A stretch of DNA of 64,000 nt. Source: an uncultured Alphaproteobacteria bacterium. Lineage in GTDB: Bacteria > Electryoneota > RPQS01. Where the stretch lies: contig CAYORN010000004.1 in assembly GCA_964406405.1 (NCBI GenBank), positions 136,163 to 200,162 on the forward strand, written 5' to 3'. The notes beneath the pieces were generated by a model. That model ran no database searches, was not told the origin of the DNA, and worked only from the letters and a program-made list of their open reading frames with translations. This document shows positions 1 to 64,000 of the stretch, piece after piece (within the stretch, counting starts at the first letter, position 1; every line of letters begins with the position of its first letter). Both the position numbers and the translations under genes were made by a program.

Positions 1-713
1 GGCCAAGCGGAATAGGTCACGGCCGGCAACGCAAGGCCAAGGCTCACCCAGCGGAAAAGCGCGGAGTACCCGGCCTCGATCCCCGTGAAGTCACCGGCAT
101 ATTGAGAAATCGAGAGCAGCATGATATTCGACGCGCACGCTCCCGCAATTCCCATGCGCGCGATCAGTCGTCGCGCCTCGCTTCTTCGCGCCGCGGAATC
201 GCTGTCCTGAATGATCGGATGCGGAGTATAGCCGATGCGATCCAGCGTCTGCGCGATCCGGCTGAGGTTTTCCTCGCGAGGGTCGAAGACGATCTCAACC
301 GTCGCCTTGCCCAGATTCAGATGCGCAAACCGAACTTTGGTCTGCTCCAAGAGGATTTTCTCGACAAGCCAGCTGCAGGCCACGCAGTGAACACCATCGA
401 GATACAACTCAACGCGGCAGCCGCTATCGGCGCGCGCCTCGGCAAAGCGGCAAAGATACTCAGGATCGTCAAGGTACTCGAATGACTTGCCGCTGACGCG
501 CGCGGGACTCTGGAGACCTTCAGGGTAAAGGTCGCGCAGCCGATAGTATTCTTCCAGATTGCACTCATGGAGAATTTGCCACACGGTTTCGCACCCGGCA
601 CAGCAGAACTGCGTCTCCGCACCGCTCACCAGCCGCAAGGATGGCACCGGCAAATTGCAATGCGAGCAAAGACGCACGGTTCTCTCTGTAGTCGCTAAAG
701 GGGCTTTGTCCAC
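1..713 (-). CDS. Copper/heavy-metal translocating P-type ATPase, N-terminal part only (CcoI/FixI-like); the rest of the gene lies left of the window
   Basis: Not in the ORF track because there is no stop inside the window. My own minus-strand translation reads ...RTVRLCSHCNLPVPSLRLVSGAETQFCCAGCETVWQILHECNLEEYYRLRD...VELYLDGVHCVACSWLVEKILLEQ...RLIARMGIAGACASNIMLLSISQY... This gives the CxxC...CCxGC cysteine cluster typical of FixI/CcoI, an HMA-like GxxCxxC motif, then the first TM helices. Start uncertain (GTG at 713 or 677). Confidence 0.55.
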   Translation of the reverse strand, partial: MDKAPLATTERTVRLCSHCNLPVPSLRLVSGAETQFCCAGCETVWQILHECNLEEYYRLRDLYPEGLQSPARVSGKSFEYLDDPEYLCRFAEARADSGCRVELYLDGVHCVACSWLVEKILLEQTKVRFAHLNLGKATVEIVFDPREENLSRIAQTLDRIGYTPHPIIQDSDSAARRSEARRLIARMGIAGACASNIMLLSISQYAGDFTGIEAGYSALFRWVSLGLALPAVTYSAW

Positions 714-865
714 GAAGATCGTCAACGCTGAAATCCTGCTGATAAGATACGATCAGTCAATAAGCACTTTTCCGGGCAAGGTGCCGGGTATTCCGGTGTC
801 GCTATTTGGGAATTCTTTCCCAAGCACATGCAAAGCCGAATCTGGTCATGCCGAACGCTGCCGGC

Positions 866-2341
866 CTAAACCCCGAACGGATTCTGCGGCTTGCCGAGAA
901 CTCCCGTGATAACCGATTTCGTCTCGAGATAGGCATCCATCGCCTCCATGCCCATCTCGCGGCCGTAGCCGGACTGTTTGTATCCGCCGAACGGCAGCCC
1001 CGGAAGCGCCGTCACCGTCGTGTTTATGGCCACCGTTCCTGCTTTGATTGCGCGCGCGAATCTGTGTGCCCGTGTGACGTTTTGCGTCCAGACGAGCGCG
1101 GCCAAGCCATAGATCGAATTGTTCGCTTTTGCGATCACTTCATCATCCGACGAGAACTTCGCCAGCACGGCAATCGGCCCGAATATCTCCTCCTGCACGC
1201 AGCGGGCAGTTTCCGGCAAATCCACAATTACCGCTGGCGCAAAGAAATTTCCTTTCGCCAATTCACCGTCGGTTAGGTGATGCCCACCGCAGAGAATCTT
1301 GCCGCCTTCCTTTCTTGCGGATTCGACGAACTCTTCCATCAACTTGATGCGCTCCGGAGAGATGAGCGGCCCGATGTGCGTACTCTTATCGAGCGGATCG
1401 CCGACCTTGAGCGACTTCGCTTTCTCCACGAACCTCTCTGCGAACCGATCATAGAGCGATTCATGAACGTACACTCGCGCGCGGGCGTCACAGGCCTGGC
1501 CACCGCCATAGAAGATAGCGAACAGCGTGCCGTTGACGGCGTCATCAAAGATGGCATCGTCACACACGATGGCGGGAGACTTGCCGCCGAGTTCCATCGT
1601 GAGCCGCTTCATCGTGGCCGCGGATTCGGCGATGATGCGTTTGCCGGTCGCCGTGCCGCCGGTAAAGGAAATCTTGTCCACGCCCGGATGTACGACCAGC
1701 GCCTGTCCAGCCTCTTCACCGAGACCGTGGACAACATTGACCACGCCCTCGGGAATGCCAGCCTCGTGTAGAATACCGACGAGCAAATTGGCCGTGATCG
1801 GCGTCAGTTCGGATGGCTTCAGCACGACCGTACAGCCCGCCGCGAGGGCGGGGGCCAACTTCCACGACTCGAGCATCAATGGGAAGTTCCACGGAGTGAT
1901 CGCCGCTACCACGCCGACCGGCTCTGTCACGGTGTAGCCGAAAAACGCTCCGTGAAGCGGCGGCGTCGAACCTCCCACCTTCGTGGCGGCGCCGGCAAAG
2001 AACTCGAAATCTTCCACGGCCTGACGAATCTCGCCCATCGCATGCGTCAACACCTTGCCGTTATTCATGGTCTCGGCGCGCGCCAGCTCTTCCGTGCGCG
2101 ACTCGATCAACTGCGCAGCTTTGAAAAGCAGTTTGGTGCGCTGGCTCGGCGCGATGCGCGCCCACTTGCCTTCGAACGCCGCGCGCGCCGCCTTCACCGC
2201 TGCATCTATATCAGGCGCGGTGGAGGCCGCCACGGTGCCGATCAGCTCACCGGTCGCCGGATTGTGGATTGGCAGCGTCTTCCCGGTCGAAGCGGGAACG
2301 GTTTTGCCATTGATGATATTCGCGTAGAAGTTTTCAGACAA
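866..2341 (-). CDS. NAD(P)-dependent aldehyde dehydrogenase
   Basis: 491 aa. Classic ALDH motifs are present: VVAAITPWNFPL, ELGGKSP, and a catalytic Cys region in ...FYGGGQACDARARVYV. TTG start with AGGA 9 nt upstream. Confidence 0.9.
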   Translation of the reverse strand: MSENFYANIINGKTVPASTGKTLPIHNPATGELIGTVAASTAPDIDAAVKAARAAFEGKWARIAPSQRTKLLFKAAQLIESRTEELARAETMNNGKVLTHAMGEIRQAVEDFEFFAGAATKVGGSTPPLHGAFFGYTVTEPVGVVAAITPWNFPLMLESWKLAPALAAGCTVVLKPSELTPITANLLVGILHEAGIPEGVVNVVHGLGEEAGQALVVHPGVDKISFTGGTATGKRIIAESAATMKRLTMELGGKSPAIVCDDAIFDDAVNGTLFAIFYGGGQACDARARVYVHESLYDRFAERFVEKAKSLKVGDPLDKSTHIGPLISPERIKLMEEFVESARKEGGKILCGGHHLTDGELAKGNFFAPAVIVDLPETARCVQEEIFGPIAVLAKFSSDDEVIAKANNSIYGLAALVWTQNVTRAHRFARAIKAGTVAINTTVTALPGLPFGGYKQSGYGREMGMEAMDAYLETKSVITGVLGKPQNPFGV

Positions 2342-2352
2342 GTGAAATGTCC

Positions 2353-2952
2353 TTAGTCATGAGGAAAGTCTTTCTGGGGTGCCGCGCCGCTCTCCCATTC
2401 CTGCCGGAGTAACGAGAACAACACGCGATCCTGCCATATCTCGTTGATCAGCACCGCCTGCCGCAGCACGCCTTCACGCACAAAGCCGTTGCGGTGCAGA
2501 GTTTTCATCGCGCCGCTGTTGAAGGCGCCGGTCATGGCCTCCAGTCTGTGCGCTCCCTGTTCGCGGAAGAGGCAATCGCGCAGGATTTGTAAGGCTTCCG
2601 TGCCGTAGCCATGTCCTCGTAACTCCTTCGGCCCGATCAAACCGCCGACTTGAAAAATGCCCGGGCTTTCCGGGCCGCTGCGCTCCACCAGCATCCACGA
2701 GCACTCGCCGATCGGCCGCAAGGAGTCCAACTCTTCCATGATAAAGGTTCCCGCCAGCCCCCATTCGACGTCATGATCGAGCCAGAAACGATACTCCTCC
2801 TGAAATGCTTCTTCATCGTCTGTCGCGAAGGGTATGCCGTCGTAGAGCGACATCAAGTGCGGATCGCTGTACCATTCGAAGAGCTGCGGAATGTCCTTCA
2901 CCTCGACGGGCCGCAGGCGCAGGCGCTTACCTTCGAGCAGATTACCACTCAT
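2353..2952 (-). CDS. GNAT family N-acetyltransferase (RimJ/RimL-like)
   Basis: LEGKRLRLRPVEVKDIPQLFEWYSD... and a ...GHGYGTEAL...A.NSGAMK..GF acetyl-CoA binding pattern. I chose the ATG at 2952 (MSGNLLEG), which forms an ATGA-type overlap with the Rieske gene stop. The ORF-track start at 2967 would overlap further. Confidence 0.75.
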   Translation of the reverse strand: MSGNLLEGKRLRLRPVEVKDIPQLFEWYSDPHLMSLYDGIPFATDDEEAFQEEYRFWLDHDVEWGLAGTFIMEELDSLRPIGECSWMLVERSGPESPGIFQVGGLIGPKELRGHGYGTEALQILRDCLFREQGAHRLEAMTGAFNSGAMKTLHRNGFVREGVLRQAVLINEIWQDRVLFSLLRQEWESGAAPQKDFPHD

Positions 2953-3280
2953 CTTCTTCGGCCTCAAATTGCACCAGCACGCTGCCGTCCTCGACTTTCA
3001 CCGGATAGACTTTCAGAAAGGCAATACCCGGCGTCGGCTTGATGGCTTTGCCGGTTGCCAGATCGAAGCAGTAGTGATGCGCGAGGCATTCCACCGTATT
3101 CTCCTCCAGTACCGCCTTCGACATCAGTTCGAAGGCGTGCGGGCAGCGCCCCTCCGTGCACCATACGTTCTCGCCCTGGCGGAACACGGCCACTTCCGCG
3201 CCGTCGAGTTCCACGGTGATGCCCGCGCCATCAGGGATCTCGTCCACCCGGCAGATTCTCCGAAACGGAATGTCAGACAT
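2942..3280 (-). CDS. Rieske [2Fe-2S] ferredoxin-type protein
   Basis: 112 aa with CPH...(17)...CLAHH, which fits the Rieske CxH/CxxH ligand spacing. Size and layout match oxygenase ferredoxin subunits. Confidence 0.8.
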   Translation of the reverse strand: MSDIPFRRICRVDEIPDGAGITVELDGAEVAVFRQGENVWCTEGRCPHAFELMSKAVLEENTVECLAHHYCFDLATGKAIKPTPGIAFLKVYPVKVEDGSVLVQFEAEEDEW

Positions 3281-3322
3281 GCTTGTCGGTTTGTCGGCTT
3301 CTCCGCCTGTCCGCCTGTTCGA

Positions 3323-3652
3323 TCATTCCCACACTCGCCGATGTTTCGGCTTGTGGCTGCCGTTCTTCTTGTACGCGGGAAGACTCGGATCGAGTTCATC
3401 GTCCGATCCTGCTGTCGACGTTTCATGCACCGCATGGAAATCCACATCCCGTTTCGCATTCAGCACCGCGAGCAGCTTGTCCACATCAAAGATCGCGTGA
3501 TAGTGCGCCGCTTTCTCGAGCGATGCGGTCATGGCGACGACGGTGGACGGCACAAGGTGCAGGCTCCACTCGTCAAGCACGGAGATCAGCCCCGGATTGT
3601 GCTTCAGGATATCGTGTAGCGGTGTGTCTTTGTCAAACGTCTTTTCTGGCAT
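3323..3652 (-). CDS. Small DUF1858-like protein (hybrid-cluster-associated redox domain lacking the cysteines), function unknown
   Basis: 109 aa. The N-terminal TPLHDILKHNPGLISVLDEW...SLEKAAHYHAIFDVDKLLAVLN resembles DUF1858 helices from memory. The C-terminal tail is basic. Only 3 nt separate it from the upstream PaaA-like gene. Confidence 0.4.
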   Translation of the reverse strand: MPEKTFDKDTPLHDILKHNPGLISVLDEWSLHLVPSTVVAMTASLEKAAHYHAIFDVDKLLAVLNAKRDVDFHAVHETSTAGSDDELDPSLPAYKKNGSHKPKHRRVWE

Positions 3653-3655
3653 GGC

Positions 3656-4483
3656 TTACCCCGCCACCGCTGCATCCATCGGCAGTCTTGTCCAATCGGC
3701 CGGAACCTCCCATACGGGCTTGCGCAGCTCGGCTTCGGCCACCACGCCGTACACTTCCCCGGCGAACGTCATCCGCGTTTCGTGGTTGTCGCGCTTCTTG
3801 AGGCCGTACCTGATGTACGATTTGTTGCGCGGGCTGTTGGGACGGCCGAAAATATTCATCACGCGCGGAAACCAGCGGTCGAGCGCTTCCTGCGTCGCTT
3901 CCTTATGCTTGGGGTTGCGGCCGAGGCGCTTCAGCCAGTAGTCACCGTGCGCGATGTGCATCTCCTCTTCCTTCATAATGCCCTCCATCACCGCGCGCCA
4001 CGGACCGAAGGAACTCTCGGTGGCGTCCTGCAATTGATGACCCGCGCCGCGGTCCATCAGCACGTTGAACATGATGAAATCGTACCACGTATTGATCGGG
4101 TAGTAAAAAATGTTCACGCGCTGATCCTGGGCGGCGCGAGTCGCGCCCAGTTCAATCTCATCTCCGACGCGAAGGGTGAAGTCAAACTGCTTGACGCGAT
4201 CTTCGATATCCACGCCGAGATCTTCCAGCAGTTGGTACATGACGCGGGCGTGGCGCACTTCGTCATGCGCAATTGCCGACACCGTGAGCATTTCCTTGGT
4301 CGAGACCGCCTTCATAATCCACGGCACGTAGCCGAATGCTCCCGCGAGTTCGGAATCGGCCTGCATGAGCATCAGATTAATCAGATTTTCTTTATAGCCT
4401 TCGGTCATCTCTTCCGGGCTATTGATCGTTTCGCCGCGGCGAATCTTCTCTAAGAGCCGCTGCTCCTTATCCTGCTCCGTCAT
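3656..4483 (-). CDS. PaaA-family diiron oxygenase (1,2-phenylacetyl-CoA epoxidase subunit A-like)
   Basis: Aligns by eye to E. coli PaaA blocks: YKENLINLMLMQADSELAG, AHDEVRHARVMY, IFYYPINTWYDFIMFNVLMDRGAGHQL, SFGPWRAVMEGIMKEEEMHIAHG and RWFPRVMNIFGRP (E, ExxH, E, ExxH ligands). Start set to the ATG at 4483 (MTEQDK), preceded by GGGAGA. The longer track ORF would overlap the upstream gene. Confidence 0.8.
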   Translation of the reverse strand: MTEQDKEQRLLEKIRRGETINSPEEMTEGYKENLINLMLMQADSELAGAFGYVPWIMKAVSTKEMLTVSAIAHDEVRHARVMYQLLEDLGVDIEDRVKQFDFTLRVGDEIELGATRAAQDQRVNIFYYPINTWYDFIMFNVLMDRGAGHQLQDATESSFGPWRAVMEGIMKEEEMHIAHGDYWLKRLGRNPKHKEATQEALDRWFPRVMNIFGRPNSPRNKSYIRYGLKKRDNHETRMTFAGEVYGVVAEAELRKPVWEVPADWTRLPMDAAVAG

Positions 4484-4512
4484 AGCTTCATCTCCCTTAT
4501 CTGATGATCTTC

Positions 4513-5304
4513 CTATTTGCCCTTGAAACTCGGCTTCCGTTTCTCGTTGAACGCGGCCACGCCTTCCGTGTAATCCTCGGACTGCCCGGCAATTTCCTGC
4601 ATCCACGCTTCGTATTCGAGTGCCGCTTCCAGATTCGCGGTGAACATGCGGTTCAGACCGCGCTTGATCAGGCCAATCGCCTTTGTCGGAGCCGCCGCGT
4701 ATTTCTCAGCCAGTTCACGCGTCCTCACAAGCACTTGATCGTCCGGCACAACCTCGTAGACCAGACCCAGCTCCCTCATTTCGTTGGAGTCGAGCTTACG
4801 CCCGCTGGTCGTAATCTCGAAAGCGCGATGATAGCCGAGCGATTGTGCGAGAAACCACGTCGAACCGGAGTCCGGCACCAGTCCCACGTTGACAAACGAC
4901 TGAATCATGCTGGACGATTCCGCGGCGATGATCAGGTCGCAGGCGAGCGCCAAACTCATTCCCGCCCCCGCAGCAACACCATTCATCGCGCAGAGTACCG
5001 GCTTCTCCAATTGCCGGATGCGGAGGATATTCGGATTGTAGTTCTTGCGCAGCGAATCGCCGAGATTGCGCCCCGGTATGTCCTTGATCTCTTTCAAATC
5101 CTGCCCACTGCAAAACGCCTTGCCCGCGCCGCTGAGAATCACCGCGCGCACGCTCTCGTCCTTGCCCGCTTCTTTGAAGGCTTCGCCGAGATCGCGGTGC
5201 AGTTGGTTGCTGAACGCGTTGTAGCGCTCGGGACGATTCAGTGTGATCATGGCAACCGCGCCGGACTTTTCGTAGCGGATAGTCCGCAAAGGCATTTGAG
5301 CCAT
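4513..5304 (-). CDS. Enoyl-CoA hydratase/isomerase family protein (PaaG-like)
   Basis: Crotonase fold motifs: VILSGAGKAFCSGQDL, MNGVAAGAGMSLALACDL and ...EGVAAFNEKRKPSFKGK. Start set to the ATG at 5304 (MAQMPLRTIRYEK) to avoid overlapping the next gene. Confidence 0.8.
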   Translation of the reverse strand: MAQMPLRTIRYEKSGAVAMITLNRPERYNAFSNQLHRDLGEAFKEAGKDESVRAVILSGAGKAFCSGQDLKEIKDIPGRNLGDSLRKNYNPNILRIRQLEKPVLCAMNGVAAGAGMSLALACDLIIAAESSSMIQSFVNVGLVPDSGSTWFLAQSLGYHRAFEITTSGRKLDSNEMRELGLVYEVVPDDQVLVRTRELAEKYAAAPTKAIGLIKRGLNRMFTANLEAALEYEAWMQEIAGQSEDYTEGVAAFNEKRKPSFKGK

Positions 5305-5305
5305 T

Positions 5306-6130
5306 TCAGTTCCCAAATCGTTTTTCACATTCGTTGAAAAATTTCGATTTATCACCACCATTGGCACAAATCTCATTCTTGGACACTTTCCAAACTCTCC
5401 ACAATTCTTCGCGAATCATATTCCAAAGCACGCTTTCCGAAGAGTGCAGTTCAAGTTGTGGCTGACTAATTGACTGCTTGCCGTGAAGATAAAAGGAGAT
5501 ATAAGCCTTGTCGTCAATTAGAAATATGCAGAGCGAAGGCAGCAATTGATACGTGCTGACAGTGAGTTTCGAGTGTACTGTTCCGGATGTTACCCATTGG
5601 CGAGCTTTGCCGACAAAATCAGGCGGTCTGTCAGATCCAAGTGATTCGACGTTTTCCCACGACTCGTCCCAGCGCTGTTGGAGGGTTGACGAGCTAGGAT
5701 CAAGCATCAGAATGTGAATCTCAAGGTTTCTCTTCTCCGTAGATTTTCTTAGAGGTTTCATATACTCTTCGAATGCAGGAATCCACGTAGTAAGAATTAT
5801 GACCCGTTGCTTTGCACTTTCTAGTGCAGTGCGAACGGTTGGCGGAAGTGATTCGTGAAGATCCCTCAGTCCAAACTCATGATAGAGCCTGCCTTGTTTG
5901 CCAAACGCTACGTGAGTTAGAAACTCCTCAGTGAAGTCGCTTCTCCACAAGAACTCATATATCAGTGCCACGAGACCGGCCACAAGAAGAGTCTGTCCAA
6001 ATTCCCTCTGGACATTTTCTTCGCGTGCCGTGAGGATGAGAATTACACCAACTGATGCAACGAAGAAAATAGCAGCAATCAACTTCCAGCGCAGGTTCTT
6101 TCCCATTTGAATCAAATCCTTTCGATTCAA
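5306..6130 (-). CDS. Hypothetical 2-TM membrane protein with a C-terminal PLD-like/DUF5919-like domain (low-GC insert)
   Basis: Two N-terminal hydrophobic helices (WKLIAAIFFVASVGVILILTA and LLVAGLVALIYEFLW). The C-terminal part, RVIILTTWIPAFEEY...LEIHILMLDPSS...HSKLTVSTYQLLPSLCIFLIDDKAYISFYLHG, resembles the DUF5919-type pattern from memory. Visibly AT-richer than its neighbours. Start is TTG 6130 or ATG 6106. Confidence 0.55.
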   Translation of the reverse strand: MNRKDLIQMGKNLRWKLIAAIFFVASVGVILILTAREENVQREFGQTLLVAGLVALIYEFLWRSDFTEEFLTHVAFGKQGRLYHEFGLRDLHESLPPTVRTALESAKQRVIILTTWIPAFEEYMKPLRKSTEKRNLEIHILMLDPSSSTLQQRWDESWENVESLGSDRPPDFVGKARQWVTSGTVHSKLTVSTYQLLPSLCIFLIDDKAYISFYLHGKQSISQPQLELHSSESVLWNMIREELWRVWKVSKNEICANGGDKSKFFNECEKRFGN

Positions 6131-6306
6131 TGTAAGTTGAAGTAATCACACAGATGATTCGGTTCTCTTTTAGATTGTGGCTGGGTGCTTCTCGAATTAA
6201 ACTTGAAAGCCTTCGTTTTAGTTTACGGTCGTAAGAAGTAAAACAAGAAACTGCTTTGATTTGTGAGTGAACAATTAAGGAGAGATCAGAGCTAATGTCA
6301 ATCGAG

Positions 6307-6984
6307 TCAGGTTGTCGAGTTTACCGCACGATCAAGTGTCCGTGGCTCAGTATGTGACCCCTCCCTCAGCCCATACGATTGCGACAACTTTTGTCCATCT
6401 ATTAACTCATTCTCAAGAGCAATCATGGCATTGTAATTCAGGGAATATACAACCGGAACCGCCAGGTCAAGTGAAGTATGGCTTTGTCTTACAGCGTTTT
6501 CCAGCTTTTTCTTCGTTTCATCGTCACTTCTGCTGCCGGAAATAGACCCGTGCCGCGTTGCAGTGTCCCTGTCAGCGTTGTACTTGTCAAGCTCCAAGAT
6601 TCTATTAAGCACGTCGTCAAATTTTGCGTTTAAGTGGGCGTGCTCTTCAATTGTCTTGATTACCAATTGAACGGCACTTGGATCTGATAACAACGAAGGA
6701 ATGGAGCGAACCATGTTGTCATACGAGACGAGCGGAAGTCTGAATGAGGGCAAGTGTCCAGTGGGTGCCATGGCCCAGTAGTCTCGAATTCTCTTGGAAC
6801 AAATTACGAGATGTTGATGCAATCCGAGAAGCTGCAAGGCGCGACTCTTTGATTCGTTTTCACGTTGCTCGCGAACCCGATCTCTGCGATCTCGATTCGA
6901 AATGTAAAGCGCCAAGATTACGGCGGCAGTAGTAGCGATAGCTGCAATCGCGTCCCAATTAATTTCCCAATCCTGCCAGCACAC
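6307..6984 (-). CDS. Hypothetical 1-TM protein, helical C-terminal region (low-GC insert)
   Basis: 225 aa. One N-terminal TM (AIAAIATTAAVILALYIS), followed by a charged RDRRDRVREQRENE stretch and a helical region with no motif I recognise. GTG start. It is packed 2 nt from the upstream crotonase stop. Confidence 0.5.
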   Translation of the reverse strand: MCWQDWEINWDAIAAIATTAAVILALYISNRDRRDRVREQRENESKSRALQLLGLHQHLVICSKRIRDYWAMAPTGHLPSFRLPLVSYDNMVRSIPSLLSDPSAVQLVIKTIEEHAHLNAKFDDVLNRILELDKYNADRDTATRHGSISGSRSDDETKKKLENAVRQSHTSLDLAVPVVYSLNYNAMIALENELIDGQKLSQSYGLREGSHTEPRTLDRAVNSTT

Positions 6985-6986
6985 TT

Positions 6987-7763
6987 TTATTTCCCTCTGA
7001 AGTTCGGATTCCGCTTTTCCATAAACGCCTGCATCCCTTCTTTTTGATCTTCGGTCGCGAAAAGCAAATAGAAATTCTTGCGCTCGAATTCCAACCCATC
7101 GAGCAGGAACGACTCGTAAACCTTGTTGATCGCTTCCTTCGCCAATCGAACAGCCACCGGCGGCATGGCAGCTATCTCCCGCGCGAGCTTCTGCGCTTCG
7201 GACAAATAGACTTCAACCGGCACGACCTTGTTCACCAGCCCAAACTCATACGCTTCTTTTGCGCTGATCAACTTTCCGGTGAGGACCATCTCCATCGCAC
7301 GCACTTTGCCGATGGCTCGGGTCAATCGCTGTGTTCCACCCGCGCCCGGCATCACGCCGATCTTGATCTCCGGCTGCCCGAACTGTGCGGTCTCTGAAGC
7401 AATCACCATGTCGCAATGCATCATCAGTTCGCATCCGCCGCCGAGCGCAAACCCGGACACCGCTGCGATGATGGGCTTCTTGATCCTGCGGATGCGGTCC
7501 CACTTCGCGAACTGGTCGCGTAGGAGCATCGTCGTGGAGTCGGCGCCGGCCATCTCCATGATGTCGGCCCCGGCCGCAAACGCGCGCTCGTTTCCTGTCA
7601 GCACAATCGCGCGAATCTCCTCATCACGATCCAGCTCTTCGAGCAGCGTCGCGAGTTCGTCCATCAATGCCATGTTCAGCGCATTGAGCTGTTTGGGACG
7701 GTTCAGGGAGACGGTGGCGACATAGCCCTCGCGGTCGAGTTTCAAATACTGAAGGTCTGGCAT
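6987..7763 (-). CDS. Enoyl-CoA hydratase (crotonase, PaaF/Ech-like)
   Basis: 258 aa with VLTGNERAFAAGADI, VSGFALGGGCELMMHCD and EGMQAFMEKRNPNFRGK. Confidence 0.9.
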   Translation of the reverse strand: MPDLQYLKLDREGYVATVSLNRPKQLNALNMALMDELATLLEELDRDEEIRAIVLTGNERAFAAGADIMEMAGADSTTMLLRDQFAKWDRIRRIKKPIIAAVSGFALGGGCELMMHCDMVIASETAQFGQPEIKIGVMPGAGGTQRLTRAIGKVRAMEMVLTGKLISAKEAYEFGLVNKVVPVEVYLSEAQKLAREIAAMPPVAVRLAKEAINKVYESFLLDGLEFERKNFYLLFATEDQKEGMQAFMEKRNPNFRGK

Positions 7764-7769
7764 AGGAAT

Positions 7770-8615
7770 TTACTTGAGAAGATCCTTGTTCACCTTCTTG
7801 TAATCCGGCTTCCGCTTTTCATTGAACGCTTTCACCGCTTCCTGAGTCTCGGAGGAATTAGCGTGGACTGCGAGCCAATCGCGCGCGTGGCCGACCGTCA
7901 ATCCCCATGAGAAGTCGCGCCAGAAATTGAGCTGCTGCTTCAAATAGCGCGTCACGTCAGGCAACTTGCTTTCGAGTTTGGTGGCCATGCGATCCACGGC
8001 GGCATCGAGGTTCGCGCGCGGCACCACTTCATTGACCAAACCCCACTCGAGCGCCTTTTGCGCCGGGATTTCCTCACACAGATAGAGGATTTCGCGCGCG
8101 CGGCGGTCGCCCACGATCAGCGGCAGCCATTGCGTCGCGCCGCCCGCCGCAACGCTGCCGTGCGCCGCGCCCACCTGCCGAATGTAGATGTCGTCTGCCG
8201 CAATCGCCAGATCGCAGCTCATGTTGAACTCGTTGCCTCCGCCGACCACAATGCCGTTGAGCCGCGCTATGCTCGGCTTGCCAATGTTCCGTAGCCGGTC
8301 GTGCGCCTCGATGAACGCGCCCATCCATTTCCAATAGTCGTGCGGCCGCGCAAAGAATTGCTGCTGCTCGCTCAGATCGGCCCCGGTGCAAAACGCCTTG
8401 TCGCCCGCGCCCGTAAGGATCAGCACGCGCACCGCATCGTCATAAGATGCATCTTCAAACGCGGCGCTCATCTCCTTCAACATCGCAAAGTTGAAGCAGT
8501 TATGCACCTGCGGCCGGTTCAGCGTCACCGTGGCACGGGCGCCGTGCTTCGCATACAGAATGTGTTGAAACTGAAAGCTGTCCGCGGGTCGAGCTTTAAA
8601 GTCTGCGGCCATCAA
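7770..8615 (-). CDS. Enoyl-CoA hydratase/isomerase family protein (MenB/BadI-like branch)
   Basis: 281 aa with ILTGAGDKAFCTGAD, NGIVVGGGNEFNMSCDLAIAADD and RAREILYLCEEIPAQKALEWGLVNEVVP, which resembles MenB/BadI-type crotonases. Confidence 0.75.
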   Translation of the reverse strand: MMAADFKARPADSFQFQHILYAKHGARATVTLNRPQVHNCFNFAMLKEMSAAFEDASYDDAVRVLILTGAGDKAFCTGADLSEQQQFFARPHDYWKWMGAFIEAHDRLRNIGKPSIARLNGIVVGGGNEFNMSCDLAIAADDIYIRQVGAAHGSVAAGGATQWLPLIVGDRRAREILYLCEEIPAQKALEWGLVNEVVPRANLDAAVDRMATKLESKLPDVTRYLKQQLNFWRDFSWGLTVGHARDWLAVHANSSETQEAVKAFNEKRKPDYKKVNKDLLK

Positions 8616-8950
8616 ATCCGCTCCTCAACATTCAGTGGCAAGATTGTCGGCGTGATCTTCTCCGCGCTGTAGAACTCGACGATGTCCTTGGCGAACGACA
8701 TCAGATTCGCCCCGGCCTCGGCATTTTCCGATGATTTCATGGCGGACTTGAGCGCGTCCATGTCCGCGAACGTCAGCACAGACATCTGATAATACTTCGC
8801 GGGGCCGTCTTTGCCAGGAAGTGTTTTGGAGACTTCGAGGGAGATCAGGCCGGGGATCTTCTTGGCGAGCGGCAGGTGAGTATTCCAGTACGCCGCGTCA
8901 AACGCCTGCGGATGGGCAGGCTGGCGAAAAAGAACAATGAGTTGGTACAT
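8612..8950 (-). CDS. EthD family protein
   Basis: 112 aa. MYQLIVLFRQPAHPQAFDAAYWNTHLPLAKKIPGL... is the typical EthD/TIGR02118 N-terminus. 4-nt overlap with the downstream gene. Confidence 0.65.
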   Translation of the reverse strand: MYQLIVLFRQPAHPQAFDAAYWNTHLPLAKKIPGLISLEVSKTLPGKDGPAKYYQMSVLTFADMDALKSAMKSSENAEAGANLMSFAKDIVEFYSAEKITPTILPLNVEERI

Positions 8951-8977
8951 GGGGGAGAGGAGTTGCTGAAAGTCTGA

Positions 8978-9385
8978 TTAGAGGGAAGATTGTGCTGTCG
9001 CTCGTTCGCGCATCTGCAGAATGCGCTCTTTCGGCAGCACGACTTGATGGACGTTGCCATGGGCGATACGACGATTGCCGTCCGTGATTTCGAAGCGGCA
9101 GGCCAGATGATGCTCGCGCACCCGGGTCGAAATCGCCGTCAATTTCAGATGCTGTCCGACAAGGGCCGGCGAGTGATGATGAATAAACAACCCGCTGCCG
9201 ATCCCGTCTTCATGCGGCTCCAGAAACGGTTCGAGCAGCAGGCGACAGACGTATTCGGCGTGGTGACAGGCCCAGTAGGTGGGATAAAACGGATGTAGCG
9301 GCTTGCCGCCGAACTCGACGACCATCTCCGCCGTCACCTGCACGTACAGCACCTCTTCCAGCCCCGGCCGCAGTCCCGGTTTCAT
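8978..9385 (-). CDS. Hotdog-fold thioesterase (FlK-like)
   Basis: 135 aa. The pattern ...HHAEYVCRLLLEPFL..GIGSGLFIHHHSPALVGQHLKLTA...FEITDGNRRIAHG.H resembles FlK-type acyl-CoA thioesterases. Confidence 0.6.
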   Translation of the reverse strand: MKPGLRPGLEEVLYVQVTAEMVVEFGGKPLHPFYPTYWACHHAEYVCRLLLEPFLEPHEDGIGSGLFIHHHSPALVGQHLKLTAISTRVREHHLACRFEITDGNRRIAHGNVHQVVLPKERILQMRERATAQSSL

Positions 9386-10092
9386 TACGCCGCCTCACTT
9401 GTAGACCCGGTGCCGGGTCCGAAGATCCGCTCGAATTCACTCCGTACGTCGCGTTCGAACGCCGCGATGTCCAGCGTGTACCCGTGCTCGCGCAGCGACG
9501 TCACAAATTTGCGATGCGGACGCCCGGCGCGGTAATCCGGCGTCCGCTGAGGGTGCTTCAGATAGCGTTCCATCGCATCCGTGTTGCTGCTGGCATTCAG
9601 GATCGCATGTAAGAACACGAGTTGGCGGTTGCGATAAATTGCCGTCCCTGCGATCTTTTGTTCGCCCAGGGCAATGTCCGAAATTCCCTTGTGCGAAAGT
9701 TCCTGCACACCCTGCGTCTCTAAAGCATGGATGATAATCTGCAGGAATAATTTGAAATACTCTTTCGACGACAATTGATCTTCCGTGCGCACCGCGAACG
9801 ACGCCACCAGCATGTCCGGCGAAAGCACCACGGCGCAGCCGCCCGTGGCCCGGCGGAGTACGGGAATGCGATCGTGCTCCGCGTTGCTCAAATACACCTC
9901 CAGCGCCAGAGCAGAGCCTTTGCCGATCACCACCAGCATGCGCGAGGGCTGCCACACCAGGCACTTATTGCCGTTTCCCATGGACTCAGTAAACGCTGCA
10001 TCCGGCAGATCGTAAGAGCTGATCTCGAACGCAGCGTTTCGTGTGTCTTCCGTCATCACAGGTCGGTGCTCAGACATGCAGTGGCTTGCCAA
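9385..10092 (-). CDS. Lipoate-protein ligase / octanoyltransferase family protein (BPL_LplA_LipB domain)
   Basis: LVVIGKGSALALEVYLSNAEHDRIPVLRRATGGCAVVLSPDML... and KGISDIALGEQKIAGTAIY (conserved lysine region). Start uncertain. The ATG at 10056 would remove the overlap with lpd. Confidence 0.7.
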   Translation of the reverse strand: MASHCMSEHRPVMTEDTRNAAFEISSYDLPDAAFTESMGNGNKCLVWQPSRMLVVIGKGSALALEVYLSNAEHDRIPVLRRATGGCAVVLSPDMLVASFAVRTEDQLSSKEYFKLFLQIIIHALETQGVQELSHKGISDIALGEQKIAGTAIYRNRQLVFLHAILNASSNTDAMERYLKHPQRTPDYRAGRPHRKFVTSLREHGYTLDIAAFERDVRSEFERIFGPGTGSTSEAA

Positions 10093-11422
10093 TCGCCTTG
10101 AACCCCGCTTCCATGAACGTTTCGCTGATCGTCGGATGCGCGTGTACAGCCTTGGTCATACTCTCGAGTGTGTCTTCGAGCGACATGCTCATCACCGCTT
10201 CCGCGATCAATTCGGTCGCCCGCGCCGAAACAATGTGTACGCCAAGGATCTCGCCATACTTCTGATCGGCGAGGATCTTGACGAACCCTTCCGTCTGCCC
10301 CTCGACCATCGCCTTGCTGTTGACGGACATCGGAAATTCGCCCTTCACATACTCGATGCTGCGCGCCTTAACCTGCTCTTCTGTCAGACCCACCGCGGCA
10401 ATTTCCGGGTCGAGATAAATATTCACTGGTAGCTTGTCATAGTCGAGCGGATCCTTCACGCCGACCATGTGATTCGTCGCCGTCGAACCTTGCGCGGACG
10501 CAAAGTGGGCGAAGATCGTTCCTGTCACGTCGCCGATCGCATAAATGTTTGGCGCGTTGGTCTGCATAAACTCATTCGTCTTCAAAAAGCCGTGCTTCTT
10601 GTCAAGACGAATATCGGTCATCTCCGGCAGCACCGCGGTGCGTTCGCTGCAATTGAGCACCAGATCGCATTCGACGAGTTCGTCGCCGACCATCACGCCG
10701 CCGTCCTTCGCACCGCTGATCTGCCTTTCGAAGTGGACCTTGATCCCCTGTTTCTTGAAGCGTTCGCGCACATACGATGTGCATGCCTCATCCAGCCACG
10801 GCATCAATTTCGAATTCGACGTCACGATGCTCACTTGCTTACCGATCAGGTGCAGCATGTTGGCCATTTCGCAGGCCACCGTGTCGCCGCCGTTGATCAC
10901 GTAACGCTCCGGGGTTTCGGGGAGCGCGTAGAAGTCGTCAATCTCCATGACCCGTCCGGTCGGCAGGGAAGAGGCAAACGTGCGGTCGGGGCGGGAGCCG
11001 GTGGCGATGATGATGTTCTTCGCGATCAGCACCTCATCACCTACGCGCACATTCGTCGCGCCATCCAAGGAAGCCGTACCGTGGATGACTTCCACGCCGT
11101 TCTTCTTCATCAGGAATTCGACGCCCTTGACGAGCTTGGTCACGATGCGGTCCTTTTCCGCAACGGCTTTCTTCCAGTTGAAGCGCAGGGCTTTCGGATC
11201 CACGCCTTCGATGCCAAAACCGGCCGCGCTGTTGCGAATCCGGTCAAAGAGCTTGGCGGACTCCATTAGGCGGCGCGACGGGATGCAGCCCCAGTTCAGG
11301 CAGCAGCCGCCCATTTTCTGTTTTTCCACCAGGGCGGTTTTCATGCCGAGTTGCGCGCCGCGAATCGCGGCCACGTATCCGCCCGGCCCCGCGCCGATGA
11401 TGACTAAATCAAAGTTCTTCAT
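10070..11422 (-). CDS. lpdA: Dihydrolipoyl dehydrogenase (E3), copy 1
   Basis: 450 aa with GAGPGGYVAA, the redox-active GGCCLNWGCIPS, and the C-terminal HAHPTISE interface motif. Confidence 0.95.
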   Translation of the reverse strand: MKNFDLVIIGAGPGGYVAAIRGAQLGMKTALVEKQKMGGCCLNWGCIPSRRLMESAKLFDRIRNSAAGFGIEGVDPKALRFNWKKAVAEKDRIVTKLVKGVEFLMKKNGVEVIHGTASLDGATNVRVGDEVLIAKNIIIATGSRPDRTFASSLPTGRVMEIDDFYALPETPERYVINGGDTVACEMANMLHLIGKQVSIVTSNSKLMPWLDEACTSYVRERFKKQGIKVHFERQISGAKDGGVMVGDELVECDLVLNCSERTAVLPEMTDIRLDKKHGFLKTNEFMQTNAPNIYAIGDVTGTIFAHFASAQGSTATNHMVGVKDPLDYDKLPVNIYLDPEIAAVGLTEEQVKARSIEYVKGEFPMSVNSKAMVEGQTEGFVKILADQKYGEILGVHIVSARATELIAEAVMSMSLEDTLESMTKAVHAHPTISETFMEAGFKAIGKPLHV

Positions 11423-11468
11423 GGTTCTCCTGTTCCCCCCCGCAAAATGGGAGGATGAAGGGGGGAAA

Positions 11469-12797
11469 TTACATCATCAACATCGTGACCGGCTCGGCCA
11501 GCAGCGCCATGATCTCCAGCAGGAAGCGCGCCGCGTCTCCGCCATCCACAATGCGATGATCGAAACTCAGTGACAAAGGAAGGATGTGGCCGGGCACGAT
11601 CTGTCCGTTCTTCACGATGGGCTTCTCAAGGATGCGGCCGACGCCGAGGACCGCCACTTCCGGATAATTGATGACCGGCACGCCGTACGTTCCGGCGAGC
11701 GAACCGTAATTCGTGATCGTGAACGTCCCGTCGCGGATCTCATCGAGTGTCAGCTTGCGCTCGCGGGCGCGGATCGAAAGATCGGCGAGGATCTTCGCGA
11801 TCTCGTAAATACTCCGTTGATCGGCGTCCTTGACGACCGGCACGACCAGCCCTTCCGGCGTATCCACCCCAATGCCGATGTTGTAATAGCGGTTGTAGAT
11901 CACGCGGTTGTGCTCGAGGTCGAGACGGCAGTTGAGCTTCTTATGCTTGCGCAGCGCCATCGCCACCGCTTTGATCACAAACGGCAGATAGGAGAGCTTC
12001 ACTCCGGCGGCCGCGGCCTGCTCTTTGGCATCCTGCCGCAGGGCGACCAGCTTGGACACTTCCAGTTCTTCAAAGGCCGTCGCGTGCGGAGCAGTGTATT
12101 TCGACTGCGCCATGCGCGCGGCGATGGACTTGCGGATCTGCGACAGCTCTTCGACTTCGGTGCGCTCGCCGGGCGCGGCCAGCGGTGCGGAGCGGGGAGG
12201 AGTGAACGTGAAACTCGGAGCCGCGCCGGACTTCTGCCGCTCTGCCGCTTTGATGATATCTTCCTTCATCACGCGACCGCTCGGGCCGGTCCCCGTGACG
12301 GAGTTGATGTCAACGTTCATGTCCCGCGCCATCTTGCGCGCCACCGGTGTCGCCAGCGCTTTGCGGCCATTCGCGACGTGCGCTTTCTCGTGATCGAGCT
12401 CAAATCCTTCACCTGTCGCCGGCAGAAAATCGTTCGTATTGGAAACCGGAATCGAGCCGACCACCCCAAACCCCGGCTCGTCCACCGCTTCTTCGTGCGT
12501 GTCCGCGATCGCCGCCGCCGGAGTCGCATGACCGGGAGTATCCGACGCAACCGGCGTCCCCTCGGTTTCGATCTCAGCGATCACGTTGCCGACGTGAATA
12601 ATCTGTCCGACCTCGCCAAACGTCTTGCCGATCACACCCGTGCGCGGAACCGGAATGTCGGTCACCACCTTGTCGGTTTCGACCTTCATCAACGGATCGC
12701 CTTCGCGCACCTTCTGGCCGGGCTTCACGTACCACTCGAGGATCTTGCCCTCGTGAATGCCTTCGCCGATATCGGGAAACTTGAATGAGTATGGCAT
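11469..12797 (-). CDS. Dihydrolipoamide acyltransferase (E2) of a 2-oxoacid dehydrogenase complex
   Basis: 442 aa with a single lipoyl domain (ETDKVVTDIPVP), a peripheral subunit-binding domain (LATPVARKMARDMNVDINSVTGTGPSGRV) and a catalytic DHRIVDG motif. Confidence 0.95.
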   Translation of the reverse strand: MPYSFKFPDIGEGIHEGKILEWYVKPGQKVREGDPLMKVETDKVVTDIPVPRTGVIGKTFGEVGQIIHVGNVIAEIETEGTPVASDTPGHATPAAAIADTHEEAVDEPGFGVVGSIPVSNTNDFLPATGEGFELDHEKAHVANGRKALATPVARKMARDMNVDINSVTGTGPSGRVMKEDIIKAAERQKSGAAPSFTFTPPRSAPLAAPGERTEVEELSQIRKSIAARMAQSKYTAPHATAFEELEVSKLVALRQDAKEQAAAAGVKLSYLPFVIKAVAMALRKHKKLNCRLDLEHNRVIYNRYYNIGIGVDTPEGLVVPVVKDADQRSIYEIAKILADLSIRARERKLTLDEIRDGTFTITNYGSLAGTYGVPVINYPEVAVLGVGRILEKPIVKNGQIVPGHILPLSLSFDHRIVDGGDAARFLLEIMALLAEPVTMLMM

Positions 12798-12821
12798 GGA
12801 ACTAATTATGAAGGATGAATT

Positions 12822-12833
12822 ATGAAGTATGAA
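12822..12833. repeat. Left arm of a 12-13 bp perfect inverted repeat bracketing the four-helix-bundle gene
   Basis: atgaagtatgaa at 12822-12833 is the exact reverse complement of ttcatacttcat at 13219-13230. Confidence 0.85.
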
Positions 12834-12842
12834 GCAGACATG

Positions 12843-13217
12843 CTATCCTGACATTCTCCGCTTCACCTTGACGACAATGGTGGTTAAGATCGCAATGAGC
12901 TCATTCGCTTCTTGACGCAACGGAGCAAGTTTGCCTTCCGGAACGATCTTGGATTCGACCAATAATTGCATCCAGTAAGCAGATTCGTCAAGCTCCTGAA
13001 TCGCACCTTGGAGCTTGCTTACATAATCAGGCTCTGATTTGGCACGAATCGCTTCCCGGTAATGTGCACCCACTGATGCGCCAGATCGCAAGACTTGTAG
13101 CCCGTATGTTTGGGCCGGATGTGCTTTGGGAAGCGATGTGTACAGTTTGCCAATTCGAACGGCAAATTCCTTGGTACGATTACGAAGGTCGCCGCCAGGC
13201 TCTGCGTCATCCTTCAT
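12843..13217 (-). CDS. Four-helix-bundle protein (the family known from 23S rRNA intervening sequences)
   Basis: 124 aa. FAVRIGKLYTSLPK...GLQVLRSGASVGAHYREAIRAKSEPDYVSKLQGAIQELDESAYWMQLL matches the TIGR02436-type pattern. AT-richer than the flanking E2 and E1-beta genes. Confidence 0.75.
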   Translation of the reverse strand: MKDDAEPGGDLRNRTKEFAVRIGKLYTSLPKAHPAQTYGLQVLRSGASVGAHYREAIRAKSEPDYVSKLQGAIQELDESAYWMQLLVESKIVPEGKLAPLRQEANELIAILTTIVVKVKRRMSG

Positions 13218-13218
13218 A

Positions 13219-13230
13219 GTTCATACTTCA
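13219..13230. repeat. Right arm of the inverted repeat bracketing the four-helix-bundle gene
   Basis: See 12822-12833. Confidence 0.85.
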
Positions 13231-13239
13231 TAGTTGAAG

Positions 13240-14238
13240 TTAGAAGTCCATGACCTTTTTGATCTCGTAGAACACGCGATCCGGCGTATGGAAGTAGAGA
13301 TCTTCACTCTTCGGCAGCGGCGGCATCGTGTCGTTGCCGGCTAAGCGGGCAGGCGGAGCTTCGAGATAGAGGAACGCCTTCTCATTGATCACGGTGATCA
13401 CTTCTGCCGCAACGCCGTAGCTGCGCGGCCCCTCATGCACGACGAGCGCGCGTCCGGTCTTCTTCACCGATTCGGCAATCGCCACGCGGTCGAGCGGGTA
13501 AATGGTGCGCAGATCGAGTAGCTCCACCGAGATACCGGCCTTCTCGCACATCGGCAGCGCTTCCTGCACCGTGCGCATCATCGCGCCATAGGTGATCACG
13601 GTGATGTGCCGCCCCTCCTGCACGACTTTTGCCTTGCCGATCTGAATGCGATAAGCTTGTTCGGGCACGTCCTGCTTTACCGCGCGGTAGAGGCGCTTCG
13701 GTTCCTGAAAAATCACCGGATCGTTGTCTTCAATCGCGCTGATCATCAGCCCCTTGGCGTCATACGGCGTGGATGGCACCACGACTTTCAAACCGGGAAT
13801 GTGGCCGTAAATCGCTTCGTTTGCTTCGCTGTGCGACTCGAGCGCCTTCACGCCACCGCCATAGGGGAAGCGAATGACCATCGGAATCGAAAACCGCCCG
13901 CGTGTGCGATAGCGATAGCGAGCGACATGCGAAATAATCTGGTTGAACGCGGGATACACGAAGCCGTCGAACTGCATTTCCACGACCGGTCGCAACCCGG
14001 CAATCGCCATGCCCACGCCGGCCCCGACGATCACCGACTCAGCAAGTGGCGTGTCGAACACGCGCTTGACGCCGTGCTTCTTCTGCAAACCTTCAGTCAC
14101 GCGGAAGACGCCGCCTTCAACGCCGACGTCCTCACCAAAGCACAGCACGTTCTCGTCGTCCGCGAGCTTATTGTCCAGTGCGGAATTGAGCGCCTGCACC
14201 ATTGTCATCACGGCCATGGTTACTTGCCCTCCTTCCAC
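13240..14238 (-). CDS. 2-oxoacid dehydrogenase E1 component, beta subunit
   Basis: 332 aa with the transketolase-like pyrimidine-binding and C-terminal domains (FGEDVGVEGGVFRVT..., PIVIRFPYGGG). Confidence 0.95.
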   Translation of the reverse strand: MEGGQVTMAVMTMVQALNSALDNKLADDENVLCFGEDVGVEGGVFRVTEGLQKKHGVKRVFDTPLAESVIVGAGVGMAIAGLRPVVEMQFDGFVYPAFNQIISHVARYRYRTRGRFSIPMVIRFPYGGGVKALESHSEANEAIYGHIPGLKVVVPSTPYDAKGLMISAIEDNDPVIFQEPKRLYRAVKQDVPEQAYRIQIGKAKVVQEGRHITVITYGAMMRTVQEALPMCEKAGISVELLDLRTIYPLDRVAIAESVKKTGRALVVHEGPRSYGVAAEVITVINEKAFLYLEAPPARLAGNDTMPPLPKSEDLYFHTPDRVFYEIKKVMDF

Positions 14239-15389
14239 ATCAGGAATTTCTTGTATTCCGCCAACTGCTCCGTCAGTGTGTCGGGCATGGTCTCATACAT
14301 GTGGCTGAAGATTTCCTCGGCGCTGTTCTGCGGAAACGCTTCGCACTCGCGGAACTGCGCTTCCACCTCCGCCGTGACCTGCTCGGTGTGTTCAGTTTCT
14401 TGCTTCTCGCTCCACAATCCGCGTTCCTCCAGGAAGAGCTTCACGCGGATCAGCGGATCGCGCGGCGCCCACAGCGCTTCCTCTTCGGCGGTACGGTATT
14501 TTGTCGGATCGTCGGACGTGGTATGCGCCGCCATGCGGTACGTTACGGCTTCGATCAGCACCGGGCCTTTGCCGCTGCGCGCCCAGTCCACGGCCTCCTT
14601 GGTGGCGCGATACACTGCCAGCAAATCGTTGCCGTCCACCTGAATGCCGGGGATCTCAAACCCGATCCCCTTTTGCGCCAGCGTTTTCGCTTTCGTTTGC
14701 AGCTCGCGCGGCACTGAGATCGCCCACTGATTATTGTTGCAGAAGAAGATCACCGGGCAGTCAAAAACGGCCGCCCAATTCAACCCTTCCGAGAAATCGC
14801 CTTCGGAAGTGCCACCGTCGCCAAAGTAGGTGATGACGACCTCCTTGCCGCCGCGATAATTAATCGCGTGCCCAATGCCCGCCGCGTGCGGTAACTGCGA
14901 TGAAATCGGCACGGCGGTTGGCAGTACGTTCACACCTTCAGGATACGTGTTGCCGTACTCGCTGCCGCTATAGAACATATAAATGTTCTTCAGCGGCACG
15001 CCGCGCCAGATCTGCGCGCCCAGCTCGCGAAATGCGGGAACCATCCAGTCACGCTTTTCCAGCGCCATCGCGCTGCCCACAGCAGCAGCCTCCTGCCCCT
15101 TATTCGGCGGCAAAGTATAGAGTCGCCCTTGCCGTTGATAGGAAACCGCTTTCAGGTCGGCGATCCGCGCCTTGAGCATGACCTTGTACCCTTCGCGAAT
15201 CTGCTCATCGGAGAGGTCCGGCATCCATTCGGGAGCGATGATCTTGCCATTCGGGTCCAGAATCTCCAGCCGCCGACCGTTGAGCGGATAAAAGGCCTCA
15301 AAGAGCGAGAGCTGACCCACTTCTGTCAGGGCTTTCGGCTTACGATCCGTCACCAGATGGGTCGTCGTTTTCTGGGCGGGAACACTCAT
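14220..15389 (-). CDS. 2-oxoacid dehydrogenase E1 component, alpha subunit (TPP-binding)
   Basis: 389 aa with the TPP motif FGDGGTSEGDFSEGLNWAAV...FFCNNNQWAIS. Its stop overlaps the E1-beta start. Confidence 0.95.
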   Translation of the reverse strand: MSVPAQKTTTHLVTDRKPKALTEVGQLSLFEAFYPLNGRRLEILDPNGKIIAPEWMPDLSDEQIREGYKVMLKARIADLKAVSYQRQGRLYTLPPNKGQEAAAVGSAMALEKRDWMVPAFRELGAQIWRGVPLKNIYMFYSGSEYGNTYPEGVNVLPTAVPISSQLPHAAGIGHAINYRGGKEVVITYFGDGGTSEGDFSEGLNWAAVFDCPVIFFCNNNQWAISVPRELQTKAKTLAQKGIGFEIPGIQVDGNDLLAVYRATKEAVDWARSGKGPVLIEAVTYRMAAHTTSDDPTKYRTAEEEALWAPRDPLIRVKLFLEERGLWSEKQETEHTEQVTAEVEAQFRECEAFPQNSAEEIFSHMYETMPDTLTEQLAEYKKFLMWKEGK

Positions 15390-15483
15390 CTTAATTCCTG
15401 TTTTTAAGCAACTTGTTTCACTGATGGAAGGCCAAAATGCGAGGCAATATACGAATCATCCTAATTGGATAGGTTAAGTCCTA

Positions 15484-15512
15484 AATATACGCATTTTGTC
15501 CGTTTCCGCCAA
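15484..15512 (-). promoter_or_regulatory. Candidate sigma70-like promoter of the 866-15389 gene string
   Basis: The minus strand reads TTGGCG-17 nt-TATATT, about 95 nt upstream of the E1-alpha start. Confidence 0.3.
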
Positions 15513-15661
15513 GAGGATTTGTCGGTTGGAATTCATCGAAATCCCCCAAACTTACTTGCAAGTCAATGTTTAACAAGCAAGGGGAAATGCCGTCGCTGGT
15601 AGATTCCGCGAGCAGATGCCTCCTGCAAATGAGATGCGCTCAGAACAGAATTCGGGTACTC

Positions 15662-16645
15662 TTACCAGTGAGCATTTACCCAGTGTTGCCAAGCCACTTT
15701 AGGCTCACGGGTGGTGCGTTGCCGGAGGCCCATGGTATTGAACGGCTCGAATGTCAGAGGATCATAGATGAAAGACCAAATCGCGAACGACAAATTAGCC
15801 TCAGCCGTCAGCGTGAAGAAGCGATCCACAAACTCGGCCTGCTCTTCTTCACTACTCTCCCATCCAACAGGGGAGGCCGCACTGTGCCAGCCCAGTTCCA
15901 CGAAGGCAATTGGCGACGTAACGTGGCTGCGAACACTGCTATAGTAGTCGGTGGGAATCTCCGTGGGCGCCCCATAAATCAGGTCGGGATAGGACGTGAA
16001 AGCGATCAAATCCGCATCAGAGAAGCGTTCCAAGAGTACCCACTGCGCGTTGGTCGTGTCATTCACGCCGCCGAAGAGGCCGCCGTTCAGTCCCTTCATT
16101 TTCTCCAACTGAAACGCCGTAAAGACCTTTGTCTCTGGCGAATGATACTTCACTGTATCATAGACAGCCGGAAAGAACTCCGCAAAGTCATCAAACTCGG
16201 ACGGCTGAGTCTCTGCAAGAAGATTTATCTCCAATCCGAACCCCAAGTAAGCCGGATGATAGCGTGCCGCAAACCACGCCGCCGCGGAGAGGTACGCCTG
16301 TTTCGTCGAGTCGTTCAATGGACGCAAAAGAGTAAGGGAATCCTGATTAAAGAATTGCGCAATGATCACCGGAGTATAATCGTAAACCGTGCTCAAGCCG
16401 ACGACAACCGCCGGCGCCTGGATTGAATCTCCCAGTTGAATCCAGTCTCCCGCCCACGAGACGATGTCTCCGGCCTCCTGCGCCAGGGTGAAGAACTCTG
16501 TGATGTCCTCTCCGCTGAAGGAAAGAGGCAGGAAGTTGACTCCCTTCAGCGCAGCGGCCGGTGGCGGAGCCGTGTCTTTATCCTCGGATTTGTTACAGCC
16601 GATCAGCAGGATGACCGCGCTGAGTATCAAGATTCGCAGGTTCAT
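15662..16645 (-). CDS. Lipoprotein, possibly TIM-barrel glycoside-hydrolase-like
   Basis: Signal peptide plus lipobox (MNLRILILSAVILLIGC). ...PIAFVELGWHS... and ...LGFGLEINLLAE... are reminiscent of clan GH-A catalytic strands. The function call is weak. Confidence 0.5.
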   Translation of the reverse strand: MNLRILILSAVILLIGCNKSEDKDTAPPPAAALKGVNFLPLSFSGEDITEFFTLAQEAGDIVSWAGDWIQLGDSIQAPAVVVGLSTVYDYTPVIIAQFFNQDSLTLLRPLNDSTKQAYLSAAAWFAARYHPAYLGFGLEINLLAETQPSEFDDFAEFFPAVYDTVKYHSPETKVFTAFQLEKMKGLNGGLFGGVNDTTNAQWVLLERFSDADLIAFTSYPDLIYGAPTEIPTDYYSSVRSHVTSPIAFVELGWHSAASPVGWESSEEEQAEFVDRFFTLTAEANLSFAIWSFIYDPLTFEPFNTMGLRQRTTREPKVAWQHWVNAHW

Positions 16646-16835
16646 TGAAGTTGCCTTTGTTGATTCGTTCTACTCTCTTAAGTTAATAGAAGATGACACT
16701 GCTGTCAAGCCGAGGGGTAATGTGAAATGATTAACGATCCGGCAGACTATTCACAAAGGGGCGGGAGACCTGTACATCGCCGTCCGGTGGCAAATGTCAA
16801 CTGCCCTCAAATGATGCGCACAGCCAGAGTAAGCA

Positions 16836-16866
16836 AGACGGCCTCCGAACAATCCGGAGGCCGTCT
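16836..16866 (-). terminator. Hairpin terminator downstream of yjbQ
   Basis: Perfect 12-bp stem (agacggcctccg / cggaggccgtct) with a 7-nt loop, 22 nt past the stop. The following U-tract is weak. Confidence 0.55.
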
Positions 16867-16887
16867 GGATCTCTTTGGCATCTGTGA

Positions 16888-17307
16888 TCATTCGCCAACC
16901 ACCTGCACAAATACTTCTCGCCGTCGCGCGCGGTTGTCATGGTCAATTAAGGCAATCTGCTGCCATGTTCCCAGCGCCGGCTCTCCGTCGCTCACCGGCA
17001 CGGTGATTCCCGGCCCCATAAATGTCGCGCGAACGTGCGAGAAACCGTTGTCATCTCCCCAGGTGTCGCCGTGCCGCGTACGCGCCGTGTGCGGGACCAG
17101 CTTCTCCAGATACTCCTTCACGTCCTCGACCAGCGCCGGCTCAAACTCGATCGTGCTCACAGAAGCGGTAGAGCCGATCACGAAGACAGTGACTATCCCA
17201 TTACTGATTCCAGACGTCTGCACAATCTTCCGCACGTGCTCGGTCAGATCGTGAATATCTGAAAAACCCTTCGAGCTGATCGTGATTGTCTCGCCATGCA
17301 CGGCCAT
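16888..17307 (-). CDS. yjbQ: YjbQ/UPF0047 family protein (secondary thiamine-phosphate synthase)
   Basis: 139 aa. ...ITISSKGFSDIHDLTEHV...GIVTVFVIGSTASVSTIEFEP...H....GDDNGFSHVRATFMGPGITVPV..G...LGTWQQI is the characteristic family pattern. Confidence 0.85.
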   Translation of the reverse strand: MAVHGETITISSKGFSDIHDLTEHVRKIVQTSGISNGIVTVFVIGSTASVSTIEFEPALVEDVKEYLEKLVPHTARTRHGDTWGDDNGFSHVRATFMGPGITVPVSDGEPALGTWQQIALIDHDNRARRREVFVQVVGE

Positions 17308-17328
17308 GTTCTCCCCCTCATAAGATCT

Positions 17329-18510
17329 CTATTTCTTCCGCGCCGCCGGGCCGCCGGTATGTCCCAAGTCTGAGGGCGTGCCGTCGGGATTCGTCAGCGT
17401 CGCAGTCCCTTTACCCTTTATCGCGTCTGACAACGGCGCGAAGGTGACGGTGTCGGCAAACTGCGGATCGGCGACAATGAACATTGTCGAGTCCGCTCCG
17501 CGCACGTCTCCTTCGCGATTCTGCCATACCAAATTATTCTGCATGACCCAGCCGACCGTGTCGCCTTCCTGATTCCAGAATCCCACGCACGGACAAACCC
17601 ATTCCTTGCGCCAGCCGTTTTGTGCCGAGATATTGTTGACGATCCTGCCGCGGGTACCGGCGTTCCAGATCGCTATGCCGCAGTTGCCGTTGCGTGTGAC
17701 GGTGTTGTTCTCCGCGATCATCGTGCTCTCGCCGGACGCAATGAGTCCCCACCCGAGGTTGTGATGCACGAGGTTGTTGCGCGCCACCACCGTCGCCGTT
17801 CCGAACGACCCGATCCCTTTCCAGTAGTGCGAGATCTCGTTGCGCAGACAAGTGGCCGTGGCGTCCCACGTAACGCCGATTCCCGCGCCGCGCCCGGAGT
17901 CAATCACGCAGTCGGTGATCATTGCCGTGGCGCCGCGGTAGAGCGCCACGCCATCCCAGTTGTTGTTGATCATCCGGCAGCGCGTGAGCCAGACTTCGCT
18001 GTTCTCGCGGATCATCACGCCGCCGATTCCGACAATCGTCGAATCAAAATACTCCGTGTTGTCGCGCATCGTGCAATTCGTGATCCTGACGGTGCTCTGC
18101 TTCACCACAATCGCGGCGTCCGTCGCCGCGCCGTCGCGGTCGCGCTTTCCGCCGGTGATCGTGAGATTCTCCATCACCGAACCGCGCGAGTTGAGCAGCA
18201 ACAGCCCATAACCGGCATTGGTCACAAGGATCGTTCCCCCTTGCGGATCGCCGACCACGCAAAGTTGCTTGCCGGAAATCAAGAATCCGCGTGAAGCGTG
18301 AACGGGAGTGCGATGCTCCTGGCAGTTGCCGCAGGTCTCCTCGACAAACTCCTGCGGTTTGGCCTCGTACCGCCCGGCGGTCACATAGAGCGTATCGCCC
18401 GTATGCGCAATGTCGAACGCATGCTGCAGGTCGGTCGTCACGTGCAGTACGCCGCCAGCCGCTGCGCTGGCTATGACCGCCTGAGCAAAAAGAAGGATGC
18501 GAGTATTCAT
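17329..18510 (-). CDS. Secreted right-handed parallel beta-helix repeat protein (NosD/pectate-lyase-like fold)
   Basis: Repeated ...N.I..N...GI.. units (ITNCTMRDN, RCRMINNNWDGVAL, ITDCVIDSGRGAGIGV, ARNNLVHHNLGWGL, AENNTVTRNGNCGIAI). Start set to the ATG at 18510 (MNTRILLFAQAVIASAAAGG signal peptide). Confidence 0.7.
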   Translation of the reverse strand: MNTRILLFAQAVIASAAAGGVLHVTTDLQHAFDIAHTGDTLYVTAGRYEAKPQEFVEETCGNCQEHRTPVHASRGFLISGKQLCVVGDPQGGTILVTNAGYGLLLLNSRGSVMENLTITGGKRDRDGAATDAAIVVKQSTVRITNCTMRDNTEYFDSTIVGIGGVMIRENSEVWLTRCRMINNNWDGVALYRGATAMITDCVIDSGRGAGIGVTWDATATCLRNEISHYWKGIGSFGTATVVARNNLVHHNLGWGLIASGESTMIAENNTVTRNGNCGIAIWNAGTRGRIVNNISAQNGWRKEWVCPCVGFWNQEGDTVGWVMQNNLVWQNREGDVRGADSTMFIVADPQFADTVTFAPLSDAIKGKGTATLTNPDGTPSDLGHTGGPAARKK

Positions 18511-18562
18511 AGCGCATAAGGTAGAGCTTTGTGCCGACAAATGCAAGATCGCCATGACAAGG

Positions 18563-18588
18563 CAAGGGCAGACTTGCGTCTGCCCTTG
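18563..18588 (-). terminator. Hairpin downstream of the giant S8 gene
   Basis: Perfect 11-bp stem (caagggcagac / gtctgcccttg) with a 4-nt loop, 29 nt past the stop at 18617. No clear U-tract. Confidence 0.4.
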
Positions 18589-18616
18589 TCGGATCATTGC
18601 TTTGTAAAGTCGCCGC

Positions 18617-21600
18617 TTATGGCGTGGACTTCACCTTCACGCGGTAGAAGTTGATCGCGCTGCCGAACGGGTTCACATCTATGAATGTGCTGTCGGTTGT
18701 GCCGCCGATCGAGTCCGCATCCATCGGCACGATTGCCGGGCTGGGATTACGATAGATGACATAGCGCCGGTTGTGCAGCGGATTGCCCAACGAGTCCTGC
18801 GTGACGTGGTTCCACCCGAGGCGAACCCCCACGGGAGCATTCCGCCACTGGATCACCAGATCGTCCACGCGCAGCGGATTGGCCGCCGGCACGTTAAGCT
18901 GTCCGTTCAGGTTGTAAATCGCAGTCAGATTCGCCGAGGCCGAAGCAGTCTTCGAGATCACCAAGGCATACCAGTCCGTGATCGCAGGAGTGTAGATGAT
19001 CTGTTCGTCTCCACCACCTCCGGCGGCGTTCGCGGTGGCTACGGTCTGTCCGCGATACAACACCTGCGTCGAGTCGCGGTGCAGCCGCATCTCCACGTCA
19101 GCGGTGCCGGAAATGACATCGCAGGTAAAGCGATATGCGGTCCCGGCGGTCAGATAGACTTCGTAGAGGCGAAAGATATTCCCGCTCATCAACGAATCCG
19201 GATCGGGGATGCTGAAGATGCCGTTGTATGCTCGCCCGAGACTATTGTCGGACTCGACATACACGTTTTGTGTCGCGCTGTTGAAATTGACCACAGCCGG
19301 ATACGTGGTGTAGCCGGCGCCAACAATCCGCCATGGAACGAGGACATAGTCCGGCACTCCGGAGCCGTAAGCCGAAACGCCCTGCGACACCGAAAATCCG
19401 CTAAACGTTCCCGAATAGTCGGTATACTGATAGAGGTCATAATCGGCGCCCGCAGTCGGTGACAACAGACCGGCAATCCCGGCATAAAGCTGCGGAATGC
19501 TGTAAGCGAAGCCGTCGCTATTCGGATAAGCGCCCGCACCCCAAAGCGGCGGCGAAGCGCGGTCCACCGGAATATTGCGTGACAACACCAGCGGACTCCA
19601 CACATACTGCTGCGTGGACCCGTTGTCGCCCTCGTTGGATTCGGCAACAATGTTGGTGGCATCCACGTTCAGGGTCAGGGTGTGCCGTCCGCCGCGGATA
19701 TTGCCGCCATTGAAGTTGAGACGTTCGCCGTAAGCTAAGGGAGCAATAGTCTGGCCATTGATGAACCCGGCGGCAAACGCGCCGTCCAGCACCCAGTCAT
19801 TCTCGAAGGCCGACGAGACCGTCAAGCCGCCGCCGGCATTGTACCACGTGGCGTTGATGTAGTTCGTGGTGTTGCCCTGAATCGCCGCCGGAAAGACCGC
19901 GTTGCCAATCGTTGCATCACCTGTGTTTCGTGCAACTATTGGAGCCGACCAGCCGGTCCGGTTTTGCGCCTGCAGATTAACGTTTAGCGGCTTCTGGTAC
20001 GTAAACGTGTAGTTGCCGCCAACCCCGTAGTTGCTGGAGCCTTCCTTGATCACAACCGCGCAATGCCAGCCGGCGGACGGTGCGGTTACGACCAGATACT
20101 CGTTGCCATCCGCTCCGTTCACGTTCGCCCGCTGCGCGTAGTCGCCGTATGCATAGTAGTTCTGCCCGGCGGTGAAAACCAAGAGCGTCAGATCCAGTCC
20201 GCCGGTCACTCCGGTGACGCCCACGTAGTACTGTTCGCCCGGATCCGCATAGAACTCGTACAGATCAAAGATGTCATTCGGATCCATCGTCCGGGTCGTA
20301 GTATATGGTGACCCGATCGTGGTCTGAGCATCTCCCTCCATGACGGAATTGGCCGTCGAGCCATCACTATAACGGATGTTTTGGAACAGCCGCGATTGAC
20401 CGTAACCCAGCACGTTGCCGTTGACCAGAATCAGATCCGCGTGCCCTGAGCCATACGCGCTGGCATATTGACTCACGTCAAACCCGGATGTGCTCGAGTA
20501 AGAGTCGGCATATGAGTAGAGATCGTGGTCATTGCCCGACTGCGGCAGCACGGCGCACGCCGTCCACCAGCCGCCCGTTGCCCGGAAGCCGTCGCCATTG
20601 TAATAAGCGGGGCTGCCCCATGCTTTCAACGGCGGCGCCACGCGCTCGATTCCGACGTCGTTCGTGAGCTGCATCGGCGACCAGACGAACTGCTGGGTGA
20701 TCGCATTGTCCGTCTCTATCCACTCGTTGATCGAGTTGTACGGATCAATGTACCACTGCACACTGTGGCGGCCGCCGCGCACATAGTCGGGGCCGGCATT
20801 GTTGTAATAGAAGTCTGCGTTTGCACCGACCGATCCCCACGAGTACCAGCGCGTGAAGTCGCCGTCAATGTACTGCTCCGTGTACACCTGCCCGCCCTCG
20901 CCGTCGCCGGGTGCCGGAGTGTAGCCGATATTGCGCCCCGATACGTTGAAATAAGTGCCGGACGCATTGCCCGGTAGGGTGGACGTGATCGGACACGAAG
21001 TCCCGGTAGCGCCGGCGGCATTTCGCGGAACGGCTGCGCTGTACCAGCCCGACCGGTTATACGTGTAAAGATCCGGCTCAATCCAATTGATCGCTTCCAC
21101 CAAATTTGGCCGTTCGCCGATATCGCGCGCCCCCGTCCACGGCGTCGCGTTGATGTCGAGCGACAACCGAACTTGCGCCGGGGTGAGCGTTGTGTTGTAC
21201 TTGCGCTGCGCAATGCCCTGCAAACAGTTTCCCGCGCTGCACACAATCGGCGTCGCTGACGACGTGCCGCCGAACGATGACGAGTAACGCTGGCGAATGT
21301 CGCCGCCGGGGTTGTAGAGATCGCCATACCCGGACGAGTACACGCTGTCGCCCCAGCCGGAAAGGTCGAGCCGTGAACCATAATTCGACCAGCACTCGGC
21401 GGCCACTGATCCGGGGATGCCTGCGCCCACGAGCACGGCGCCCGAATCGCGGAACCAGCGCTGGAAGCGGTTGCCGTACACCGCGTTGTCGAGATTCATC
21501 TGCCCGTTACCTGCGGCCTCGTAAACATTGAGGCCGTTGGCGGTGTGCGTTTGAATCGCGGTGAATGTGTCGTCCCAGTATTCCACGGCGATGTAACTGA

Positions 21601-22774
21601 ACTGCACGCAATTGCCGCAGCCCGTATCGCACGCGTATCCGGGATTCGGACCTGGGTAGTGAATCTCGATCCAATAGGATTCTCCCGTCAGCAGCACGGA
21701 TGCGGCGATGTTGAACGCCGACACCCAGCGGCCACTCGGGTAACTCCCCGCCTGCCGGAACCAGTCCACGGCCTTCGGATGCACATTGAAGCTGCCGCCC
21801 GTCATGCCATAACCATTGTTGCACGCCGCGACGATCGAGACGGTCGCGTCGCCGTGGTCGGCGGCATTCCCTTCATCACCGCCGCCATAAACGAAAAAGT
21901 CGCTGGGCAGATCTTCATGGTCTTCCGTCCAGTCGTACTCAATGTCCACGCACCATGCGGAGGTGCTGCCCGGCCCGCCCGCGCCGTGATAGCTCCACGC
22001 GTACTGATGGTTGAGGCCGGTCGGCGCCGCCTCCTGATAATCCTGACTTGCTGCCCAATTCGGGGTCGCCGGCGCAATGTCCGCACAGCAGAGTTGAGCC
22101 AACGGCCCATACCAGGCAGTTTCCACGATGTTCCACTGAATAACTTCCCGGATGGTCGCCATCGGATCCGGATTTTCCGGATAGTACAGGATGTAAAAGT
22201 TATTCATGTTCGCCAGATCCTGCCCAATGTTCCGCTCGCCGTTGGCCTCCCAGAAGTCTAACAGCTCTTCCGACGTCTCCTCGCTCTCGCGCCCCATCTT
22301 CACATCCGGATGCGCATTCAGATACGCATTCAGCGGCGACAGATCCGCCCCCGATTTGGAGTAAGGCCGGCCGCTGCTCCAGCGCACCATGGACTCTTCC
22401 GTGAACTTCACAATCAAGTATTGCAGGTCCGCCTTCTCCGGGCTGACCAGATTCAAATAGAAATCCTTAGCGGTTACCTGCCGCGGCTTCAGCGCTCCGC
22501 CGCGCGGCTCAATCGCCATCCCCGGACCCGCGTCGGCATTGGAGCGCTCGGGAGCGCTCCAGCTCTGCGCATACGTGCGCGGCAGGTCAACGGCCGGCAT
22601 CGCGTTGCCGGGGACGTTCGGATGATCGGACGGAACCGGAATCGGCCCCCAGCTATTGGCGCCCATTCCTGAAGCCACTCGCTGCGCGCTGTCCTCAGCG
22701 GTCACGGAGTTGATCATTCCCACGATCAGCGTCAGGCCAAGCACGAACAGCAAGAGGGGTATTGCTCTCTTCAT
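18617..22774 (-). CDS. Giant secreted S8 (subtilisin-like) serine peptidase with repeated beta-sandwich modules and a C-terminal FN3-like domain
   Basis: 1385 aa with signal peptide MKRAIPLLLFVLGLTLIVGMINSVTA. S8 triad context in the right order: VDIEYDWTEDHEDL (Asp), HGDATVSIVAA (His), YEAAGNGQ (Asn), GGTSSATPIV (Ser). Internal duplication of about 100-aa modules starting QQFVWSPMQL / QQYVWSPLVL. Confidence 0.85.
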   Translation of the reverse strand: MKRAIPLLLFVLGLTLIVGMINSVTAEDSAQRVASGMGANSWGPIPVPSDHPNVPGNAMPAVDLPRTYAQSWSAPERSNADAGPGMAIEPRGGALKPRQVTAKDFYLNLVSPEKADLQYLIVKFTEESMVRWSSGRPYSKSGADLSPLNAYLNAHPDVKMGRESEETSEELLDFWEANGERNIGQDLANMNNFYILYYPENPDPMATIREVIQWNIVETAWYGPLAQLCCADIAPATPNWAASQDYQEAAPTGLNHQYAWSYHGAGGPGSTSAWCVDIEYDWTEDHEDLPSDFFVYGGGDEGNAADHGDATVSIVAACNNGYGMTGGSFNVHPKAVDWFRQAGSYPSGRWVSAFNIAASVLLTGESYWIEIHYPGPNPGYACDTGCGNCVQFSYIAVEYWDDTFTAIQTHTANGLNVYEAAGNGQMNLDNAVYGNRFQRWFRDSGAVLVGAGIPGSVAAECWSNYGSRLDLSGWGDSVYSSGYGDLYNPGGDIRQRYSSSFGGTSSATPIVCSAGNCLQGIAQRKYNTTLTPAQVRLSLDINATPWTGARDIGERPNLVEAINWIEPDLYTYNRSGWYSAAVPRNAAGATGTSCPITSTLPGNASGTYFNVSGRNIGYTPAPGDGEGGQVYTEQYIDGDFTRWYSWGSVGANADFYYNNAGPDYVRGGRHSVQWYIDPYNSINEWIETDNAITQQFVWSPMQLTNDVGIERVAPPLKAWGSPAYYNGDGFRATGGWWTACAVLPQSGNDHDLYSYADSYSSTSGFDVSQYASAYGSGHADLILVNGNVLGYGQSRLFQNIRYSDGSTANSVMEGDAQTTIGSPYTTTRTMDPNDIFDLYEFYADPGEQYYVGVTGVTGGLDLTLLVFTAGQNYYAYGDYAQRANVNGADGNEYLVVTAPSAGWHCAVVIKEGSSNYGVGGNYTFTYQKPLNVNLQAQNRTGWSAPIVARNTGDATIGNAVFPAAIQGNTTNYINATWYNAGGGLTVSSAFENDWVLDGAFAAGFINGQTIAPLAYGERLNFNGGNIRGGRHTLTLNVDATNIVAESNEGDNGSTQQYVWSPLVLSRNIPVDRASPPLWGAGAYPNSDGFAYSIPQLYAGIAGLLSPTAGADYDLYQYTDYSGTFSGFSVSQGVSAYGSGVPDYVLVPWRIVGAGYTTYPAVVNFNSATQNVYVESDNSLGRAYNGIFSIPDPDSLMSGNIFRLYEVYLTAGTAYRFTCDVISGTADVEMRLHRDSTQVLYRGQTVATANAAGGGGDEQIIYTPAITDWYALVISKTASASANLTAIYNLNGQLNVPAANPLRVDDLVIQWRNAPVGVRLGWNHVTQDSLGNPLHNRRYVIYRNPSPAIVPMDADSIGGTTDSTFIDVNPFGSAINFYRVKVKSTP

Positions 22775-22800
22775 ATCGAGATCCTTTCTTGCTGGGGTGA

Positions 22801-23226
22801 TTAACGCGTGGCGTTGCTGGAGGGAGCGGCTGACGGGGCGGGAATCTCCTTTTCAACTTGCGGCAGCGTCTGCGGCTGGGGAGGATTCAACCAACGATCC
22901 AAGGCGGTTTGCACCTCTGCGACACGGGCCTCATTGCCTTCGGCCTGCGCCCATTCGAGGAGAATCTGCAAACGCTGAGCTTCGGTCTGGAATTTTGCGT
23001 CTTGTATCTGCTGTTCGAGGTTGGAGCGTGCGGCATCGTCTGTCGCAGCTTGGACTTGCGCGTCCAGCTCGGCGACTTGCGCCTGCGCGGCGGCATTCAG
23101 ATTTACGATGCGGGCCTTAAACTCATCCGCATTGACGAGGGCGGGGGCCGAAAAGGCCAGAGAAACGAGACTCAGCACGCTCAACAGCGTGAACCCGAAA
23201 CCAAACATCAACGACTTCATTTTCAT
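22801..23226 (-). CDS. Small secreted coiled-coil protein with a Pro-rich tail, unknown function
   Basis: 141 aa with a signal peptide (MKMKSLMFGFGFTLLSVLSLVSLAFSA), an A/Q/E-rich heptad-like region and a PPQPQTLPQ tail. Confidence 0.55.
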   Translation of the reverse strand: MKMKSLMFGFGFTLLSVLSLVSLAFSAPALVNADEFKARIVNLNAAAQAQVAELDAQVQAATDDAARSNLEQQIQDAKFQTEAQRLQILLEWAQAEGNEARVAEVQTALDRWLNPPQPQTLPQVEKEIPAPSAAPSSNATR

Positions 23227-23390
23227 CCTCTTACGTTAAATGTGACAAAACATGTCGGCATGTAGAAAGATATGACAAGATAGGGGGATAATCAAGTGTT
23301 AGACGATGCACTGGTCAAATATGTCCGAGGAGGTATTCGAACTAAGTCTATTAACAACAGGCCACCTCCGGTCAACATGCCTCCTTCTCT

Positions 23391-23426
23391 AAATAAAAGA
23401 GGCGACACCACTCTGGATGTCGCCTC
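23391..23426 (-). terminator. Rho-independent terminator after the TPR/HExxH gene
   Basis: On the minus strand: a 9-bp stem (gaggcgaca / tgtcgcctc) followed by TTTTATTT, 30 nt past the stop at 23456. Confidence 0.7.
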
Positions 23427-23455
23427 AGGGACTTCTGAAACCGCCGCCTACCCTC

Positions 23456-26149
23456 CTACGTGCGTACTTCCGCCAAGAGGTCTTTCAGGTAGCGCGGCCA
23501 GGCGAAACCCGTCACAAATGATGACTGGCGCTCATTGTAGATCCGCTGCGGAACATCTCGCGCACTCAATTTCTCCAGCCGCTTCCACTCCTCTTCAGCC
23601 TGCCTCGTTTGACCGGATTGCCGAAGCGCCTCCACCCGCAGCACGGCCGACAGACGATCATACGGCGCCACCTTCAGGCTCCGGTCGTACAATTCGAGAG
23701 CCTTGCTCCACTCTCCCTTTTGTGCGGCCAACCAACCCTGCATCGTCAGAACGGGCGGCTCGCCCGGAGTCAACAGCGCGGCCTCGTTGATCTGCGTCTC
23801 CGCATCGGCGACGCGTCCAGCCTGAAAAAGAATCCGCGCGTAATCGAGACGCAAATCGGCAATGCCGTTCCGCTCCAACAGCGCTTTCTGAAATACGCTG
23901 TCCGCTTCCGCATACTTTCCCGCATCACCCAACGCCACGGCCAACCCCCACAACGCATCACTGTCACTGTTGTGTCGCTCGAGCACCGCCCGATATTGCT
24001 CTGCTGCTTCCGGATAAGCGCCATCAAACGCCAAAACATTTCCCAAGGCTTGGCGTACCGCTTCCCGGTCTTGGCTCGTATCCGCCGCCGCCAGCCCTTC
24101 GCGCAGTCGTTGAATCCCCGCGCTCACATTTCCATCGGTGAAGAATCGCGCAGACTGCCACTGGGTGTAGCCGCCGGCTTTCTTCGGATAATGCAGGCGT
24201 AAGCTGTCGGCAAACGCCATCGCCTTGCGGTCGTCGTCACGTAAAGAATAGAGATGCGAAAGTTCCGCCAGCACGACCTCGCCGCGCGGCGCGCGCTCGT
24301 ACGCCTTTTTCGCATACGTCATCGCTTCCGCAAGCTTGTTGCGCTCGGACGCATCCTGCGAGGCATTCACCAACCCCACCGGATAGCACTCGTCCAAGCG
24401 CGGCGCGGCAACATAGAATTCGACGAGATGCGCCAGTGTCGTGTCCATCGCAAACAGCCGCTCGCGCACGATCTCTCTTGTATCGTACTCGTCGCGGCGC
24501 GGCGAGTAATATCCATTCGCCCCTTCCGCAAAATACTCCCACACGCTCGACGCCTGATACTGGCTCATAAACGCCTTCTGCCCGGCGTCTTCGCGATTCC
24601 GCGCGGCGTGAAACAGATCGAGCAGCTGCTGCGCATCCTCCGGCGGAAAGACGCCGTGCACCTGATGCGTCAGCTCGTGCAGCACCGTGTTGTAGTTCGA
24701 ATAGATGCTGCGTTCCACGTCTTCCACACCGGTCACGGTCGTGTAGCCGCCGCAGCCGCGCACATCGTCCCACAGCCGCGAATCATAACTAATGCGCTGA
24801 TCTTTCAGCGTCTCCAGTCCCGGCGATTCTGACAACCGTTCGTGCAGCGGCTTGATGTAATAACGGTGCCCGCTCTCGACCAGTACCGGGATGTACAGCT
24901 TCCACGGCTTTACGGCGAGCGCCACTTGCTTCTGATGACGCGGAGATAAGCTCTTCCAGTTCACCACGAACTGATCAATCTGCGCGATGACCGGTATCTC
25001 CGCCTGCGCAAACTTGAGTGAGTCCTCGCCGCGATGCACGTTGATCCGCATCCGCTTCAATTCAAGGCTCTTCGCAAGACCGTTATGCGCGCGGCCATAT
25101 TCCGAACAACGAGCGAGCGCCGCGCGGAAGAAAAACTCGGCGGAATCCGCCTGCCCCTCGATCCATGCAAACGATCCCAACAGCTCCGCCGGCTCCACGG
25201 CCAAGCTGTACTTGGATAACAGCGTGCGCGACACCTGTTTCGCCGCCGCCAAATCTCCCTTTTCAAATGCGGAAAGGGCAGGGGAGAGCGCCTTCAACAC
25301 TTCGGCATTACCGTATTGCTGCGGATACTTCTCGTGGAGCTGCGTGTAATTCAGCCGCGCATAGCCGTTGCCCAGAAAGTAGTGCGCCATTTCGTAATCG
25401 GGATTCCAGCGCACCGCCTCTTCAATCAAATCAATCGCTTCACTGACCCGGCCGAGATCAATCAGCACCAGCCCGGTTTGATAGAGGATTTCAGCGGTGA
25501 GTGCCTGCCGTGTAAATGCCGTCGCCAGCGAATCGAAGGCCCGTTGATACTCGTTGCGCTTGTCGTACACCTTGGCGAGCACGATTTTCGCCTGGGCCTG
25601 CTGCGCCGCATCTGTCGCGTGACGCAGTGACCGTTCCGCATGGAATATGGCGTCATCATACTTGAGCAGGCGGAACATCAACTCGCCCCTCGCCAGAGCG
25701 GCAATAACATCTGTGCTGTCCTTTGCGTCTCTAAGCGTGCTCAGCGAATCAACCGTGTGCAGATCCTCGGACAGGAAAAGCCAGCGGTAACGCAGAGAAC
25801 GCGCCTCAGAGCTCGCGCTGCCGGAGAGGCCGTCAATGGACACCTTGGCATCGTCGAAGCGATACTGGCGCAGCAGATCCTCGGCTTGAATGACGTCCGC
25901 GGCCGTCGTATCCTGTTTCCGCAGTTCCGTCAACAGCTCTGGATGGCTCGGCAATTGTCCGATCTGCAGCGCGGCGCGGGCGCGTTCCATCACGGGCAGG
26001 GATGCGTCGTTGAACTGTTGCTCCAGCGTCGAATACACGTCTTGCGCGGTTTGCCGCAATACGGTTAGATCCGCCTGCGCGACCGCCGTCCCATAGAGCA
26101 GGACGGCGATCCAAACCAGATGACGATGCACGAAAATTTTCACACCCAC
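23456..26149 (-). CDS. Secreted TPR-repeat protein with an embedded HExxH zinc-metallopeptidase-like domain
   Basis: 897 aa with a signal-like N-terminus and many TPR-like helices at both ends. The central part carries YNTVLHELTHQVHGV (HExxH) and a downstream ...WEYFAEGANGYY. Its start overlaps the OPT gene stop by 10 nt. Confidence 0.75.
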   Translation of the reverse strand: MGVKIFVHRHLVWIAVLLYGTAVAQADLTVLRQTAQDVYSTLEQQFNDASLPVMERARAALQIGQLPSHPELLTELRKQDTTAADVIQAEDLLRQYRFDDAKVSIDGLSGSASSEARSLRYRWLFLSEDLHTVDSLSTLRDAKDSTDVIAALARGELMFRLLKYDDAIFHAERSLRHATDAAQQAQAKIVLAKVYDKRNEYQRAFDSLATAFTRQALTAEILYQTGLVLIDLGRVSEAIDLIEEAVRWNPDYEMAHYFLGNGYARLNYTQLHEKYPQQYGNAEVLKALSPALSAFEKGDLAAAKQVSRTLLSKYSLAVEPAELLGSFAWIEGQADSAEFFFRAALARCSEYGRAHNGLAKSLELKRMRINVHRGEDSLKFAQAEIPVIAQIDQFVVNWKSLSPRHQKQVALAVKPWKLYIPVLVESGHRYYIKPLHERLSESPGLETLKDQRISYDSRLWDDVRGCGGYTTVTGVEDVERSIYSNYNTVLHELTHQVHGVFPPEDAQQLLDLFHAARNREDAGQKAFMSQYQASSVWEYFAEGANGYYSPRRDEYDTREIVRERLFAMDTTLAHLVEFYVAAPRLDECYPVGLVNASQDASERNKLAEAMTYAKKAYERAPRGEVVLAELSHLYSLRDDDRKAMAFADSLRLHYPKKAGGYTQWQSARFFTDGNVSAGIQRLREGLAAADTSQDREAVRQALGNVLAFDGAYPEAAEQYRAVLERHNSDSDALWGLAVALGDAGKYAEADSVFQKALLERNGIADLRLDYARILFQAGRVADAETQINEAALLTPGEPPVLTMQGWLAAQKGEWSKALELYDRSLKVAPYDRLSAVLRVEALRQSGQTRQAEEEWKRLEKLSARDVPQRIYNERQSSFVTGFAWPRYLKDLLAEVRT

Positions 26150-27999
26150 TTCACTCCCAAGATGAGTAGAATGGCAACGACCACCATCATCAATCCTTCC
26201 CCGGCAATCAACCCCGAAGCCAGCGACGCTCCGTATTTGTCCACCGCCTCAGGATTTTTCTTGTTGTAGAAACTCGTGACCACCGCTCCCAACCACATCG
26301 CGAGCGAGGAATACGGAGTCACCATAAACGCGATTCCCAGCGCAATCGGCGACGGCAGCCACTTGCCAATCTTCTTGTTGGCTGCGCCGACAAATGGAAT
26401 TACCAATCCCACGATCGCGCCGACCAGCGCCGCGGTCATCGCGTGCGGCGGCAGCGATTTGATGCCGTTGGCGAGCAGTTCCGCCATCGCATGCCACGCC
26501 ATCACGGCCGGACCGGCAAAGTCATCACCCGGGATCGTGTACGCCGCGGTCAGGAGACGATACACTGCCGCAGCCGTGAACACGCCCGCCATAACGCCGA
26601 TCAATTGTGCAATTACCTGCCGGCGAATTGAGACCTTGAGCAAATACCCCGCTTTGAGGTCGTGCATCAGATCGCCCGATTGACTTGCTCCGGCAGCGGT
26701 GATGCCCGCCGCCATCAGGTTGGTCGGAATGCGACCCGGATCAAGTGCGCCGTACACCACCTGCGTGATCTTGCCCATCGCCCCGACCGGATTGATATCC
26801 GTCTCGCCCGTCGCGCGCACGGCAATGCTCGCAATCAAGAACGAGAGGAATACTGCGAGCACGCCCATCCAAATCGCGATGTCAAAATACACGTGCGCGA
26901 GCGTCGTCGTCAGAGCGGTTGCGGCCACCATCCCCACTGCCCACCACTTGATCGGGAACGGATCCGGCGCGTCATCCTCGTCCGCCGCAACCGCGCTCTT
27001 TCTCCCGCGGATGAGGTTCTTGAACGACGTGAACGTATGTCCGATCACCTTGTATTGCAGCCCAAGGCTGGCAAAACCCGAAGCTACCATGCACGCCACG
27101 CCCGGCCACAGCAGCCAGCGAAAGGCAAACGTGTACACATCCTTCTGTTGACAATGAATAATATTCGTGTCAAACAGAATCGGCGCACCGATTCCCCACG
27201 CCAGAACGGATCCGGCAAACAGCGACCATCCCACCTTCGGCCCGATCAAGATTCCCGCGCCCAGCATCATCGGCGACAAACTCACGCCCATCTTCACCGC
27301 GGCGAGCGTCACGCCCAGAATGCCGATGGATGCCAGACCGATGTCATCCAGCGAGAAATCGGCGAAGCGACTTAAGCCGATCGGCTTAATGCTGAACAAC
27401 AGTTTGAGTGCTGCGGCAATCACTCCCGCCCATAACAGCAGCTTCGCCTTCTTCATCGCCTCCACGCCGGAAGAGTACATCGCCTTGATCGTCTCTGCCG
27501 CGGCGGTCCCCGTCGGATAGCGAAGTTTTTCGCGCACAACCATCTGCTTCCGCAGCGGCACCGCAAAGAACACACCCAAGAATGCCACGGCAATTGCCCA
27601 CAGCACGAGTTGCCCATAGGTCAGATTATGCCCCGGCCCCATCGCCTGCATCCGATACATCTCGAGCGCGGGAATACACGCCACAAACCCGCCCGCGGAG
27701 GCCATTGTGCCTGCGGCGCTTCCCGCGGTGGCGGTGATCAGGTTTTCTTTAGCCCCATAGGGCCGCGACAAAACGCGCGCAAAGGTCTTAAAGAGCGCGA
27801 ACGAAATTACCGCCGCCGTAATCGAAGCGCCGAACGTCCATCCGATTTTCAGGCCGATGCAGACATTCGATGCCCCGATGAGCGATCCCACCACGAGACC
27901 TGAAAGCACGGCGCGCAGTGTCAGTTCAGAAGCCGTCTCGTCGCCGCGCGGCGTCTCCGGCTTGCGCGCGCGAGTTTCCGTCGGTGTTGGTTGTGCCAT
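26140..27999 (-). CDS. OPT family oligopeptide transporter (copy 1)
   Basis: 619 aa, polytopic. Typical OPT blocks are present: LTLRAVLSGLVVGSLIGASNVCIGLKIGWTFGASI, YPTGTAAAETI, GETDINPVGAMGKITQ, GDLMHDLKAGYLL and ASGLIAGEGLM. Confidence 0.9.
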   Translation of the reverse strand: MAQPTPTETRARKPETPRGDETASELTLRAVLSGLVVGSLIGASNVCIGLKIGWTFGASITAAVISFALFKTFARVLSRPYGAKENLITATAGSAAGTMASAGGFVACIPALEMYRMQAMGPGHNLTYGQLVLWAIAVAFLGVFFAVPLRKQMVVREKLRYPTGTAAAETIKAMYSSGVEAMKKAKLLLWAGVIAAALKLLFSIKPIGLSRFADFSLDDIGLASIGILGVTLAAVKMGVSLSPMMLGAGILIGPKVGWSLFAGSVLAWGIGAPILFDTNIIHCQQKDVYTFAFRWLLWPGVACMVASGFASLGLQYKVIGHTFTSFKNLIRGRKSAVAADEDDAPDPFPIKWWAVGMVAATALTTTLAHVYFDIAIWMGVLAVFLSFLIASIAVRATGETDINPVGAMGKITQVVYGALDPGRIPTNLMAAGITAAGASQSGDLMHDLKAGYLLKVSIRRQVIAQLIGVMAGVFTAAAVYRLLTAAYTIPGDDFAGPAVMAWHAMAELLANGIKSLPPHAMTAALVGAIVGLVIPFVGAANKKIGKWLPSPIALGIAFMVTPYSSLAMWLGAVVTSFYNKKNPEAVDKYGASLASGLIAGEGLMMVVVAILLILGVKWV

Positions 28000-28143
28000 A
28001 CTGAGTGTGATATGAAGAGGTTAAGCCAAATTAGGAGCTATCTCATAATTGATCAATGCAGATCAGGACGCAGGCCAAGGTGGCGAAGCTTTGAATCGTG
28101 AGGACTTTGTGAAGTCGAGTTGAGGCACCCCAGCTTCCGCCCG

Positions 28144-29631
28144 CTAGCGTTGCTGAAGCAATCTGATATATTGATCTACGCCAGACCGGTACCTGTAAAA
28201 TGCGAGTGATCGCAGTTGTTCGGGCAACTGCGCGTGATCCACGTCGGGTGTAACTATGGAGATAATAGGTCTCCCCTCGGCCCACATGGCGCCCCACTCA
28301 GATGCTACCCAGATGCTCGTCAAGCTGTGTTCTGTGACCAAAACGCACATCTCCTTAGACTGCAACACTGCGTGCCGGATCGCATCCGGAATTCTGGTGC
28401 CCCCGACAACGTCAGCCTTATACCAGAAGCAGTCAATACCAGCGTCTTTGATCGTATTGTGAATATCCCTTGCGAAATCCAGATCCCTGTCGTCTGAGCT
28501 AAGAAAGACTCGATACTTGAACCCCTGAACCTGTTCCTGTTGTTGAACCAGATTCTCGCGGATATCCAGGTATTGAAGTGGTTTGACGACACTGGGTCCG
28601 ACCATAACTCTCGAGTGTGGGAGAGCTATGGGTTTTGCCTCGAATTCCTTAAGATAAGCTGATACTCTCATCGCAACGTCCTCGCCAGGCATCCCGGTCG
28701 CGGCCTTACTTATGTCTTGGCCGAAGAGCGTGGCTTCCCCCTTTTCGAATTGAGCCTTATTTTCGTTAGTGTCATTGAATACTCTCCAGAGATTGTATTG
28801 GTTAGGAAGACCGCCGAGAATGGTCGAAAGCAGCCCGCAGGATGACCCGCCGGTAATTCGCTCATAGGGAATGGTCGCCTTGAAATACGAATTCAGCTTC
28901 TGCGGCGGCACGATCGCCATTCTTATTACAAAGCTGCGCGTATCTGCTTCGGCAAACACGCAGAGTGGTCTCGGATTACGGTGGTCTATGCCGGGCATCG
29001 TGGCAATCAGGGGCGGTAAGAGGCGGTCTTCGTCCTTAAGTTTTCCCTCGACTACGGTAAATCTGAAATCGCGGTGTTTCAGTTCGCTCACAGATCCATC
29101 ACGCTTGAGGAGACCATGGAAGTATTGAAGCGAGTGCATCGAGTATGTCTCCACGGGCTCTTCTAACGCGTGAATATTGGCCTCATCAAAGAGATTTGTG
29201 CCTTTGAAATTCTTGCAGAGGTCTTCACGAAGCTGACGGAGCTTTTCCTGGACATCCGCATCTTGGCCCAAGTCGCTCTCAAAACCGATCACAGCATTCC
29301 ACGTTGCGTAACGGTGAGCCGACCGTGTGCATTCAGCGTCCACAATGGAGATATTGGAATCAGCGAGGAACTTGCAAATCGGTGCAAGCATACCTTGTTC
29401 TTGTTTCAGCCGGACAGCTAGGCGAGCTACTCGCCCCCACAAGTTCGGTGGAATCGGAGTGAACATTATGTCATCAATCTCGGGGCAATTACCATGCCTC
29501 CCATCGAGTGTCGGAGTCGGATAGTAGAATCCATACACCTCATCCCCGTTGAAGATCGAGAGAGGACGAAGCAAGTCGTGGGGAAGCCAGATCCAATTTT
29601 TCGTGAGCAGTCCCATTCCACCGTGAGTCAT
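28144..29631 (-). CDS. TIR-domain protein with a novel ~370-aa N-terminal region (two ACT-like segments)
   Basis: 495 aa. The C-terminal aa ~372-495 (nt ~28147-28518) read YRVFLSSDDRDLDFARDIHNTIKDAGIDCFWYKADVVGGTRIPDAIRHAVLQSKEMCVLVTEHSLTSIWVASEWGAMWAEGRPIISIV, which is the bacterial TIR_2 pattern including the S.W...E glutamate (E445). N-terminal segments ARLAVRLKQEQGMLAPICKFLADSNISIVDAECT and SFVIRMAIV...GGSSCGLLSTILGGLPNQYNLWRV look ACT-like. GGAGG lies 7 nt upstream of the ATG. AT-richer than its neighbours. Confidence 0.85.
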   Translation of the reverse strand: MTHGGMGLLTKNWIWLPHDLLRPLSIFNGDEVYGFYYPTPTLDGRHGNCPEIDDIMFTPIPPNLWGRVARLAVRLKQEQGMLAPICKFLADSNISIVDAECTRSAHRYATWNAVIGFESDLGQDADVQEKLRQLREDLCKNFKGTNLFDEANIHALEEPVETYSMHSLQYFHGLLKRDGSVSELKHRDFRFTVVEGKLKDEDRLLPPLIATMPGIDHRNPRPLCVFAEADTRSFVIRMAIVPPQKLNSYFKATIPYERITGGSSCGLLSTILGGLPNQYNLWRVFNDTNENKAQFEKGEATLFGQDISKAATGMPGEDVAMRVSAYLKEFEAKPIALPHSRVMVGPSVVKPLQYLDIRENLVQQQEQVQGFKYRVFLSSDDRDLDFARDIHNTIKDAGIDCFWYKADVVGGTRIPDAIRHAVLQSKEMCVLVTEHSLTSIWVASEWGAMWAEGRPIISIVTPDVDHAQLPEQLRSLAFYRYRSGVDQYIRLLQQR

Positions 29632-29706
29632 GATAAGCCTCCATCAAGTTAATGTTCTCTGCATCGGTGCAGATATGTATGTCTGACGTCTGTTAAATCA
29701 TAACTG

Positions 29707-31992
29707 TTAACCGATCCAGCCCAGCGCGCCCATCAGCGTAATGAAGATGCCCATCAGACTCTCACCCGCAATCAGGCCCGAGGCGGTCGGAATGACGTAG
29801 ATCTCAGCGGCAATCGGCTTCCACTTGGCGTAGAGCAACGCGACCATGCCGCCCAGAAACATCGAAAGCACATTGTAAAACGGAATCACAAACGACAACC
29901 CTAATCCCATCGCCGACGGCAGGAACTTCCGCGTTTTCGGCGCCAGAATCTCCAGCGCGGGAATCAGAATGCCCACCAGTCCGCCGATCACCAGCGCAAG
30001 CCGCGCCGTCGGATGCAGCGATTCAAATCCGTTGGAGAGCAGCAGCGCCACCGATGCCCACACCTGCGCCGCCGGAGCCGGAAACTTCGTCGAACCCAGA
30101 ACTGAAACATCCGGCACGATCAAGTAAAACGCCGGCACGACCACCGCTGTGCCAATGAAGATCCCCGCGAATTGCGCAAGAAACTGCTTCCGCGCATTCG
30201 CTCCGAGCACGTACCCGCTCTTCAGATCGGTGAGCAGATCCGACGCCGAATCCGCTACACCGGCCGTGATGCACGCGGTCATCAGATTCGTCGTCATCTG
30301 CCGCGGCGCCAAGGCTCCAAACGTCAATTGCGTAATTTTGCCCATCGCGCCCACCGGCGTCGTATCCGTTTCTCCGCACGCGCGGCACGCCACCAAGGCG
30401 AGGAAAAATGAGAGCACCACCGCTAAGAGTGACATCCAGATCGGTATCTGAAAGAAGATCGTCGCCAATGCCACGATGCCAACGGTCCCCACCAGCATCC
30501 CCGACGCAAACCACGACCCCGGCACTTCGATCCGCTCCAGAATATCTTCCTCTGCCGTTTGTTGTTTGCGGCTGAAGATCCTCCGCAATCCGGAGAACGC
30601 GCGCAGCACCGTCCGCCACTGCAAGGCAAAGCTCAATAACCCGCTCGTCACCATGCACGCCGCGCCGCCCCACAAACTCCACGACACAATATTGCGGTAC
30701 CCGCCCGGCGACTGAATCGTCTCGTCCCCGGCTTTGAATCCTATCAGCGCCGCCGCACTCGTGAATTGGGGATCGGATCGCACCCCCAGCATGGACTCGT
30801 AGTGCACCGCATGCACCGCCTTGGCCTGCAGCTTGCCCTTCATGTGTAATTGTTGCGGTTCGGAGAAAACGACTTTGTTGTACAGCGGATTCGGCGCGCC
30901 TTCCGGCAGTTTCTCCGCATTCAACGCTTGCAGGAGACTTGCCATCGTCAAATATATCTGTGTGGAACCGTAGGGGTAGCGCAAGTGAGTGGAATCGGAA
31001 CCGTCTTCGAATGTCGGCCCCGTCGTTGCTTCCTGAAGCACAAAGGTCAGCGCGCTTCCCGCCGGAACCGTCAACGGAAAACTCAGCTTGTCTTCCGTCG
31101 TAATCATCGGCGCCGGATGTTCGATCACTTTATTCTTGATCATCACTGGCGCCAGAATTCCCCAATTCAGAACACCGCCGATAAGCAGGCTCAGCGCCAC
31201 CTTGAACCCCATGATGGCCCCTGCGGCCACCAGAATCATGCTGGCTTCCACGGAAACCGTGTACATTCCCAGCCGCGAACCGAAGGTATTAAACAAGCTG
31301 GGCAGCCACGCCAGCCAATCGCGAATCGTCGCAATCGCGATGCCGAGGCTCCCGGAGTAAAACAGCGCCTTGGCTGCTTTGTTGTCTCCTTTGCCATCGT
31401 CGCCGCCATGCAGGCTGCGCAGTGTTTCCGCCGCCGCAATCCCCGACGGAAACTTGAGCCGCTCGATGTTGATCATCTGCCGCTTCATCGGAATCGCCAT
31501 CGTCACGCCGAGAATCGCCAGAAAGAAGATCCACATGCTGAGCAATCCATATCCGATATGCTCCCCGTTCACGAGCAGAAAGGCCGCAATCGCCGAGACA
31601 ATCGTGCCGCCGGTGGAGTAACCTGCCGACGAGGCGGTGGACTGCATCGCGTTGTTTTCGAGGATGGACATGTCCGTCTTGAACCAGCGCGGAAATGCCT
31701 TGCGGAGTGTTTTCCAAATCGTAAAGCTCAAGATGCACGACGTAATCGCCACGCCCAACCCCCACCCGGTTTTCAAACCGATGTAGAGATTGGAAAGCGA
31801 CATGAACGCCCCCAGGCAGGACCCCATGATCACGGCGCGCCACGTGAGCTGCGGCATGTCATCGCCGCGATAGACGTTTTCGTACCATTCGCGTTCGAGT
31901 TCTTCAGGAGTAGAGGGAGTCGGGGGCACGGGTGCGCGTACAGGCACGGAAGACCTTTCTGATAAGCAAGGGGGATGGCCGGGCGAGGGCAA
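29707..31992 (-). CDS. OPT family oligopeptide transporter (copy 2, with a large extra loop)
   Basis: 761 aa with the same OPT blocks as copy 1 (LTWRAVIMGSCLGAFMSLSNLYIGLKTGWGLGVAI, FPSGIAAAETL, GETDTTPVGAMGKITQ, SDLLTDLKSGYVLG, ASGLIAGESLMG) plus an insertion of about 130 aa (aa ~290-420). TTG start is uncertain. Confidence 0.85.
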   Translation of the reverse strand: MPSPGHPPCLSERSSVPVRAPVPPTPSTPEELEREWYENVYRGDDMPQLTWRAVIMGSCLGAFMSLSNLYIGLKTGWGLGVAITSCILSFTIWKTLRKAFPRWFKTDMSILENNAMQSTASSAGYSTGGTIVSAIAAFLLVNGEHIGYGLLSMWIFFLAILGVTMAIPMKRQMINIERLKFPSGIAAAETLRSLHGGDDGKGDNKAAKALFYSGSLGIAIATIRDWLAWLPSLFNTFGSRLGMYTVSVEASMILVAAGAIMGFKVALSLLIGGVLNWGILAPVMIKNKVIEHPAPMITTEDKLSFPLTVPAGSALTFVLQEATTGPTFEDGSDSTHLRYPYGSTQIYLTMASLLQALNAEKLPEGAPNPLYNKVVFSEPQQLHMKGKLQAKAVHAVHYESMLGVRSDPQFTSAAALIGFKAGDETIQSPGGYRNIVSWSLWGGAACMVTSGLLSFALQWRTVLRAFSGLRRIFSRKQQTAEEDILERIEVPGSWFASGMLVGTVGIVALATIFFQIPIWMSLLAVVLSFFLALVACRACGETDTTPVGAMGKITQLTFGALAPRQMTTNLMTACITAGVADSASDLLTDLKSGYVLGANARKQFLAQFAGIFIGTAVVVPAFYLIVPDVSVLGSTKFPAPAAQVWASVALLLSNGFESLHPTARLALVIGGLVGILIPALEILAPKTRKFLPSAMGLGLSFVIPFYNVLSMFLGGMVALLYAKWKPIAAEIYVIPTASGLIAGESLMGIFITLMGALGWIG

Positions 31993-32219
31993 GGCCGGGT
32001 GAGAGTCCGGTGGGACAAGCTAAGTGACCAAGAATATACGAGAAGTTTTGCTGAAACTCAAGAAACGCCTTGTACGGATTCTCTTCTGAATCCATGGCCT
32101 CTCAGGTAAGATCAGGAATTCACGATACTCCTTCGCAGGGCCACTTAAACATCTTCAAAATAATAGGATAGAGCGACCTGATCAACGTCGCACTTTTCGG
32201 ATTGTTGATGCATCTCTAT

Positions 32220-32248
32220 TGACATTCTTGAAGGTTCGTCATAGATTA
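32220..32248 (+). promoter_or_regulatory. Candidate sigma70-like promoter of the 1526-aa gene
   Basis: TTGACA-17 nt-TAGATT, about 115 nt upstream of the ATG at 32363. Confidence 0.4.
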
Positions 32249-32362
32249 CAGTCTTGGTTACGCGATCAGGACCCACAGATACTGAGGCGCAGCCCACCCG
32301 CATTCGGCAGGGGGTAGCTAGGCCTGCTGAGGAAAGACGAAGATTTCGCAAAGGACACGAGC

Positions 32363-35300
32363 ATGACAAAGAAGATTGGATCTTTACTACTGATTTTGAC
32401 GGTCTGCGGCTTTCTCGGCTATCAGGCGCTTCAGGCCGGATCGGACGGGCAGCGCGGGCGCTTAGACAACGGTCCCTCATCGAATATGAAGACGCCGCAG
32501 CCCACGCTACAGAAGCTCACCGAGGAAGAGACGCAGGCATTGCTCGAATCTGAGCGGATTAAGGCAGAGATTGAGCGGCAAGAGTTGATGATGCCCTCAG
32601 GTGGCAGCGAAGAGGTCGTTGAGGTGGACGGGGCCGCACTCGAAGATGCGAACAAGCTTGAGTTTGAGCGCGCGGCGCTCGACGCTCTCGCCCAAATGGA
32701 AGCGGGTCTGCCGCTCACGCCGGCGCAGAAGGAACTCATTCTTCAGTATCTGGAGCAAAACCCCGGCTACGCCGACCAGAACAGTGGCCGGAATCCATTG
32801 GACAATCAGGGCGGCCCCGACGGCGCCAACTACTACTTTGTGGACAACGTCACGCCCGATACGGCGGACTACGACTGGATTGAATTACGCGGCGATCCTC
32901 TGACGGTCTGGATCAATGACATCTCCAACCACGATGACGGTTATTCGGCATCGAAGTATCCTTTCGGATTCAACTTTCCCTTCTACGGAGCGACCTACGA
33001 CTCCTTCCGTGTGGCAGTCAATGGATTCATCGAGTTTACAACCTCAGTTGGATCGCTTTCGAATGTCTGTCTTCCGTCAACAAGCATCAGCGGGCCTGCA
33101 GTTTTTGTCTTTTGGAACGACCTCCACCTCAATAACGGTGGTATCCCATCGGGAACCGATGTCATTGGTTACCGCAACTTCGGCGACTATGTCGTTGTCG
33201 AGTATGACTCGATTGGCAATTTCAGCAGCTCGTGCGTGGGATCACTGAAGTTCCAGGCGATCTTCTTCTCCGATGGCAGGATCAAACTCCAGTACAATCA
33301 GTTGATCATCGGAGCGGGGACGGCGTGTGACAGCACCATGACGATCGGCATCCAGTCCAACGGCGTTGCCGGCAGCCCTGCCCTGAACTATGTCTGCAAC
33401 ACGACGGGTTATCAGGCTACGGATACTCTCGCCATCTGGTTTTATCAGGTTTTCTTCCCGAACGATTTTGGAACGTCGGCTATCCTCAGTCCAACCGGTG
33501 TTTATGCTCCCAGTGCCGTGGTGAATGTGACAGCGCGGTTCAGGAACAACGGTACGACCACACAGAGTTCGCCCGTGAGCTACACCTTTAACGGCGGGCC
33601 GGTCGTGACGGAAGCAACCGGAGTTCTGTCGCAGAACCAAACCGAAGATCTCACCTTTGCTACCCAGATAACCTTGCCCGGAGTCACGGGTTCCTACCCG
33701 CTGACCGTCTGGACGGACCTCGCCTCGGATGAAGCGCGTGGCAACGATACCATGCGTATTAACGTACAGGTGTTTACCGGTGGAGATTGCCCAAGCGCTA
33801 TCGTGTTGGCCGGGAACGGCCCGGACAGCGCCCTCTACAACAACTGCGGCGCGGGTGATAATTCACCGGGACAGCCCTGCGGTGCATCCGGGCAGGACAT
33901 GGTCTTCCAAATTGAAGTTCCCGACGGGAATCAGTTGGTCGTGTGGCAGAGAAGCGACAACACCATCACGGGCCGCCACACGCTTCGTTGGGGCGGAGCC
34001 TGCCCGGGAAGCAATTTTGTAGATTGCTCTACAACCGAAAGCCGCCGGATGCGCTTTGTCAACAACACAGGCTCCACGCAAACGGCATGGGTGACCGTAG
34101 GCAACAGCACGGCTCCCGGCACCTGCGGGAATCTCGGTATCGGCTGGCAACTCACAGCCTGCTCGCCTGTTTCGCCGCCTGCTGCCGAGGGATTTGAAGG
34201 CCCTGCCCTGCCGCTCTTACCCGATTGCTGGGGCACGGTTCAGGCTCTTCCTCTCACGGCTACCACCTCTCCGTTGTGGGAAAACTACGGCACCAATCCT
34301 CGTACCGGCACTCGCGTTGCCTCCGTCCTGGGAGCAAGCGTCGGCAATGACGACTGGCTCTTCAGCAACGGAGTTACGCTTACGGGCGGCAATACTTACG
34401 TCGTTGAATTCTGGTGGAGAGGGGCCTCTACCACCGTTCCGGAATCGTTGGAAGTCAAGGCGGGTACGGAAAACACGGTCGCCGGCATGACCCTGACGGT
34501 GATGCCGATGGATACGATTAAGCGGACAGTATATACCCAGAGAATCTTTAACGTTGTCGCGCCCGTGACGGGGACTTACTACGTCGGCTGGCACAATGTG
34601 ACGAAGCGCTCTGCAGGCCGCTCGTACATCGACGATGCGCAGATATATCCGTCGGGAGCCTGTTCGGCTCCGACGGTCACGGTGAATTCCGTCACGGGAC
34701 AGGATTCCGCGGGGCTGGTGGCCAACGTCACCGGTGGATCGGGCGGTCCGCCGGAATATCAGTGGTTCACGGGAACGGGCTGCGACATGGCCAACATCAT
34801 CGTCGGCGCGCGCACCGCGACGTATTACGCGCCCACTTCAGGCATCTACTCCTGCCGGGCTTGGATTATTGACTCGCTGAATTGCGCCTCCTGTGACTCG
34901 GCGATCGCGACGGTGATTGACTGCTCCATTTCTACCGCGTTGCCATACTCCGAGGGCTTTGAAGGAACGTCAGGCACGGCGTTTCCAACGTGCTGGTCAG
35001 TCGTAACGTATGATGCTGACGCCATTCGCTGGGTAACATCCGCTACCAGCCCGCATAGCGGAACACGCTGTGCTTATATCCAGTACTCCGCGTCAGGTGT
35101 TTTTCCCAACGACTGGCTGTTCACACCTCTGTTTGGATTGACCGCAGGCACGGATTATCTGCTCGATTTCTGGTGGCGGCAATACTTGACGTCATCTACG
35201 TACTTCGATAGTCTGGCGGTCTTCCTGACCTCAGCACCGAACAATGGTTCGGTTGTGAGCACGGTCGTCCCCATTTTCCGCGCCAACACCACAACCTACC

Positions 35301-36943
35301 AGGAAACCTTTGGGTTGTTCTCCCCGCCTGCAAACGGTGACTACTACCTGGCATTCGTGTACACCGGCAGTGCCAATGCTGGCGGCATCAGAGTTGATGA
35401 CGTGGCACTGGCTGTGGCCGGCACGTGCACCGCACCAACAGCGAGCGTCGCCGATTCAAGTCGTGTCGGTTCTGTCATCATGTTCTGCAGCGCCGCCGGT
35501 GGTTCCGGCGGCCCGCTGGTTTACCAGTGGTACACGGGCCAGGCCTGTTTGCAGGCCAACGCGATTGCAGGTGCGACGAACAGCACCTACACCACATTCG
35601 CCAGTGGCGATTATGCCTGCCGCGCTTACCGGGCGGACTCGGTGAACTGTGCCGCCTGCGATTGGGGCACGGCGACCGTGCTGCCCCCGCCGCCGGGTGA
35701 AACCTGCAACAACCCCATCGTTGCGACACCACCCTCCCCCGGCACTCCGACGGTCATTACGGGAACAACAACGGGCGCCATTGCCGATTGTGCCGACAGC
35801 TGCAATTCAACGATTGCTCGCTCGTCTGGTCCGGATCACTTCATCTCCTTGACGCTGGCCTCTTGCGCCCGGATTACGATGGCTTTGGACGACGGGACGA
35901 ACAACGGCGACATGTACATCACGGTGTATGAGAGCGGCAACTGCTGCACGAACAGCATTCTCTGCAACGACGATAAGTCGGCGTTCGATACACTGTATTG
36001 GGAGACCCCCGGCCAGCGAAATCCTGGCGGAGTGACGTCTTTTGTGGGCGGCGAACTGCCTGCAGGAACCTATCTCATTCGGGTCGCTCGGTACACCACC
36101 AGCAGCGGTGCCTACCGGCTGACGATCTATGATAACGGTCCCTGCCCGTGTGACGTTTCCTGTGTCGGCGGCGATCAGGCGGAGGCAGTCGAAGATCGCT
36201 ATAACAACGCGTTCAACGACAACGATCCCGATGGCGGATGCAATAACATCACCCCCACCTACGGCACGATCGTGCCCGGTCAAACGATTTGCGGCGTCGG
36301 CTTCAACTACCTGAATCCGGGCGGCACGATTCTCCGGGATTACTATCGCGACACCGACTGGTACACCTTCTCGCTGGCTCAACCTGCTTCCATGATTCTG
36401 ACGGTGAATGCAGAATTCATGGCGCAGTACGGAATCATCTCCGGCCCGGCGGCGTGTCCGAATCCGCCGTTCGCCATCCAAGACACGGCGCTGGAATGCG
36501 AGCTGACGACGATCAACGTTGACCTTGCAGCCGGCGACTATGCGATGTTTGTCGCGCCGCTGAATTACGTCGGCAACCCGATGCCCTCCACCTATCGGGC
36601 CTCCTTGACTTTTGCTTGCGTTCCTGATACGGTGGCCAACCTCACTGCCTATCTCGTGAATGTGGACGGCGATCCGACGGCGAATGACATCCGGCTGAAA
36701 TGGACGGCGCTGGACGGCTTCGGCGGAACGTACAAGGTCTACATGAACACCGTGATGGACGCTTTCCCGGGAACATGGCAGGAAATCGCCACGGGCATTA
36801 CTCCGGTCTACGGCCTCAACGCCATGACGTACGTGCATGACGACGCACTCATCGGAGGTCAGCGGCGCTTCTACCTCGTGATCAGCGAGTGTGCAGCCGC
36901 CGTGGCCGCCTCGATGCCGACGGTGCCCGATCTGGCGAAGTAG
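32363..36943 (+). CDS. Giant secreted protein with duplicated choice-of-anchor-J / cleaved-adhesin-like modules, Cys-rich Ig-like modules and a C-terminal FN3-like domain
   Basis: 1526 aa with signal peptide MTKKIGSLLLILTVCGFLGYQALQA. Two copies of an EGFEG...CW...W....P(R/H)(T/S)G(T)R.A......NDWLF(S/T)....L..G..Y...FWWR module, each followed by a C..PT..V....GGSGGP..YQW(F/Y)TG..C....I.GA...TY....SG.Y.CRA...DS.NCA.CD module. Confidence 0.8.
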   Translation: MTKKIGSLLLILTVCGFLGYQALQAGSDGQRGRLDNGPSSNMKTPQPTLQKLTEEETQALLESERIKAEIERQELMMPSGGSEEVVEVDGAALEDANKLEFERAALDALAQMEAGLPLTPAQKELILQYLEQNPGYADQNSGRNPLDNQGGPDGANYYFVDNVTPDTADYDWIELRGDPLTVWINDISNHDDGYSASKYPFGFNFPFYGATYDSFRVAVNGFIEFTTSVGSLSNVCLPSTSISGPAVFVFWNDLHLNNGGIPSGTDVIGYRNFGDYVVVEYDSIGNFSSSCVGSLKFQAIFFSDGRIKLQYNQLIIGAGTACDSTMTIGIQSNGVAGSPALNYVCNTTGYQATDTLAIWFYQVFFPNDFGTSAILSPTGVYAPSAVVNVTARFRNNGTTTQSSPVSYTFNGGPVVTEATGVLSQNQTEDLTFATQITLPGVTGSYPLTVWTDLASDEARGNDTMRINVQVFTGGDCPSAIVLAGNGPDSALYNNCGAGDNSPGQPCGASGQDMVFQIEVPDGNQLVVWQRSDNTITGRHTLRWGGACPGSNFVDCSTTESRRMRFVNNTGSTQTAWVTVGNSTAPGTCGNLGIGWQLTACSPVSPPAAEGFEGPALPLLPDCWGTVQALPLTATTSPLWENYGTNPRTGTRVASVLGASVGNDDWLFSNGVTLTGGNTYVVEFWWRGASTTVPESLEVKAGTENTVAGMTLTVMPMDTIKRTVYTQRIFNVVAPVTGTYYVGWHNVTKRSAGRSYIDDAQIYPSGACSAPTVTVNSVTGQDSAGLVANVTGGSGGPPEYQWFTGTGCDMANIIVGARTATYYAPTSGIYSCRAWIIDSLNCASCDSAIATVIDCSISTALPYSEGFEGTSGTAFPTCWSVVTYDADAIRWVTSATSPHSGTRCAYIQYSASGVFPNDWLFTPLFGLTAGTDYLLDFWWRQYLTSSTYFDSLAVFLTSAPNNGSVVSTVVPIFRANTTTYQETFGLFSPPANGDYYLAFVYTGSANAGGIRVDDVALAVAGTCTAPTASVADSSRVGSVIMFCSAAGGSGGPLVYQWYTGQACLQANAIAGATNSTYTTFASGDYACRAYRADSVNCAACDWGTATVLPPPPGETCNNPIVATPPSPGTPTVITGTTTGAIADCADSCNSTIARSSGPDHFISLTLASCARITMALDDGTNNGDMYITVYESGNCCTNSILCNDDKSAFDTLYWETPGQRNPGGVTSFVGGELPAGTYLIRVARYTTSSGAYRLTIYDNGPCPCDVSCVGGDQAEAVEDRYNNAFNDNDPDGGCNNITPTYGTIVPGQTICGVGFNYLNPGGTILRDYYRDTDWYTFSLAQPASMILTVNAEFMAQYGIISGPAACPNPPFAIQDTALECELTTINVDLAAGDYAMFVAPLNYVGNPMPSTYRASLTFACVPDTVANLTAYLVNVDGDPTANDIRLKWTALDGFGGTYKVYMNTVMDAFPGTWQEIATGITPVYGLNAMTYVHDDALIGGQRRFYLVISECAAAVAASMPTVPDLAK

Positions 36944-36963
36944 TCTTCACCTCTAACTCAATC

Positions 36964-36997
36964 CAAACGGCCGGTGAGGTGACTCACCGGCCGTTTG
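36964..36997 (+). terminator. Hairpin terminator after the 1526-aa gene
   Basis: Perfect 15-bp stem (caaacggccggtgag / ctcaccggccgtttg) with a 4-nt loop, starting 21 nt past the stop. Confidence 0.7.
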
Positions 36998-37045
36998 CTT
37001 GTCCTCCCGCTTGATCTTTTCGGCACAGAACGTTATCTTTTGCGC

Positions 37046-37843
37046 ATGCGCCTCGTCAAACGCCTTCTCCTGCTGCTCGCGGCCTTTGTTGTCTTGGCCG
37101 TGATCGTCACGACCGCTCAGGTCTTGCTGCTGCGCGTGCATGATCCCAAAACCACCGCCTGGATGCGACTTCGCGCGCGTCAAGCCAAAGCACAAGACAA
37201 GGATTTGGTGATCCGCCAGACGTGGGTACCGCTCACCGAGATTCCGCAGACCATGCAGCAGGCCGTGATCGCTGCCGAAGACGAGAACTTCTGGACGCAT
37301 CACGGCATTGATTGGGATGCGATTCGCAAAGCGCGCGCGCGAAACGAAAAGCTCGGCAGGGTCAAACTCGGCGGCAGCACCATCACGCAGCAGCTCGCCA
37401 AAAACCTCTATCTGTCTCCGGGGCGCAGCTATATTCGCAAGGCCCGCGAGGCGTGGATTACCTATACGTTGGAATTACTCCTGCCCAAGTCGCGCATCCT
37501 CGAACTCTATCTCAATCTCGTCGAGTTCGGTCCGGGGATCTTCGGCGTGGAAGAGGCCGCAAAATATCATTTCAGCGTTCACGCGCGGCAGCTCTCCGCG
37601 AATCAGGCTTCTCGTCTCGCTGCTATTCTTCCTTCTCCCTTGCGCTACCGGATCAACGGCAACTATGTCTCGCGGCGCGCGGCGATCATCCAGCGGATCA
37701 TCGGCAGTCCGCCGAGCGAGCGCGCCAATCTGCCGCCGCTGGAGCCAGTTCCGCACGACGAACCAACCATCAAGAAACCGGTTCTCGAACCGCCTCCGAT
37801 CGAAGAGATCACCGATTCTCTGCTCCACGACACCACATCATAA
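37046..37843 (+). CDS. mtgA: Monofunctional biosynthetic peptidoglycan transglycosylase
   Basis: GT51 motifs: AAEDENFWTHHGIDW, GGSTITQQLAKNLYL and RKAREAWITYTLELLLPKSRILELYLNLVEFG. N-terminal TM anchor. Start set to the ATG at 37046 (MRLVKRLLLLL). Confidence 0.9.
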   Translation: MRLVKRLLLLLAAFVVLAVIVTTAQVLLLRVHDPKTTAWMRLRARQAKAQDKDLVIRQTWVPLTEIPQTMQQAVIAAEDENFWTHHGIDWDAIRKARARNEKLGRVKLGGSTITQQLAKNLYLSPGRSYIRKAREAWITYTLELLLPKSRILELYLNLVEFGPGIFGVEEAAKYHFSVHARQLSANQASRLAAILPSPLRYRINGNYVSRRAAIIQRIIGSPPSERANLPPLEPVPHDEPTIKKPVLEPPPIEEITDSLLHDTTS

Positions 37844-37870
37844 AGCCTCAGAATTTCCTGAGGCTTTTTC
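37842..37870 (+). terminator. Rho-independent terminator of mtgA
   Basis: 10-bp stem (aaagcctcag / ctgaggcttt) with a 6-nt loop, running into a T-run. It overlaps the TAA stop. Confidence 0.8.
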
Positions 37871-37883
37871 AAGTCATGCTGAT

Positions 37884-38087
37884 CGCCGAGTCGGGTTAGC
37901 GCGCGAGACTCAATCACCATCCGAGAATCAAACCGCGTGTTACCCAGCCATCGCCGAGTCGGGTTAGCGCATGAGACTCAATCATCATCCGAGAGTCAAA
38001 CCGCGCGTTACCCAGCCCTCGCCGAGTCGGGTTAGTGCATGAGACTCAATCATCATCCGAGAATCAAACCGCGCGTTACCCGACCGG
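37884..38087. repeat. Tandem repeat, 3 x 68 bp, in the convergent intergenic region between mtgA and lpd
   Basis: Units at 37884-37951, 37952-38019 and 38020-38087, differing at about 6 of 68 positions. Consensus: cgccgagtcgggttagcgcRYgagactcaatcaYcatccgagaRtcaaaccgcgYgttacccagccNt. Each unit contains a gagtc...gactc inverted pair. Confidence 0.9.
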
Positions 38088-38107
38088 AATCTGAGACCCC
38101 GCCGAAA

Positions 38108-39574
38108 CTACATGTGTATCGCGCGCTTGCCCGTCGCATCCAGACACGCTTCCCGGAACGCTTCGGTGAACGTCGGATGCGCGTGCGAGATGCGGGCGAT
38201 GTCTTCGGCGCTGGCGCGGTACTCTAACGCCACCACCGCTTCGGCGATCATGTCGGCCGTTCTCGCGCCGATCATGTGCACGCCGAGAATTTCATCCGTC
38301 TGTTTGTCGGCGAGGACCTTGACGAGGCCTTCGCTCTCGTTCGCGGCGCGCGCGCGGCCCAAGGGCTTATAGGAAAACGCGCCCACCTTGTACTCTCGTC
38401 CCATCCGCTTCAGGTCCTCTTCGGAATAGCCGACGCTCGCGACTTCCGGCCATGTATAAACGACGTTGGGAATCGCATTATAATTGATGTGCGGCTTCTG
38501 CCCGGCCATCCGCTCCGCAACGTAGATCCCTTCCTCTTCGGCTTTGTGCGCGAGCATTGCTCCGCCGATCACGTCTCCTATCGCAAAGACTCCCGGCACG
38601 GACGTTTCCAGATTCTTATTCACCCGAACAAAACCGCCCTTGTCAATGGCCACGCCGATCTTCTCTAAGCCGAGATTATCCGTGTACGGCCTCCGTCCCA
38701 CCGCCACCAAACAATAATCGGCTTCCAATTCGGTCGTAGGGGCCGATTGCATCGCCCGGTTTTCGGCAACCACTTTCACTCGCTCGCCACGCACCTCAAT
38801 ATTCTTCACCTGATGGCTGAGGTAGAACTTCATCCCTAACTTGGTGAGCGAGCGCTGCAGCTCCTTGCCCATCGTGCCGTCCATCGTGGGAATCACGGAA
38901 CCCAATAGCTCGACAACGCTGACCTTGGTGCCGAGCCGTTGAAACACGGAGCCCATCTCCACGCCGATCACGCCCGCGCCAATCACGATCATCTCCCCCG
39001 GCACATCTGCCAGTGAGAGCGCTTCGGTCGAACTGATGATCCGCTTTTTGTCAAGCGGCGCAAACGGCAGACTCATCGGCTTCGATCCGGTCGCAATGAT
39101 CACCCGCTTCGTTTCGATTCTTTTCTCCCCTCCGTTTACGGGGGATGGGGGGTCTTCCGTCCCCCTGCTTGCGGGGGGATTGAGGGGGGTGGGGGGCGGG
39201 GTAATCGCAATCGTCTGCGCATCCACAAAGCTCGCGTGCCCTTCGAACGCATCAATCTTGTTCTTGGTCATCAAGTATTTGATGCCGGAGTTCGAATCCG
39301 CGACGACTTTATCTTTCCGCTTCTGCATCTGCGGCCAGTTCACGGCCAGCCCCTTCACGTCAATCCCGTGCGTGGCGAAGTGGGTTTTCGCGTTATAGAA
39401 CAGTTCCGAGGAATCGAGCAGCGCCTTGGACGGAATGCAGCCGACGTTGAGGCACGTCCCGCCCAGCGTCGGATAGCGTTCGATGATCGCCGTCTTCATC
39501 CCCAGCTGCGCGCACCGGATCGCCGCCACATACCCTCCGGGGCCAGAACCGATGACAGTTACGTCGTACGTCAT
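38108..39574 (-). CDS. lpdA: Dihydrolipoyl dehydrogenase (E3), copy 2, carrying a ~27-aa Pro/Gly-rich insertion
   Basis: 488 aa with GSGPGGYVAA, the redox-active GGTCLNVGCIPS and HAHPTFTE. Relative to copy 1 and canonical Lpd, it has extra sequence ...ITPPPTPLNPPASRGTEDPPSPVNGGEKR... just before the conserved (V/I)IIATGS block. Confidence 0.95.
   Translation of the reverse strand: MTYDVTVIGSGPGGYVAAIRCAQLGMKTAIIERYPTLGGTCLNVGCIPSKALLDSSELFYNAKTHFATHGIDVKGLAVNWPQMQKRKDKVVADSNSGIKYLMTKNKIDAFEGHASFVDAQTIAITPPPTPLNPPASRGTEDPPSPVNGGEKRIETKRVIIATGSKPMSLPFAPLDKKRIISSTEALSLADVPGEMIVIGAGVIGVEMGSVFQRLGTKVSVVELLGSVIPTMDGTMGKELQRSLTKLGMKFYLSHQVKNIEVRGERVKVVAENRAMQSAPTTELEADYCLVAVGRRPYTDNLGLEKIGVAIDKGGFVRVNKNLETSVPGVFAIGDVIGGAMLAHKAEEEGIYVAERMAGQKPHINYNAIPNVVYTWPEVASVGYSEEDLKRMGREYKVGAFSYKPLGRARAANESEGLVKVLADKQTDEILGVHMIGARTADMIAEAVVALEYRASAEDIARISHAHPTFTEAFREACLDATGKRAIHM
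39121..39202. repeat. G-tract/C-tract hairpin-rich repeat element embedded in frame inside lpd copy 2
   Basis: ttttctcccctccgtttacgggggatggggggtcttccgtccccctgcttgcggggggattgaggggggtggggggcgggg. Several G5-6/C5-6 mini-hairpins. It resembles the intergenic elements at 50460-50505 and 51369-51445 (shared tctcccc...gggggat...gggggtggggg layout). Confidence 0.6.
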
Positions 39575-40033
39575 TTGTTATTCAAAGTGAAGAAGCTGAC
39601 AAGCCGACACGCTGAGAGGCCGACATCCGAAAACTGACCGGAGAGTGAAAGAAAAATTAAATTTGACCAAACGAAATGGGGTTAATTCCAGCACCGAATA
39701 AGTTTATGCGCGAATTGTTGCGCCTGATTTGGGCGGTTTTGGGGCCAAAATTAGCCGAAAACAGGTCTGAAAACGCATTAATGATCTGTATTTTGTAAGT
39801 TGTTGGTTATTCTCAGTCAGGAGTGTTCAGTTTGTTAATCCAATATATGCATATTTGTTCAAAAAGTCAAGTAGGGGCAGGAATGTTAAGAAGATGGGAA
39901 ACAGGAAATTGGAAATCAGACACACGAAAAGGTCGAGAGGTATTGTCTCTGCCAGATGATTGATTCAGTCAGAATTTGGTTCATTCACAGGACAGAAGTG
40001 ACTGGACTGGCTGTGCAAGCAACCCTCACGCGA

Positions 40034-40534
40034 TTACGTGCTATAGGGCATGCATTTCACATAGCTGACAAGAACGCCAAAGCTGCCATTCAAATCTCGA
40101 CCAGCAGTAACTCCGATTGAGAAAGGCGGGTCATTCCATTTCCACTCTAACATTCTGTGAGGTTGTCCCCACGGATCGACAATCGTCGTATCCGACGATT
40201 GAGTTCCATAATTTGACTGAACGGCGGAAATGACGGAGTCCAAAGGTGTGTCCGTTAGCGTATAGCCAACCCAACAAAGTGTCTTTGAGGATCTCCCGAA
40301 TACAAATTCTATCTCAACTCTCTCGCCGAAAACCTCGGTCCGGGCGAAAGTAGTAATTTCTCCCTCACGGCGAATGTCGCCGAAAGCCGCCTTCAGTTTA
40401 GTCTCAACATCCAAGCGTTTCGCGCCGAACTTAATTCCTTGCCAGTCGGACGGAGGAGGAATGTTGGGCGCATCAGCCGCCTGTGTCAACAAACACGACA
40501 AAACGCCCAAGAGGGCGACATATAGTACTCTCAT
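40034..40534 (-). CDS. Secreted hypothetical protein
   Basis: Signal peptide MRVLYVALLGVLSCLLTQAADA. No recognisable motif. An ATGA overlap with the upstream 98-aa gene suggests translational coupling. Low GC. Confidence 0.5.
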   Translation of the reverse strand: MRVLYVALLGVLSCLLTQAADAPNIPPPSDWQGIKFGAKRLDVETKLKAAFGDIRREGEITTFARTEVFGERVEIEFVFGRSSKTLCWVGYTLTDTPLDSVISAVQSNYGTQSSDTTIVDPWGQPHRMLEWKWNDPPFSIGVTAGRDLNGSFGVLVSYVKCMPYST

Positions 40535-40827
40535 GGCTTCACTTTTCTCCATTCCTGATTGGAAGTGGTTCTGCCCAACAAGTTTCGCGACTTCGACCGC
40601 CCAAGTCTTTCGATAAATTCATCTTCATAGCGCGTCAACGCCTTTCCGATCAGCCCATGCAAGGTGGTCAAGGGACGATGAGTCCGCTTTTCATAGAGGG
40701 CGAGTAGGTCGCTGACATAGCGATCAGGGAAGGCCAGCATCAGCTTGCGGATAAACTCATGCGAGGAGAATTCATTGCCCATGGACGCGAGGACATCAAG
40801 CATAAGTGATTTTTGAGTGGACTTCAT
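40531..40827 (-). CDS. Small hypothetical protein (98 aa)
   Basis: MKSTQKSLMLDVLASMGNEFSSHEFIRKLMLAFPDRYVSDLLALYEK... is a helical small protein and no family is assigned with confidence. Low GC. Confidence 0.45.
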   Translation of the reverse strand: MKSTQKSLMLDVLASMGNEFSSHEFIRKLMLAFPDRYVSDLLALYEKRTHRPLTTLHGLIGKALTRYEDEFIERLGRSKSRNLLGRTTSNQEWRKVKP

Positions 40828-40861
40828 GTGATTTCTCTTCCACCGCCAGAGCGGTTATTCC

Positions 40862-41265
40862 TTGGAGGACGGGCGATGCAATCAGCCCCTACGGGATTAC
40901 TCTTGTTTTGTCATCCTGACCGTCTGCGGGAAGGATCTCAGCTTCGAGGCAATGACCGGGCTATTACTTCTCGCATGCAATGAAACACATTCTAAGCGCG
41001 GCAGGTAAGCAGAGATTCTTCAGGCCATAAGAATGGCCTTCAGAATGACAAAGGAAAGAATAGCCGTGTAGCACTTCGGAAGGCGGGGATGCAATCGGCC
41101 CCTACGGCAGTGCTCTTCGTTTGTCATCCTGACCGTCTTCGGGAAGGATCTCAGCTTCGAGGCTATGACCGGATTGTCACTTCTCGCATGCAATGAAACA
41201 CATTCTAAGCCCGGCAGGTAAGCAGAGATTCTTCAGGCCGTAAGAATGGCCTTCAGAATGACAAA
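40862..41265. repeat. Two tandem ~213-bp copies of a palindromic (MITE-like) element
   Basis: The copies start at gatgcaatc (40875 and 41088) and are identical at roughly nine in ten positions by eye. Each contains ttgtcatcctga..gaaggatctc and, about 100 nt later, its imperfect reverse complement gagattcttc..tcagaatgacaa. Confidence 0.85.
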
Positions 41266-41322
41266 CGGGGGCGCGGCAAGGGGGCTGAGATCCTTCACCT
41301 GCGAAGCCCTGAAGACGCAGGT

Positions 41323-41712
41323 TTAGGATGACAAACTGCTATTTCCCGACTTGGTTTTGTGGATCTCTGCCAGTTTCCGCTCGGATTCCGTTAGCTCCGC
41401 GAACCATTCTTCAGCGCGGTCTTTCCAGCCGGGATTCACCGCTTCGATCAGCGCCACCTTTTTCGAACGCCGCCAACCCTTGATTTGCTTTTCGCGTGCG
41501 ATGGCTTGCTGGATGTATTGATGCTTTTCGAAATAGACTAAGCGCTGCACATTGTAATGAGAACTGAAGCCTTCATTCGTCTTCGTCTTGTGCTCGATTA
41601 TTCGCCGCTCAATATTGTCCGTCACGCCAACATACAATACGCGCGTTTTCGACGCCAGTATATAGACCCAATAATGATGTTCTTTCACAAGCCCACTCCT
41701 AAGACTTGTCAT
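41323..41712 (-). CDS. GIY-YIG nuclease family protein (UPF0213/YhbQ-like)
   Basis: HYWVYILASKTRVLYVGVTDNIERRIIEHKTKTNEGFSSHYNVQRLVYFEKHQYIQQAIAREKQIKGWRRSKKVALI is the canonical GIY..YVG..R..EH..E..K motif series. Both the start and stop codons lie inside GTCATCCT repeat motifs. Confidence 0.85.
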   Translation of the reverse strand: MTSLRSGLVKEHHYWVYILASKTRVLYVGVTDNIERRIIEHKTKTNEGFSSHYNVQRLVYFEKHQYIQQAIAREKQIKGWRRSKKVALIEAVNPGWKDRAEEWFAELTESERKLAEIHKTKSGNSSLSS

Positions 41713-41968
41713 CCTGAACCCCTAAGTCTTCGAGGGGGTGAAGGATCTCGGCTTCGAGGCTATGACCGGACTAGTTCTTCAGGCAATTGAAAACATATTC
41801 CAAGCAGCGCACGGGGGCTGAGATTCTTCACCTGCGAAGCGCCAAGACGCAGATTCAGAATGACAAGACGGGGGCGCGGCACGGGGGCTGAGATTCTTCA
41901 CGTTCTCCTCGGACCAATACCCCGGAGGGTATTGGCTAGTGAGCGGAACGTTCAGAATGACAAAACCA
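41701..41968. repeat. Further copies of the GTCATCCTGA...GAAGGATCTC / GAGATTCTTC...TCAGAATGACAA palindromic repeat family
   Basis: A forward-type copy at ~41706-41745 is followed by ggcttcgaggctatgaccgg, as in the 213-bp units. Reverse-type copies lie at ~41818-41868 and ~41884-41965. One more reverse-type copy lies at 41285-41337. Confidence 0.7.
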
Positions 41969-41982
41969 AGAGGACTCTTTTT

Positions 41983-42010
41983 CAAGTTTCAAGTTTCAAG
42001 TTTCAAGTTT
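41983..42010. repeat. Heptamer tandem repeat (caagttt) x4 abutting the sucB stop codon
   Basis: caagtttcaagtttcaagtttcaagttt. The last 2 nt are part of the sucB stop codon (TAA on the minus strand at 42009-42011). Confidence 0.9.
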
Positions 42011-43256
42011 AGATTCTGAGCATCAATCTCATCGGGTCTTCGACGAGTTCTTTGATGCGGACGAGGAAGCCGACGGATTCGCGGCCGTCAATGACGCGAT
42101 GGTCATAGCTCACGGCGACGTACATCATCGGGCGGATCTCGATTTGATCGTTGACGGCGACGGGACGCTTGACGATGTTGTGCATGCCGAGGATGCCGGA
42201 CTGCGGCGGATTCAGAATCGGCGTGGACATCAGCGAGCCGAACACGCCGCCATTGGAAATCGTGAACGTGCCGCCGGTCATCTCGTCAATCGTGAGCTGA
42301 TTGTTGCGCGCGCGGGAGGCCAACCGCTCGATCTCGATTTCGATCTGGCCGAACGAGAGCGATTCCGCATTGCGAATCACCGGCACAACCAATCCCTTCG
42401 GCGCCTGCACCGCGATCCCCATGTCCACGTAATCATGATAGACCAACTCGCCGCCGTCAATCATTGCGTTCACCGCGGGGAATTGCTCGATCGCGCCGAC
42501 CACGGCCTTGACGAAGAACGACATGAAGCCGAGGCTGACCTGATGCTTCTCCTTGAACCGCTCTTTGAACTTCGCCCGCAGCGCCATCACGTTCGTCATA
42601 TCAATCTCGTTGAACGTGGTGAGCATCGCGGTCTGATTTTTCGCCGCGACTAAACGTTCGGCTGCCTTTAACCGCAGCGCGGAGAGTTTTTGACGGCGCT
42701 CGGTGCGCTGACCCATTGACACGACGCGCGGCGCGGACACGGGCACAGCACGCTGTGCCCCTACGGCCGTCGGTGCGGGTTGCGGTTGAAATTTCAGCGC
42801 ATCTTCTTTCGTGATCCGTCCACCACGTCCCGAGCCATTAATATCTTCCGGCCGTAGGCCGCGCTCTTCCAGAATTTTTTTCGCCGCAACCGAGGGAATA
42901 GCCTTCGTGGGAACGTCAGCCGACACAGTTGGTGCCGGTGCCGGAGTTCGCGTTGGAGCGACCTGCGGTGGCGGAGGAGGTGCGGAAGACACACGGCCGT
43001 GTGCATCTACCCCAGCCTTTCCGGTCTCATCAATTGTTGCCGCGACGGTGCCGACGCGGACGGTTTCGCCCTGCTGCACCTTGATATGCAGCGTGCCGGC
43101 GGATTCCGCGGAGACGGACAGCGTGGCCTTGTCCGATTCAATCTCGAACAGCGGCTCGTCCTTCTCGACGTGATCGCCGTCCTGCTTGAGCCAGGCGGCC
43201 AGCGTGACTTCGGTAACGGATTCGCCGGGACTGGGTATAGTAATGTCTATTGGCAT
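42009..43256 (-). CDS. sucB: Dihydrolipoyllysine-residue succinyltransferase (2-oxoglutarate dehydrogenase E2)
   Basis: 415 aa with a lipoyl domain ([10 protein letters not shown]), a PSBD ([32 protein letters not shown]) and a catalytic domain ending DHRVIDGRE...LEDPMRLML. Confidence 0.95.
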
Positions 43257-43274
43257 CGAATGAAAATTGAGAGA

Positions 43275-45983
43275 TTACGAAAATGCGCGGTCGAGAATTT
43301 GCTTTTGCTCCAGCTCGTGCTGCTCGGAGAAACCGGTGGCGGTGGTGGCGGACTCTTTGCGGGAGATGCCTTCGAGCGGGCGCGGAAATTTGCGCATGAT
43401 AAATGTCAGCGCGCCCATGTTCTCCGGCTCTTCCTGCACCCAGATCCAGCGCTTGGCTTCGTGATATTTCGCGGCCAGCGCGTTCCATTGTTCGAGCGGC
43501 AGCGGATAGATCTGTTCCAGTCGCACAATCGCCACGTCAGCGCGATGCAGATCAATCTTCCGCTGAAGAAGTTCGTAATAAATCTTACCGGTGCAAAGCA
43601 GCATGCGCTGGATGACATGCGGATCGTCCACCACGTCGTCCAGCACCTCGCGAAAACGCGTGCCCGGACCGAACTCATCCAACTTGCTCACACAGAGCGG
43701 ATGACGTAACAGGCTCTTGGGTGTGAAGACCACGAGCGGCTTGCGGAAGGGACGAATCATCTGCCGCCGCAAGAGATGAAAGAGCTGCGCGGGCGTGGTG
43801 CAGTTCGCGATCTGCAGGTTGTTGTCGGCGCACAAACCGAGGAAGCGCTCCATGCGCGCCGAGGAGTGCTCCGGTCCCTGCCCTTCGTAGCCGTGCGGCA
43901 GGAACAGCGTCACGCCGTCCATCACTTTCCACTTGATCTCGCCGCTCGCGATGTACTGATCAATGATCGTCTGCGCTTCGTTGACGAAATCGCCGAATTG
44001 CGCTTCCCAGATCGTCAGCGCTTTCGGCGCGGCCATCGCATAGCCGTACTCGAAACCGAGCGCGCCGAACTCCGAGAGCAGCGAGTTGTAAATCCAGAAC
44101 GGGGCCTGATGCGGACTCACGTGGCGCAACGGCACGTACTCCTCTTCCGAGTCCTCGATAGTGACAACCGCATGACGATGCGAAAACGTGCCGCGCTCGG
44201 AGTCTTGCCCGCTGATGCGCACCGGATGACCTTCGTCGAGCAGCGTGGCATAAGCGAGATGCTCGCCCATCGCCCAGTCAAAGGTCTTCGTCTCTTCGAC
44301 CATCCTGCGTCGTTCGGCGAAGATTTTTTTTACCTTGTCGAAAAACTTCGGCCCTTCCGGAAGCGTGGTGATGTTGCGACCCAGCGCAATCAAACGATCC
44401 GTGTCCACGCCGGTTTCGGGCGACTCGCGAAAGTCGTCTTCGATGGCGGCGCGAAACCCCTTCCACGTGCGCTCCATAAAGGAGTGCGTGGGCTCGTCGG
44501 GCGTCTGCTTGGCGATGTCGAGCCGCTCCTGCAACGTCTGCCGAAATTCGTTCTCGATTTTCTTGACCACTTCCGGCGTGATCTGGCCCGATTCGACCAG
44601 CTTGTTGGCGTAGATCTCCGCGGGATTCGGATGCGTGGCGATGAGCTTGTAGAGTTTGGGTTGCGTGAAACGCGGCTCGTCGCCTTCGTTGTGCCCCCAC
44701 TTGCGGTAACCGAGAATATCAATGAACACGTCGCGCTGGAACTCCTGGCGGAATTCGAGCGCGAGGTCGATTGTGTAAACCACCGCTTCCACATCGTCAC
44801 CGTTCACATGGAACACAGGTGAGAGCGTGACCTTGCCGACGTCGGTGCAGTAGGTGCTTGACCGTCCATCAATGTAATTGGTGGTGAAACCGACTTGATT
44901 ATTCAGCACGACGTGCACGGTGCCGCCGGTCTTGTAGCCGTCAAGCAGCGACATCTGCAGCACCTCGTACACCACACCCTGCGCCGCAATTGAGGCGTCG
45001 CCGTGAATCAGGATCGGGGCAAGTTTGTGCAGGTCGGCGGAATACTTGTGATCCGATTTCGCGCGGACCATGCCTTCCACGACCGGATCCACCGCTTCGA
45101 GATGCGACGGGTTCGGGCAAAGACTTAGATGCACGCGCTTGCCGCCGGCCGTTAGCTTGTCCGTGGACCAGCCGAGGTGGTACTTCACGTCGCCGGCGAA
45201 ATCTACATCCGACGTGGCATGGCTTTCGAATTCGCGGAAGACGTTTTCGTACGGCTTGTCGAGCACGTTGGCGAGCAGATTCAAGCGGCCGCGGTGCGCC
45301 ATGCCGATGACAAATTCCTCGATCCCCATCTCCGCGCCGGACTCGACAATGGCGTCCATCGCCGGGATGAGGGACTCGACGCCTTCCAGCGAGAAGCGCT
45401 TCTGCCCGACGAAGCGGCTGTGCATGAACTTTTCGAACACCACTGCCTGAATGAGCTTGCGCAGGATGTAGAGTTTTTCGTCATGCGAATAGAAGCGGGT
45501 GTTGCGCGTGCTCTCCATCCGCCGCTGCAGCCAATCCATGATCTGCGGCGTGCGAATGTATTTGTATTCGACGCCGATCGAATGGCAATAGGTCTGCTCC
45601 AGCAGTTCCAGAATATCGCGCAGGGAAGCGGGACCGAGGCGGACTTCGTTGCCGGCTTGAAATACCGTGTCGAGATCGGCGTCGCTGAGGCCGAAGTTCT
45701 CGAGCACGAGCGGCTCGTCGTACTTGCGGCGCTCGCGCACCGGGTTGGTTTTGGTGAACAGGTGGCCGCGCTGGCGATACGCGCTGATCAGGCTGAGGAC
45801 CTTCCATTCCTTTTGGAGAATCTCCGGAACGACGGTCTCGCCGAACGTGGAGCGGGCAAAATCAAAACCCTCGAAGAACTTTCGCCAGCCATTGTCCAGG
45901 GAGGCGGGGTCATCGAGGTACTTCTGGTAGTACTCCTCCAAGACTTGCGGGTCGGCGTTGCCGATAAACGAAAATTTATCCAT
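43275..45983 (-). CDS. sucA: 2-oxoglutarate dehydrogenase E1 component
   Basis: 902 aa with N-terminal YLDDPASLDNGWRKFF, AYRQRGH, GMAHRGRLNLLANV, the TPP region HGDASIAAQGVVYE and QEEPENMG near the C-terminus. Confidence 0.95.
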   Translation of the reverse strand: MDKFSFIGNADPQVLEEYYQKYLDDPASLDNGWRKFFEGFDFARSTFGETVVPEILQKEWKVLSLISAYRQRGHLFTKTNPVRERRKYDEPLVLENFGLSDADLDTVFQAGNEVRLGPASLRDILELLEQTYCHSIGVEYKYIRTPQIMDWLQRRMESTRNTRFYSHDEKLYILRKLIQAVVFEKFMHSRFVGQKRFSLEGVESLIPAMDAIVESGAEMGIEEFVIGMAHRGRLNLLANVLDKPYENVFREFESHATSDVDFAGDVKYHLGWSTDKLTAGGKRVHLSLCPNPSHLEAVDPVVEGMVRAKSDHKYSADLHKLAPILIHGDASIAAQGVVYEVLQMSLLDGYKTGGTVHVVLNNQVGFTTNYIDGRSSTYCTDVGKVTLSPVFHVNGDDVEAVVYTIDLALEFRQEFQRDVFIDILGYRKWGHNEGDEPRFTQPKLYKLIATHPNPAEIYANKLVESGQITPEVVKKIENEFRQTLQERLDIAKQTPDEPTHSFMERTWKGFRAAIEDDFRESPETGVDTDRLIALGRNITTLPEGPKFFDKVKKIFAERRRMVEETKTFDWAMGEHLAYATLLDEGHPVRISGQDSERGTFSHRHAVVTIEDSEEEYVPLRHVSPHQAPFWIYNSLLSEFGALGFEYGYAMAAPKALTIWEAQFGDFVNEAQTIIDQYIASGEIKWKVMDGVTLFLPHGYEGQGPEHSSARMERFLGLCADNNLQIANCTTPAQLFHLLRRQMIRPFRKPLVVFTPKSLLRHPLCVSKLDEFGPGTRFREVLDDVVDDPHVIQRMLLCTGKIYYELLQRKIDLHRADVAIVRLEQIYPLPLEQWNALAAKYHEAKRWIWVQEEPENMGALTFIMRKFPRPLEGISRKESATTATGFSEQHELEQKQILDRAFS

Positions 45984-46045
45984 ATCTATTTGAAATACAG
46001 TGATTTAGGAAATGGCCTGTGCAGAGCCAAGTTGAGCGGAAACCT

Positions 46046-46074
46046 AAATTTAGGCAACTCCGCCGAGGATGTCA
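46046..46074 (-). promoter_or_regulatory. Candidate sigma70-like promoter of sucAB, with a 12-bp palindrome over the -10
   Basis: The minus strand reads TTGACA-17 nt-TAAATT. The perfect palindrome cctaaatttagg (46042-46053) overlaps the -10. Confidence 0.4.
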
Positions 46075-46206
46075 AATAGGAGTTGTCGCGTCTATGAAAG
46101 AACTCCTTGCCTCCTTATGCGTGGCGACCGGCAAATAGTATTTGTAAGCCCATGAAAAGTTTCGGCTTAGAATTATCCTAATTATTGCTTTTCATTGCTG
46201 AATGGC

Positions 46207-46234
46207 TTGACAAAGTGGTGATTGAGATTATATT
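46207..46234 (+). promoter_or_regulatory. Candidate sigma70-like promoter of the 1393-aa gene
   Basis: TTGACA-16 nt-TATATT, 44 nt upstream of the ATG at 46278. GAGGAAGG RBS. Confidence 0.45.
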
Positions 46235-46277
46235 CTCAATATAAGTTGGTCAGTTTATCAGGAAATCGAGGAAGGTC

Positions 46278-49200
46278 ATGAAGATATTTGCGAGGGTTTT
46301 AGCAAGCATGGCTGTGCTTATCTTGGGTCAAACCACTTTTGGCCAACTCTCGGGGCCCTTAAGTGGAGTGCTCGGACCGGGGACGTTCACTGTAGTTGGC
46401 CAGTGCACAGTTAGGGCAGGCAACTCTCTTACCGTCAGACCCGGCACAACGCTAAGGGCCAATGGTCCGTACGGGTTGCATGTCTATGGGAACCTTCAAG
46501 CAAACGGCACACAAACGCAGCCAATCGTTCTCACTGGAATTGGGTGGTGGGGGTTAAAAATCTATACAAACAGTTCCGGCAATTCTTTACAGTACTGCCA
46601 AGTATCCGGTTCGGTCAGGTCGGGAGTCGTCTGCTATGGCTCGGCGGAATTAACACGTTGTACAGTCTCTTCGAATACTGCTCCCGCAGGGAGTGCGACC
46701 TACGGTGGCGGCGTCTGGTGTCGGCAAGGTTGCTCAATGACCTTTTTTGGCTGTTCGATCATGGGCAACACCGCCTGGCAAGGAGGTGGAGTCAGTGTGT
46801 GGAATGGATCCGTAACTTTTTACAACAGCTTGATTTCGGGCAATCATGCAGACAATGTAATTGGTGGTGTGGATCTTCAAGGTGAAGGTGCGTTCATTAA
46901 TTGCACCATCGTAGACAATTCAGCACCCTACAATGTGGGGGGACTGAGCATATGGGGTAGCGACTCTCACTTGTTGAGTTCGTCTGTTATCGCAAATAAC
47001 TCGGGCCCCACAGGGGGAATAAGGGGTTGGAGCGGTGCTGCAATGCAGATTAGGAATTGTGACTTCTTTGGTAATTCCGGAGGCAATTTTTCGGGAACGC
47101 TGCCTTCAGGTCTTGGGCAGATTGTGACAACTAATCCCAATGGGGATCCATGCGATCAGTACCAGAATATTTTCCTCAACCCACAGTTCATAGGTGGCGG
47201 GGATTATCATCTGAGCAACGCCAGTCCTTGTCTCGGCGCAGGAGATCCATCTGATGCACCTTCGACTGACATGGACGGGCATGCTCGTCCATGTCCGCCC
47301 GGAGCGCGTCCAGACATGGGTTCCTACGAAACACCAAATTGCACGTACGGTTGCCCGGATGGTTCGATTAGCGGGGTGGTGAGGAATGAGCAGAATAATC
47401 CGCTAAACGGAGCCGCTATCACGTTGCACCGTATTGATCAGTGGGCGCTGAATAGAACGGTTTATTCGGACGGCAGCGGCGCGTACTCGCTCACGAACGT
47501 CGCGGCGGGCACATACGAAATCTGGGTTTCGAAGACAGGGTACATTCAGATTACTCAGACAAATTGGACAATCGGTTGCAATGAGCCGCAGACGCTCTGG
47601 TTTACGATGCATCCGTTAGACTTCTCTATTAGTTCTGTTGATGTCTTTCAAACAGTGCTGTATTTCCAGCCGGAACCCTTGATTGCCAATAAGGCCACTG
47701 TGGTCATTGTCCCGATCAGCAACCCCAATCACATCAACGGATATGTGCGAGCGCGATTGACGATGAAGGATAACGGAGTTCCGGTGCCGGGATTCGAGCC
47801 AATGACCTCGTCGGTGTTTTGGGTGAAGCCGTCATACTCAGTTCAAGACGCCGAGAACTGGACTGATGCTCTCTACTTCACTATTATGCCGCCTCCGCGC
47901 GACCACATCACCTTTGAAGTTCAATTGCTTAGTGAGGATGGGACACCTCATTCCGCACCGATCCAGAGTGCCGAACACAGATTCGTTCGTTCACGCGACC
48001 TCACACTTAGGTTCATTCCGATTACCACCGCAGACCACAGAAACTGGTACCAAACTTTCTCTAACACGTATATGAATTCCACTTCTGATCGTCTTCGTGG
48101 CATGCTCCCATACAGCAACATTAACTTTAGCCTGTCCGGGACGCCAGTTGGGGTGCTATCTTCGTCCACTGATCCGCTTGTCCTAGGCGAGGTGCGTCTG
48201 AACATGATGGCATGGCTTGCGCTAAATGGAATTGTCAGCGCTGATGTGTTCTATGTTTGCATGATGCCCACCTGGTCAATTGATCCATCGAATCCGGGGT
48301 TAATCGGTCAGTCAGGTAGACTGTGCCTCCCCTTTGACGCCGGTCGGTTCCTGCCACTACGATACTGCGTATTTGTTGGAACTCAGGCTGACGCCGATAA
48401 TCCCGTCAACGCATCAGTGGTCGCGCACGAACTTGGGCACTCGATCGCTGGCTTGAATCTCTGTGAGGAGTTATACCAACCGGGAGTTTGCGAACGCCCA
48501 TCCCGCCCATGTGAACTCGATTTCTGGGGGCTCAACACGCACCCAATGTCCACGTGTACCCTTGACCGCATGAGTCTCAAATCGGGTTCCGGAAGTCACG
48601 ACATCATGACCGATGGCGCCGCATGGGGATTCTGCAATACATGGGTGCGTTGGGATTCAACTTATAGGAAGTTCAAGGAACTTGCTTTAGGCTGGCTCCC
48701 GCCGCTTAAAGATAATATTCGCCTAGAAGACGCTGGCCCATACTGTGTCATCTCTGGCATTGTCGCACGTGATCACAGTGCTGCGCCTTTGTTTCAAGTG
48801 GAAAACTTCGCTGGTGAATACACGCCTGTTCTACTGGATTCAGGAGTGTTTCATGCTGACTGGTATGACGCGGAATGGAATACGCTTTTGCAGACTCTCT
48901 ATTTTGATCCCGTGTTTGAGCGGCGGGAAGGATTGCTGGATTACGCCGATTTCTTCATTGTGACTTCGCGACCGGCGAATGCGCGGAATATGATTCTGTA
49001 TGACGGCGACACGGAAGTCGGGAGGATCACGGGGACAGGAGCGGTGCCACAGGTTTCACTTGCCGCCCCAAACGGCGGCGAATCGCTCTTAGACAGCACT
49101 ATTGTGAGATGGACGGCAAGCGATGCCGATCTTGACTCACTGCAGTTTGATGTGTTCGCTAATCGCGACGGCGGGAATTGGGAACCGCTGGCGATGGGAA

Positions 49201-50459
49201 TACGAGATACGTTTTTGGTGTGGCATGTCAACTATTTTCCCGGAACCAACGCCGGGCGAGTGAAGGTGGTGGCCTCTGACGGCTGGAACAACAGTGCGGA
49301 CTCGAGTGATGGGACGTTCACGGTGGCGATGCATAATCCGGTGGCGCACATCGAATCGCCACAGGATACGGCGACGATTCTCGCAAGTTCGTATGTCTCG
49401 CTTTCAGGGCAGGCGAGCGATTTGGAAGATGGGAATATTCCTTATGACAGCCTGTCCTGGAATGACGGGGCGAATCCGGTGGGAATTGGGAGTCTGATCC
49501 AAGTGGACAGTTTGGCTCCCGGATTGCACACGATCACGCTGATGGCGATTGACCGCGACGGAAATGCGGGGTATGCCTACGCGCACGTGAATGTGCTGGC
49601 GGACAACGATCGCGATGGGATGAGCGATGCATGGGAAGCGGCACATCACCTCGACACGACACGGAATGATGCGTATGCGGATTATGACCTCGATGGATTG
49701 ACGAATGGGCAGGAATACAATCTCGGAACGTTCCCGGATAATACGGATACCGACAACGACGGGCATACCGACGGCGAGGAGGTCGCACGCGGCTCTGATC
49801 CGCTCGATGCCGCGTCCATTCCCACGACCGTGTCGCTCACGAATCCCACGGCTATCAGCTCTATCGGCACGCTGGGATTCAATGATCCGGTGATCTTCAT
49901 CTGGAGTGCCTCGTCGGCGGATGATTCGCTGCGCCCGATTCGTTACGAGGTGCAAGTGGATGCCGATCCGAATTTCTCGAATCCGCTCGTGATCTTTGCA
50001 GACACATTGCTCAGCATAACCTCGCCGTGGCAACTCTCGGTGGGCTTGACTTACTCATGGAAAGTGAAAGCAACAGACCTCTACGGACACTGGGTGTGGA
50101 GCAACATAGCGACGTTTACGCGCGGGCACAATCCACAAGTTCCGGTACGGGTCACAGACTTGACGGCGCAGGTGGTAGGCGACACGCTGTGGCTGCATTG
50201 GAGTCCGGTGACCGTGGATACGAGCGGGAATCCGGTCACGGTGGGATTGTACATCATTTCGGCGGCCCCGGCGGTGGACGCGGAGTATCTGCCGATTGCC
50301 TACACGACGACGAATGCATGGACGGACACAGCGGCATTCAATCTTGAATGGCCGACGTGGTTCTACGTTGTCGAGGGGAGCACAGATCAAAATCCGCCGC
50401 AAATTTTTTCACGGCGCAACTGGCCGGGGATGGAACAAATGCGGCGTACGAGGGATTAG
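46278..50459 (+). CDS. Giant secreted multidomain protein: N-terminal parallel beta-helix, CarboxypepD_reg-like domain, HExxH metalloprotease-like region, Ig-like modules, thrombospondin-type-3 Ca-binding repeats and a C-terminal FN3-like domain
   Basis: 1393 aa with signal MKIFARVLASMAVLILGQTTFG and beta-helix repeats (...GGGVWC, GNTAWQGGGVSV, SGNHADNVIGGVDL, VDNSAPYNVGGLSI). Also GSISGVVRNEQNNPLNGAAITL...YSLTNVAAGTYEIWVSKTGY, then VVAHELGHSIAGL (HExxH) and DNDRDGMSDAWE...DYDLDGLTNGQEY...DTDNDGHTDGEE. Confidence 0.8.
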   Translation: MKIFARVLASMAVLILGQTTFGQLSGPLSGVLGPGTFTVVGQCTVRAGNSLTVRPGTTLRANGPYGLHVYGNLQANGTQTQPIVLTGIGWWGLKIYTNSSGNSLQYCQVSGSVRSGVVCYGSAELTRCTVSSNTAPAGSATYGGGVWCRQGCSMTFFGCSIMGNTAWQGGGVSVWNGSVTFYNSLISGNHADNVIGGVDLQGEGAFINCTIVDNSAPYNVGGLSIWGSDSHLLSSSVIANNSGPTGGIRGWSGAAMQIRNCDFFGNSGGNFSGTLPSGLGQIVTTNPNGDPCDQYQNIFLNPQFIGGGDYHLSNASPCLGAGDPSDAPSTDMDGHARPCPPGARPDMGSYETPNCTYGCPDGSISGVVRNEQNNPLNGAAITLHRIDQWALNRTVYSDGSGAYSLTNVAAGTYEIWVSKTGYIQITQTNWTIGCNEPQTLWFTMHPLDFSISSVDVFQTVLYFQPEPLIANKATVVIVPISNPNHINGYVRARLTMKDNGVPVPGFEPMTSSVFWVKPSYSVQDAENWTDALYFTIMPPPRDHITFEVQLLSEDGTPHSAPIQSAEHRFVRSRDLTLRFIPITTADHRNWYQTFSNTYMNSTSDRLRGMLPYSNINFSLSGTPVGVLSSSTDPLVLGEVRLNMMAWLALNGIVSADVFYVCMMPTWSIDPSNPGLIGQSGRLCLPFDAGRFLPLRYCVFVGTQADADNPVNASVVAHELGHSIAGLNLCEELYQPGVCERPSRPCELDFWGLNTHPMSTCTLDRMSLKSGSGSHDIMTDGAAWGFCNTWVRWDSTYRKFKELALGWLPPLKDNIRLEDAGPYCVISGIVARDHSAAPLFQVENFAGEYTPVLLDSGVFHADWYDAEWNTLLQTLYFDPVFERREGLLDYADFFIVTSRPANARNMILYDGDTEVGRITGTGAVPQVSLAAPNGGESLLDSTIVRWTASDADLDSLQFDVFANRDGGNWEPLAMGIRDTFLVWHVNYFPGTNAGRVKVVASDGWNNSADSSDGTFTVAMHNPVAHIESPQDTATILASSYVSLSGQASDLEDGNIPYDSLSWNDGANPVGIGSLIQVDSLAPGLHTITLMAIDRDGNAGYAYAHVNVLADNDRDGMSDAWEAAHHLDTTRNDAYADYDLDGLTNGQEYNLGTFPDNTDTDNDGHTDGEEVARGSDPLDAASIPTTVSLTNPTAISSIGTLGFNDPVIFIWSASSADDSLRPIRYEVQVDADPNFSNPLVIFADTLLSITSPWQLSVGLTYSWKVKATDLYGHWVWSNIATFTRGHNPQVPVRVTDLTAQVVGDTLWLHWSPVTVDTSGNPVTVGLYIISAAPAVDAEYLPIAYTTTNAWTDTAAFNLEWPTWFYVVEGSTDQNPPQIFSRRNWPGMEQMRRTRD

Positions 50460-50581
50460 TTTCCCCCCTATGATCCCCCCACTGCGTAGGGGGAGATAAG
50501 AAAAAACAAGCCCCCCAGTCAGTGACTGGGGGGCTTGTTATCGGTGATCGGTGACAGGTGAGCTTACTTCATGCTGGCCAG
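50460..50581. repeat. Direct repeat copy 1 flanking hicAB; includes a G/C-tract element, a 14-bp-stem hairpin and an 18-nt remnant of the S8 peptidase 3' end
   Basis: Matches 51384-51529 over most positions: ...ccctatgatccccc...gtagggggagataagaaa.aacaagccccccagtc.gtgactgggggg...ttacttcatgctggc.ag. Hairpin caagccccccagtc/gactggggggcttg lies at 50507-50537. Positions 50564-50581 (ttacttcatgctggccag) duplicate the last codons plus stop (LASMK*) of the gene ending at 51512. Confidence 0.8.
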
Positions 50582-50589
50582 ATACCCTC

Positions 50590-50625
50590 TTGACTTTATC
50601 ACTCTGAGTAACTATATTTAGTTAC
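50590..50625 (+). promoter_or_regulatory. Candidate hicAB promoter with an overlapping palindromic operator
   Basis: TTGACT-17 nt-TATATT (50590-50618). The inverted repeat gtaacta-tatt-tagttac (50608-50625) spans the -10, a plausible HicB (RHH) autoregulation site. Confidence 0.5.
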
Positions 50626-50634
50626 ATTCAAGGA

Positions 50635-50895
50635 ATGGACATGTCCCAACGGGAGAAACTTCTAAAAAGGCTGAGCGAGCGTCCGAAAGACTTCACATGG
50701 GATGAAGTGGAGTCGCTCTTAGGCTCGCTCGGTTACAAGAAGATCAAGACCGGACGAACGTCCGGCTCACGACGGCGGTTCGTCCACGAATCAATGGCGC
50801 CAATCATCCTCCACGAGCCGCATCCGCAGAACATCTTGAAGCAGTATCAGATCGAGTTGATCATCGAGGCATTAGAGAAGGAAGGAATCCTGTGA
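50635..50895 (+). CDS. hicA: Type II toxin-antitoxin system HicA family toxin
   Basis: ...KDFTWDEVESLLGSLGYKKIKTGRTSGSRRRFVHESMAPIILHEPHPQNILKQYQIELIIEALEKEG is the HicA pattern (GS.RRF...H.PH....L). The second ATG at 50641 has better RBS spacing (AAGGA). Confidence 0.85.
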   Translation: MDMSQREKLLKRLSERPKDFTWDEVESLLGSLGYKKIKTGRTSGSRRRFVHESMAPIILHEPHPQNILKQYQIELIIEALEKEGIL

Positions 50896-51305
50896 AAGCA
50901 CCGCTTGAATACAAAGGATACAGCGGAACGGTCAATTACAGTTCCGAAGATAAAGTCTTCTGGGGTAAGCTCGACGGCATCCATGCAACCGTTTCTTACG
51001 AAGGGCATGATGCGAAATCGCTGGAGAAGTCCTTTCGTGATTCTGTAGATGACTACTTGAATCTCTGTCGCAAGGAAGGTATTGAGCCGGAGAAACCCTA
51101 CCGCGGCACCTTTAACGTCCGGCTGACACAAGATCTTCACCGGAAACTGGCGGACTATGCGCGGTCGAAAGACATGAATCTAAACAGCGCAGTAAAGGCC
51201 GCCGTTGAGTCGTTCTTGCATGAGGGAAAGAGCCAAAAACGTCGCAAAAACCTCAGTGCGGGGGGTCGCCGAGCGGGATCGGTGGGTCCCGATCATCGCA
51301 AATAA
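50892..51305 (+). CDS. hicB: Type II toxin-antitoxin system HicB family antitoxin (RHH C-terminus)
   Basis: LEYKGYSGTVNYSSEDKVFWGKLDGIHATVSYEGHDAKSLEKSFRDSVDDYLNLCRKEGIEPEKPYRGTFNVRLTQDLHRKLADYARSKDMNLNSAV is the canonical HicB pattern. 4-nt overlap with hicA. Confidence 0.85.
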   Translation: MKAPLEYKGYSGTVNYSSEDKVFWGKLDGIHATVSYEGHDAKSLEKSFRDSVDDYLNLCRKEGIEPEKPYRGTFNVRLTQDLHRKLADYARSKDMNLNSAVKAAVESFLHEGKSQKRRKNLSAGGRRAGSVGPDHRK

Positions 51306-51383
51306 ACGGACAAGAGACTCCGCACAAACGCCCTTTCCAATTTTCTCATTTGGGTTAGCTTCATTTTATTTCCCCCATCTAAC

Positions 51384-51529
51384 TTCCCCCACCCCCTATG
51401 ATCCCCCAACCCCCTTAGTCCCCCTACTGAAGTAGGGGGAGATAAGAAACAAACAAGCCCCCCAGTCGGTGACTGGGGGGTAGTTGTTATCACTGGTTTG
51501 GTAACGGACGGTTACTTCATGCTGGCGAG
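51384..51529. repeat. Direct repeat copy 2 flanking hicAB (includes the functional terminator and the true 3' end of the S8 gene)
   Basis: See 50460-50581. A related C-tract stretch extends the element left to about 51369. Confidence 0.8.
51441..51480 (-). terminator. Rho-independent terminator of the S8 peptidase gene
   Basis: 10-bp stem ccccccagtc/gactgggggg (51458-51480), followed on the minus strand by CTTGTTTGTTTCTT. Confidence 0.7.
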
Positions 51530-53374
51530 CAGCTCGGCGGAGCGCTTGGGGTTGATCAGCTTGACCGGGCGTTCGCCGGCGGTCTTGGGATCGCAGCCGT
51601 CTATGATTAACTGGCGCACCTGCGCGGAGGTCAGCTTGGGATTCATCGCCCAGAGTTTCCCCGCAAGATTCACGACGTTCGGCGAGGACATCGAGGTGCC
51701 GCTGAGCTTCATCTGATCGCCGCCGGGGACGTAGCTCATGACTTCGAAGCCGTTCGCATACACGTCCACCTTGCCGAAGCTGGTGAAGCTGGTTTCTTCG
51801 CCGGCCTGATCCACCGCGCCCACGGTGAGCACGTTGGGCAGCTCGAAGGAACTCGGATAGAACTCCTCGAACTTCACGTCGTTATTCGAGTTTCCGGCGG
51901 AGGTGATGAACAAAATATCCGGCGCGTTCTTGATCGCGTCGAACAGGGCGACGCGGGTGATTTCAAAAATCTCGCGCGCCTTGGCCTTGCGCTCATCCGG
52001 CGTCTCGCCATAGTTGTTTCTTTCGAGCGCGTCTTCCACGCTGGCGAGGCTGTTGCCCCAGCTCATGTTGACCACGCGCACGCCGTTCTGCTTGAAGTAC
52101 GCGACGGTCTCCTGCTCGGCCTTGGCTTCCTTGTTCGCCAGCTCGACGGTCGGCAGCTCGGGCATCACGTGATAATCGAACGTAATGCGCGCCGCGAGCA
52201 CCCGCGCGAACGGATTGCCGTGCATGGCGATGCCGGCTACGTGCGTGCCGTGGCAGTAGTTGCCGTACTTGCCGACATTCTCCCAAAAGTCCTTCATCGA
52301 ATCCTGCGGCAAGGTGGAGATGATCTTCTTGAAGTCCGCGGCTTCCAGGCTTTCCACGCCAGAGCCGACGTCTTCCAGCCCCTTCATCAGGCGCTGCAAA
52401 CGCGGGCGATCCTTGGACACATCGCCAATCGGGAAGAGCAGCGGAACGTCCTTGTCGGAGTGCAGCGTCCAGGCGATGCCGTGCACGTCGTCCACGAAGC
52501 CGTTGTTGTCGTCGTCCTTGCCGTTGGCGGGGACCTCTTTCGTATTGGCCCATAACTGGTCTTTGAAAATATCCGTGTCCACGCCGGAATCCCAGACCGC
52601 GAGTACGACCAGACTCTTTTTGTCTTCTTTGGCGAAGGTGACTTCGCGACCCGCCCAAATGTTGGGCTTGACCACATCATGCGCGGACAGGTATTCGGTG
52701 TACACGGCGGCGGCTTCTTCCTTGAGCGGAATGAACGTGCGAACGGACCACGCCTGACTCAACAGGCCGGTGGCGATGTCCTTACTCATCTCGCCCTCGC
52801 TCTTGTCAAGCACGGGCTGCACGGCGGACTCGATCATGCCGAACATCATCGGCTGGGAGACGATTTCCGCGTTGCCCTTGTTCTGCTTGATGATCGCTTC
52901 GCAGTCTTTGTAATCCAGACCGTCGAGCAGCTTTTTCAACTCGGCACGAAACACCGGTTTGATGTCGCCGCCCTGCTTCTTGGCGGCGATATACGCCTGC
53001 GCGAACATGCCGGTCGTGGCCTTGATCGAAGTCTTGTCTTCCAGTTCCTTGCGTTTTTGCAGGTAGCTGAGATAGAGGTCGTAGTTCCCTTCGAGCAGCG
53101 CGATCGTGCTCAGGTTGGCGTAGAAATCCTTGAGCGTGGTCTTGTCGGCGATCTCGTACTTGTTCAGATCGTCTTCGAGGTCTTTTTTCACTTCGCCGGC
53201 GAGCTTCATCAGCGCGGCGTCGTTCTGAATCACTTCCGTCGCCTTCATGTTCACCTTGTAGGTGTGACGCGGCAGATCGTCGAGTTTTTCGATCTTGATC
53301 TTGCCCTCGGCGAACGCGGAACCCATCCACGTCAGTAGCGCCAATGCCAGCAGTCCAGCCAAACATTTCTTCAT
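51512..53374 (-). CDS. Secreted S8 family serine peptidase
   Basis: 620 aa with signal MKKCLAGLLALALLTWMGSAFA and the triad motifs AVWDSGVDTD, HGTHVAGIA and GTSMSSPNVVNLAG. Confidence 0.9.
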   Translation of the reverse strand: MKKCLAGLLALALLTWMGSAFAEGKIKIEKLDDLPRHTYKVNMKATEVIQNDAALMKLAGEVKKDLEDDLNKYEIADKTTLKDFYANLSTIALLEGNYDLYLSYLQKRKELEDKTSIKATTGMFAQAYIAAKKQGGDIKPVFRAELKKLLDGLDYKDCEAIIKQNKGNAEIVSQPMMFGMIESAVQPVLDKSEGEMSKDIATGLLSQAWSVRTFIPLKEEAAAVYTEYLSAHDVVKPNIWAGREVTFAKEDKKSLVVLAVWDSGVDTDIFKDQLWANTKEVPANGKDDDNNGFVDDVHGIAWTLHSDKDVPLLFPIGDVSKDRPRLQRLMKGLEDVGSGVESLEAADFKKIISTLPQDSMKDFWENVGKYGNYCHGTHVAGIAMHGNPFARVLAARITFDYHVMPELPTVELANKEAKAEQETVAYFKQNGVRVVNMSWGNSLASVEDALERNNYGETPDERKAKAREIFEITRVALFDAIKNAPDILFITSAGNSNNDVKFEEFYPSSFELPNVLTVGAVDQAGEETSFTSFGKVDVYANGFEVMSYVPGGDQMKLSGTSMSSPNVVNLAGKLWAMNPKLTSAQVRQLIIDGCDPKTAGERPVKLINPKRSAELLASMK

Positions 53375-53427
53375 TCCGTGCTCCGATTTCCTATATTGAA
53401 TGAACCATTGTCCGCGACAATTTTCTT

Positions 53428-53456
53428 AAAATAGCAATTTCTCCTCAGATTGTCAA
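53428..53456 (-). promoter_or_regulatory. Candidate promoter of the S8 peptidase gene
   Basis: The minus strand reads TTGACA-17 nt-TATTTT. Confidence 0.4.
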
Positions 53457-53516
53457 CTCGGTTGATAATGCAAGTCTAATAAGCACAAATCTTTAATCTT
53501 CAGATGTACCTGTGAG

Positions 53517-53545
53517 TTGAAACTGGCGTCCATTCCTTGTATATT
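53517..53545 (+). promoter_or_regulatory. Candidate promoter of the aminopeptidase gene
   Basis: TTGAAA-17 nt-TATATT, about 55 nt upstream of the ATG at 53600. Confidence 0.45.
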
Positions 53546-53599
53546 GCAGTCCTTCAATTTCCTCTTCCGTTTTACCAAACACCTTTCCAGAGACATACC

Positions 53600-54730
53600 A
53601 TGGCAGATCCCCGTTACGGTGAGCTCGCGCGCGTGCTGGTGCACCATTCTATCAGCTTGAAGCCGGGCGAAAAGGTGCTGATTGAAGCGATTGACGTTCC
53701 TCACGATTTTACCGCCGCGCTGGTGCAGGAAGTTTGCGACGCGGGCGGCCTTCCGGTCGTGGAGCTGAAGCAGCAGTACGTGCTGCGCAAGTTGTACATG
53801 AATGCGACGCCGGAGCGCATGCATCTGATTGCGGATTGCGAGTTGTATCGCATGAAGCAGATGAACGCGTACATCGGCGTGCGCGGCATTTTCAATTCCA
53901 AGGAACTCTCCGACGTGCCCGCCGAGAAGATGTCGCTCTACGAGACGCTCTGGTTCACGCCGGTGCATCACGGCCAGCGCGTGCCCTCGACAAAGTGGGT
54001 GGTGCTGCGCTTCCCGTCGCCGCAGATGGCGCAAATGGCGAAGATGTCGCTGGAAGCGTTCGAGAATTTCTACTACGACGTGTGCACCAAAGTGGACTGG
54101 AAGAAGGCCGAAGAGGCGATGAAGCCGGCCGTCGAGTTCATGAAGCAGACCGACCGCGTACATATCAAAGGCCCCGGCGAAACCGATCTGAAATTTTCGA
54201 TCAAAGGGATTAACGTGCAGCCGTGCGGCGGACATTACAACATTCCCGATCTGGAGGTTTTCACCGCGCCGGTCAAGGACTCGGTGGAGGGCGTGATTCA
54301 CTACAACGCGCCGTCCTCGTATCGCGGGTTCACCTTTGAGAATGTCCGCCTGCGGTTCGAGAAGGGCAAGGTTGTGGAGGCGACGGCGAACGATACGCCG
54401 CGGATCAACAAGATTTTCGATACGGATGAGGGCGCGCGCTACGTCGGCGAATTCGCGCTGGGGTTCCACCCGTACATCATGGAGGCGATGGATGACATTC
54501 TGTTTGACGAGAAAATCTGCGGATCGTTGCACTTCACGCCCGGCGCCTCGTATGAGAAGGAGGCGGACAACACGAACCGCTCAGCGATTCACTGGGACCT
54601 GGTGCTGATTCAGCGCCCGGAGAAGGGTGGGGGGGAGATCTGGTTCGACGACAAGCTGATCCGCAAGGACGGCACGTTTGTGCATCCGGCGTTCACGGCG
54701 ATGAATCCGGAAAACTTGCGCATGAAATAG
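53600..54730 (+). CDS. M29 family aminopeptidase (AmpS/PepS-like)
   Basis: MADPRYGELARVLVHHSISLKPGEKVLIEA... with ...EGARYVGEFALG and ...HFTPG......NRSAIHWDLV, which are typical M29 blocks. Start set to the ATG at 53600. Confidence 0.9.
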   Translation: MADPRYGELARVLVHHSISLKPGEKVLIEAIDVPHDFTAALVQEVCDAGGLPVVELKQQYVLRKLYMNATPERMHLIADCELYRMKQMNAYIGVRGIFNSKELSDVPAEKMSLYETLWFTPVHHGQRVPSTKWVVLRFPSPQMAQMAKMSLEAFENFYYDVCTKVDWKKAEEAMKPAVEFMKQTDRVHIKGPGETDLKFSIKGINVQPCGGHYNIPDLEVFTAPVKDSVEGVIHYNAPSSYRGFTFENVRLRFEKGKVVEATANDTPRINKIFDTDEGARYVGEFALGFHPYIMEAMDDILFDEKICGSLHFTPGASYEKEADNTNRSAIHWDLVLIQRPEKGGGEIWFDDKLIRKDGTFVHPAFTAMNPENLRMK

Positions 54731-54751
54731 GGCTTTGAGCGACGAAATGGG

Positions 54752-54787
54752 AACGCCCCGGTGATGAGCCGGGGCGTTTTGTTTTGC
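54752..54787. terminator. Bidirectional hairpin terminator between convergent genes
   Basis: 10-bp stem aacgccccgg/ccggggcgtt with a 7-nt loop, followed by TTGTTTTG on the plus strand. Confidence 0.75.
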
Positions 54788-54802
54788 GGAAGAAAGTGAA
54801 AG

Positions 54803-56353
54803 CTATTTCAGCAGGACGATTTTCACGGGCGGGACGGTGGACTTCGCCAGCGTGACGAAGTAGACGCCCGATGCCAGACCTTCTCCGGACAGCGTAACGT
54901 GTTGAGTGCCGGGATGAAGTTTGGCGGTGAAGGAGCGGGCCAGCCGCCCGGTGACATCGTACAAGCGGATCTCCTGCGGCATGGAAACCGCGCTCGCGAT
55001 CTCCAGCCTGATCTCGGAGTTGAAGGGATTCGGATAGGCTGCCTCGATGCGAATCTCACGAGGGATAGATCCCGTCGGCGGCTCCACACTCAGCGGGTCG
55101 AAGATCACGGTGTAGTTGCCGCTTGGCCGCATTGCCAAGGTGAGCGTGTCGTTGGCATAGACAAAGGGGAAGTTTGTGCCGTTACGCCGCACCTGAAGTA
55201 CGGCGGTCGGCAAGCCGGTGAAGCGGACGGTCACGAGCGGAATTGCAAGGGAGTCGCGATTGATCCAATGCCCGGTCAACGAATCGTAATCCCACCACGG
55301 AAGGGCGAATTCGATGTCGATCGCGGCAATGTTGCGGATGAGATTGATATTCAGCTGTCGTGCGGCCCAGTCGTAATTCGCGCCGTAACGTCCGAAAACA
55401 TGATTCGTGTCTGCCAGCGTGACTCGCGTCCAATAGTATTCATCGCTTTCGTCGGCGTTGATGGAAAGTTCGTGGGGAAAGCGATTCACGGAGAATCCGG
55501 ACAGCCAGTTGAGCGTGCTGTCCGTGCGCAAGTTGGGCCAGCCATGTGTGGCTAAGCCCGAACAGGCGACGAAGGTCGTTTCGGCGTTGTCGGCTTGTCT
55601 CAGAGTGTCCCATCGTTGAGCGGGATGTCCATAAGCAAACCACTCCGCTGACCAGCTCGAGTCGGTAGTTCCCCAGCGGGCATAGCACGGAAGATGAAGG
55701 CTGTTAAAGTGCATCGACTGAGAGGTGTCTTCCAAGTGAACGGCGCTGGTGCGATGATACTCGAAATCCACGGCTGCGCTGGTATCGGGAATGCCGCCGA
55801 AGGCCTCAATCATGGCATTGTTGATGTGGCCGGAATCAATATACTGGTGCTGGCGCAATTCACAATCCAGAATGGGAGAACCTCCGGCAGCAGCCGCGAG
55901 GGGATAACTCAATATGCCGCAGTGGTTGTTGTGCCAGATGAATCCCGCCGCGGCGCCCATGGAACTCCCGACCATATATACGGAATCGCGGCTGAACGGG
56001 TAGTTGTCCATGATCCAGTCCAGCATTGTACGGCAATGATTCTGGGCGATGCGGCCATTATAGTGATGAGTGTTGGGGCCGCCGGTATGACATGCGCCAA
56101 TCCAGTGCCGCGCATTGAGCGAATCCGCCCAGCCGTCGGCTCCCAGCAGCTCGTGCCGGTCGCCTCCATAGCCATGCCACCATGAGAGTATAGCCGGTGG
56201 ATTCGCCGGATCATATCCTTCCGGAATCTGAACCCAGAAGTAGTTCGTGTCACCTTCAGAGATCACAACGGAGGTGTCAATCCGTACCGGTTGGGCGGGC
56301 AGCATAGTGGTGAACCCGGCCAGCAGAAAGAGCAAAAAGAGCACGACGTGCAT
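54803..56353 (-). CDS. Secreted alpha/beta-hydrolase (esterase-like) with a T9SS type-A C-terminal sorting domain
   Basis: Signal MHVVLFLLFLLAGFTTMLPAQ and a GxSxG-type nucleophile elbow (MVGSSMGAAAG). The C-terminus YPNPFNSEIRLEI...IRLYDVTGRLARSF...GTQHVTLSGEGLASGVYFVTL......KIVLLK is the Por/T9SS CTD pattern. Confidence 0.8.
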   Translation of the reverse strand: MHVVLFLLFLLAGFTTMLPAQPVRIDTSVVISEGDTNYFWVQIPEGYDPANPPAILSWWHGYGGDRHELLGADGWADSLNARHWIGACHTGGPNTHHYNGRIAQNHCRTMLDWIMDNYPFSRDSVYMVGSSMGAAAGFIWHNNHCGILSYPLAAAAGGSPILDCELRQHQYIDSGHINNAMIEAFGGIPDTSAAVDFEYHRTSAVHLEDTSQSMHFNSLHLPCYARWGTTDSSWSAEWFAYGHPAQRWDTLRQADNAETTFVACSGLATHGWPNLRTDSTLNWLSGFSVNRFPHELSINADESDEYYWTRVTLADTNHVFGRYGANYDWAARQLNINLIRNIAAIDIEFALPWWDYDSLTGHWINRDSLAIPLVTVRFTGLPTAVLQVRRNGTNFPFVYANDTLTLAMRPSGNYTVIFDPLSVEPPTGSIPREIRIEAAYPNPFNSEIRLEIASAVSMPQEIRLYDVTGRLARSFTAKLHPGTQHVTLSGEGLASGVYFVTLAKSTVPPVKIVLLK

Positions 56354-56388
56354 GCGAGATCTCCTTCTTGATTGAGATGCTTATGGGC

Positions 56389-57975
56389 TTAGAAACGATA
56401 GCCGACCTCGGCAAACCCGCGGTTGGCGTCGAGGCCGTCGCCGCGGTAGATTTCGCCGTACAGCGAGCCGTAGATATGACGCGTGAGATTCCAATCGGCG
56501 TTCAGGCGAATCCATTGATTGCTCAGGTCAGTGCCGGACTGAGTAATTGTATAGTCGTTGCGGCCGACCTCGAAAGTCAGACGAACTTGAGAAACAATAT
56601 TGCGGGAAAGTGTGAGGGTGGGCTGGAACCCTTTGCTGTAGCTGCTCTCGAAGATCGCGACTCGCACATCGGACTGCAAGCCGGGGGCCATCAGGCTATA
56701 GCTGCCGACGCCGCCGGATGCGCTGCGGGTCTCGGTACCCTCGTTCTGCTTGGTGCGAATGCCGGCGTCCGCCGACGCGTAGAGCTTGGTCGAGAATTTC
56801 ACATTCGTTCCCAATCTCCAGCCCTGCCGCAAAGCGTCGTCAAATAAGCTATCGGGAGTGTTGCGGGTTTCGTAGGTACGGTAGTTTGTGCGGTTGTCGT
56901 AGCTCAGCGTTGTCGAAAGCCACGTGAGCGGCGAGTAGCGCGCGTTAAGGAGAATGTTGGTCAGCTCGAGCGTGGAGCCTTCCGCGTCCCGGCGCCAGCC
57001 GCGGTTGATGTTCATCTCCGCGCTCTGGTACATGTACAGCTTCTGCATCGCATACGAGACTTGCTCGTAGAGGAACTCGCGGCTGATCTGCCCGGTGAAG
57101 TAATTTCCGGCCAGCGCCAGCGTGCCGCTCAGCTGCGTCGTGGCGTAGCTGCCGCGCTCATAGGCGGCAAACACGCCGCCCTTCGTGGCGTCGCCGTTGA
57201 CGTCGTAGGTACGCAGGTCCGGCTGCGCTCCACCGAACATGCCGACGGACCAGCTTCCGTTCATGCGGTAATCAAGCATGGCGCCGTCGAGATAGCCGAT
57301 GCCGCTCATGCGGTTCGACAGCAATCGCCCGGCGCTGTAGTGCAATCGCGTTTCGGGGTTATTGTAGTACAGACCAAACTCATACACGCGGTGCGTCCAG
57401 TCTTCATCGGGGCCGTGCGCACGATCGGTTTTGCGGCTTCGCGTTCTGATGCTCAACGTGTGTTGCGAGCCGAGCAGATTATTCACCTGCATGCGCAGGG
57501 CGAAGGCCGGTTCAACGTAATCGTTGCCGCTGAGACTGCGATCATCCTGTGATAGCGCCTGTACGCTGGCGCGGCCCGTGACGCGGTTGCTTTTCACGCG
57601 CGCGGATTTTTTCGGCTGCGGAACGGGCGGGGGCACCACCGGAGAAGGCGACGTCGTTCCTGAGTCCGGTTTGATTTCTTTCACCGGCGGCGTGATCTGC
57701 ATGACCACGCGGTCGCCGACCTGCGGTGTGGTTGTGCTCTCGATGAACTTACAGGACGCCGAATTCTCCGCGAGAAATTCCACTTCCACCCGCGCGATGA
57801 CGGAGTCACCGTGGAAGACTTCGCCCTGATCGCCCTTCTGGAGACCCTGCGCAGCGCCAGCATCGAGGTAAACGGACGAGGCGGCGACGTACTTCACGGC
57901 GGTTTCGAACGGCATGCCGAAACCAAGGCCCGAGAACAGCGCCAGAAAAACGATTACAAGTGCTGAGCGTTTCAT
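56389..57975 (-). CDS. Outer-membrane beta-barrel protein (porin-like) with an N-terminal soluble domain and a Pro-rich linker
   Basis: Signal MKRSALVIVFLALFSGLGFG, a ~85-aa domain, and the linker TPPVKEIKPDSGTTSPSPVVPPPVPQPKK. About 400 aa of alternating-polarity strands rich in Y/G/N/S/R follow, ending ...GFAEVGYRF (aromatic C-terminal residue). Start set to the ATG at 57975 (GGAGAG RBS). Confidence 0.7.
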   Translation of the reverse strand: MKRSALVIVFLALFSGLGFGMPFETAVKYVAASSVYLDAGAAQGLQKGDQGEVFHGDSVIARVEVEFLAENSASCKFIESTTTPQVGDRVVMQITPPVKEIKPDSGTTSPSPVVPPPVPQPKKSARVKSNRVTGRASVQALSQDDRSLSGNDYVEPAFALRMQVNNLLGSQHTLSIRTRSRKTDRAHGPDEDWTHRVYEFGLYYNNPETRLHYSAGRLLSNRMSGIGYLDGAMLDYRMNGSWSVGMFGGAQPDLRTYDVNGDATKGGVFAAYERGSYATTQLSGTLALAGNYFTGQISREFLYEQVSYAMQKLYMYQSAEMNINRGWRRDAEGSTLELTNILLNARYSPLTWLSTTLSYDNRTNYRTYETRNTPDSLFDDALRQGWRLGTNVKFSTKLYASADAGIRTKQNEGTETRSASGGVGSYSLMAPGLQSDVRVAIFESSYSKGFQPTLTLSRNIVSQVRLTFEVGRNDYTITQSGTDLSNQWIRLNADWNLTRHIYGSLYGEIYRGDGLDANRGFAEVGYRF

Positions 57976-57995
57976 ATGAAGTCTCTCCATGTGCG

Positions 57996-60371
57996 CTATT
58001 TCTGATTTGAACGCGGTATCGGGTGACGGAGGCCGCCACCGCCACCCGTGGGGTGGCAATTGTAGCAGGCGCTACTCTGGTAGACATATCCCTGCACGTC
58101 GGAGTGTTCCTCATCCATGTCATTCTGGTGATGACACGTGATGCAAGTGAACTCGCCGAAATTATTCGGGTTCGAATGGCAATCGGCGCAGGTATTCCAC
58201 TCGCCCTCATGGCGCCCGGAGTAGATTGGGAACCACTGCTGATCGTGATTGAACTGCGCCGGAGTCCAACCGGAGGTGCTGTGACAGTCCTGACAGGTTG
58301 TGGGGAAGCCCGCAGCCTGATGGTTTGGATTATTTGAACCGTTGTAATCTGCCTGATGGCAGAACGCGCATGCGGTGGGCGTATTCTGGTACTGGCCGTT
58401 GACGTGGCAGGCGACACAACTCACGCTGACATGCGCGCCCGTCAAGGGAAACTGCGTCTGGCTGTGATCGAAGGTGGCCGGCGACCACGCCGCGGTCGTA
58501 TGGCACTCGGCGCACGCATGACTAAACTGATTCGACACGTGATTCGGATCCGCCACACCGTCGTAATCCTGCTGGTGGCAGGCATAGCAGTCGGTCGGCG
58601 TATTCTGATATTGACCGTTGACATGACACGATGCGCAATTGGCGTTAATATGCGCTCCGGTGAGCGGGAACTGCGTTTGATTGTGATCGAAGGTCGAAGG
58701 CGTCCAAGCCGCCGTCGTGTGACACTGCGCGCAATCGTGGCTGAACTGATTGCTGACGTGATTGGGATTCGTGGCGCCCTCGTAATGCGTTTGATGGCAC
58801 GACCAGCAATCCGTCGGCGTGTTATTGAACTGTCCATTGATATGACACTGCGCGCAGTTGAGACTCACATGCGCCCCAGTCAGCGGAAAGTCAGTTCCGC
58901 CATGATCAAAGCTCGCCGGCGACCAGGCGATGTCCGTATGGCATTGAGCGCAAGCATGATCAAGATTCCCCGCCACATGATTGGGGTCCTGCGCGCCTTC
59001 GAAGTCGGTCTGGTGACAAGCCCAGCAGTCCGTAGGAGTGTTCGCATACTGCCCGTTCACGTGGCAGGCCTGACACGTGGCGGCGATGTGCGCGCCGGTC
59101 AGCGGAAAGGCTGTCTGATCATGACTAAAGGTCGAGGGCTGCCAAGCGGACGTGGTGTGGCATTCTGCACAGCTCTGGCTGAATTGTGCAGCGGCGTGCT
59201 CCGGTTCCGTTGCGTTCTGATAATCCTGTTGGTGACAGGAGTAACAGGCTGTCGGGATTCCGGTGTATTGCCCGCCGACGTGGCACTCGGCGCAGGATAC
59301 TGCAACATGCGCACCAGTCAGCGGGAAAGCAGATTGTGAATGATCGAACGAAGCGGGGGCCCAGCCGTCCGTGCTATGACAGCTTGAGCAATTGTGATCG
59401 TAGTTGCCGGCCACGTGATTCGGATTCGTCGTGCCGGTGTAATGGGCTTCATGGCAATCGTAGCACGCGCTCGAGGCGCCGGTGTACTGCCCGTTGGCGT
59501 GGCACTGAGCGCAATCTACCGTGGCGTGCGCGCCGGTCAGCGGAAACCCGGACAAGTTGTGATCGAACGACGCCGGCTGCCAGCCATCAATCGTGTGACA
59601 TCCGGCGCAGTCATGACTGAACTGATTGTTGACGTGCTCGGGATTCGACGCGCCGGTATAGCTGGCTTCATGGCAATCGTAGCACACACTGGACGTGTTG
59701 ACGTAGCCACTCGTGTGACAAGCGGCGCACGTTGGCGACGCATGACCGGCGATCAGCGGGAAGGAAGCCGCGTGCGTGAATTTCGCATCGGTCCAGCTTG
59801 CCGCGACGATGTTGTGGCAGTCCTCACACTTTATCGAGAAGCCAGCCGCCGCATGCGCGGGACTCGTTGTCTGCTGATAGGTGGCCATATGACAGCCCTG
59901 GCAATTCACCGGGACGTTAACGTATTGTCCGTTCGCATGGCACTGCTGGCAATCGAGCGATGCGTGCACGCCGACGAGCGGGAAGCGCATCTGCTGGTGC
60001 CGCGCGAGCATTTGCTCTTGATTATTCCAGGTCTGCTGCGTGTGGCACTCCTCGCATGAATTCTGCGCAAACTGTCCGCGATGAACGTCCAAGTGGCAGT
60101 CCTTGCAAGCGGTCCCCGCTTCAACGAACACGGGATTCGCGTGGCAGGCAATGCAGGCGACAGAGACATGCCGGTCCATCAACGGAAACTTCGTTCGCTG
60201 ATGATCGAACTGCATATCAGGCCGCATCTGCGTCCAGCCCTCCGTCGTATGACAGGAGTTGCAGGTGACGGTCAGCGGACCATGCGGATTCTCCACGTCA
60301 GCCCAGGCGACAGTTGTGATCAGCAGGGCGAGCGGGGCGAAAAGGAGAAAGCAGATCTTAGCGAGGTTCAT
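57996..60371 (-). CDS. Multiheme c-type cytochrome, 31 CxxCH motifs
   Basis: 791 aa with signal MNLAKICFLLFAPLALLITTVAWA. I counted 31 CxxCH by hand. Built largely from tandem triheme modules. Confidence 0.9.
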   Translation of the reverse strand: MNLAKICFLLFAPLALLITTVAWADVENPHGPLTVTCNSCHTTEGWTQMRPDMQFDHQRTKFPLMDRHVSVACIACHANPVFVEAGTACKDCHLDVHRGQFAQNSCEECHTQQTWNNQEQMLARHQQMRFPLVGVHASLDCQQCHANGQYVNVPVNCQGCHMATYQQTTSPAHAAAGFSIKCEDCHNIVAASWTDAKFTHAASFPLIAGHASPTCAACHTSGYVNTSSVCYDCHEASYTGASNPEHVNNQFSHDCAGCHTIDGWQPASFDHNLSGFPLTGAHATVDCAQCHANGQYTGASSACYDCHEAHYTGTTNPNHVAGNYDHNCSSCHSTDGWAPASFDHSQSAFPLTGAHVAVSCAECHVGGQYTGIPTACYSCHQQDYQNATEPEHAAAQFSQSCAECHTTSAWQPSTFSHDQTAFPLTGAHIAATCQACHVNGQYANTPTDCWACHQTDFEGAQDPNHVAGNLDHACAQCHTDIAWSPASFDHGGTDFPLTGAHVSLNCAQCHINGQFNNTPTDCWSCHQTHYEGATNPNHVSNQFSHDCAQCHTTAAWTPSTFDHNQTQFPLTGAHINANCASCHVNGQYQNTPTDCYACHQQDYDGVADPNHVSNQFSHACAECHTTAAWSPATFDHSQTQFPLTGAHVSVSCVACHVNGQYQNTPTACAFCHQADYNGSNNPNHQAAGFPTTCQDCHSTSGWTPAQFNHDQQWFPIYSGRHEGEWNTCADCHSNPNNFGEFTCITCHHQNDMDEEHSDVQGYVYQSSACYNCHPTGGGGGLRHPIPRSNQK
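58254..59780 (-). repeat. Seven tandem in-frame 71-73-codon repeats, each encoding a triheme module
   Basis: aa 198-706. Consensus: FDH.QT.FPLTGAH....C..CHVNGQY.NTPT.C..CHQ.DY.G...PNHV.NQFSH.CA.CHTT.AW.P(A/S)(S/T). The unit boundaries were counted by hand. Confidence 0.85.
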
Positions 60372-60428
60372 GTTGCGCCTCTGTATGGCGGCTTGTTTGC
60401 GTTCTCGAGGGTGCGGGGGGACGCGTAC

Positions 60429-62135
60429 TTAGTTCGTATTCTTCACTTGATGGGTGCCGTGGCAGTCCGCGCACTCCATTTTCAGCGGGCGATAGACGAT
60501 GAATTGCACATTGTCGGCGCCCACGCTCGGCTTATGGCACGCGGCGCAAGCGACTTTGGCGTGCGCGCCGTCGAGCTTGTAGCGGGAGTCGGTGTTATGA
60601 ACAAACTTCGGTTCTTTCCATCCCAGCGGGGAGTGGCAGCGCTGACAGTCCGTGGAGGTCTCGTTCAACTCGGAACGCACGAACTGGCCTTGATGCAGAT
60701 CCTTGTGGCACGTATTGCACTCGACCGCGATAGGCTTCATCCACGTCACCTTCTCATCGGTGCCGATCTTCTTGACCGTGTGGCAGGAGAGGCAGGGAGC
60801 TTCGCGGTGCTTGCCCTCGAGCACGAACCGGCTGAGCTTGTGGTCGAAGGTGGTGCGGTGCCACGTTTCAGTTGTGTGACAATACTCACAGCCGCTCTGC
60901 GCGGTCCATTTATCAAGCTGTCCCTGATGCGGATCTTTGTGGCAGCCCTTGCACGTCAGGTCAGCGAAATCATACTTGGCATGCGGTTTCGCATTACCGT
61001 TGGCGATCGGCGTATGGCAAACGAAACAGGGCACGGCGAGATGACTGCCGGTCAGCGGATAGCGGCACTGCTGATGGTTCTCCAGCGTAAACTTCGCGCC
61101 GACAAACCCATCCACCGCGTGGCAGCTCTCACACTTGCCTTTATCCTGCCGATCGGCAAACTGTTTATGATGCGCGTCCTTGTGGCAGTCGCTGCAGAGC
61201 GCGAACGCGAGCGGCTCGGTCATCTTGCCGGTGGCGTGGCACTTTGCGCAACCCACAGAGACGTGCTTGCCGAGGAGCGGATAGTCGGTCTTCTTATGAT
61301 CGAAGAGCTTGCCGACGATTTGCTGAAAGCTCGCCGTCGTGTGGCAGTCCTGACAGTTCGGTCCGAACCTATTCTTATGCGGGTCCGTGTGGCAGGGCGT
61401 GCAATTGGAGAAGTTCAGACCGACATATCGGGCGGCAAAGCCCACGTTCTCTTTTTTGGCAATCCGGCTCGCATCGGGTACCGCCACCGTTTCCAGCAGG
61501 TGACACTTGGCGCAATCTGCCTGCTGATGCTTGCCCGTAAGCGGATACTTCGTCCTATCGTGCGAAAACTTTTCGGCCGGCTTCCAGGCGTTGAAACTGT
61601 GGCAGCTCGCGCAGTCGTTGCTCATCTGCTCGCCGTGCTCGGCCGCATGGCAACTCAGACAGGCGGCGCTCAGACCGAGATAGCTTGTAAGCGCATTGAT
61701 GCTCTTGTCCGAGCGAACTGCGTCCGACGTGAACTCAGGTTTGTGGCAATTCCGACAGCCGGTCTTGGCATGCGCGCCGGTGAGCGGGTAGCCGGTCAAG
61801 CTGTGGTCAAACTGATCCTTGCCTTGCGTCCAGTGCACCAATTCAAACTCGCGGCCGTTGTGGTCGGAGTGGCAGTGCCCGCAGGTGCCGGCCTTGACTT
61901 CGGATGAGTTGTGGTATCCGGCTCCGGCTTCGATGCGAGATTTAAGAACCGTGTGGCACGTCAGACACTTGGCGCTCGACAGCTCTTTGCCGAGTTCGTG
62001 GCACAAAGTGCAGTTCGACAGCCCTTCGAGCTTTTCGTGAGACTGGGAGAGCTTGCCGGGCGAGATCTGCGCCCACGCGGAGCAAACAAAAGCGAAAAGC
62101 AAAAAGCAAGAAAGCAGACAGAGCAGCCGCTTCAT
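60429..62135 (-). CDS. Multiheme c-type cytochrome, 20 CxxCH motifs
   Basis: 568 aa with signal MKRLLCLLSCFLLFAFVCSAWA. 20 CxxCH counted by hand, with a recurring F.H....YPL.G.H....C..CH ... C..CHKD.H.GQF pattern. Confidence 0.9.
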   Translation of the reverse strand: MKRLLCLLSCFLLFAFVCSAWAQISPGKLSQSHEKLEGLSNCTLCHELGKELSSAKCLTCHTVLKSRIEAGAGYHNSSEVKAGTCGHCHSDHNGREFELVHWTQGKDQFDHSLTGYPLTGAHAKTGCRNCHKPEFTSDAVRSDKSINALTSYLGLSAACLSCHAAEHGEQMSNDCASCHSFNAWKPAEKFSHDRTKYPLTGKHQQADCAKCHLLETVAVPDASRIAKKENVGFAARYVGLNFSNCTPCHTDPHKNRFGPNCQDCHTTASFQQIVGKLFDHKKTDYPLLGKHVSVGCAKCHATGKMTEPLAFALCSDCHKDAHHKQFADRQDKGKCESCHAVDGFVGAKFTLENHQQCRYPLTGSHLAVPCFVCHTPIANGNAKPHAKYDFADLTCKGCHKDPHQGQLDKWTAQSGCEYCHTTETWHRTTFDHKLSRFVLEGKHREAPCLSCHTVKKIGTDEKVTWMKPIAVECNTCHKDLHQGQFVRSELNETSTDCQRCHSPLGWKEPKFVHNTDSRYKLDGAHAKVACAACHKPSVGADNVQFIVYRPLKMECADCHGTHQVKNTN

Positions 62136-62145
62136 GAAGAAATTG

Positions 62146-62694
62146 CTAATTCAGTTTCGTGAGCGATTGCTTCGCAAACAGAGCGAGCGTGTCCTGCGGG
62201 TGCGCGGCGATCAGTTTTTCCCAATGCATCTTTGCCAGACCCGGCTGCCCCGTATTGGCTTCAATCGCGCCCATGTTGTATAAGGCGCCGGCGTGATCCG
62301 GCTGCCGGTCCAGAATCCATTGAAGCTCCGCTTTCGCCTCGACCGGCTTGTTCATCGCATAAAGCGATTTCGCCACGTCGAGACGCACTTCCCAGCCGGT
62401 CGAGGAGGTGTCGAGCTTCAGGAACTCGCGATAGTATTGAAGGGCTTTCACATGCTCACCCTCCTCGGCGTAGAGATTGCCCAGTTGCAGCGCGATCGGG
62501 GCATGATTCGGATGCTCCTTCCACATCTGCTCCATCATCGTGATCTCGGTGTGCGGGTCTTTGTCGTCCATCTGGTCCAGCGCCTGCGGAACAGACGTCT
62601 TGCTGCCGCCCATGTACAGTGAGGCAATCACGGCAATGACCACGGCCACTCCCGCGACGAAGCCCCACGCCCGCGCATTGGATCGTTGCGCCAT
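62146..62694 (-). CDS. Membrane-anchored TPR protein (NrfG/CcmI-like in architecture)
   Basis: 182 aa with one N-terminal TM (WGFVAGVAVVIAVIASLYMG) and then about 3 TPR units (ALQLGNLYAEEGEHVKALQYYREFLKLD..., AGALYNMGAIEANTGQ...). TAATG overlap with the upstream gene. Confidence 0.65.
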   Translation of the reverse strand: MAQRSNARAWGFVAGVAVVIAVIASLYMGGSKTSVPQALDQMDDKDPHTEITMMEQMWKEHPNHAPIALQLGNLYAEEGEHVKALQYYREFLKLDTSSTGWEVRLDVAKSLYAMNKPVEAKAELQWILDRQPDHAGALYNMGAIEANTGQPGLAKMHWEKLIAAHPQDTLALFAKQSLTKLN

Positions 62695-64000
62695 TAACGC
62701 TCTCCGAACTTACGTGAAAACACAATACCGATCTTTTTCAGAAACTCGGTCGGCAATTCGCCGCCGATCAATACAAACACCTGATCATTGAGCAGCACGA
62801 CTTCATGTCCGCTCTGCTCAAGATAGACCTTGTCCGGCTCGATCCGCGTGACGGTGGAATTGAAGAGCGGATTCACGATGCCTTTGTTGATGGCCTTTTC
62901 GATGCGCGTGCTGTTGCCCTCCTTGATGCGGAACAAGCCTTCGCCGCGATAGGAGAGATGGACGGTTGTGCCCGGCTGTTCGGCGAGCGCGAGGCTGGCC
63001 TCGACCGCGCTGTCACCGCCGCCCACGACGAGGATCTTCAAGTCATGGAATTTTTCCGGCTCGAGAATGCGGTACGCCACCTTGTCGGACTTCTCGCCGG
63101 GGGCATTCAACTTGCGCGGAGTGCCGCGGCGACCGATGGCCAGCAGGACGCGCTTCGCGTCGTACTGGCTCTGAGTGGTCACCACATGGAAGTGGTCGTC
63201 CAGGCGGGTCACTTCGGTCACGCGCTGATTGGAATCCACGACCAATCCGGTGCGGTTCATCACATCGTTGAAGATCTCCAACAGCGATTCCTTTTCGATC
63301 TCGCGGGCGTTCACCGAGCCATAGAGGGGCAATTCCATCGGCGCCGTCATCACCAGCTTGCGGCGCGGATAGGTAAGCACGGTGCCGCCAAGATCCTCCT
63401 GATCCACGATCACGAATCGCAGTCCATCCTTCTTGGCCTGCAAAGCGGCGGCGATTCCCGCCGGACCCGCGCCGACGATCACGAGATCCAACGGTTCTTT
63501 CCTGGACTCGGAAGCGAGGCTCTTGGCTATGTTTTGCACGGCCTGCTTGCCTTGGGTCACGGCGTTGCGGATCAAACCCATCCCACCCAGTTCGCCCGCG
63601 ATATACACGCCGGGGACATTGGTTTCGTAGGTCCCTGTCACGTGCGGGATGTCCACGCCGCGCTTTTCCGTGCCAAAGACGAGCGTGATTGCGTCCACCG
63701 GGCACGCAGCCTGGCACAGGCCGTGACCGATGCAGCGCGAGGGATTGATCAGTGTGCCTTTGCCGTCTATGAGCGCGAGCACGTCCACTTCGGGGCACGC
63801 CTCGACGCACGCGCCCGACCCCATGCATTTACTCGGGTCAATATAGGGATGCAGCGAGACCGGTTGATCCAGTCCGCGCTCGATCGCTTTCTTCAGGATT
63901 CCCGCGGCGCGGCGGCTCTTCTTCCGCTCTTTGACGACATAGTAGACGGGGACGCCCAGCGTGAACAGCACCACGACAGCGTAGATCAGGACTTCAAGCA
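62694..64000 (-). CDS. Membrane-anchored 2x[4Fe-4S] ferredoxin domain fused to an FAD/NAD(P)-dependent (thioredoxin-reductase-like) oxidoreductase; the 5' end may lie beyond the window
   Basis: CMGSGACVEACP...CIGHGLCQAACP (dicluster), VPGVYIAGELGG, VIVGAGPAGIAAALQAKKDGL (GxGxxG) and ILVVGGGDSAVEASL. The reading frame stays open to the window edge upstream of the GTG at 63974. Confidence 0.8.
   Translation of the reverse strand, partial: LEVLIYAVVVLFTLGVPVYYVVKERKKSRRAAGILKKAIERGLDQPVSLHPYIDPSKCMGSGACVEACPEVDVLALIDGKGTLINPSRCIGHGLCQAACPVDAITLVFGTEKRGVDIPHVTGTYETNVPGVYIAGELGGMGLIRNAVTQGKQAVQNIAKSLASESRKEPLDLVIVGAGPAGIAAALQAKKDGLRFVIVDQEDLGGTVLTYPRRKLVMTAPMELPLYGSVNAREIEKESLLEIFNDVMNRTGLVVDSNQRVTEVTRLDDHFHVVTTQSQYDAKRVLLAIGRRGTPRKLNAPGEKSDKVAYRILEPEKFHDLKILVVGGGDSAVEASLALAEQPGTTVHLSYRGEGLFRIKEGNSTRIEKAINKGIVNPLFNSTVTRIEPDKVYLEQSGHEVVLLNDQVFVLIGGELPTEFLKKIGIVFSRKFGER

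Follow-up and report, generated by a model that had tools for sequence, protein, structure and literature searches.

Two accessory genes at a permissive operon junction, one encoding a membrane-anchored DUF5919-type protein without phospholipase D catalytic residues

Two genes of unassigned function, orfA and orfB, lie between two crotonase genes of a catabolic operon in the window analyzed here (the whole stretch of 64,000 nucleotides), which raises the question of whether they form one dedicated system, such as a defence cassette, or are separate accessory genes that share a junction. All of these features are on the minus strand. The upstream flank, ech_mid (6987..7763), and the downstream flank, ech_dn (4513..5304), both encode enoyl-CoA hydratase/isomerase proteins (Pfam ECH_1, E = 1e-82 and E = 2e-68, respectively), and their orthologues in relatives share 70-89% and 63-82% identity. 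Between them are orfA (6307..6984), which encodes a 225-aa single-pass membrane protein, a 176-nt spacer (6131..6306), and orfB (5306..6130), whose product has 274 aa if translated from the TTG at 6130 or 266 aa from the ATG at 6106, the start used in public assemblies. The TAA of ech_mid occupies 6987-6989 and the GTG start of orfA lies 2 nt beyond, at 6984; the orfB stop codon (5306-5308) is separated by 1 nt from the ech_dn ATG at 5304. Alignment with orthologues starting MYETILYEKSG backs the ech_dn start, and the co-linear N-terminus of a homologue in genome G014 backs that of orfA. Both open reading frames and both gaps reported in the first-pass annotation, which had described two genes of unknown function packed to within 1-2 nt of their neighbours, were thus confirmed. 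Since the genes are tightly packed and co-directional with the operon, they are probably co-expressed with it. Both reading frames are intact, both genes occur sequence-identical and at the same position in five further public contigs from other assemblies, SRR13723397 among them, and a Pfam scan of the flanks found only metabolic genes around them.

The two genes differ from their surroundings in base composition. A hand count had given 38-45% G+C against about 60% in the flanks; the dip is real but smaller, with 45.1% in orfB, 48.2% in orfA and 37.5% in the AT-rich spacer, compared with 55.5-61% in ten neighbour genes and 57.4% in the whole genome. The GC3 values are 0.46-0.50 for orfA and orfB and 0.70-0.77 for the neighbours. 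Windows of 500 bp with less than 48% G+C make up 2.3% of the genome, and the orfA/orfB region ranks about 26th in size among its 631 low-GC islets. The same observation had been read as foreign composition. Both genes are indeed low in G+C relative to the operon, but orfA homologues are low in G+C everywhere, even where they are syntenic and vertically inherited, so low G+C is a trait of the orfA family and not proof of recent foreign origin.

The proposal that the genes are inserted exactly between two crotonase genes was borne out by comparison with orthologous operons. In eight relatives, ech_mid and ech_dn are directly adjacent and the junction is empty, while in nine others it holds unrelated cargo of at least six types, including an outer-membrane beta-barrel protein, a methyltransferase, a T9SS beta-helix protein and ORFans. 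None of the 17 relatives examined has orfA or orfB in this operon. The cargo in a relative of the same genus (G001) is a different gene, encoding a 465-aa T9SS beta-helix protein, the cargo in G018 is unique in the phylum, and eight species of one genus (g10) show five different junction states. Other junctions of the same operon vary too, whereas the overlapping junctions (EthD|ech_up, -37; E1a|E1b, -19) are never interrupted. Since the junction is empty in eight relatives and filled with unrelated cargo in nine, it is a permissive slot, one of several in the operon.

The boundaries of orfA and orfB carry no direct or inverted repeats and no target duplications that we could find, and neither the repeats and spacer structure nor the nearby recombinase of an integron cassette or another site-specific mobile element were found. 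Two resemblances at the ends were considered and rejected: the string GGGAA.T.AAA at both junctions was not above chance in shuffles, and a crotonase-like tail of orfB (FFNECEKRFGN, compared with AFNEKRKPSFKGK, each running to the stop) was not significant, its DNA score lying within shuffles and its protein score ranking only in the top 0.4-5% against all ORF tails of the genome. The slot resembles flexible genomic islets between core genes, which likewise hold unrelated cargo per species at one junction, often of low G+C. Unlike such islets, it lies inside an operon, its cargo is single, promoterless-looking and co-directional, and neither tRNA nor integrase, attC or repeats turned up. The high turnover at this junction could result from a targeted mechanism that escaped detection.

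The spacer had been annotated with a promoter-like site, TTGACA-17-TTAATT (6273-6301, minus strand). The string is present, but its -10 element departs from TATAAT at 3 of 6 positions, it did not pass a consensus promoter scan, and promoter-like sites are no commoner here than in shuffled sequence. The spacer was also rejected as an RNA element, since it has no Rfam match and folds no better than shuffles (z = +1.0). Compared with the flank of the orfA homologue in G014, in search of a shared mobile-element signature, it proved dissimilar.

The orfB product was predicted at first pass to combine two TM segments with a C-terminal DUF5919/PLD-like domain lacking the HKD motif, and homology, fold and HKD columns all agree with this. 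Hydropathy gives one strong TM segment (about residues 15-35) and one weaker (about 44-62). A phmmer search recovered a large, uncharacterized family with 249 cluster representatives at E<=1e-3, and N-terminal TM segments are present in 108 of the 150 best representatives. Among 60 aligned homologues, 38 match Pfam DUF5919 (PF19319; best E = 8e-11), which is an uncharacterized PLD-like domain that usually follows an XRE-type HTH on its C-terminal side, and 12 match PLDc_2. orfB itself gives no match to the DUF5919 model even at E<=10; it matches two DUF5919-positive proteins, P0005 (E = 1.7e-16) and P0008 (E = 6e-15, both whole-library values), so that it belongs to DUF5919 by transitive homology, as a distant member. 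It shares conserved blocks and the absence of HKD with DUF5919 proteins and differs from the usual ones in having a TM hairpin instead of the HTH. The family blocks are A..I.IL(Q/T)TWIP, ILLLDP.S..A..R and LPS...Y..DD...VGFF.HG, and orfB keeps all family-conserved residues, namely the invariant R145 as well as T107, W108, P137, S139, P190 and D198; a C-terminal extension of about 20 aa is not common to the family.

At the position of the HKD motif, orfB reads L-P190-S-L-C-I-F-L-I-D198-D-K-A-Y-I-S, which does not follow the catalytic pattern HxK(x)4D(x)6G(G/S)xN. The HKD His and Lys are missing family-wide: the aligned columns hold P, S/T/V, M/V/I and S/A/Q, with the Asp and the following Gly/Ser kept and no conserved His or Lys. 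Without these two residues, orfB cannot act as a PLD-type phosphodiesterase. In other proteins, DUF5919-type domains are fused to an XRE-type HTH (6 of 60), to TauD dioxygenases (6), to TIR (TIR_2; 1) and to a histidine phosphatase (1), a range that fits a module with a sensory or regulatory role. Homologues are patchy in the phylum (6 of 79 genomes), tblastn against phage and plasmid collections gave no match, and a literature search found no paper mentioning DUF5919 and, with a broader query, nothing relevant.

The AlphaFold (AF2) model of orfB (pLDDT 86.7) has the PLD alpha/beta fold, with the TM segments modelled as a helical hairpin. Searching this model against the PDB with Foldseek gave 72 matches at E<=1e-3, of which the top ones are all PLD-fold proteins; the nearest are TrmBL2/TrmB, F13, PLD3/4, FAM83 and NucT (E 1e-7 to 1e-5), and the top BFVD matches are poxvirus F13-type and giant-virus PLD proteins. 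The best structural matches are to the C-terminal effector domain of TrmB/TrmBL2 (5bpi, 5bpd, 3qph, 2f5t; E 8e-8 to 1e-6, probability 1.0), in which a PLD-like fold serves ligand binding or oligomerisation and not catalysis; the TrmB effector domain binds sugars. Sequence identity to TrmB/TrmBL2 is only 9-17%, however, and TrmB is cytosolic with an N-terminal winged-helix DNA-binding domain, whereas the N-terminus of orfB is a TM hairpin with no HTH match, so it was not assigned to the TrmB family of regulators. The same alpha/beta fold is shared with vaccinia F13, PLD3/PLD4, Streptomyces PLD, NucT and the DUF1669 domain of FAM83 (E 1e-7 to 1e-4), and the target-normalised TM-score reaches 0.57 for single-domain PLD members. 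orfB differs from the PLD enzymes in being a single domain, not two-lobed, and in the absent HKD His and Lys, and FAM83 is itself a PLD fold without catalytic activity. Bacterial ClsA has two N-terminal TM helices and two HKD domains, and in both ClsA and orfB a TM hairpin precedes a cytoplasmic (predicted, for orfB) PLD-fold domain at the membrane surface; orfB, whose 266 aa contain a single PLD-like domain and lack HKD, is not a cardiolipin synthase of the ClsA type. Since the catalytic His and Lys are missing, orfB is probably a membrane-anchored ligand-binding pseudo-enzyme.

For orfA, the earlier description as a single-pass protein with a helical part holds for the one TM segment given by hydropathy (about residues 10-30); an Arg/Asp/Glu-rich stretch follows, and the remainder is predicted to be all-helical only in a single-sequence AF2 model of low confidence (pLDDT 54), too poor for structure search. 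Its family is tiny and confined to this order, with homologues in G014 (the closest, 45% identity), G027 and G029 and the proteins P0152 and P0153, and 21 invariant columns are kept across four homologues at identities down to 23%. A profile search brought just two additional clusters, and a profile search of the PDB gave chance coiled-coil matches only. orfA has no match in Pfam, PHROG, NCBIfam, PADLOC or PDB; direct scans with both proteins found nothing significant in Pfam, NCBIfam, PHROGs or PADLOC, and a word-seeded search through 5.8 billion proteins found nothing beyond the two themselves. DUF6817 genes precede some orfB homologues, and the idea that orfA is DUF6817-like was dropped as comparison showed no similarity. 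The G014 homologue is solo, flanked by a 261-aa gene and rpe, and in four sister-family contigs orfA-like genes follow prfB without orfB.

On balance, we think it somewhat probable that orfA and orfB are two unrelated accessory genes in a permissive operon junction and not a dedicated two-gene system, with orfB a pseudo-PLD of the DUF5919 branch and orfA a member of an order-restricted family. Four other readings were weighed against it. A conflict role for orfB alone, with orfA as an unrelated passenger, is unlikely. In such a role, orfB would be a membrane effector or sensor gated by a signal or by infection: its dead-PLD domain would sense a nucleotide or phage cue, and its TM hairpin would form oligomers that disturb the membrane, much as 2TM effectors do in CBASS, Pycsar and type III CRISPR. 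The architecture of a TM hairpin joined to a non-catalytic ligand-type domain is consistent with this, as are the N-terminal TM segments common in the family, the single TIR_2 fusion and the patchy distribution. Some contexts point the same way: KwaA/KwaB precede the best orfB homologue by about 3 kb, another homologue is near RHH-Fic, and one is on a ParA/Rep/TraG element (a plasmid or conjugative context). However, three of the informative homologue contexts look metabolic (DUF6817, TM-DUF5919, Pantoate_transf and GDSL, in that order), six family fusions are to TauD dioxygenases, and the phage and plasmid collections are without a match. No signal-making partner lies beside orfB and no cas genes were found in its neighbourhood by Pfam scan; this genome is 100% complete and Cas10 is absent from it, with no Cmr2 match and only two sub-threshold Csm1 matches in the HD region. 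In PADLOC-DB 2.0, the best orfB match is to MkoB (E = 0.019, not significant) and orfA has none, and members of the orfB family match only HTH models and the weak generic PLD models RmrA, MkoB and DrmC. orfB by itself may serve in defence or abortive infection, but this is only hinted at, by the KwaA/KwaB neighbourhood of one homologue and the TIR fusion of one family member. The locus counts as an ordinary insertion of accessory genes rather than as an established defence system.

It is quite improbable that both genes are neutral hitchhikers or are decaying without a current function. The slot gathers lineage-specific ORFans, such as the G018 cargo, and the C-terminal extension of orfB is foreign to its family, as might be expected of such genes. 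Against this, both frames are intact, the family-conserved residues of orfB are all kept in a confident fold, orfA retains its invariant columns, and the sequences are identical in the five other assemblies.

The first-pass annotation had read the two genes as one acquired cassette for defence, abortive infection or toxin immunity, which now appears very improbable. They are adjacent, co-directional, both low in G+C and both membrane proteins, and this is the only genome in which they were found together. In inspected loci elsewhere, tblastn and gene lists showed no orfA-like gene beside orfB homologues, of which that in G013 is solo, and no orfB-like gene beside orfA homologues, so that the conserved neighbour expected of a toxin-antitoxin, toxin-immunity or Abi pair was not seen. 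Pairing is thus conserved nowhere; in the sister family, orfA-like genes keep a syntenic position behind prfB, the two genes differ in composition (45% and 48% G+C), the intervening 176 nt hold no conserved or structured element, and no PADLOC model is significant for either protein, nor is there a PHROG match. The two could still cooperate in this one genome. We give equally little credence to a role of orfA and orfB in serving the operon, as membrane anchor, scaffold, sensor or transport helper for its CoA-ester/PaaA-type oxygenase pathway, because tight co-directional packing and the orfB relatives fused to or beside TauD, Pantoate_transf and GDSL are set against the absence of both genes from the operon in each of the 17 relatives compared, the functionally unrelated genes that fill the slot in others, a codon composition foreign to the operon, and homologues found away from crotonase and Paa genes.

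Under the preferred reading of two unrelated accessory genes, orfA and orfB would have entered a long catabolic operon of co-directional genes at a junction without gene overlap, probably independently of each other, and are most likely transcribed there by read-through. The orfA family would have its older home downstream of prfB, from which orfA moved here or was re-acquired. As a membrane-anchored protein belonging to the DUF5919 branch of the phospholipase-D superfamily, with the fold and the pocket residues of its family kept, orfB is most likely a binder of some small ligand, probably one that carries phosphate, on the cytoplasmic side of the inner membrane; like other single-domain PLD-fold proteins, it probably dimerises. 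Parallels would then be found in the domain with which TrmB-type regulators bind their effectors and, in FAM83, in the pseudo-PLD domain. A bolder proposal, which we regard as rather unlikely, is that the widespread 2TM proteins with a dead-PLD (DUF5919) domain, to which orfB belongs, are an undescribed class of ligand-gated membrane effectors or sensors in phage and mobile-DNA conflicts, and that, separately, highly expressed operons of this candidate FCB-group phylum offer landing pads in their non-overlapping junctions, where promoterless genes are exchanged singly and rapidly by a process that leaves neither att sites nor repeats.

Proteins of 2TM-DUF5919 architecture occur commonly in metagenomes, as the share of best family representatives with N-terminal TM segments indicates, and the confident model of orfB together with its pocket residues (Arg145, Thr107-Trp108, Ser139 and Asp198) makes ligand-binding experiments straightforward. 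The comparative junction result may outweigh the genes themselves in usefulness: with its many states within one genus and the overlapping junctions left uninterrupted, the operon is a clean natural system for studying by what route accessory genes get into operons and come to be expressed along with them.

Two minus-strand ORFs, orfA and orfB, lie between two crotonase genes of a catabolic operon. orfA (6307-6984) encodes 225 aa from a GTG start, and orfB (5306-6130) encodes 274 aa from a TTG at 6130, or 266 aa from an ATG at 6106 in the public gene calls (P0001). The flanking genes, ech_mid upstream (6987-7763; ECH_1, E = 1e-82) and ech_dn downstream (4513-5304; ECH_1, E = 2e-68), both encode enoyl-CoA hydratases/isomerases; a third crotonase gene, ech_up (7770-8615), lies further up in the operon, and a PaaA-type oxygenase subunit is encoded downstream. 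The tight packing reported in the first-pass annotation was confirmed at both ends, with 2 nt from the ech_mid stop to the orfA GTG and 1 nt from the orfB stop to the ech_dn ATG (5304). The GTG start of orfA is supported by the orfA-like protein of the relative G014, which is co-linear from the N-terminus (MYCILYEINWDAIGA vs VCWQDWEINWDAIAA), and the ech_dn start by its orthologues, which start MYETILYEKSG, matching its residues 6-8 onward. Both ORFs are present, identical and in the same position, in five more public contigs.

To place this arrangement among relatives, the ech_mid orthologue was found in 40 of them and its neighbouring genes were placed by tblastn. In eight relatives (G006, G007, G010, G011, G013, G020, G021 and G022), ech_mid and ech_dn are side by side, with spacing between a slight overlap, as judged from extrapolated gene ends, and some 35 nt, e.g. 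...GGGGAAATAACCCATGTACGAAACC. Nine other relatives have different content at this junction. G001, of the same genus as the window genome, carries a secreted beta-helix protein of 465 aa with a T9SS sorting tail and native G+C (L029, G001:C15, 1748-3145, minus strand); G017 and G008 carry outer-membrane beta-barrel proteins; G002 and G004 carry a SAM methyltransferase with a TM tail; and G018, G019 and G015 carry unrelated low-GC ORFans, for the first of which no relative was found elsewhere in the phylum. Within the single genus g10 (G010, G015 and G017-G022; L144-L151), five junction states occur in eight species: four are empty, and each of the rest holds either an OM beta-barrel or one of three ORFans (92, 204 and 192 aa). 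These empty and otherwise occupied junctions bear out the proposed insertion between the crotonase genes, and orfA and orfB are thus an insertion between ech_mid and ech_dn. T9SS sorting tails are common in neighbouring genes, and the lineage is probably an uncultured candidate phylum of the FCB group.

Other junctions of the operon also vary among relatives, including E1-beta|E2, LplA|FlK, ech_up|ech_mid and ech_dn|Aldh (window 866-15389 vs L144-L156), while the overlapping-gene junctions EthD|ech_up (-37 nt) and E1-alpha|E1-beta (-19 nt) are never interrupted. The pattern fits insertion where translational coupling stays intact, followed by retention, and requires no site-specific element. 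The locus yielded neither terminal direct or inverted repeats nor an attC-like structure, and no recombinase was found. Two candidate border features were rejected: both ends of the insert read GGGAA.T.AAA, with a DNA score within that of shuffles, and the orfB tail FFNECEKRFGN before the stop (5306-5345, minus strand), considered as a crotonase-like tail (...AFNEKRKPSFKGK before the stop), scored as protein no better than the top 0.4-5% of ORF tails in the genome, which is not significant. As for individual junctions, G001 has a DinB-family protein of 155 aa at ech_up|ech_mid (L029, 3968-4435, minus strand), and the entire PaaA-DUF1858-Rieske-GNAT block is absent from g10. A low-GC four-helix-bundle gene lies between E1-beta and E2 in the window (12843-13217, minus strand); a 65%-identical copy occupies the same junction in G002, and the gene is absent from the other relatives. 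The G+C dip at this gene was confirmed, as were those at a TIR gene and at an islet in the suc operon.

The G+C content is 45.1% for orfB (GC3 0.46), 48.2% for orfA (GC3 0.50) and 37.5% for the spacer between them (6131-6306), compared with 55.5-61% (GC3 0.70-0.77) for ten neighbouring genes and 57.4% for the whole genome. The dip reported earlier therefore stands, although the values then given, 38-45% against 60%, slightly overstated it. Of the 631 low-GC islets called in the genome with a 300-bp, 50% G+C criterion, 43 measure 1.5 kb or more, and the corresponding islet (5189-7138) is one of them. Since just 2.3% of the genome's 500-bp windows have a G+C below 48% and only these 43 islets reach 1.5 kb, the dip is real and unusual, yet dips of this kind recur in the genome.

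The orfA product carries a single TM segment (about residues 10-30), after which come a charged stretch and a region predicted to be helical, and it has no match in family libraries, PDB or PHROG. Its homologues are confined to this order, with 45% identity in G014 and 23-35% in G027, G029, P0152 and P0153. The G014 copy stands alone between a gene for a 261-aa protein and rpe, with a G+C of 43% vs 54-57%. On four contigs of the sister family, the orfA-like gene occupies a single syntenic place directly after prfB, in the order serA-like, prfB, orfA-like, alr and lysS (L052 4025-4651, minus strand; L053 1056-2030, plus strand; L059 4001-4609; L061 2464-3063); in G029 its product carries a fused cupin domain at the C-terminus. 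In the window genome, the prfB-alr interval (G000:C5:256100-258650) lacks an orfA-like gene; its sole occupant encodes an S8 protease that ends in a T9SS tail. Linked to prfB in the sister family and found elsewhere in G014 and the window, orfA is thus a lineage-specific gene whose location has shifted. The sister-family genes are all low in G+C (GC3 0.35-0.56 vs 0.59-0.67), and because its homologues are low-GC throughout, the low G+C of orfA is a family trait and no timestamp of foreign origin.

Direct scans of orfB gave only sub-threshold matches, at residues 96-190 and all of PLD type (PLDc_2, E = 0.21; DrmC, 0.11; MkoB, 0.019). An exhaustive phmmer search against 1.84 billion cluster representatives returned 249 relatives at E<=1e-3, of which 21 pass E<=1e-10; identity is 32% for the top match. 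In an alignment of 60 relatives, 38 match Pfam DUF5919, 12 match PLDc_2 and 6 carry an N-terminal XRE-type HTH; the DUF5919-like pattern recognized in the first-pass annotation was thus correct by way of these relatives, although the orfB sequence has diverged too far for the Pfam model to match it. A confident AlphaFold model (pLDDT 86.7, pTM 0.72), derived from this alignment, places an alpha/beta domain after a helical hairpin (residues 3-25 and 31-68). Its top Foldseek matches in the PDB are exclusively PLD-fold (E 8e-8 to 1e-4): the TrmBL2/TrmB effector domain, vaccinia F13, PLD3/PLD4, Streptomyces PLD, NucT and the pseudo-PLD domains of FAM83 and BJ-TSA-9; a BFVD structure search was concordant. 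Arg145 is invariant in the family, and Gly79, Thr107, Trp108, Leu133, Pro137, Ser139, Pro190 and Asp198 are at least 90% conserved; orfB retains all conserved residues and adds a C-terminal extension of about 20 residues not present in the family. At the HxK(x)4D position, the family has no His or Lys, the columns reading P-(S/T)-x-(S/A/Q)...D. Given the basic N-terminus (MGKNLRWK), the likeliest topology is N-in/C-in, which would place the domain in the cytoplasm.

Among the best 150 family representatives, 108 have N-terminal hydrophobic segments (two in 79) and 42 have none. Longer members are fused to a TauD-type Fe/2OG dioxygenase (6; P0026, P0029, P0033, P0046, P0121 and P0126), TIR_2 (1; P0129) or a histidine phosphatase (1; P0143). 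Because the module is found behind HTH, TM, TIR and enzyme domains, it behaves as a domain for sensing, regulation or oligomerisation would. The family is present in 6 of 79 species genomes of the phylum, and the sole relative from the family to which the window genome belongs (G013; 27% identity, native G+C) stands alone, flanked by a P450 and a threonine aldolase. Gene neighbourhoods are heterogeneous. The main rival reading, in which orfB alone would act in a conflict system as a ligand-gated membrane effector, appears improbable. The closest homologue (P0003, 32% identity, from a 32% G+C genome; L031 5001-5885) does have a KwaA/KwaB (Kiwa) pair (390-1858) some 3 kb upstream of it, another homologue is near RHH-Fic, and one is on a ParA/Rep/TraG element; orfB has no match in phage or plasmid collections, and PADLOC models match only HTH parts of family members or, weakly, as generic PLD models. 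A link to type III CRISPR does not apply in the window genome, which contains no Cas10. Three diverged clusters (L040, L042 and L055) share the order DUF6817 (weakly HD-like), 2TM-DUF5919, Pantoate_transf-family gene and GDSL lipase; this string and the TauD fusions hint that some family members have a role linked to phospho- or phosphono-compounds or to lipids.

The homologues of neither ORF are accompanied by the other: no orfA-like sequence was detected in 13 orfB-homologue loci (tblastn, E<=1), and the orfA homologues have no orfB-like gene beside them. Rfam has no match for the 176-nt spacer, which is no more structured than expected by chance and does not resemble the G014 flank. The promoter-like site in the spacer combines a perfect -35 element with a -10 that matches at 3 of 6 positions, and it fails a consensus scan, whose yield of sites here is no greater than in shuffles. 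The first-pass annotation had read the pair as a unit with a defence, abortive-infection or toxin-immunity role; the unit is not supported, and nothing found assigns the pair to any of these roles. Its observation of the locus, the inserted accessory genes and the TM-anchored DUF5919-type pseudo-PLD of orfB do hold. Taken together, these results somewhat favour a reading in which orfA and orfB are two independent hitchhikers in a permissive operon junction, with orfB a membrane-tethered, ligand-binding pseudo-enzyme.

Follow-up and report, generated by a model that had tools for sequence, protein, structure and literature searches.

TIR NADases recur as a unifying element in the immune systems of bacteria, plants, and animals, and they need a head-to-tail arrangement to form their composite active site; how they are switched on differs by system. 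The switches known for bacterial TIR proteins comprise recognition of phage proteins (ThsB, NLR-like), a guide RNA or target (SPARTA), and cyclic nucleotides (TIR-STING, TIR-SAVED, Pycsar, and Cat1). In the four systems named last, the NADase is switched on by a ligand-induced filament or oligomer. ACT domains are classic amino-acid and metabolite sensors of core metabolism, and in a classical ACT pair a small metabolite binds to a glycine loop or to the inter-domain interface, upon which the oligomeric state changes.

We analyzed a gene from a 64,000-nt stretch of DNA (the window) which encodes both elements in one protein, i.e., two ACT-like domains followed by a TIR domain. This architecture, together with a catalytic glutamate in the TIR domain, had been proposed in a first-pass annotation and was confirmed by profile matches and by the AF2 model.

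Gene layout and comparison with described systems

The gene, its parts, and its flanking genes are located in the window as follows:

28144-29631, minus strand: ACT-ACT-TIR gene from the ORF listing, complete, 495 aa; start codon ATG, stop codon at 28144-28146
29638-29642, minus strand: GGAGG ribosome-binding site read from the sequence, 6 nt 5' of the ATG, as proposed in the first-pass annotation
29452-29631, minus strand: N-terminal beta-rich region, aa 1-60 (AF2 secondary structure), with conserved D54, P59, and P61
29437-29439, minus strand: codon of W65, invariant in 123 of 123 family members, directly before beta1 of ACT1
29140-29430, minus strand: ACT-like domain 1, aa 68-164 (Pfam ACT, NCBIfam PRK08577, AF2 topology, Foldseek)
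28888-29139, minus strand: inter-ACT region, aa 165-248, with a helix, a small sheet, and a beta-hairpin at aa 223-241 (AF2 model)
28921-28923, minus strand: codon of R237 in the inter-ACT beta-hairpin, invariant (123 of 123 members)
28579-28887, minus strand: ACT-like domain 2, aa 249-351 (AF2 topology, Foldseek, conservation map)
28834-28836, minus strand: codon of G266 in the beta1-alpha1 loop of ACT2, kept in 120 of 123 members (98%)
28519-28578, minus strand: helical linker between ACT2 and TIR, aa 352-371 (AF2 model, ortholog alignment); the least conserved segment, with 42% identity to the ortholog of a sister species (L007)
28147-28518, minus strand: TIR domain, aa 372-495 (Pfam, PDB profile matches, Foldseek)
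28297-28311, minus strand: WxxxE motif, with the codons of W441 (28309-28311) and of the putative catalytic E445 (28297-28299)
26140-27999, minus strand: downstream OPT-family transporter, 619 aa (Pfam OPT, E 2e-108); context, outside the system
29707-31992, minus strand: upstream OPT-family paralog, 761 aa, with an insert of ~140 aa (Pfam OPT in two stretches, E 4.5e-96); context, outside the system

SARM1 likewise combines a small-metabolite sensor and the TIR NADase that it gates in one polypeptide, its WxxxE motif aligns with that of the window protein, and the TIR folds match, gating being a prediction for the window protein. However, SARM1 carries an ARM sensor and SAM oligomerisation domains, whereas the window protein is bacterial, comprises ~500 aa, and has a tandem ACT module and no SAM domain. 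Fusion of a sensor to a TIR domain is also found in TIR-STING (CBASS), TIR-SAVED, the Pycsar TIR protein (CAP12/PCTIR), and Cat1 (CARF-TIR), and for the TIR part, TIR-STING (6wt6) ranks among the closest counterparts in both sequence and structure. These proteins bind cyclic nucleotides from a co-encoded cyclase or a CRISPR polymerase, whereas an ACT-like sensor is present here, and the domain order is reversed, with the sensor at the N-terminus and the TIR domain at the C-terminus. Unlike in CBASS and Pycsar, no cyclase was found near the window gene or conserved in the family, and the CBASS genes beside one family member (L099) form a separate system.

Thoeris ThsB resembles the window protein as a bacterial TIR protein with a conserved Glu, shows weak profile similarity to it, and adjoins a cyanobacterial subfamily of the family. 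However, ThsB is small or carries other N-terminal domains and works with the effector ThsA, of which no form (SIR2/SLOG or Macro-TM) was found among the window ORFs scanned between 17.3 and 50.5 kb; the window protein also stayed below the ThsB_TIR cut-off. The structural match to SPARTA is limited to the TIR domain, and neither APAZ nor PIWI was matched. The layouts of Thoeris, CBASS, Pycsar, and SPARTA were thus not encountered, in line with the first-pass annotation. The best structural matches to the N-terminal 360 aa are M. avium SerB2, GcvR, the AHAS small subunit, and aspartokinase, and SerB2 also shares the order of an N-terminal tandem ACT followed by a Rossmann-like catalytic domain. 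Compared to these metabolic enzymes, identity is 6-11% at a TM of ~0.25, and the catalytic domain is a TIR domain instead of a HAD phosphatase. PADLOC PDC-S66 and SpbK gave weak matches to the TIR segment only (E 5e-4 and 7e-3, respectively), which leave the N-terminal 360 aa uncovered, and the protein is not a member of either.

TIR domain and tandem ACT-like module

The C-terminal ~125 aa had been recognized as a bacterial TIR domain in the first-pass annotation, which agrees with a match of Pfam TIR_2 to aa 375-483 (E 6.6e-14, 52.9 bits versus a cut-off of 28); Pfam TIR was also matched above its cut-off (E 5.5e-6, 26.7 bits versus 21.3). Profile matches of the TIR part in the PDB include TLR, TIR-STING (6wt6), AbTIR, and SARM1 TIR domains, the best at the sequence level being animal TLR TIR domains, while a PDB search with the single TIR-domain sequence gave no match, detection being by profiles only. 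Comparison of the AF2 model with solved TIR domains in Foldseek revealed a flavodoxin-like alpha/beta fold with TMt values of 0.55-0.70 (AbTir 7uxu, 0.70; PdTIR 3h16, 0.66-0.68; SARM1 TIR, ~0.64). By PDB profiles and Foldseek, the fold matches solved NADase TIR domains including AbTir, SARM1, RUN1, and SPARTA. In an hhalign alignment (95% probability), W441 lies opposite SARM1 W638 and E445 opposite E642, i.e., the preceding Trp of the WxxxE motif and the catalytic glutamate of SARM1, respectively. E445 was found at the position given for it in the first-pass annotation, within W441-x-x-x-E445, and is kept in 119 of 123 aligned family members (W441 in 112 of 123). The window protein scored below the cut-offs of the ThsB_TIR (17.2 versus 21.2 bits) and CAP12-PCTIR profiles (11.9 versus 24.7 bits). 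Judged from its sequence, the C-terminal TIR domain probably has an intact NAD-cleaving active site, and NADase activity is predicted.

For the N-terminal module, Pfam ACT (PF01842) matched aa 78-135 below its cut-off (E 1.3e-3, 18.9 bits versus 27), the ACT-type model PRK08577 of NCBIfam matched aa 66-135 (E 5e-5), and Pfam ACT was matched at E ≤ 0.01 by 30 of 81 family members (best E 5.8e-8). The AF2 models (pLDDT 76-78) contain two beta-alpha-beta-beta-alpha-beta units, comprising aa 68-164 and aa 249-351. With the N-terminal model, Foldseek returned tandem-ACT regulators almost exclusively, including GcvR, with 2nyi, 1u8s, SerB2, the AHAS small subunit, and aspartokinase as top matches, and the single ACT protein 1zpv was aligned with a TMt of 0.74 and an rmsd of 2.8 Å. 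For the full-length model, the top match was SerB2, an ACT-ACT-Rossmannoid enzyme. Global TM-scores of the N-terminal module were low (0.23-0.26) because of insertions, i.e., the N-terminal beta region and the 85-aa inter-ACT segment, and the ACT assignment is therefore based on topology, local matches, and family-level matches. Of the two ACT-like segments described in the first-pass annotation, the first (aa ~66-125) coincides with both profile matches and with the modeled unit. The second (aa ~224-300) does exist as a unit, but its position is shifted to aa 249-351, with the beta-hairpin at aa 223-241 preceding it; the string quoted for it (aa 261-284) covers the beta1-alpha1 loop, the helix, and beta2 of ACT2.

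Within ACT1, G80 is located in the beta1-alpha1 loop, where the family consensus is H-x-P-G, and the beta2-beta3 hairpin is conserved with the motif R103-S-A-H-R107-Y108-A-T-W111. W282, E296, and G298 are conserved in ACT2 besides G266 according to the conservation map. Many of the conserved N-terminal positions are Arg, Trp, or Tyr (R103, R107, Y108, W111, R237, and W282). Sequence and model thus suggest that the two units are tandem ACT-like domains, and ligand binding is predicted for them. No fold could be assigned to aa 1-60 by AF2 secondary structure and the conservation map. An AbrB/SpoVT or MazE swapped hairpin at aa 12-32 (IWLPHDLLRPLSIFNGDEV) was considered for this region and rejected (hhalign 0.4-0.6%; no Pfam match in 81 members).

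Family, inheritance, and genomic neighborhoods

The first-pass annotation had found nothing nameable in the N-terminal ~370 aa, but the region is no orphan. An exhaustive search of 1.84 billion proteins with a profile of the N-terminal 360 aa identified at least 390 cluster representatives, mostly 490-550 aa in length and nearly all ~500 aa; diverse members include Emticicia WP_101725298.1 and Pseudanabaena MFN7204378.1. Their C-terminus is always TIR or TIR-like, and the same ACT-ACT-TIR layout is found across distant phyla (Bacteroidota, cyanobacteria, and uncultured phyla). No other effector was seen joined to the N-terminal module, which is unusual for modular defense sensors. The ThsB_TIR profile is matched by 36 of 81 family members. 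Word-indexed homolog searches, started from the single protein or from the 81-sequence alignment, yielded five proteins only and badly under-counted the family; the 81-sequence alignment contains no conserved 7-10-mer and was unusable for locus scans, while a 5-sequence alignment led to 5 + 1 loci. Conservation counts refer to 123 aligned members and Pfam family-level counts to 81 members.

Neither PADLOC v2 nor the NCBIfam defense models gave a full-length match, hits being confined to the TIR segment (PADLOC, E 5e-4 or weaker; NCBIfam, E 6e-5, 22 bits versus a cut-off of 600), so that the N-terminal region does not correspond to a described defense sensor family in these two collections. No family library or searchable paper was found to describe an ACT-TIR family (literature searched for ACT and TIR domains with anti-phage, NADase, and Thoeris), and ACT domains are unmentioned in the Aravind-lab surveys of NAD/TIR and conflict systems. 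Regarding a phage origin or an anti-defense homolog, PHROGs gave a weak TIR-segment match, a comparison of the N-terminal module with the folds in BFVD turned up no credible match, and a single family member was found in IMG/VR. On the best reading of these data, ACT-ACT-TIR proteins are a widespread, undescribed family that would combine a known effector type with a new sensor variant.

The gene has a GC content of 0.514, compared to 0.588 ± 0.015 in 23 other genes (z = −4.9), and a GC3 of 0.575, compared to 0.736 ± 0.045 (z = −3.6). The first-pass annotation was right about the direction of this low-GC patch but overstated its size. An ortholog with 68% identity over 494 aa, likewise low in GC, is present at the same site in the sister species (L007). 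Among ~30 related genomes, these two are the only ones with an ACT-TIR gene at the OPT locus; the syntenic site of ~28 related genomes carries a malic-enzyme gene instead, and downstream OPT orthologs in 30 related genomes mostly lack an ACT-TIR gene upstream. The gene is thus no universal syntenic member of the locus. Its dS between window and sister species (1.20) is close to that of the flanking OPT gene (1.18), which shows that it was inherited together with its flanks, and together with the shared site argues against a recent insertion between the OPT genes. A dN/dS of 0.17 across all domains indicates purifying selection, and two assemblies of the sister species carry an allele with a 1-nt frameshift. 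As for insertion scars, we found no meaningful direct or inverted repeats flanking the gene, no tRNA genes, and no Rfam matches, and a promoter and terminator search around the gene gave no match above shuffled expectation. The compositionally foreign gene is best explained by a horizontal transfer in which the common ancestor of the window organism and its sister species received it from a donor of lower GC.

The gene is indeed wedged between two paralogous OPT transporter genes, as annotated (28-41% mutual identity; tblastn cross-matches). All three are co-directional, with gaps of 75 and 144 bp, and may be co-transcribed. A Pfam scan of the large ORFs from 17.3 kb to 50.5 kb (the two OPT genes, a TPR gene, and eight further large ORFs) revealed no ThsA/SIR2, STING, NLR, cyclase, or Argonaute, which bears out the earlier statement that no known TIR partner is adjacent. 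The scanned neighbors have housekeeping and transport functions only, without defense or mobile genes.

No partner or neighbor is common to the 12 independent lineages that were compared; five have defense or mobile neighbors and seven have no defense neighbor. The following neighbors were found:

L099: CBASS DncV-like + patatin; HTH-M78
L100: NACHT, Mrr, and terminase, on an IMG/VR (viral) contig
L087: six-gene TIR island with caspase-TIR, TIR-WD40, and TIR-LRR
L088, L096, L097: ThsB + SLATT directly upstream on the same strand
L003: ThsB + Nmad2 directly downstream; BrnTA
L101: IS66
L007: GS-like gene directly upstream
L095: type II glutamine synthetase directly downstream
L093: DUF4062-glutaminase and giant glutamate synthase, flanking

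The proteins of L088, L096, and L097 are identical and that of L003 is 74% identical to them, forming one cyanobacterial subfamily in which a ThsB_TIR gene is always adjacent. Genes of glutamine/glutamate metabolism adjoin in 3 of the 12 lineages (L007, L093, and L095), with a different gene in each. A conserved GS-like partner was rejected, given that the GS proteins of L007 and L095 are of different types with 27% identity and that the window has none, which leaves a weak thematic lead.

Proposed function and alternatives

We propose that the protein is a stand-alone, ACT-gated TIR NADase that unites sensor and effector, a reading whose NADase activity, gating, and immune role are predictions and which we consider evenly poised. 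The tandem-ACT module would act as an allosteric gate of the TIR domain, which would consume NAD+ via E445. Binding or loss of a ligand would induce the protein to self-associate or free it to do so, and the TIR domains would thereby be arranged head-to-tail and form the composite active site. The assembled TIR domains would then deplete NAD+, or possibly generate an ADPR-derived product, which would arrest the growth of an infected or stressed cell or kill it. In its predicted activity, gating, oligomerisation, and immune role, the protein would resemble SARM1 as well as the effectors TIR-STING and TIR-SAVED, but its sensor would be of the ACT type and it would have no dedicated signal-making partner. 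A role in defense is suggested only through guilt by association, by the five of 12 lineages with defense or mobile neighbors. After its horizontal acquisition, the gene would have been kept by purifying selection. Several observations speak against this proposal: the window gene itself lies among housekeeping and transport genes and may share a transcript with the OPT genes, seven of the 12 lineages lack a defense neighbor, the glutamine/glutamate metabolism genes of three lineages would suit a metabolic role just as well, the ACT match of the window protein is below the cut-off and its global TM-scores are low, and a pairing of the N-terminal module with TIR domains only is uncommon for a modular defense sensor.

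More tentatively, and with more doubt than confidence, the family might represent a widespread, previously unrecognized class of single-protein immune or suicide switches, in which a primary metabolite, sensed by the ACT domains, would itself control the TIR NADase. Such a trigger would differ from phage proteins, nucleic acids, and dedicated second messengers, and might be an amino acid (e.g., glutamine) or a molecule derived from a nucleotide. If true, an ACT-gated TIR domain would be a new input class and a bacterial counterpart to the NMN/NAD+ sensing of SARM1 with a different sensor fold, and amino-acid or nitrogen status, which is perturbed by phages, would be linked directly to NAD+ destruction. 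As the gene is single and compact (~500 aa), has no partner, and belongs to a family of hundreds of members, the key claim is directly testable.

A role as a metabolic regulator outside immunity appears unlikely to us. Here, the tandem ACT would sense an amino acid, with glutamine and glutamate as obvious candidates, and would tune a TIR NAD+ or nucleotide hydrolase in nitrogen or peptide nutrition, by analogy to the ACT-regulated SerB2, aspartokinase, and GlnD. Such a role would fit the layout, which is like that of ACT-ACT-catalytic enzymes with SerB2 as the top full-length structural match, the co-directional position between two oligopeptide transporters in window and sister species, and selection and vertical inheritance that equal those of the neighboring genes. 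The glutamine/glutamate metabolism genes (GS-like in L007, type II GS in L095, glutaminase and glutamate synthase in L093) also point in this direction, but they were seen in 3 of 12 lineages and vary from one to the next, the two GS neighbors belong to different subfamilies, and the window lacks a GS. Patchy distribution, foreign composition, and a strain-level frameshift are atypical of core metabolic regulators, five lineages have the gene in defense or mobile islands, and TIR domains with the catalytic Glu are, to our knowledge, known so far only from immune, death, or virulence contexts. If this alternative were true, a TIR enzyme would for the first time be assigned a regulatory role in housekeeping, which would be notable too.

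The adjacent ThsB_TIR genes raise a further alternative, which we regard as quite improbable: the ACT module would detect infection and the TIR domain would produce an ADPR-derived messenger, as ThsB does, for an effector encoded elsewhere or for the SLATT and Nmad2 neighbors in cyanobacteria, or, conversely, the ACT pocket would receive the nucleotide signal of the adjacent ThsB-type TIR protein. The 36 of 81 members that match the ThsB_TIR profile and the Arg/Trp/Tyr-rich conserved residues, which fit an anionic or aromatic ligand, are consistent with this. However, the adjacency is limited to one subfamily of identical or 74% identical proteins (L088, L096, L097, and L003), in which ThsB and SLATT could plausibly form a complete system of two genes by themselves, an effector candidate is neither conserved elsewhere nor present in the window, and the window protein itself scores below the ThsB_TIR cut-off. 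A TIR domain without enzymatic function, i.e., an ACT-controlled interaction or scaffold module of the kind found in TLR adaptors, or a decaying, functionless remnant, is very improbable. While animal TLR TIR domains as best sequence-level PDB matches and the frameshifted allele of the sister species could be read this way, a scaffold would be at odds with the lack of a conserved interaction partner, more than 90% of the 123 members retain the catalytic Glu as well as the Trp paired with it, and the dN/dS across all domains speaks against a decay of the gene in the lineage of the window.

Domain architecture and family membership

The ACT-TIR gene is an unbroken ORF preceded by its own ribosome-binding motif, as obtained from the ORF listing and by reading the sequence, respectively.

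28144..29631, minus strand: ACT-TIR gene, 495 codons, ATG start
29638-29642, minus strand: GGAGG RBS motif, 6 nt 5' of the ATG

The encoded protein matched Pfam TIR_2 at aa 375-483 (E = 6.6e-14; 52.9 bits vs. a cut-off of 28) and, more weakly, Pfam TIR. In a profile-sequence alignment with the human SARM1 TIR sequence, W441 and E445 of the W441-x-x-x-E445 motif were placed opposite SARM1 W638 and E642 with 95% probability; E642 is the catalytic glutamate of SARM1. The E445 codon occupies 28297-28299, exactly where the first-pass annotation had put it. Profile, fold, and catalytic glutamate identify the protein as a TIR superfamily member and, judged from sequence, it has retained the residues that are catalytic in NAD+-cleaving TIRs.

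Taken by itself, the window protein offers thin sequence evidence for ACT domains: Pfam ACT matched aa 78-135 below the cut-off (E = 1.3e-3), and the archaeal ACT-type model PRK08577 of NCBIfam matched aa 66-135 (E = 5e-5). The stronger argument comes from AlphaFold2 models of the full-length protein (mean pLDDT 78) and, independently, of aa 1-364 (pLDDT 76, pTM 0.74). In both, a beta-alpha-beta-beta-alpha-beta unit occurs twice (aa 68-164 and aa 249-351), with a beta-rich region (aa 1-60) ahead of them and an 85-aa segment carrying a beta-hairpin (aa 223-241) in between. In Foldseek searches against the PDB, nearly all matches of the N-terminal model were tandem-ACT regulatory proteins, including 2nyi, GcvR (1u8s), M. 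avium SerB2, AHAS small subunits, aspartokinase, and the regulatory domain of threonine dehydratase; the single ACT protein 1zpv matched with a TMt of 0.74 (rmsd 2.8 A). SerB2, an ACT-ACT-Rossmannoid enzyme, was the best match of the full-length model. As global TM-scores of the N-terminal module were low (~0.25), the assignment rests on topology and local matches. By predicted fold and family-level profile matches, ACT domains are present in the window protein, though below the Pfam ACT cut-off. Structure prediction thus supports the two ACT-like units proposed from sequence reading, with the second one moved to aa 249-351.

A word-indexed search returned five relatives only. An exhaustive profile search of 1.84 billion cluster representatives with the N-terminal region alone returned 390 proteins at E <= 1e-3, nearly all of them 490-550 aa long, and 143 at E <= 1e-30. 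The N-terminal region, initially considered novel, is therefore no orphan and belongs to a large undescribed family. All source names found for its members read 'hypothetical protein' or 'TIR domain-containing protein' (e.g., WP_101725298.1 of Emticicia sp. TH156 and proteins from Pseudanabaena MAGs). Pfam scans of 81 members revealed TIR_2 in 51, ThsB_TIR in 36, and ACT in 30 (best E-value 5.8e-8) and no other effector domain; TIR is the sole effector ever joined to this module in these scans. Members without a Pfam TIR call (e.g., P0004, P0005, and P0006) still align at the F/S/W/E positions.

In the 123 members aligned, W65 and R237 never vary, and at least 90% conservation was found for D54, R103, G266, W282, and G298 in the N-terminal module and for F376, S378, W441, and E445 in the TIR, with E445 kept in 119 members. 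Conserved residues R103, R107, Y108, and W111 map to the ACT1 beta2-beta3 hairpin, R237 to the hairpin ahead of ACT2, and G266, W282, E296, and G298 to the canonical beta1-alpha1 glycine loop of ACT2 and adjoining strands. This placement is consistent with a putative ligand pocket common to both ACT units.

Acquisition and maintenance at the OPT locus

Both flanking genes encode OPT-family transporters (Pfam E = 2e-108 and 4.5e-96) sharing 28-41% identity (tblastn).

26140..27999, minus strand: OPT-619, downstream OPT transporter
29707..31992, minus strand: OPT-761, upstream OPT paralog

Compared with OPT-619 and the OPT profile, OPT-761 has ~140 extra aa (at roughly aa 291-431), an insertion that is shared by the orthologs of loci L004, L007, L010, and L012. 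Its mechanical TTG start at 31992 is probably too far upstream; the ortholog starts about 16-35 codons later.

With a GC of 0.514 and a GC3 of 0.575, the ACT-TIR gene departs from the 23 other window genes (GC 0.588 +/- 0.015, GC3 0.736 +/- 0.045; z = -4.9 and -3.6). The low-GC anomaly noticed at first is hence real, but the quoted 35-50% exaggerates the dip. Other atypical stretches in the window are:

5000-7000: GC down to 0.45, around ORF 5306-6130, which has no Pfam match
39600-42000: low-GC islet (~0.51 vs. 0.59) of small ORFs only, separating lpd (38108-39574) from sucB (42009-43256) within the 2-oxoglutarate dehydrogenase cluster
40034-40552: 172-aa putative secreted protein in this islet
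41323-41712: 129-aa ORF in this islet, by eye resembling a GIY-YIG nuclease-family protein
46278-50459: 1393-aa CarboxypepD_reg/TSP3-repeat gene, with a GC3 (0.585) that matches the low value of the TIR gene

Using the OPT-619 ortholog as anchor, we collected 80 loci from GTDB species representatives, the closest coming from MAGs named as candidate division KSB1 or as related uncultured lineages. Among ~30 genomes with an OPT-619 65-89% identical, only one carried an ACT-TIR homolog within 10 kb of OPT-619 (tblastn): the sister-species locus L007, with an intact copy (68% identity over 494 aa) in the order big secreted protein, OPT-761, GS-like gene, ACT-TIR, OPT-619, TPR. The next-closest genomes, L008 and L011, have a MaeB-type malic enzyme upstream of OPT-619 instead.

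Divergence between window and L007 genes
ACT-TIR: dS 1.20, dN/dS 0.17
OPT-619: dS 1.18, dN/dS 0.06
OPT-761: dS 1.37, dN/dS 0.16
TPR: dS 2.03, dN/dS 0.17

Since the L007 ortholog shows a dS like that of OPT-619 and a low GC3 (0.515 vs. 0.67-0.72 in its neighbours), the gene was acquired once, ahead of the window/L007 split, and has since been passed on with its flanks under purifying selection. The donor was probably lower-GC; most family members reside on contigs of 34-48% GC. The idea of an inserted gene holds for its foreign composition, but the acquisition is old and maintained. The gene borders showed neither repeats nor tRNA genes or Rfam elements, and promoter and terminator searches gave no match there.

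Two further assemblies of the sister species represented by L007 lack a single T, and this deletion breaks the gene into ORFs of 207 and 285 aa (L004:9369-10858 and L005:3541-5030 vs. the intact L007:8372-9856). The site reads CTCC-ACTACC vs. CTCCTACTACC, contains no homopolymer, and lies in DNA otherwise 99.9% identical to L007. The deletion could be a strain-level inactivation, if real, or a shared low-coverage assembly error.

The GS-like gene (L007:6973-8250) corresponds to a 75-bp spacer in the window (29632-29706), and tblastn found no trace of it anywhere in the 64 kb; homologs (53-62% identical) lie downstream of the TPR gene in L008, L011, L033, and L034. The L007 MAG (CAYJKM010000015.1) is labelled 'uncultured Alphaproteobacteria', probably wrongly; its OPT-619 ortholog and synteny place it among MAGs that carry the names candidate division KSB1, Eisenbacteria, LCP-89, and Zixiibacteriota.

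Gene neighbourhoods in other family lineages

Contexts were compared for 12 independent lineages, whose members are 24-37% mutually identical, except for the cyanobacterial group. No neighbour is shared across them, and there is thus no conserved partner gene. Defence or mobile genes adjoin the family gene in five lineages, and glutamine/glutamate enzymes in three (L007, L095, and L093).

L099: CBASS DncV-like cyclase and patatin; HTH and Peptidase_M78
L100 (IMG/VR contig): NACHT NTPase, Mrr, ParB-methyltransferase, terminase
L087: row of six TIR genes, among them CAP12-type TIR, caspase-TIR, TIR-WD40, and TIR-LRR
L088, L096, L097 (cyanobacterial): ThsB_TIR and SLATT directly upstream
L003 (cyanobacterial, one lineage with the three above): ThsB_TIR and Nmad2 directly downstream, with BrnT/BrnA
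L101: IS66
L007: GS-like gene
L095:3137-4216, plus strand: type II GS
L093:3953-6736, minus strand: 927-aa DUF4062-glutaminase fusion
L093:9570-17530, minus strand: giant glutamate-synthase-like protein, ~2889 aa

The L007 and L095 GS genes share only 27% identity, and the window lacks GS. Neighbourhoods of the window, L001, L006, L098, and L102 showed no relevant theme. The nitrogen theme recurs next to unrelated members (L093, L095), and the DUF4062-glutaminase fusion is itself unusual. The L087 island (6199-15591; Bacteroidota-like contig, 37% GC) runs TIR_2, CAP12-type TIR, the ACT-ACT-TIR member, caspase-TIR, TIR-WD40, and TIR-LRR, interspersed with one 182-aa ORF without family match. 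In Pseudanabaena and a relative (L088:164-3203, L096:3171-6210, L097:5036-8075, L003:7399-10435), the member has a divergent TIR-like C-terminus and always adjoins a small TIR gene of the ThsB type, whose companion is a SLATT 2TM effector where the pair lies upstream and an Nmad2 protein where it lies downstream; these may be three-gene units or neighbouring systems.

Candidate mechanism and relation to known systems

The layout departs from known TIR systems, as the first-pass annotation had stated: ThsA of Thoeris is absent and the ThsB_TIR score is below the cut-off; the STING, SAVED, or CAP12 sensors of CBASS/Pycsar TIR effectors and a cyclase are lacking, as are the APAZ and pAgo of SPARTA. 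PADLOC v2 and NCBIfam (June 2026) matched the TIR segment only, and weakly. Full-text searches of the incompletely searchable literature found no paper on an ACT-TIR fusion, and ACT domains go unmentioned in two broad surveys of NAD/TIR and conflict systems; per this literature, the ACT sensor fold was not linked to TIR effectors before. In working logic, SARM1 and TIR-STING/TIR-SAVED would be the closest analogs. Architecture, stand-alone status, and foreign composition of the original interpretation stood, the novel N-terminus became a large undescribed family and the insertion an ancient, maintained acquisition, and the case for defence is circumstantial. The compact and widespread ACT-ACT-TIR protein is a candidate metabolite-gated TIR switch that lends itself to testing.

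Tandem-ACT modules bind small metabolites at the glycine loop or interface and then change oligomeric state, and in TIR NADases (SARM1, AbTir, TIR-STING, TIR-SAVED) the composite active site depends on ordered self-association, which would make ACT-controlled assembly a coherent switch. From anatomy and context, we give an about even chance to a stand-alone, NAD+-depleting sensor-effector: metabolite binding would shift the oligomeric state, assembly would switch the NADase on, and NAD+ depletion would lead to growth arrest or death. As no partner is conserved, depletion is more parsimonious than signal production. A role as ThsB-like signal generator, or as receiver of a ThsB-made signal, is favoured by the cyanobacterial subfamily only and appears rather improbable. 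An amino-acid- or nitrogen-responsive metabolic regulator, which would fit the SerB2-like layout and the Gln/Glu enzyme and OPT neighbours, is slightly more plausible than such a signalling role, though still unlikely compared with NAD+ depletion. A non-enzymatic or decaying TIR appears very improbable, given the conserved E445 and the dN/dS of 0.17.

Follow-up and report, generated by a model that had tools for sequence, protein, structure and literature searches.

A conserved module of large multihaem cytochromes, an outer-membrane barrel and an FeS flavoprotein in FCB-group bacteria, with a predicted role in electron export

Cytochrome, barrel and flavoprotein genes of the locus

The window, by which we mean the whole analysed stretch of 64,000 nucleotides, carries at its end five co-directional genes on the minus strand that are separated by -1, 10, 57 and 20 nt, with 35 nt to the next gene. 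This layout, including gap values and coordinates, had been given in a first-pass annotation and was borne out by an ORF check of the window. Likewise, the motif count matched exactly the 20 and 31 CxxCH motifs previously counted by hand in two of the gene products. Chance can be excluded as their origin since CxxCH is absent from the other 48,304 aa of the window (six-frame stop-to-stop segments of at least 100 aa). The 51 motifs in the two exported proteins correspond to 25-28 aa per haem, and such a low ratio has been associated with wire-like cytochromes (PMC5566968).

The 20-haem cytochrome, cytA (60429..62135, minus strand), comprises 568 aa, i.e. 28.4 aa per haem. It begins with a Sec/SPase-I signal peptide followed by a conserved mature N-terminus, Q(I/L)SPG, and matched the Pfam families Cytochrome_C7 and Cytochrom_c3_2 as well as an MtrC domain II/IV-like family; no PDB sequence matched. 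The number of 20 haems is kept in 33 of the 36 complete homologues, and cytA is predicted to act as a periplasmic wire. The 31-haem cytochrome, cytB (57996..60371, minus strand; 791 aa, 25.5 aa per haem), is divided by its repeat register into ten tri-haem units, which are preceded by a signal peptide and followed by a C-terminal tail with one haem. The units include seven canonical 73-aa repeats; greater divergence is seen in units one to three and in the final one. N-cap, repeat and C-cap are common to all members of the cytB family, in which the haem count follows 3n+1 in 57 of 70 ORFs and ranges from 10 to 49; the smallest members, with 10 haems in about 265 aa, adjoin a barrel gene. Pfam Cytochrome_C7 matched cytB in 6 stretches (111.5 bits), and a sequence search of the PDB returned no match. 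The earlier statement that neither cytochrome has a lipobox was confirmed, and a T9SS C-terminal domain is absent from both. For cytB, neither these nor any other known export signal was found and the protein could be periplasmic; we predict that it is the partner of the barrel.

The barrel gene (56389..57975, minus strand) encodes 528 aa from an ATG start, the length also of the database gene call P0001. The AlphaFold2 model (mean pLDDT 87.5) shows, behind a signal peptide, a beta domain for the periplasmic side at aa 22-93 (nt 57912-57697). A Pro-rich linker that is disordered at residues 100-124 covers aa 94-130 (nt 57696-57586) and leads to a 22-strand beta-barrel at aa 131-528 (nt 57585-56392) with the C-terminus ...EVGYRF. 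The N-terminal soluble domain, the Pro-rich linker and the ...GYRF end of a barrel protein of about 528 aa had been read from the sequence before and were recovered in this model. With 22 predicted strands the barrel lies outside the range of 8-16 that would have told against a conduit, and no nutrient-porin or TonB family was matched in Pfam, NCBIfam or PDB sequences. Indeed, no Pfam or NCBIfam family was assigned at all, and the PDB gave no sequence match at E<=1 but two chance-level matches at E=1.9. Foldseek searches of the PDB returned only generic 18-24-strand barrels with query-normalised TM-scores of 0.21-0.43. The barrel family comprises 3,938 representative clusters at E<=1e-3.

The flavoprotein (oxred, about 435 aa; 62694..64000, minus strand) had been placed correctly, but it is not complete in the window: its reading frame is open at the edge, as the ATG spans 64001-63999 and one base is missing. 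Its N-terminal TM helix (around 63998-63933) is followed by KERKKSRR, which puts the FeS and flavin domains in the cytoplasm. Two ferredoxin-type motifs, CMGSGACVEACP (63827-63792) and CIGHGLCQAACP (63734-63699), follow the patterns CxxSxxCxxxCP and CxxHxxCxxxCP, the second with a conserved His at a ligand position. The protein has 6 Cys in all, 3 per cluster motif. The description as a 2x[4Fe-4S] oxidoreductase therefore stands for the two ferredoxin motifs but not for an all-Cys ligation, and the type of the putative clusters is uncertain. An FAD site (GAGPAG, 63473-63456) and an NAD(P) site (GGGDSA, 63023-63006) were found downstream. Pfam assigned Pyr_redox_3 (152 bits) together with Fer4 families, and the NCBIfam YpdA-like model scored 173 bits, below its cut-off of 339.9. 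Among PDB sequences, Bdr/YpdA and TrxR-type ferredoxin-NADP reductases come nearest, and the flavin domain is thioredoxin-reductase/YpdA-like, without CxxC.

A fifth core gene and conservation of the module

We surveyed 72 independent genome loci from Calditrichota, KSB1, Zixibacteria, Fibrobacteria, Ignavibacteriota and relatives. A cytB-type cytochrome lies beside the barrel in 69 of them, and two of the remaining three loci have the barrel at a contig end. The 20-haem cytA and the FeS flavoprotein are usually also near this pair; the proposed link to an NAD(P)H-type oxidoreductase was thereby strengthened, as a homologue of oxred is a conserved member in 52 loci. All five core components, namely cytA, cytB, barrel, oxred and an inner-membrane protein (IMP), are present in 23 of the 28 loci with enough flanking DNA, so that the genes are indeed co-conserved. 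The module was seen in four different gene orders, and its linkage thus survives rearrangement. Moreover, cytB-barrel pairs without the other genes occur as satellites in 3/28 of the well-flanked loci; in one case (L057) the same genome also holds a complete module. The near-constant adjacency, the satellite pairs, the 10-haem paralogues beside a barrel and the kept linkage point to cytB and the barrel as an outer-membrane unit. A cultured carrier is Emticicia oligotrophica, in which the module lies on plasmid pEMTOL02 (genes EMTOL_RS21090-21110) and is preceded by the cytochrome-maturation gene ccsBA.

The fifth conserved gene encodes the IMP, a membrane protein of about 300 aa for which the model gives five TM helices and a basic cytoplasmic insert of about 110 aa. 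An invariant WX3HX13H occurs twice, besides an SGxxG; the His pairs are located in TM3 and TM5, 13 residues apart. This motif set matches the one described for the IMP of PCC3/PCC4. One such IMP, P0152, is not encoded within the window. Records place P0152 and the window's barrel, P0001, each on one NCBI/Logan contig, with a length of 359,021 bp in both cases; since these lengths agree and relatives show the corresponding synteny, the gene probably lies just beyond base 64000 in the source genome, upstream of the other module genes. The window therefore contains four core genes out of five, the whole being a conserved FCB-group module that is predicted to span the envelope, and the earlier term "self-contained" applies only if the IMP gene is included. 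Neither a fold search of the PDB nor profile comparisons with MsrQ and cytochrome b561 revealed a relative of the IMP, and we infer haem b binding from the His spacing. IMP homologues in Methylophaga, Gemmataceae and Pseudomonas (hhalign probability 99.5) are flanked by a non-homologous NAD(P)H flavo-FeS reductase with a single TM (FAD_binding_6, NAD_binding_1 and Fer2) and by a multihaem cytochrome c of about 250 aa. These triads are independent support for the inner-membrane step.

Two neighbours do not belong to this set. The TM-anchored TPR protein (62146..62694, minus strand; 182 aa, Pfam TPR families) had been counted as part of the module, but a homologue is found in only 3 of the 72 loci, the nearest relatives L003, L008 and L009, and the gene is accessory and outside the core. 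A weak match to the CcmH/CycH TPR domain (16.9 bits, cut-off 42 bits) is only a hint that it might serve as an apocytochrome chaperone. The T9SS hydrolase indeed follows at 35 nt, but it is not conserved and is likewise outside the core.

Relation to known electron conduits

Judged from sequence features, the module looks like the predicted PCC3 clusters of iron-oxidising Proteobacteria, plus an added FeS flavoprotein. PCC3 and PCC4 are predicted porin-cytochrome clusters of the Slit_0867-0870 type in Fe(II)-oxidising Proteobacteria (He et al. 2017, PMC5566968), and PCC3 itself has been called "functionally unverified" (PMC12442390). Compared by their described features, both have a porin adjacent to two very haem-rich, repetitive cytochromes. 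The median haem counts of PCC3 are 21 and 34 with 22-39 aa per haem, versus 20 and 31 with 28.4 and 25.5 in the module; one cytochrome has tri-haem repeats in each case (about 66 aa and 73 aa, respectively). The IMPs are alike in size (about 300 aa), in the 5 TM helices and in SGxxG and the two WX3HX13H, and the PCC3 porin of Leptothrix cholodnii is predicted to have 22 strands as well. However, PCC3 has been reported only from Alpha-, Beta- and Gammaproteobacteria and comprises four genes without a flavoprotein; it is proposed to couple to the quinone pool and to take up electrons, whereas we propose NAD(P)H and export. The gene order also differs, the porins of PCC3 are in many cases much larger, with up to 42 predicted strands, and the PCC3 tri-haem-repeat protein is called periplasmic with multiples of 3 haems, unlike the repeat protein of the module, which is variable, lies by the barrel and follows 3n+1.

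A similar cluster was described for a Lentimicrobium MAG (Bacteroidota), where adjacent 61- and 20-haem cytochromes by a porin were noted in passing as a "gigantic porin-multihaem cytochrome cluster" without synteny to characterised PCC; the description includes neither an IMP nor a flavoprotein, and neither a repeat rule nor a survey across taxa (PMC13013709). As 61 equals 3n+1 and the partner has 20 haems, as in the cytB/cytA pair, this cluster is, by its description, very probably the same module. The first-pass annotation had called the conduit differently built, but the design has precedent in the predicted PCC3 and the Lentimicrobium pair.

MtrCAB, MtoAB and PioAB share with the module a multihaem cytochrome that is delivered to the periplasm and encoded directly upstream of a large barrel, and the smallest, decahaem cytB paralogues (about 265 aa) fall into the size class of MtrA. 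In contrast, the module barrel has 22 strands versus 26 in MtrB, no MtrB_PioB Pfam match was obtained and MtrB was not in the top 50 Foldseek matches. The DmsE/MtrA model scored 44-48 bits (cut-off 192 bits), a lipoprotein analogue of MtrC is absent, and electrons would enter via an NAD(P)H flavoprotein and the IMP rather than via CymA and quinol. The Geobacter Pcc (OmbB-OmaB-OmcB) and Ext clusters likewise combine porins with cytochromes and are predicted or shown to span the outer membrane. Their outer cytochromes are lipoproteins with 5-12 haems, whereas those of the module lack a lipobox and carry 20 to 31 haems or more; the only NCBIfam contact was a weak one to ExtN/ExtO (E about 2e-3), OmbB and ExtB being compared by description. 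The Geobacter c7 "nanowire" family (GSU1996, TIGR04257) also forms a linear chain of tandem c7-like tri-haem units of about 70 aa, but TIGR04257 reached only 19.7 bits (cut-off 40 bits), and the cytB family is set apart by its 3n+1 rule and its conserved N- and C-caps.

The inner-membrane step follows the logic of NOX/FRE and MsrQ-Fre, in which NAD(P)H reduces an outside acceptor via flavin and two bis-His b-haems across the membrane; here too, two helices each carry a His pair with a 13-residue separation. No homology to the IMP was detected (Ferric_reduct 22.4 bits with a 28-bit cut-off, hhalign probability for MsrQ 0.1, no Foldseek match), and the dehydrogenase of the module differs in being TrxR-like with an FeS domain and a separate polypeptide. 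In the flavin-based EET locus of Listeria a dedicated Ndh2 feeds an EET-specific chain. That locus shares with the module an NAD(P)H dehydrogenase inside an electron-export locus and a role in the redox balance of a heterotroph, but it is Gram-positive, quinone-dependent and relies on a flavinylated lipoprotein, with no cytochromes or barrel.

Proposed electron path and alternative readings

We propose that the module is a trans-envelope export route from NAD(P)H via FAD/FeS, the di-haem IMP and cytA to cytB/barrel and the outside, and assign this reading a probability of about 50%. Cytoplasmic NAD(P)H would reduce the FAD of the membrane-tethered oxred, and electrons would cross its two ferredoxin-type FeS clusters, one with the conserved His ligand position. 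The IMP would come next, with two invariant His pairs that may hold one b-haem near each membrane face, and its outer haem would reduce the soluble periplasmic 20-haem cytA. From there electrons would enter cytB, a chain of c7-like tri-haem repeats that might be inserted in or docked on the 22-strand barrel, as MtrA is in MtrB. Final acceptors outside may be, for example, Fe(III)/Mn(IV) minerals, humics or partner cells, and quinones would be bypassed. The observations cover gene content, motifs, predicted folds and co-conservation, whereas cofactor binding, contacts between the proteins, the flow direction and surface exposure are inferred.

The absence of a lipobox, a T9SS C-terminal domain or another export signal from both cytochromes would also suit a system confined to the periplasm, in which the cytochromes are an electron store or a soluble-acceptor reductase and the barrel is a plain diffusion pore admitting such acceptors as chelated Fe(III), selenite/tellurite, metals or peroxide. 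The IMP-like triads of Proteobacteria and Planctomycetota have no barrel and lie in metal-resistance islands; NAD(P)H-to-periplasm delivery thus has intra-periplasmic uses. The Emticicia carrier, moreover, is presumably an aerobic heterotroph. Geobacter ExtI is reported to be a porin in a cytochrome cluster tied to selenite/tellurite reduction (PMC5877670). Nevertheless, we regard confinement to the periplasm as unlikely, since the barrel strictly adjoins cytB even in satellite copies without other genes and combines its 22 strands with a periplasmic docking-type domain outside known diffusion-porin families. Besides, a chain of at least 50 haems would be excessive for a soluble-substrate reductase, and a catalytic haem motif (CxxCK or similar) is absent from the cytochromes.

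Electrons might instead flow inward from Fe(II), reduced minerals, a cathode or a partner cell through barrel/cytB, cytA, IMP and oxred to NAD(P)+. This direction has been proposed for PCC3, which was defined in Fe(II)-oxidising bacteria and whose IMP gene rose with iron-oxidation activity in Sideroxydans CL21, and reversible operation has been reported for multihaem conduits such as Mtr/Mto (PMC10734462). We consider it quite improbable here, as the window and the relatives look organoheterotrophic (peptidases, OPT transporters, 2-oxoacid dehydrogenases), no autotrophy pointers were found within the window and the proteobacterial PCC3, the uptake candidate, has no flavoprotein. In addition, Fe(II) would have to reduce NAD(P)+ (about -320 mV) far uphill, and electrons moving inward would work against the membrane potential.

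PapC/FimD ushers were among the top Foldseek matches of the barrel (TM-scores up to 0.43), and its N-terminal periplasmic domain and linker recall substrate-recruiting domains of the usher or TpsB type. Such a barrel would be an export or assembly pore, with cytB outside as a free or surface-tethered wire and cytA alone bridging the periplasm; the variable size of cytB (10-49 haems here, 61 in the Lentimicrobium MAG) would fit an external appendage. We judge this very unlikely because the Foldseek scores are generic for large barrels, usher, POTRA and secretin domains were not detected (Pfam, NCBIfam), and to our knowledge no folded, haem-loaded cytochromes cross single-barrel pores. Finally, it is hardly credible that oxred and the IMP merely supply reductant for the maturation or maintenance of more than 50 haems, holding apocytochrome thiols or haem reduced during assembly while unlinked proteins feed the conduit from the quinone pool: the ccsBA at the start of the Emticicia cluster, the faint CcmH/CycH-TPR similarity of the TPR protein and the kinship of the flavin domain with the thiol-disulfide reductase relatives YpdA and TrxR would fit, but oxred cannot be a disulfide reductase because CxxC is missing and no Cys is left over, triads of IMP, reductase and cytochrome are also seen with small 7-haem cytochromes, and no CcdA/DsbD-like component is linked in related loci.

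The module is thus widely conserved in FCB-group bacteria and uncharacterised. For the export route that we favour, a purely anaerobic-respiration role appears too narrow, as Emticicia oligotrophica is, we assume, an aerobe. The window also encodes sources of NAD(P)H, namely two 2-oxoacid dehydrogenase complexes, OPT peptide transporters and peptidases. The main use of the module would be the regeneration of NAD(P)+ in a heterotroph that oxidises peptides and 2-oxoacids.

Gene order and conservation of the module

At the end of the window five co-directional genes lie on the minus strand with spacings of -1, 10, 57 and 20 nt, as the first-pass annotation had described when it proposed a porin-cytochrome electron conduit. 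According to the ORF list and the translations they encode an FeS flavoprotein (62694 to the window edge), a TM-anchored TPR protein (62146-62694), a 568-aa cytochrome (cytA, 60429-62135), a 791-aa cytochrome (cytB, 57996-60371) and a 528-aa barrel protein (56389-57975). The barrel gene was taken to start with the ATG at 57975 and not with a TTG further upstream (58059), since the resulting length agrees with the gene call in the database and with the relatives. The earlier counts of 20 CxxCH motifs in cytA and 31 in cytB proved exact, and the motif was absent from all other six-frame segments of the window of at least 100 aa (48,304 aa).

A scan at one genome per species yielded 72 loci with a barrel relative (26-58% identity) in Calditrichota, KSB1, Zixibacteria, Krumholzibacteriia, Fibrobacteria, Ignavibacteriota, Gemmatimonadota, Candidatus Electryonea and unclassified MAGs. 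When the ORFs of these loci were searched with the proteins of the window, a cytB-type cytochrome adjoined the barrel in 69 of the 72, and the flavoprotein was present in 52, where its gene precedes cytA or immediately follows the barrel. A fifth conserved gene, present in 36 loci, emerged when the flanking ORFs were clustered all against all; it encodes a polytopic inner-membrane protein of ~295 aa (IMP). The co-conservation on which a conduit reading would depend was borne out, as all five genes occur in 23 of the 28 loci for which 8 kb or more of upstream and 3 kb or more of downstream sequence is available, and complete modules appear in four different gene orders. The TPR protein was ruled out as a core component, with a homologue in 3 of the 72 loci. 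Three of the well-flanked loci (L018, L026 and L057) contain the cytB-barrel pair without the remaining genes; their cytB carries 40-49 haems, and no cytA, flavoprotein or IMP is found nearby. L057 shares a chromosome (OY843751.1) with the complete module L042, and genomes with two barrel loci were also seen for L049/L073, L030/L053 and L014/L064. These satellite cytB-barrel loci look like extra outer-membrane units on one common inner-membrane entry.

The ~100-kb plasmid pEMTOL02 of Emticicia oligotrophica DSM 17448, a cultured member of the Cytophagales, carries the string ccsBA, IMP, 'NAD(P)-binding protein', two cytochrome c3 family proteins (635 and 1001 aa) and a hypothetical protein of 538 aa (NC_018749.1 78197-90781; L075:6884-19468). 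The 'NAD(P)-binding protein' has the same CxxS/CxxH motifs as the flavoprotein of the window, the 1001-aa cytochrome has 40 haems, and the 538-aa protein is a member of the barrel family (phmmer 3e-25; hhalign probability 99.9). Therefore, a cultured organism has the whole module, beside a cytochrome c maturation gene. The ccsBA gene is of the fused type and precedes the module, and a GW-domain protein follows it. A second redox cluster is found upstream on the opposite strand; its products include a Rieske protein, YceI, a c-type cytochrome, an ECF sigma factor, a DUF5777 barrel and a further barrel of the outer membrane.

A T9SS-tailed esterase-like gene (54803-56353, minus strand) starts 35 nt after the barrel gene and had been suggested to be co-transcribed with the module. 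This suggestion did not hold in the related loci, where matches came through the sorting domain only, at scattered positions and on either strand, and the hydrolase was rejected as an operon member; between the two genes there was no convincing terminator or promoter signal, either way. An S8 subtilase (51512-53374, minus strand) and an M29 aminopeptidase (53537-54730, plus strand) also lie beside the conduit genes. The three hydrolases are consistent with a proteolytic lifestyle, and none is kept beside the module in other genomes.

The remainder of the window includes two 2-oxoacid dehydrogenase gene sets on the minus strand (10070-15389 and 38108-45983), both large NADH sources near the conduit genes. 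One set comprises E1alpha/E1beta/E2/E3 of the branched-chain or pyruvate type, the other a 902-aa 2-oxoglutarate dehydrogenase E1 and an E2, with a lipoamide-dehydrogenase-type E3 further along (38108-39574). Wedged between two OPT oligopeptide transporter genes (26140-27999 and 29707-31992), in a low-GC stretch (0.518 vs about 0.59), is the gene of a 495-aa protein whose C-terminus carries a TIR domain (28144-29631, minus strand); this gene may have been acquired and serve in defence or signalling. Three large ORFs of 1526 aa (32363-36943, plus strand; no Pfam match), 1385 aa (18617-22774, minus strand; CARDB domain) and 1393 aa (46278-50459, plus strand; CarboxypepD_reg and TSP3 repeats) probably encode secreted or surface proteins.

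The flavoprotein and the inner-membrane protein

The flavoprotein ORF runs open to the window edge. We place its ATG at 64001-63999 because the reverse strand opens with TG CTT GAA GTC, read as (M)LEVLIY, which agrees with the N-termini of the relatives, MLE(T/V)LIY. The protein had been annotated as a 2x[4Fe-4S] oxidoreductase. Two ferredoxin motifs are indeed present (CMGSGACVEACP and CIGHGLCQAACP), but not the classic cysteine set: compared with CxxCxxCxxxCP the second Cys is replaced by Ser in motif 1 and by His in motif 2, and all six Cys of the protein lie inside the two motifs. The His of motif 2 (CxxHxxCxxxCP, window 63734-63699) is kept in nearly all homologues (52 loci), and judged from this motif the candidates for its cluster are a 3Fe-4S or a His-ligated 4Fe-4S type. 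Motif 1 is a full CxxCxxCxxxCP in Calditrichia-type loci; in the clade of the window its second Cys is also lost (Ser, Thr, Ala or Val there). The flavin domain is Pyr_redox_3/YpdA/TrxR-like and reached the fold-family level (Pyr_redox_3, 152 bits, Pfam), but not the YpdA equivalog level (TIGR04018, 173 bits vs a 339.9-bit cut-off, NCBIfam). A search of the flavin domain for a redox-active Cys or CxxC found none, and the protein is therefore nearer to TrxR-type ferredoxin-NADP reductases than to disulfide reductases. Without a spare Cys, a function as disulfide reductase was ruled out.

In alignments of the IMP there are two WX3HX13H motifs, each with an invariant His pair, and an SGxxG motif. 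AlphaFold2 (pLDDT 82.7) predicts five TM helices; TM4 and TM5 are separated by a helical insert of ~110 aa, which is basic (23 K+R) and thus assigned to the cytoplasm by the positive-inside rule. In the model one His of each pair would lie near each membrane face, the geometry of a two-b-haem transmembrane wire. He et al. (2017) described the IMP of PCC3 and PCC4, predicted porin-cytochrome clusters of Proteobacteria, as a protein of ~300 aa with 5 TM, SGXXG on TM4 and WX3HX13H on TM3 and TM5 (PMC5566968). This feature set is present in the 36 related loci and in P0152, the 311-aa candidate IMP of the source genome. In the nearest relatives (L001, L003, L004, L007-L010) the IMP gene stands directly upstream of the flavoprotein gene, so that its expected place here is just beyond base 64000. 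P0152 is not encoded within the window; it and the barrel of the window (P0001) are each recorded on a single 359,021-bp NCBI/Logan contig. We infer that the IMP gene belongs to the source genome and lies outside the window.

Membership of the IMP in the ferric-reductase or cytochrome b561 superfamily was ruled out at the level of detectable homology. It scored at most 22.4 bits against Pfam Ferric_reduct (28-bit cut-off), Foldseek against the PDB gave no match at E<=1e-3, and hhalign with E. coli MsrQ and YodB gave a probability of 0.1; only the His-x13-His spacing is common to the IMP and the FRD superfamily (NOX/FRE/MsrQ/STEAP).

A tblastn search of plasmids with the IMP, the barrel and cytB found only Emticicia and one IMP-like gene of Methylophaga, which were the two matches of the IMP; a protein search from the Methylophaga query returned its own subfamily only, and neither search reached a proteobacterial PCC3 protein such as Slit_0867-0870. 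The Methylophaga gene encodes an IMP homologue (hhalign probability 99.5) and is flanked by genes for a 7-haem cytochrome c and for a single-TM FAD_binding_6 + NAD_binding_1 + Fer2 protein, whose periplasmic N-terminal region is rich in Met and His. The same triad of reductase, IMP and cytochrome was also found in a Gemmataceae MAG and a Pseudomonas genome (L076:10073-13427 on the Methylophaga plasmid; L078:3233-6499 and L079:3340-6508 in the other two). The cytochrome c of the triads is multihaem and has ~250 aa. The triads stand among metal-resistance genes (Metal_resist, P-type ATPase, RND pump) and may be periplasmic metal-reducing systems. The recurrent pairing of the IMP with a multihaem cytochrome and with NAD(P)H flavo-FeS dehydrogenases of unrelated fold argues that the IMP superfamily relays NAD(P)H electrons to the periplasm. 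Among the comparative arguments for such a relay from cytoplasmic NAD(P)H, this pairing is the strongest.

The cytochromes and the barrel

In cytB a signal peptide is followed by ten tri-haem units and, at the C-terminus, a tail with one haem. Seven of the units repeat a canonical 73-aa pattern (C..CH ... FPLTGAH ... C..CH ... C..CH ... NPNH); the first three and the last diverge more. The haem count follows 3n+1 in 57 of 70 ORFs of this family, with a range from 10 to 49, and the N-cap, repeat and C-cap are common to all members. Where there are multiple cytB paralogues, it is the 10-haem form of ~265 aa that adjoins the barrel. In cytA an SPase-I site is followed by a conserved mature N-terminus, Q(I/L)SPG, and 20 haems are found in 33 of the 36 complete homologues. 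Both proteins contain tandem c7 domains (Pfam Cytochrome_C7, 111.5 bits over 6 stretches in cytB and 74.1 bits in cytA), as known from c7-type tri-haem multidomain cytochromes. CytB did not reach the NCBIfam model 'nanowire_3heme' (19.7 bits vs a cut-off of 40), both cytochromes stayed far below the cut-off of the NCBIfam HmcA model, and neither had a sequence match in the PDB. The statement that neither has a lipobox was upheld: the signal peptides are of the SPase-I type, and 34 cytA and about 55 cytB N-termini showed no conserved lipobox. Moreover, neither cytA nor cytB has a T9SS C-terminal domain.

The AlphaFold2 model of the barrel protein (39 homologues in the alignment, mean pLDDT 87.5) has, after the signal peptide, a small beta domain (22-93) that a disordered Pro-rich linker (100-124) joins to 22 beta-strands (131-527) ending in ...GYRF. 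This strand number is above the 8-16 that the first-pass annotation had considered too small for a conduit, and the nutrient-porin or TonB family that it had named as a contrary finding was not matched in Pfam, NCBIfam or the PDB profile search. There was no Pfam or NCBIfam match at E<=0.01 at all, and searching every PDB sequence with the profile at E<=10 retrieved nothing relevant; MtrB, too, was not found. Foldseek against the PDB found generic large barrels only (MOMP, PapC/FimD ushers, AlgE, Occ porins), with query-length normalised TM-scores of 0.21-0.43, and MtrB was absent from the top 50 matches. A nutrient porin, a TonB receptor or MtrB is therefore unsupported by these searches. The TonB plug and the TonB_dep_Rec signature are absent; the N-terminal domain hangs on the disordered linker and forms no plug. 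Among 1.84 billion representative proteins a profile search assigned 3,938 clusters to the barrel family at E<=1e-3 and 1,214 at E<=1e-30, counted at the 50% identity level. The family is large and unnamed.

The most conserved stretch of the barrel, ...YDNRTNYRTYETRxTPDSLFDDALRQG... (window 56800-57000, residues ~324-388), lies in the two longest loops, which join strands 11/12 and 13/14 and by strand parity in the model would be extracellular or fold into the lumen. Such a conserved acidic loop is unusual at the surface and may contact a cytochrome. A 22-strand barrel has a C-alpha diameter of ~4 nm, and MtrB has 26 strands; from this textbook geometry, the barrel could just take a chain one haem wide.

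Known systems, the proposed route and its meaning

Compared by its published description, PCC3 is the closest described system. It was defined bioinformatically, has been reported in Proteobacteria only, and has four genes and no flavoprotein (PMC5566968); in 2025 it was still called 'functionally unverified' (PMC12442390). In both, a porin stands beside two cytochromes with few residues per haem (22-39 aa per haem in PCC3, 28.4 in cytA and 25.5 in cytB), tri-haem repeats occur, and the IMP motif set is the same. PCC3's description differs from the module in taxon, gene order, the 3n+1 haem rule and the barrel family. Furthermore, the four genes of PCC3 include no cytoplasmic dehydrogenase, whereas the module adds the FeS flavoprotein conserved in 52 loci. 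In contrast to MtrAB/MtoAB/PioAB, the barrel has 22 strands and gave no match to MtrB_PioB (PF11854; 26 strands), and the cytochromes do not reach the decahaem DmsE/MtrA family level (TIGR03508; 48.4 and 43.6 bits vs a 192.2-bit cut-off). The outer cytochrome of the Geobacter Pcc/Ext systems is a lipoprotein, unlike those of the module. Judged by these features the module falls outside Mtr and, as regards the lipoprotein cytochrome, outside Geobacter Pcc/Ext; its barrel is likewise set apart from the TonB receptors and its IMP from the FRD superfamily. A Lentimicrobium MAG cluster with 61- and 20-haem cytochromes (PMC13013709) fits the module, 61 being 3n+1. Beyond this one-sentence note, our literature search found no paper describing the module, and the genome paper of Caldithrix abyssi does not mention it.

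We propose that electrons would pass from NAD(P)H to the FAD and the FeS clusters of the tethered flavoprotein, from there to two b-haems of the IMP, further to the soluble 20-haem cytA, and through cytB, held in or on the 22-strand barrel, to an extracellular acceptor. We give this route a probability of about 0.5. The genes and their motifs, the predicted folds, the topology signals and the co-conservation are what the analysis shows; cofactor binding, contacts between the proteins, outward flow and surface exposure are inferred from them. Outward flow from NAD(P)H would build no proton-motive force; its likely benefit is the regeneration of NAD(P)+, which fits the two 2-oxoacid dehydrogenase complexes, the OPT peptide transporters and the peptidases of the window.

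The first alternative to weigh is a reductase or electron store confined to the periplasm, with the barrel as a diffusion pore. We consider this explanation unlikely. Inward electron uptake, as proposed for PCC3, is less likely still. Slightly lower again we rank a barrel that serves as export pore for a fully external cytB. That the flavoprotein and the IMP are maturation accessories is highly improbable.

A more far-reaching version of the outward route, which we put forward tentatively, is a quinone-independent export machine resembling a split NADPH oxidase. Its core would be a new family of di-haem b IMPs with interchangeable dehydrogenases, which resemble TrxR in FCB phyla and FNR in Proteobacteria and Planctomycetota. 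The IMP would take electrons from these NAD(P)H flavo-FeS dehydrogenases and hand them to periplasmic multihaem cytochromes, and in FCB bacteria it would be coupled to a chain of at least 50 haems and a new family of 22-strand barrels.

To our knowledge, Shewanella and Geobacter are almost the only bacteria in which extracellular electron transfer is understood mechanistically, and there the electrons exit via the quinone pool. The module is abundant, mechanistically distinctive and entirely unannotated; it occurs across many little-known FCB phyla of sediments, and its barrel family has about 3,900 representative clusters. With the plasmid copy in cultured Emticicia oligotrophica DSM 17448 the question is directly testable. 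If the module works as proposed, the orphan IMP of PCC3/PCC4 would gain a function, electrons from NAD(P)H would have a direct way to the cell surface that avoids the quinones, and for sediments and bioelectrochemical systems the redox metabolism of 'fermentative' Calditrichota, KSB1 and Bacteroidota would be modelled differently. If the split-oxidase version is true as well, fermentative or peptide-degrading Calditrichota, KSB1, Zixibacteria, Bacteroidota and their relatives could discharge NAD(P)H directly onto minerals, humics or partner cells. Extracellular electron transfer in sediments would then have an abundant route that has gone unrecognised.
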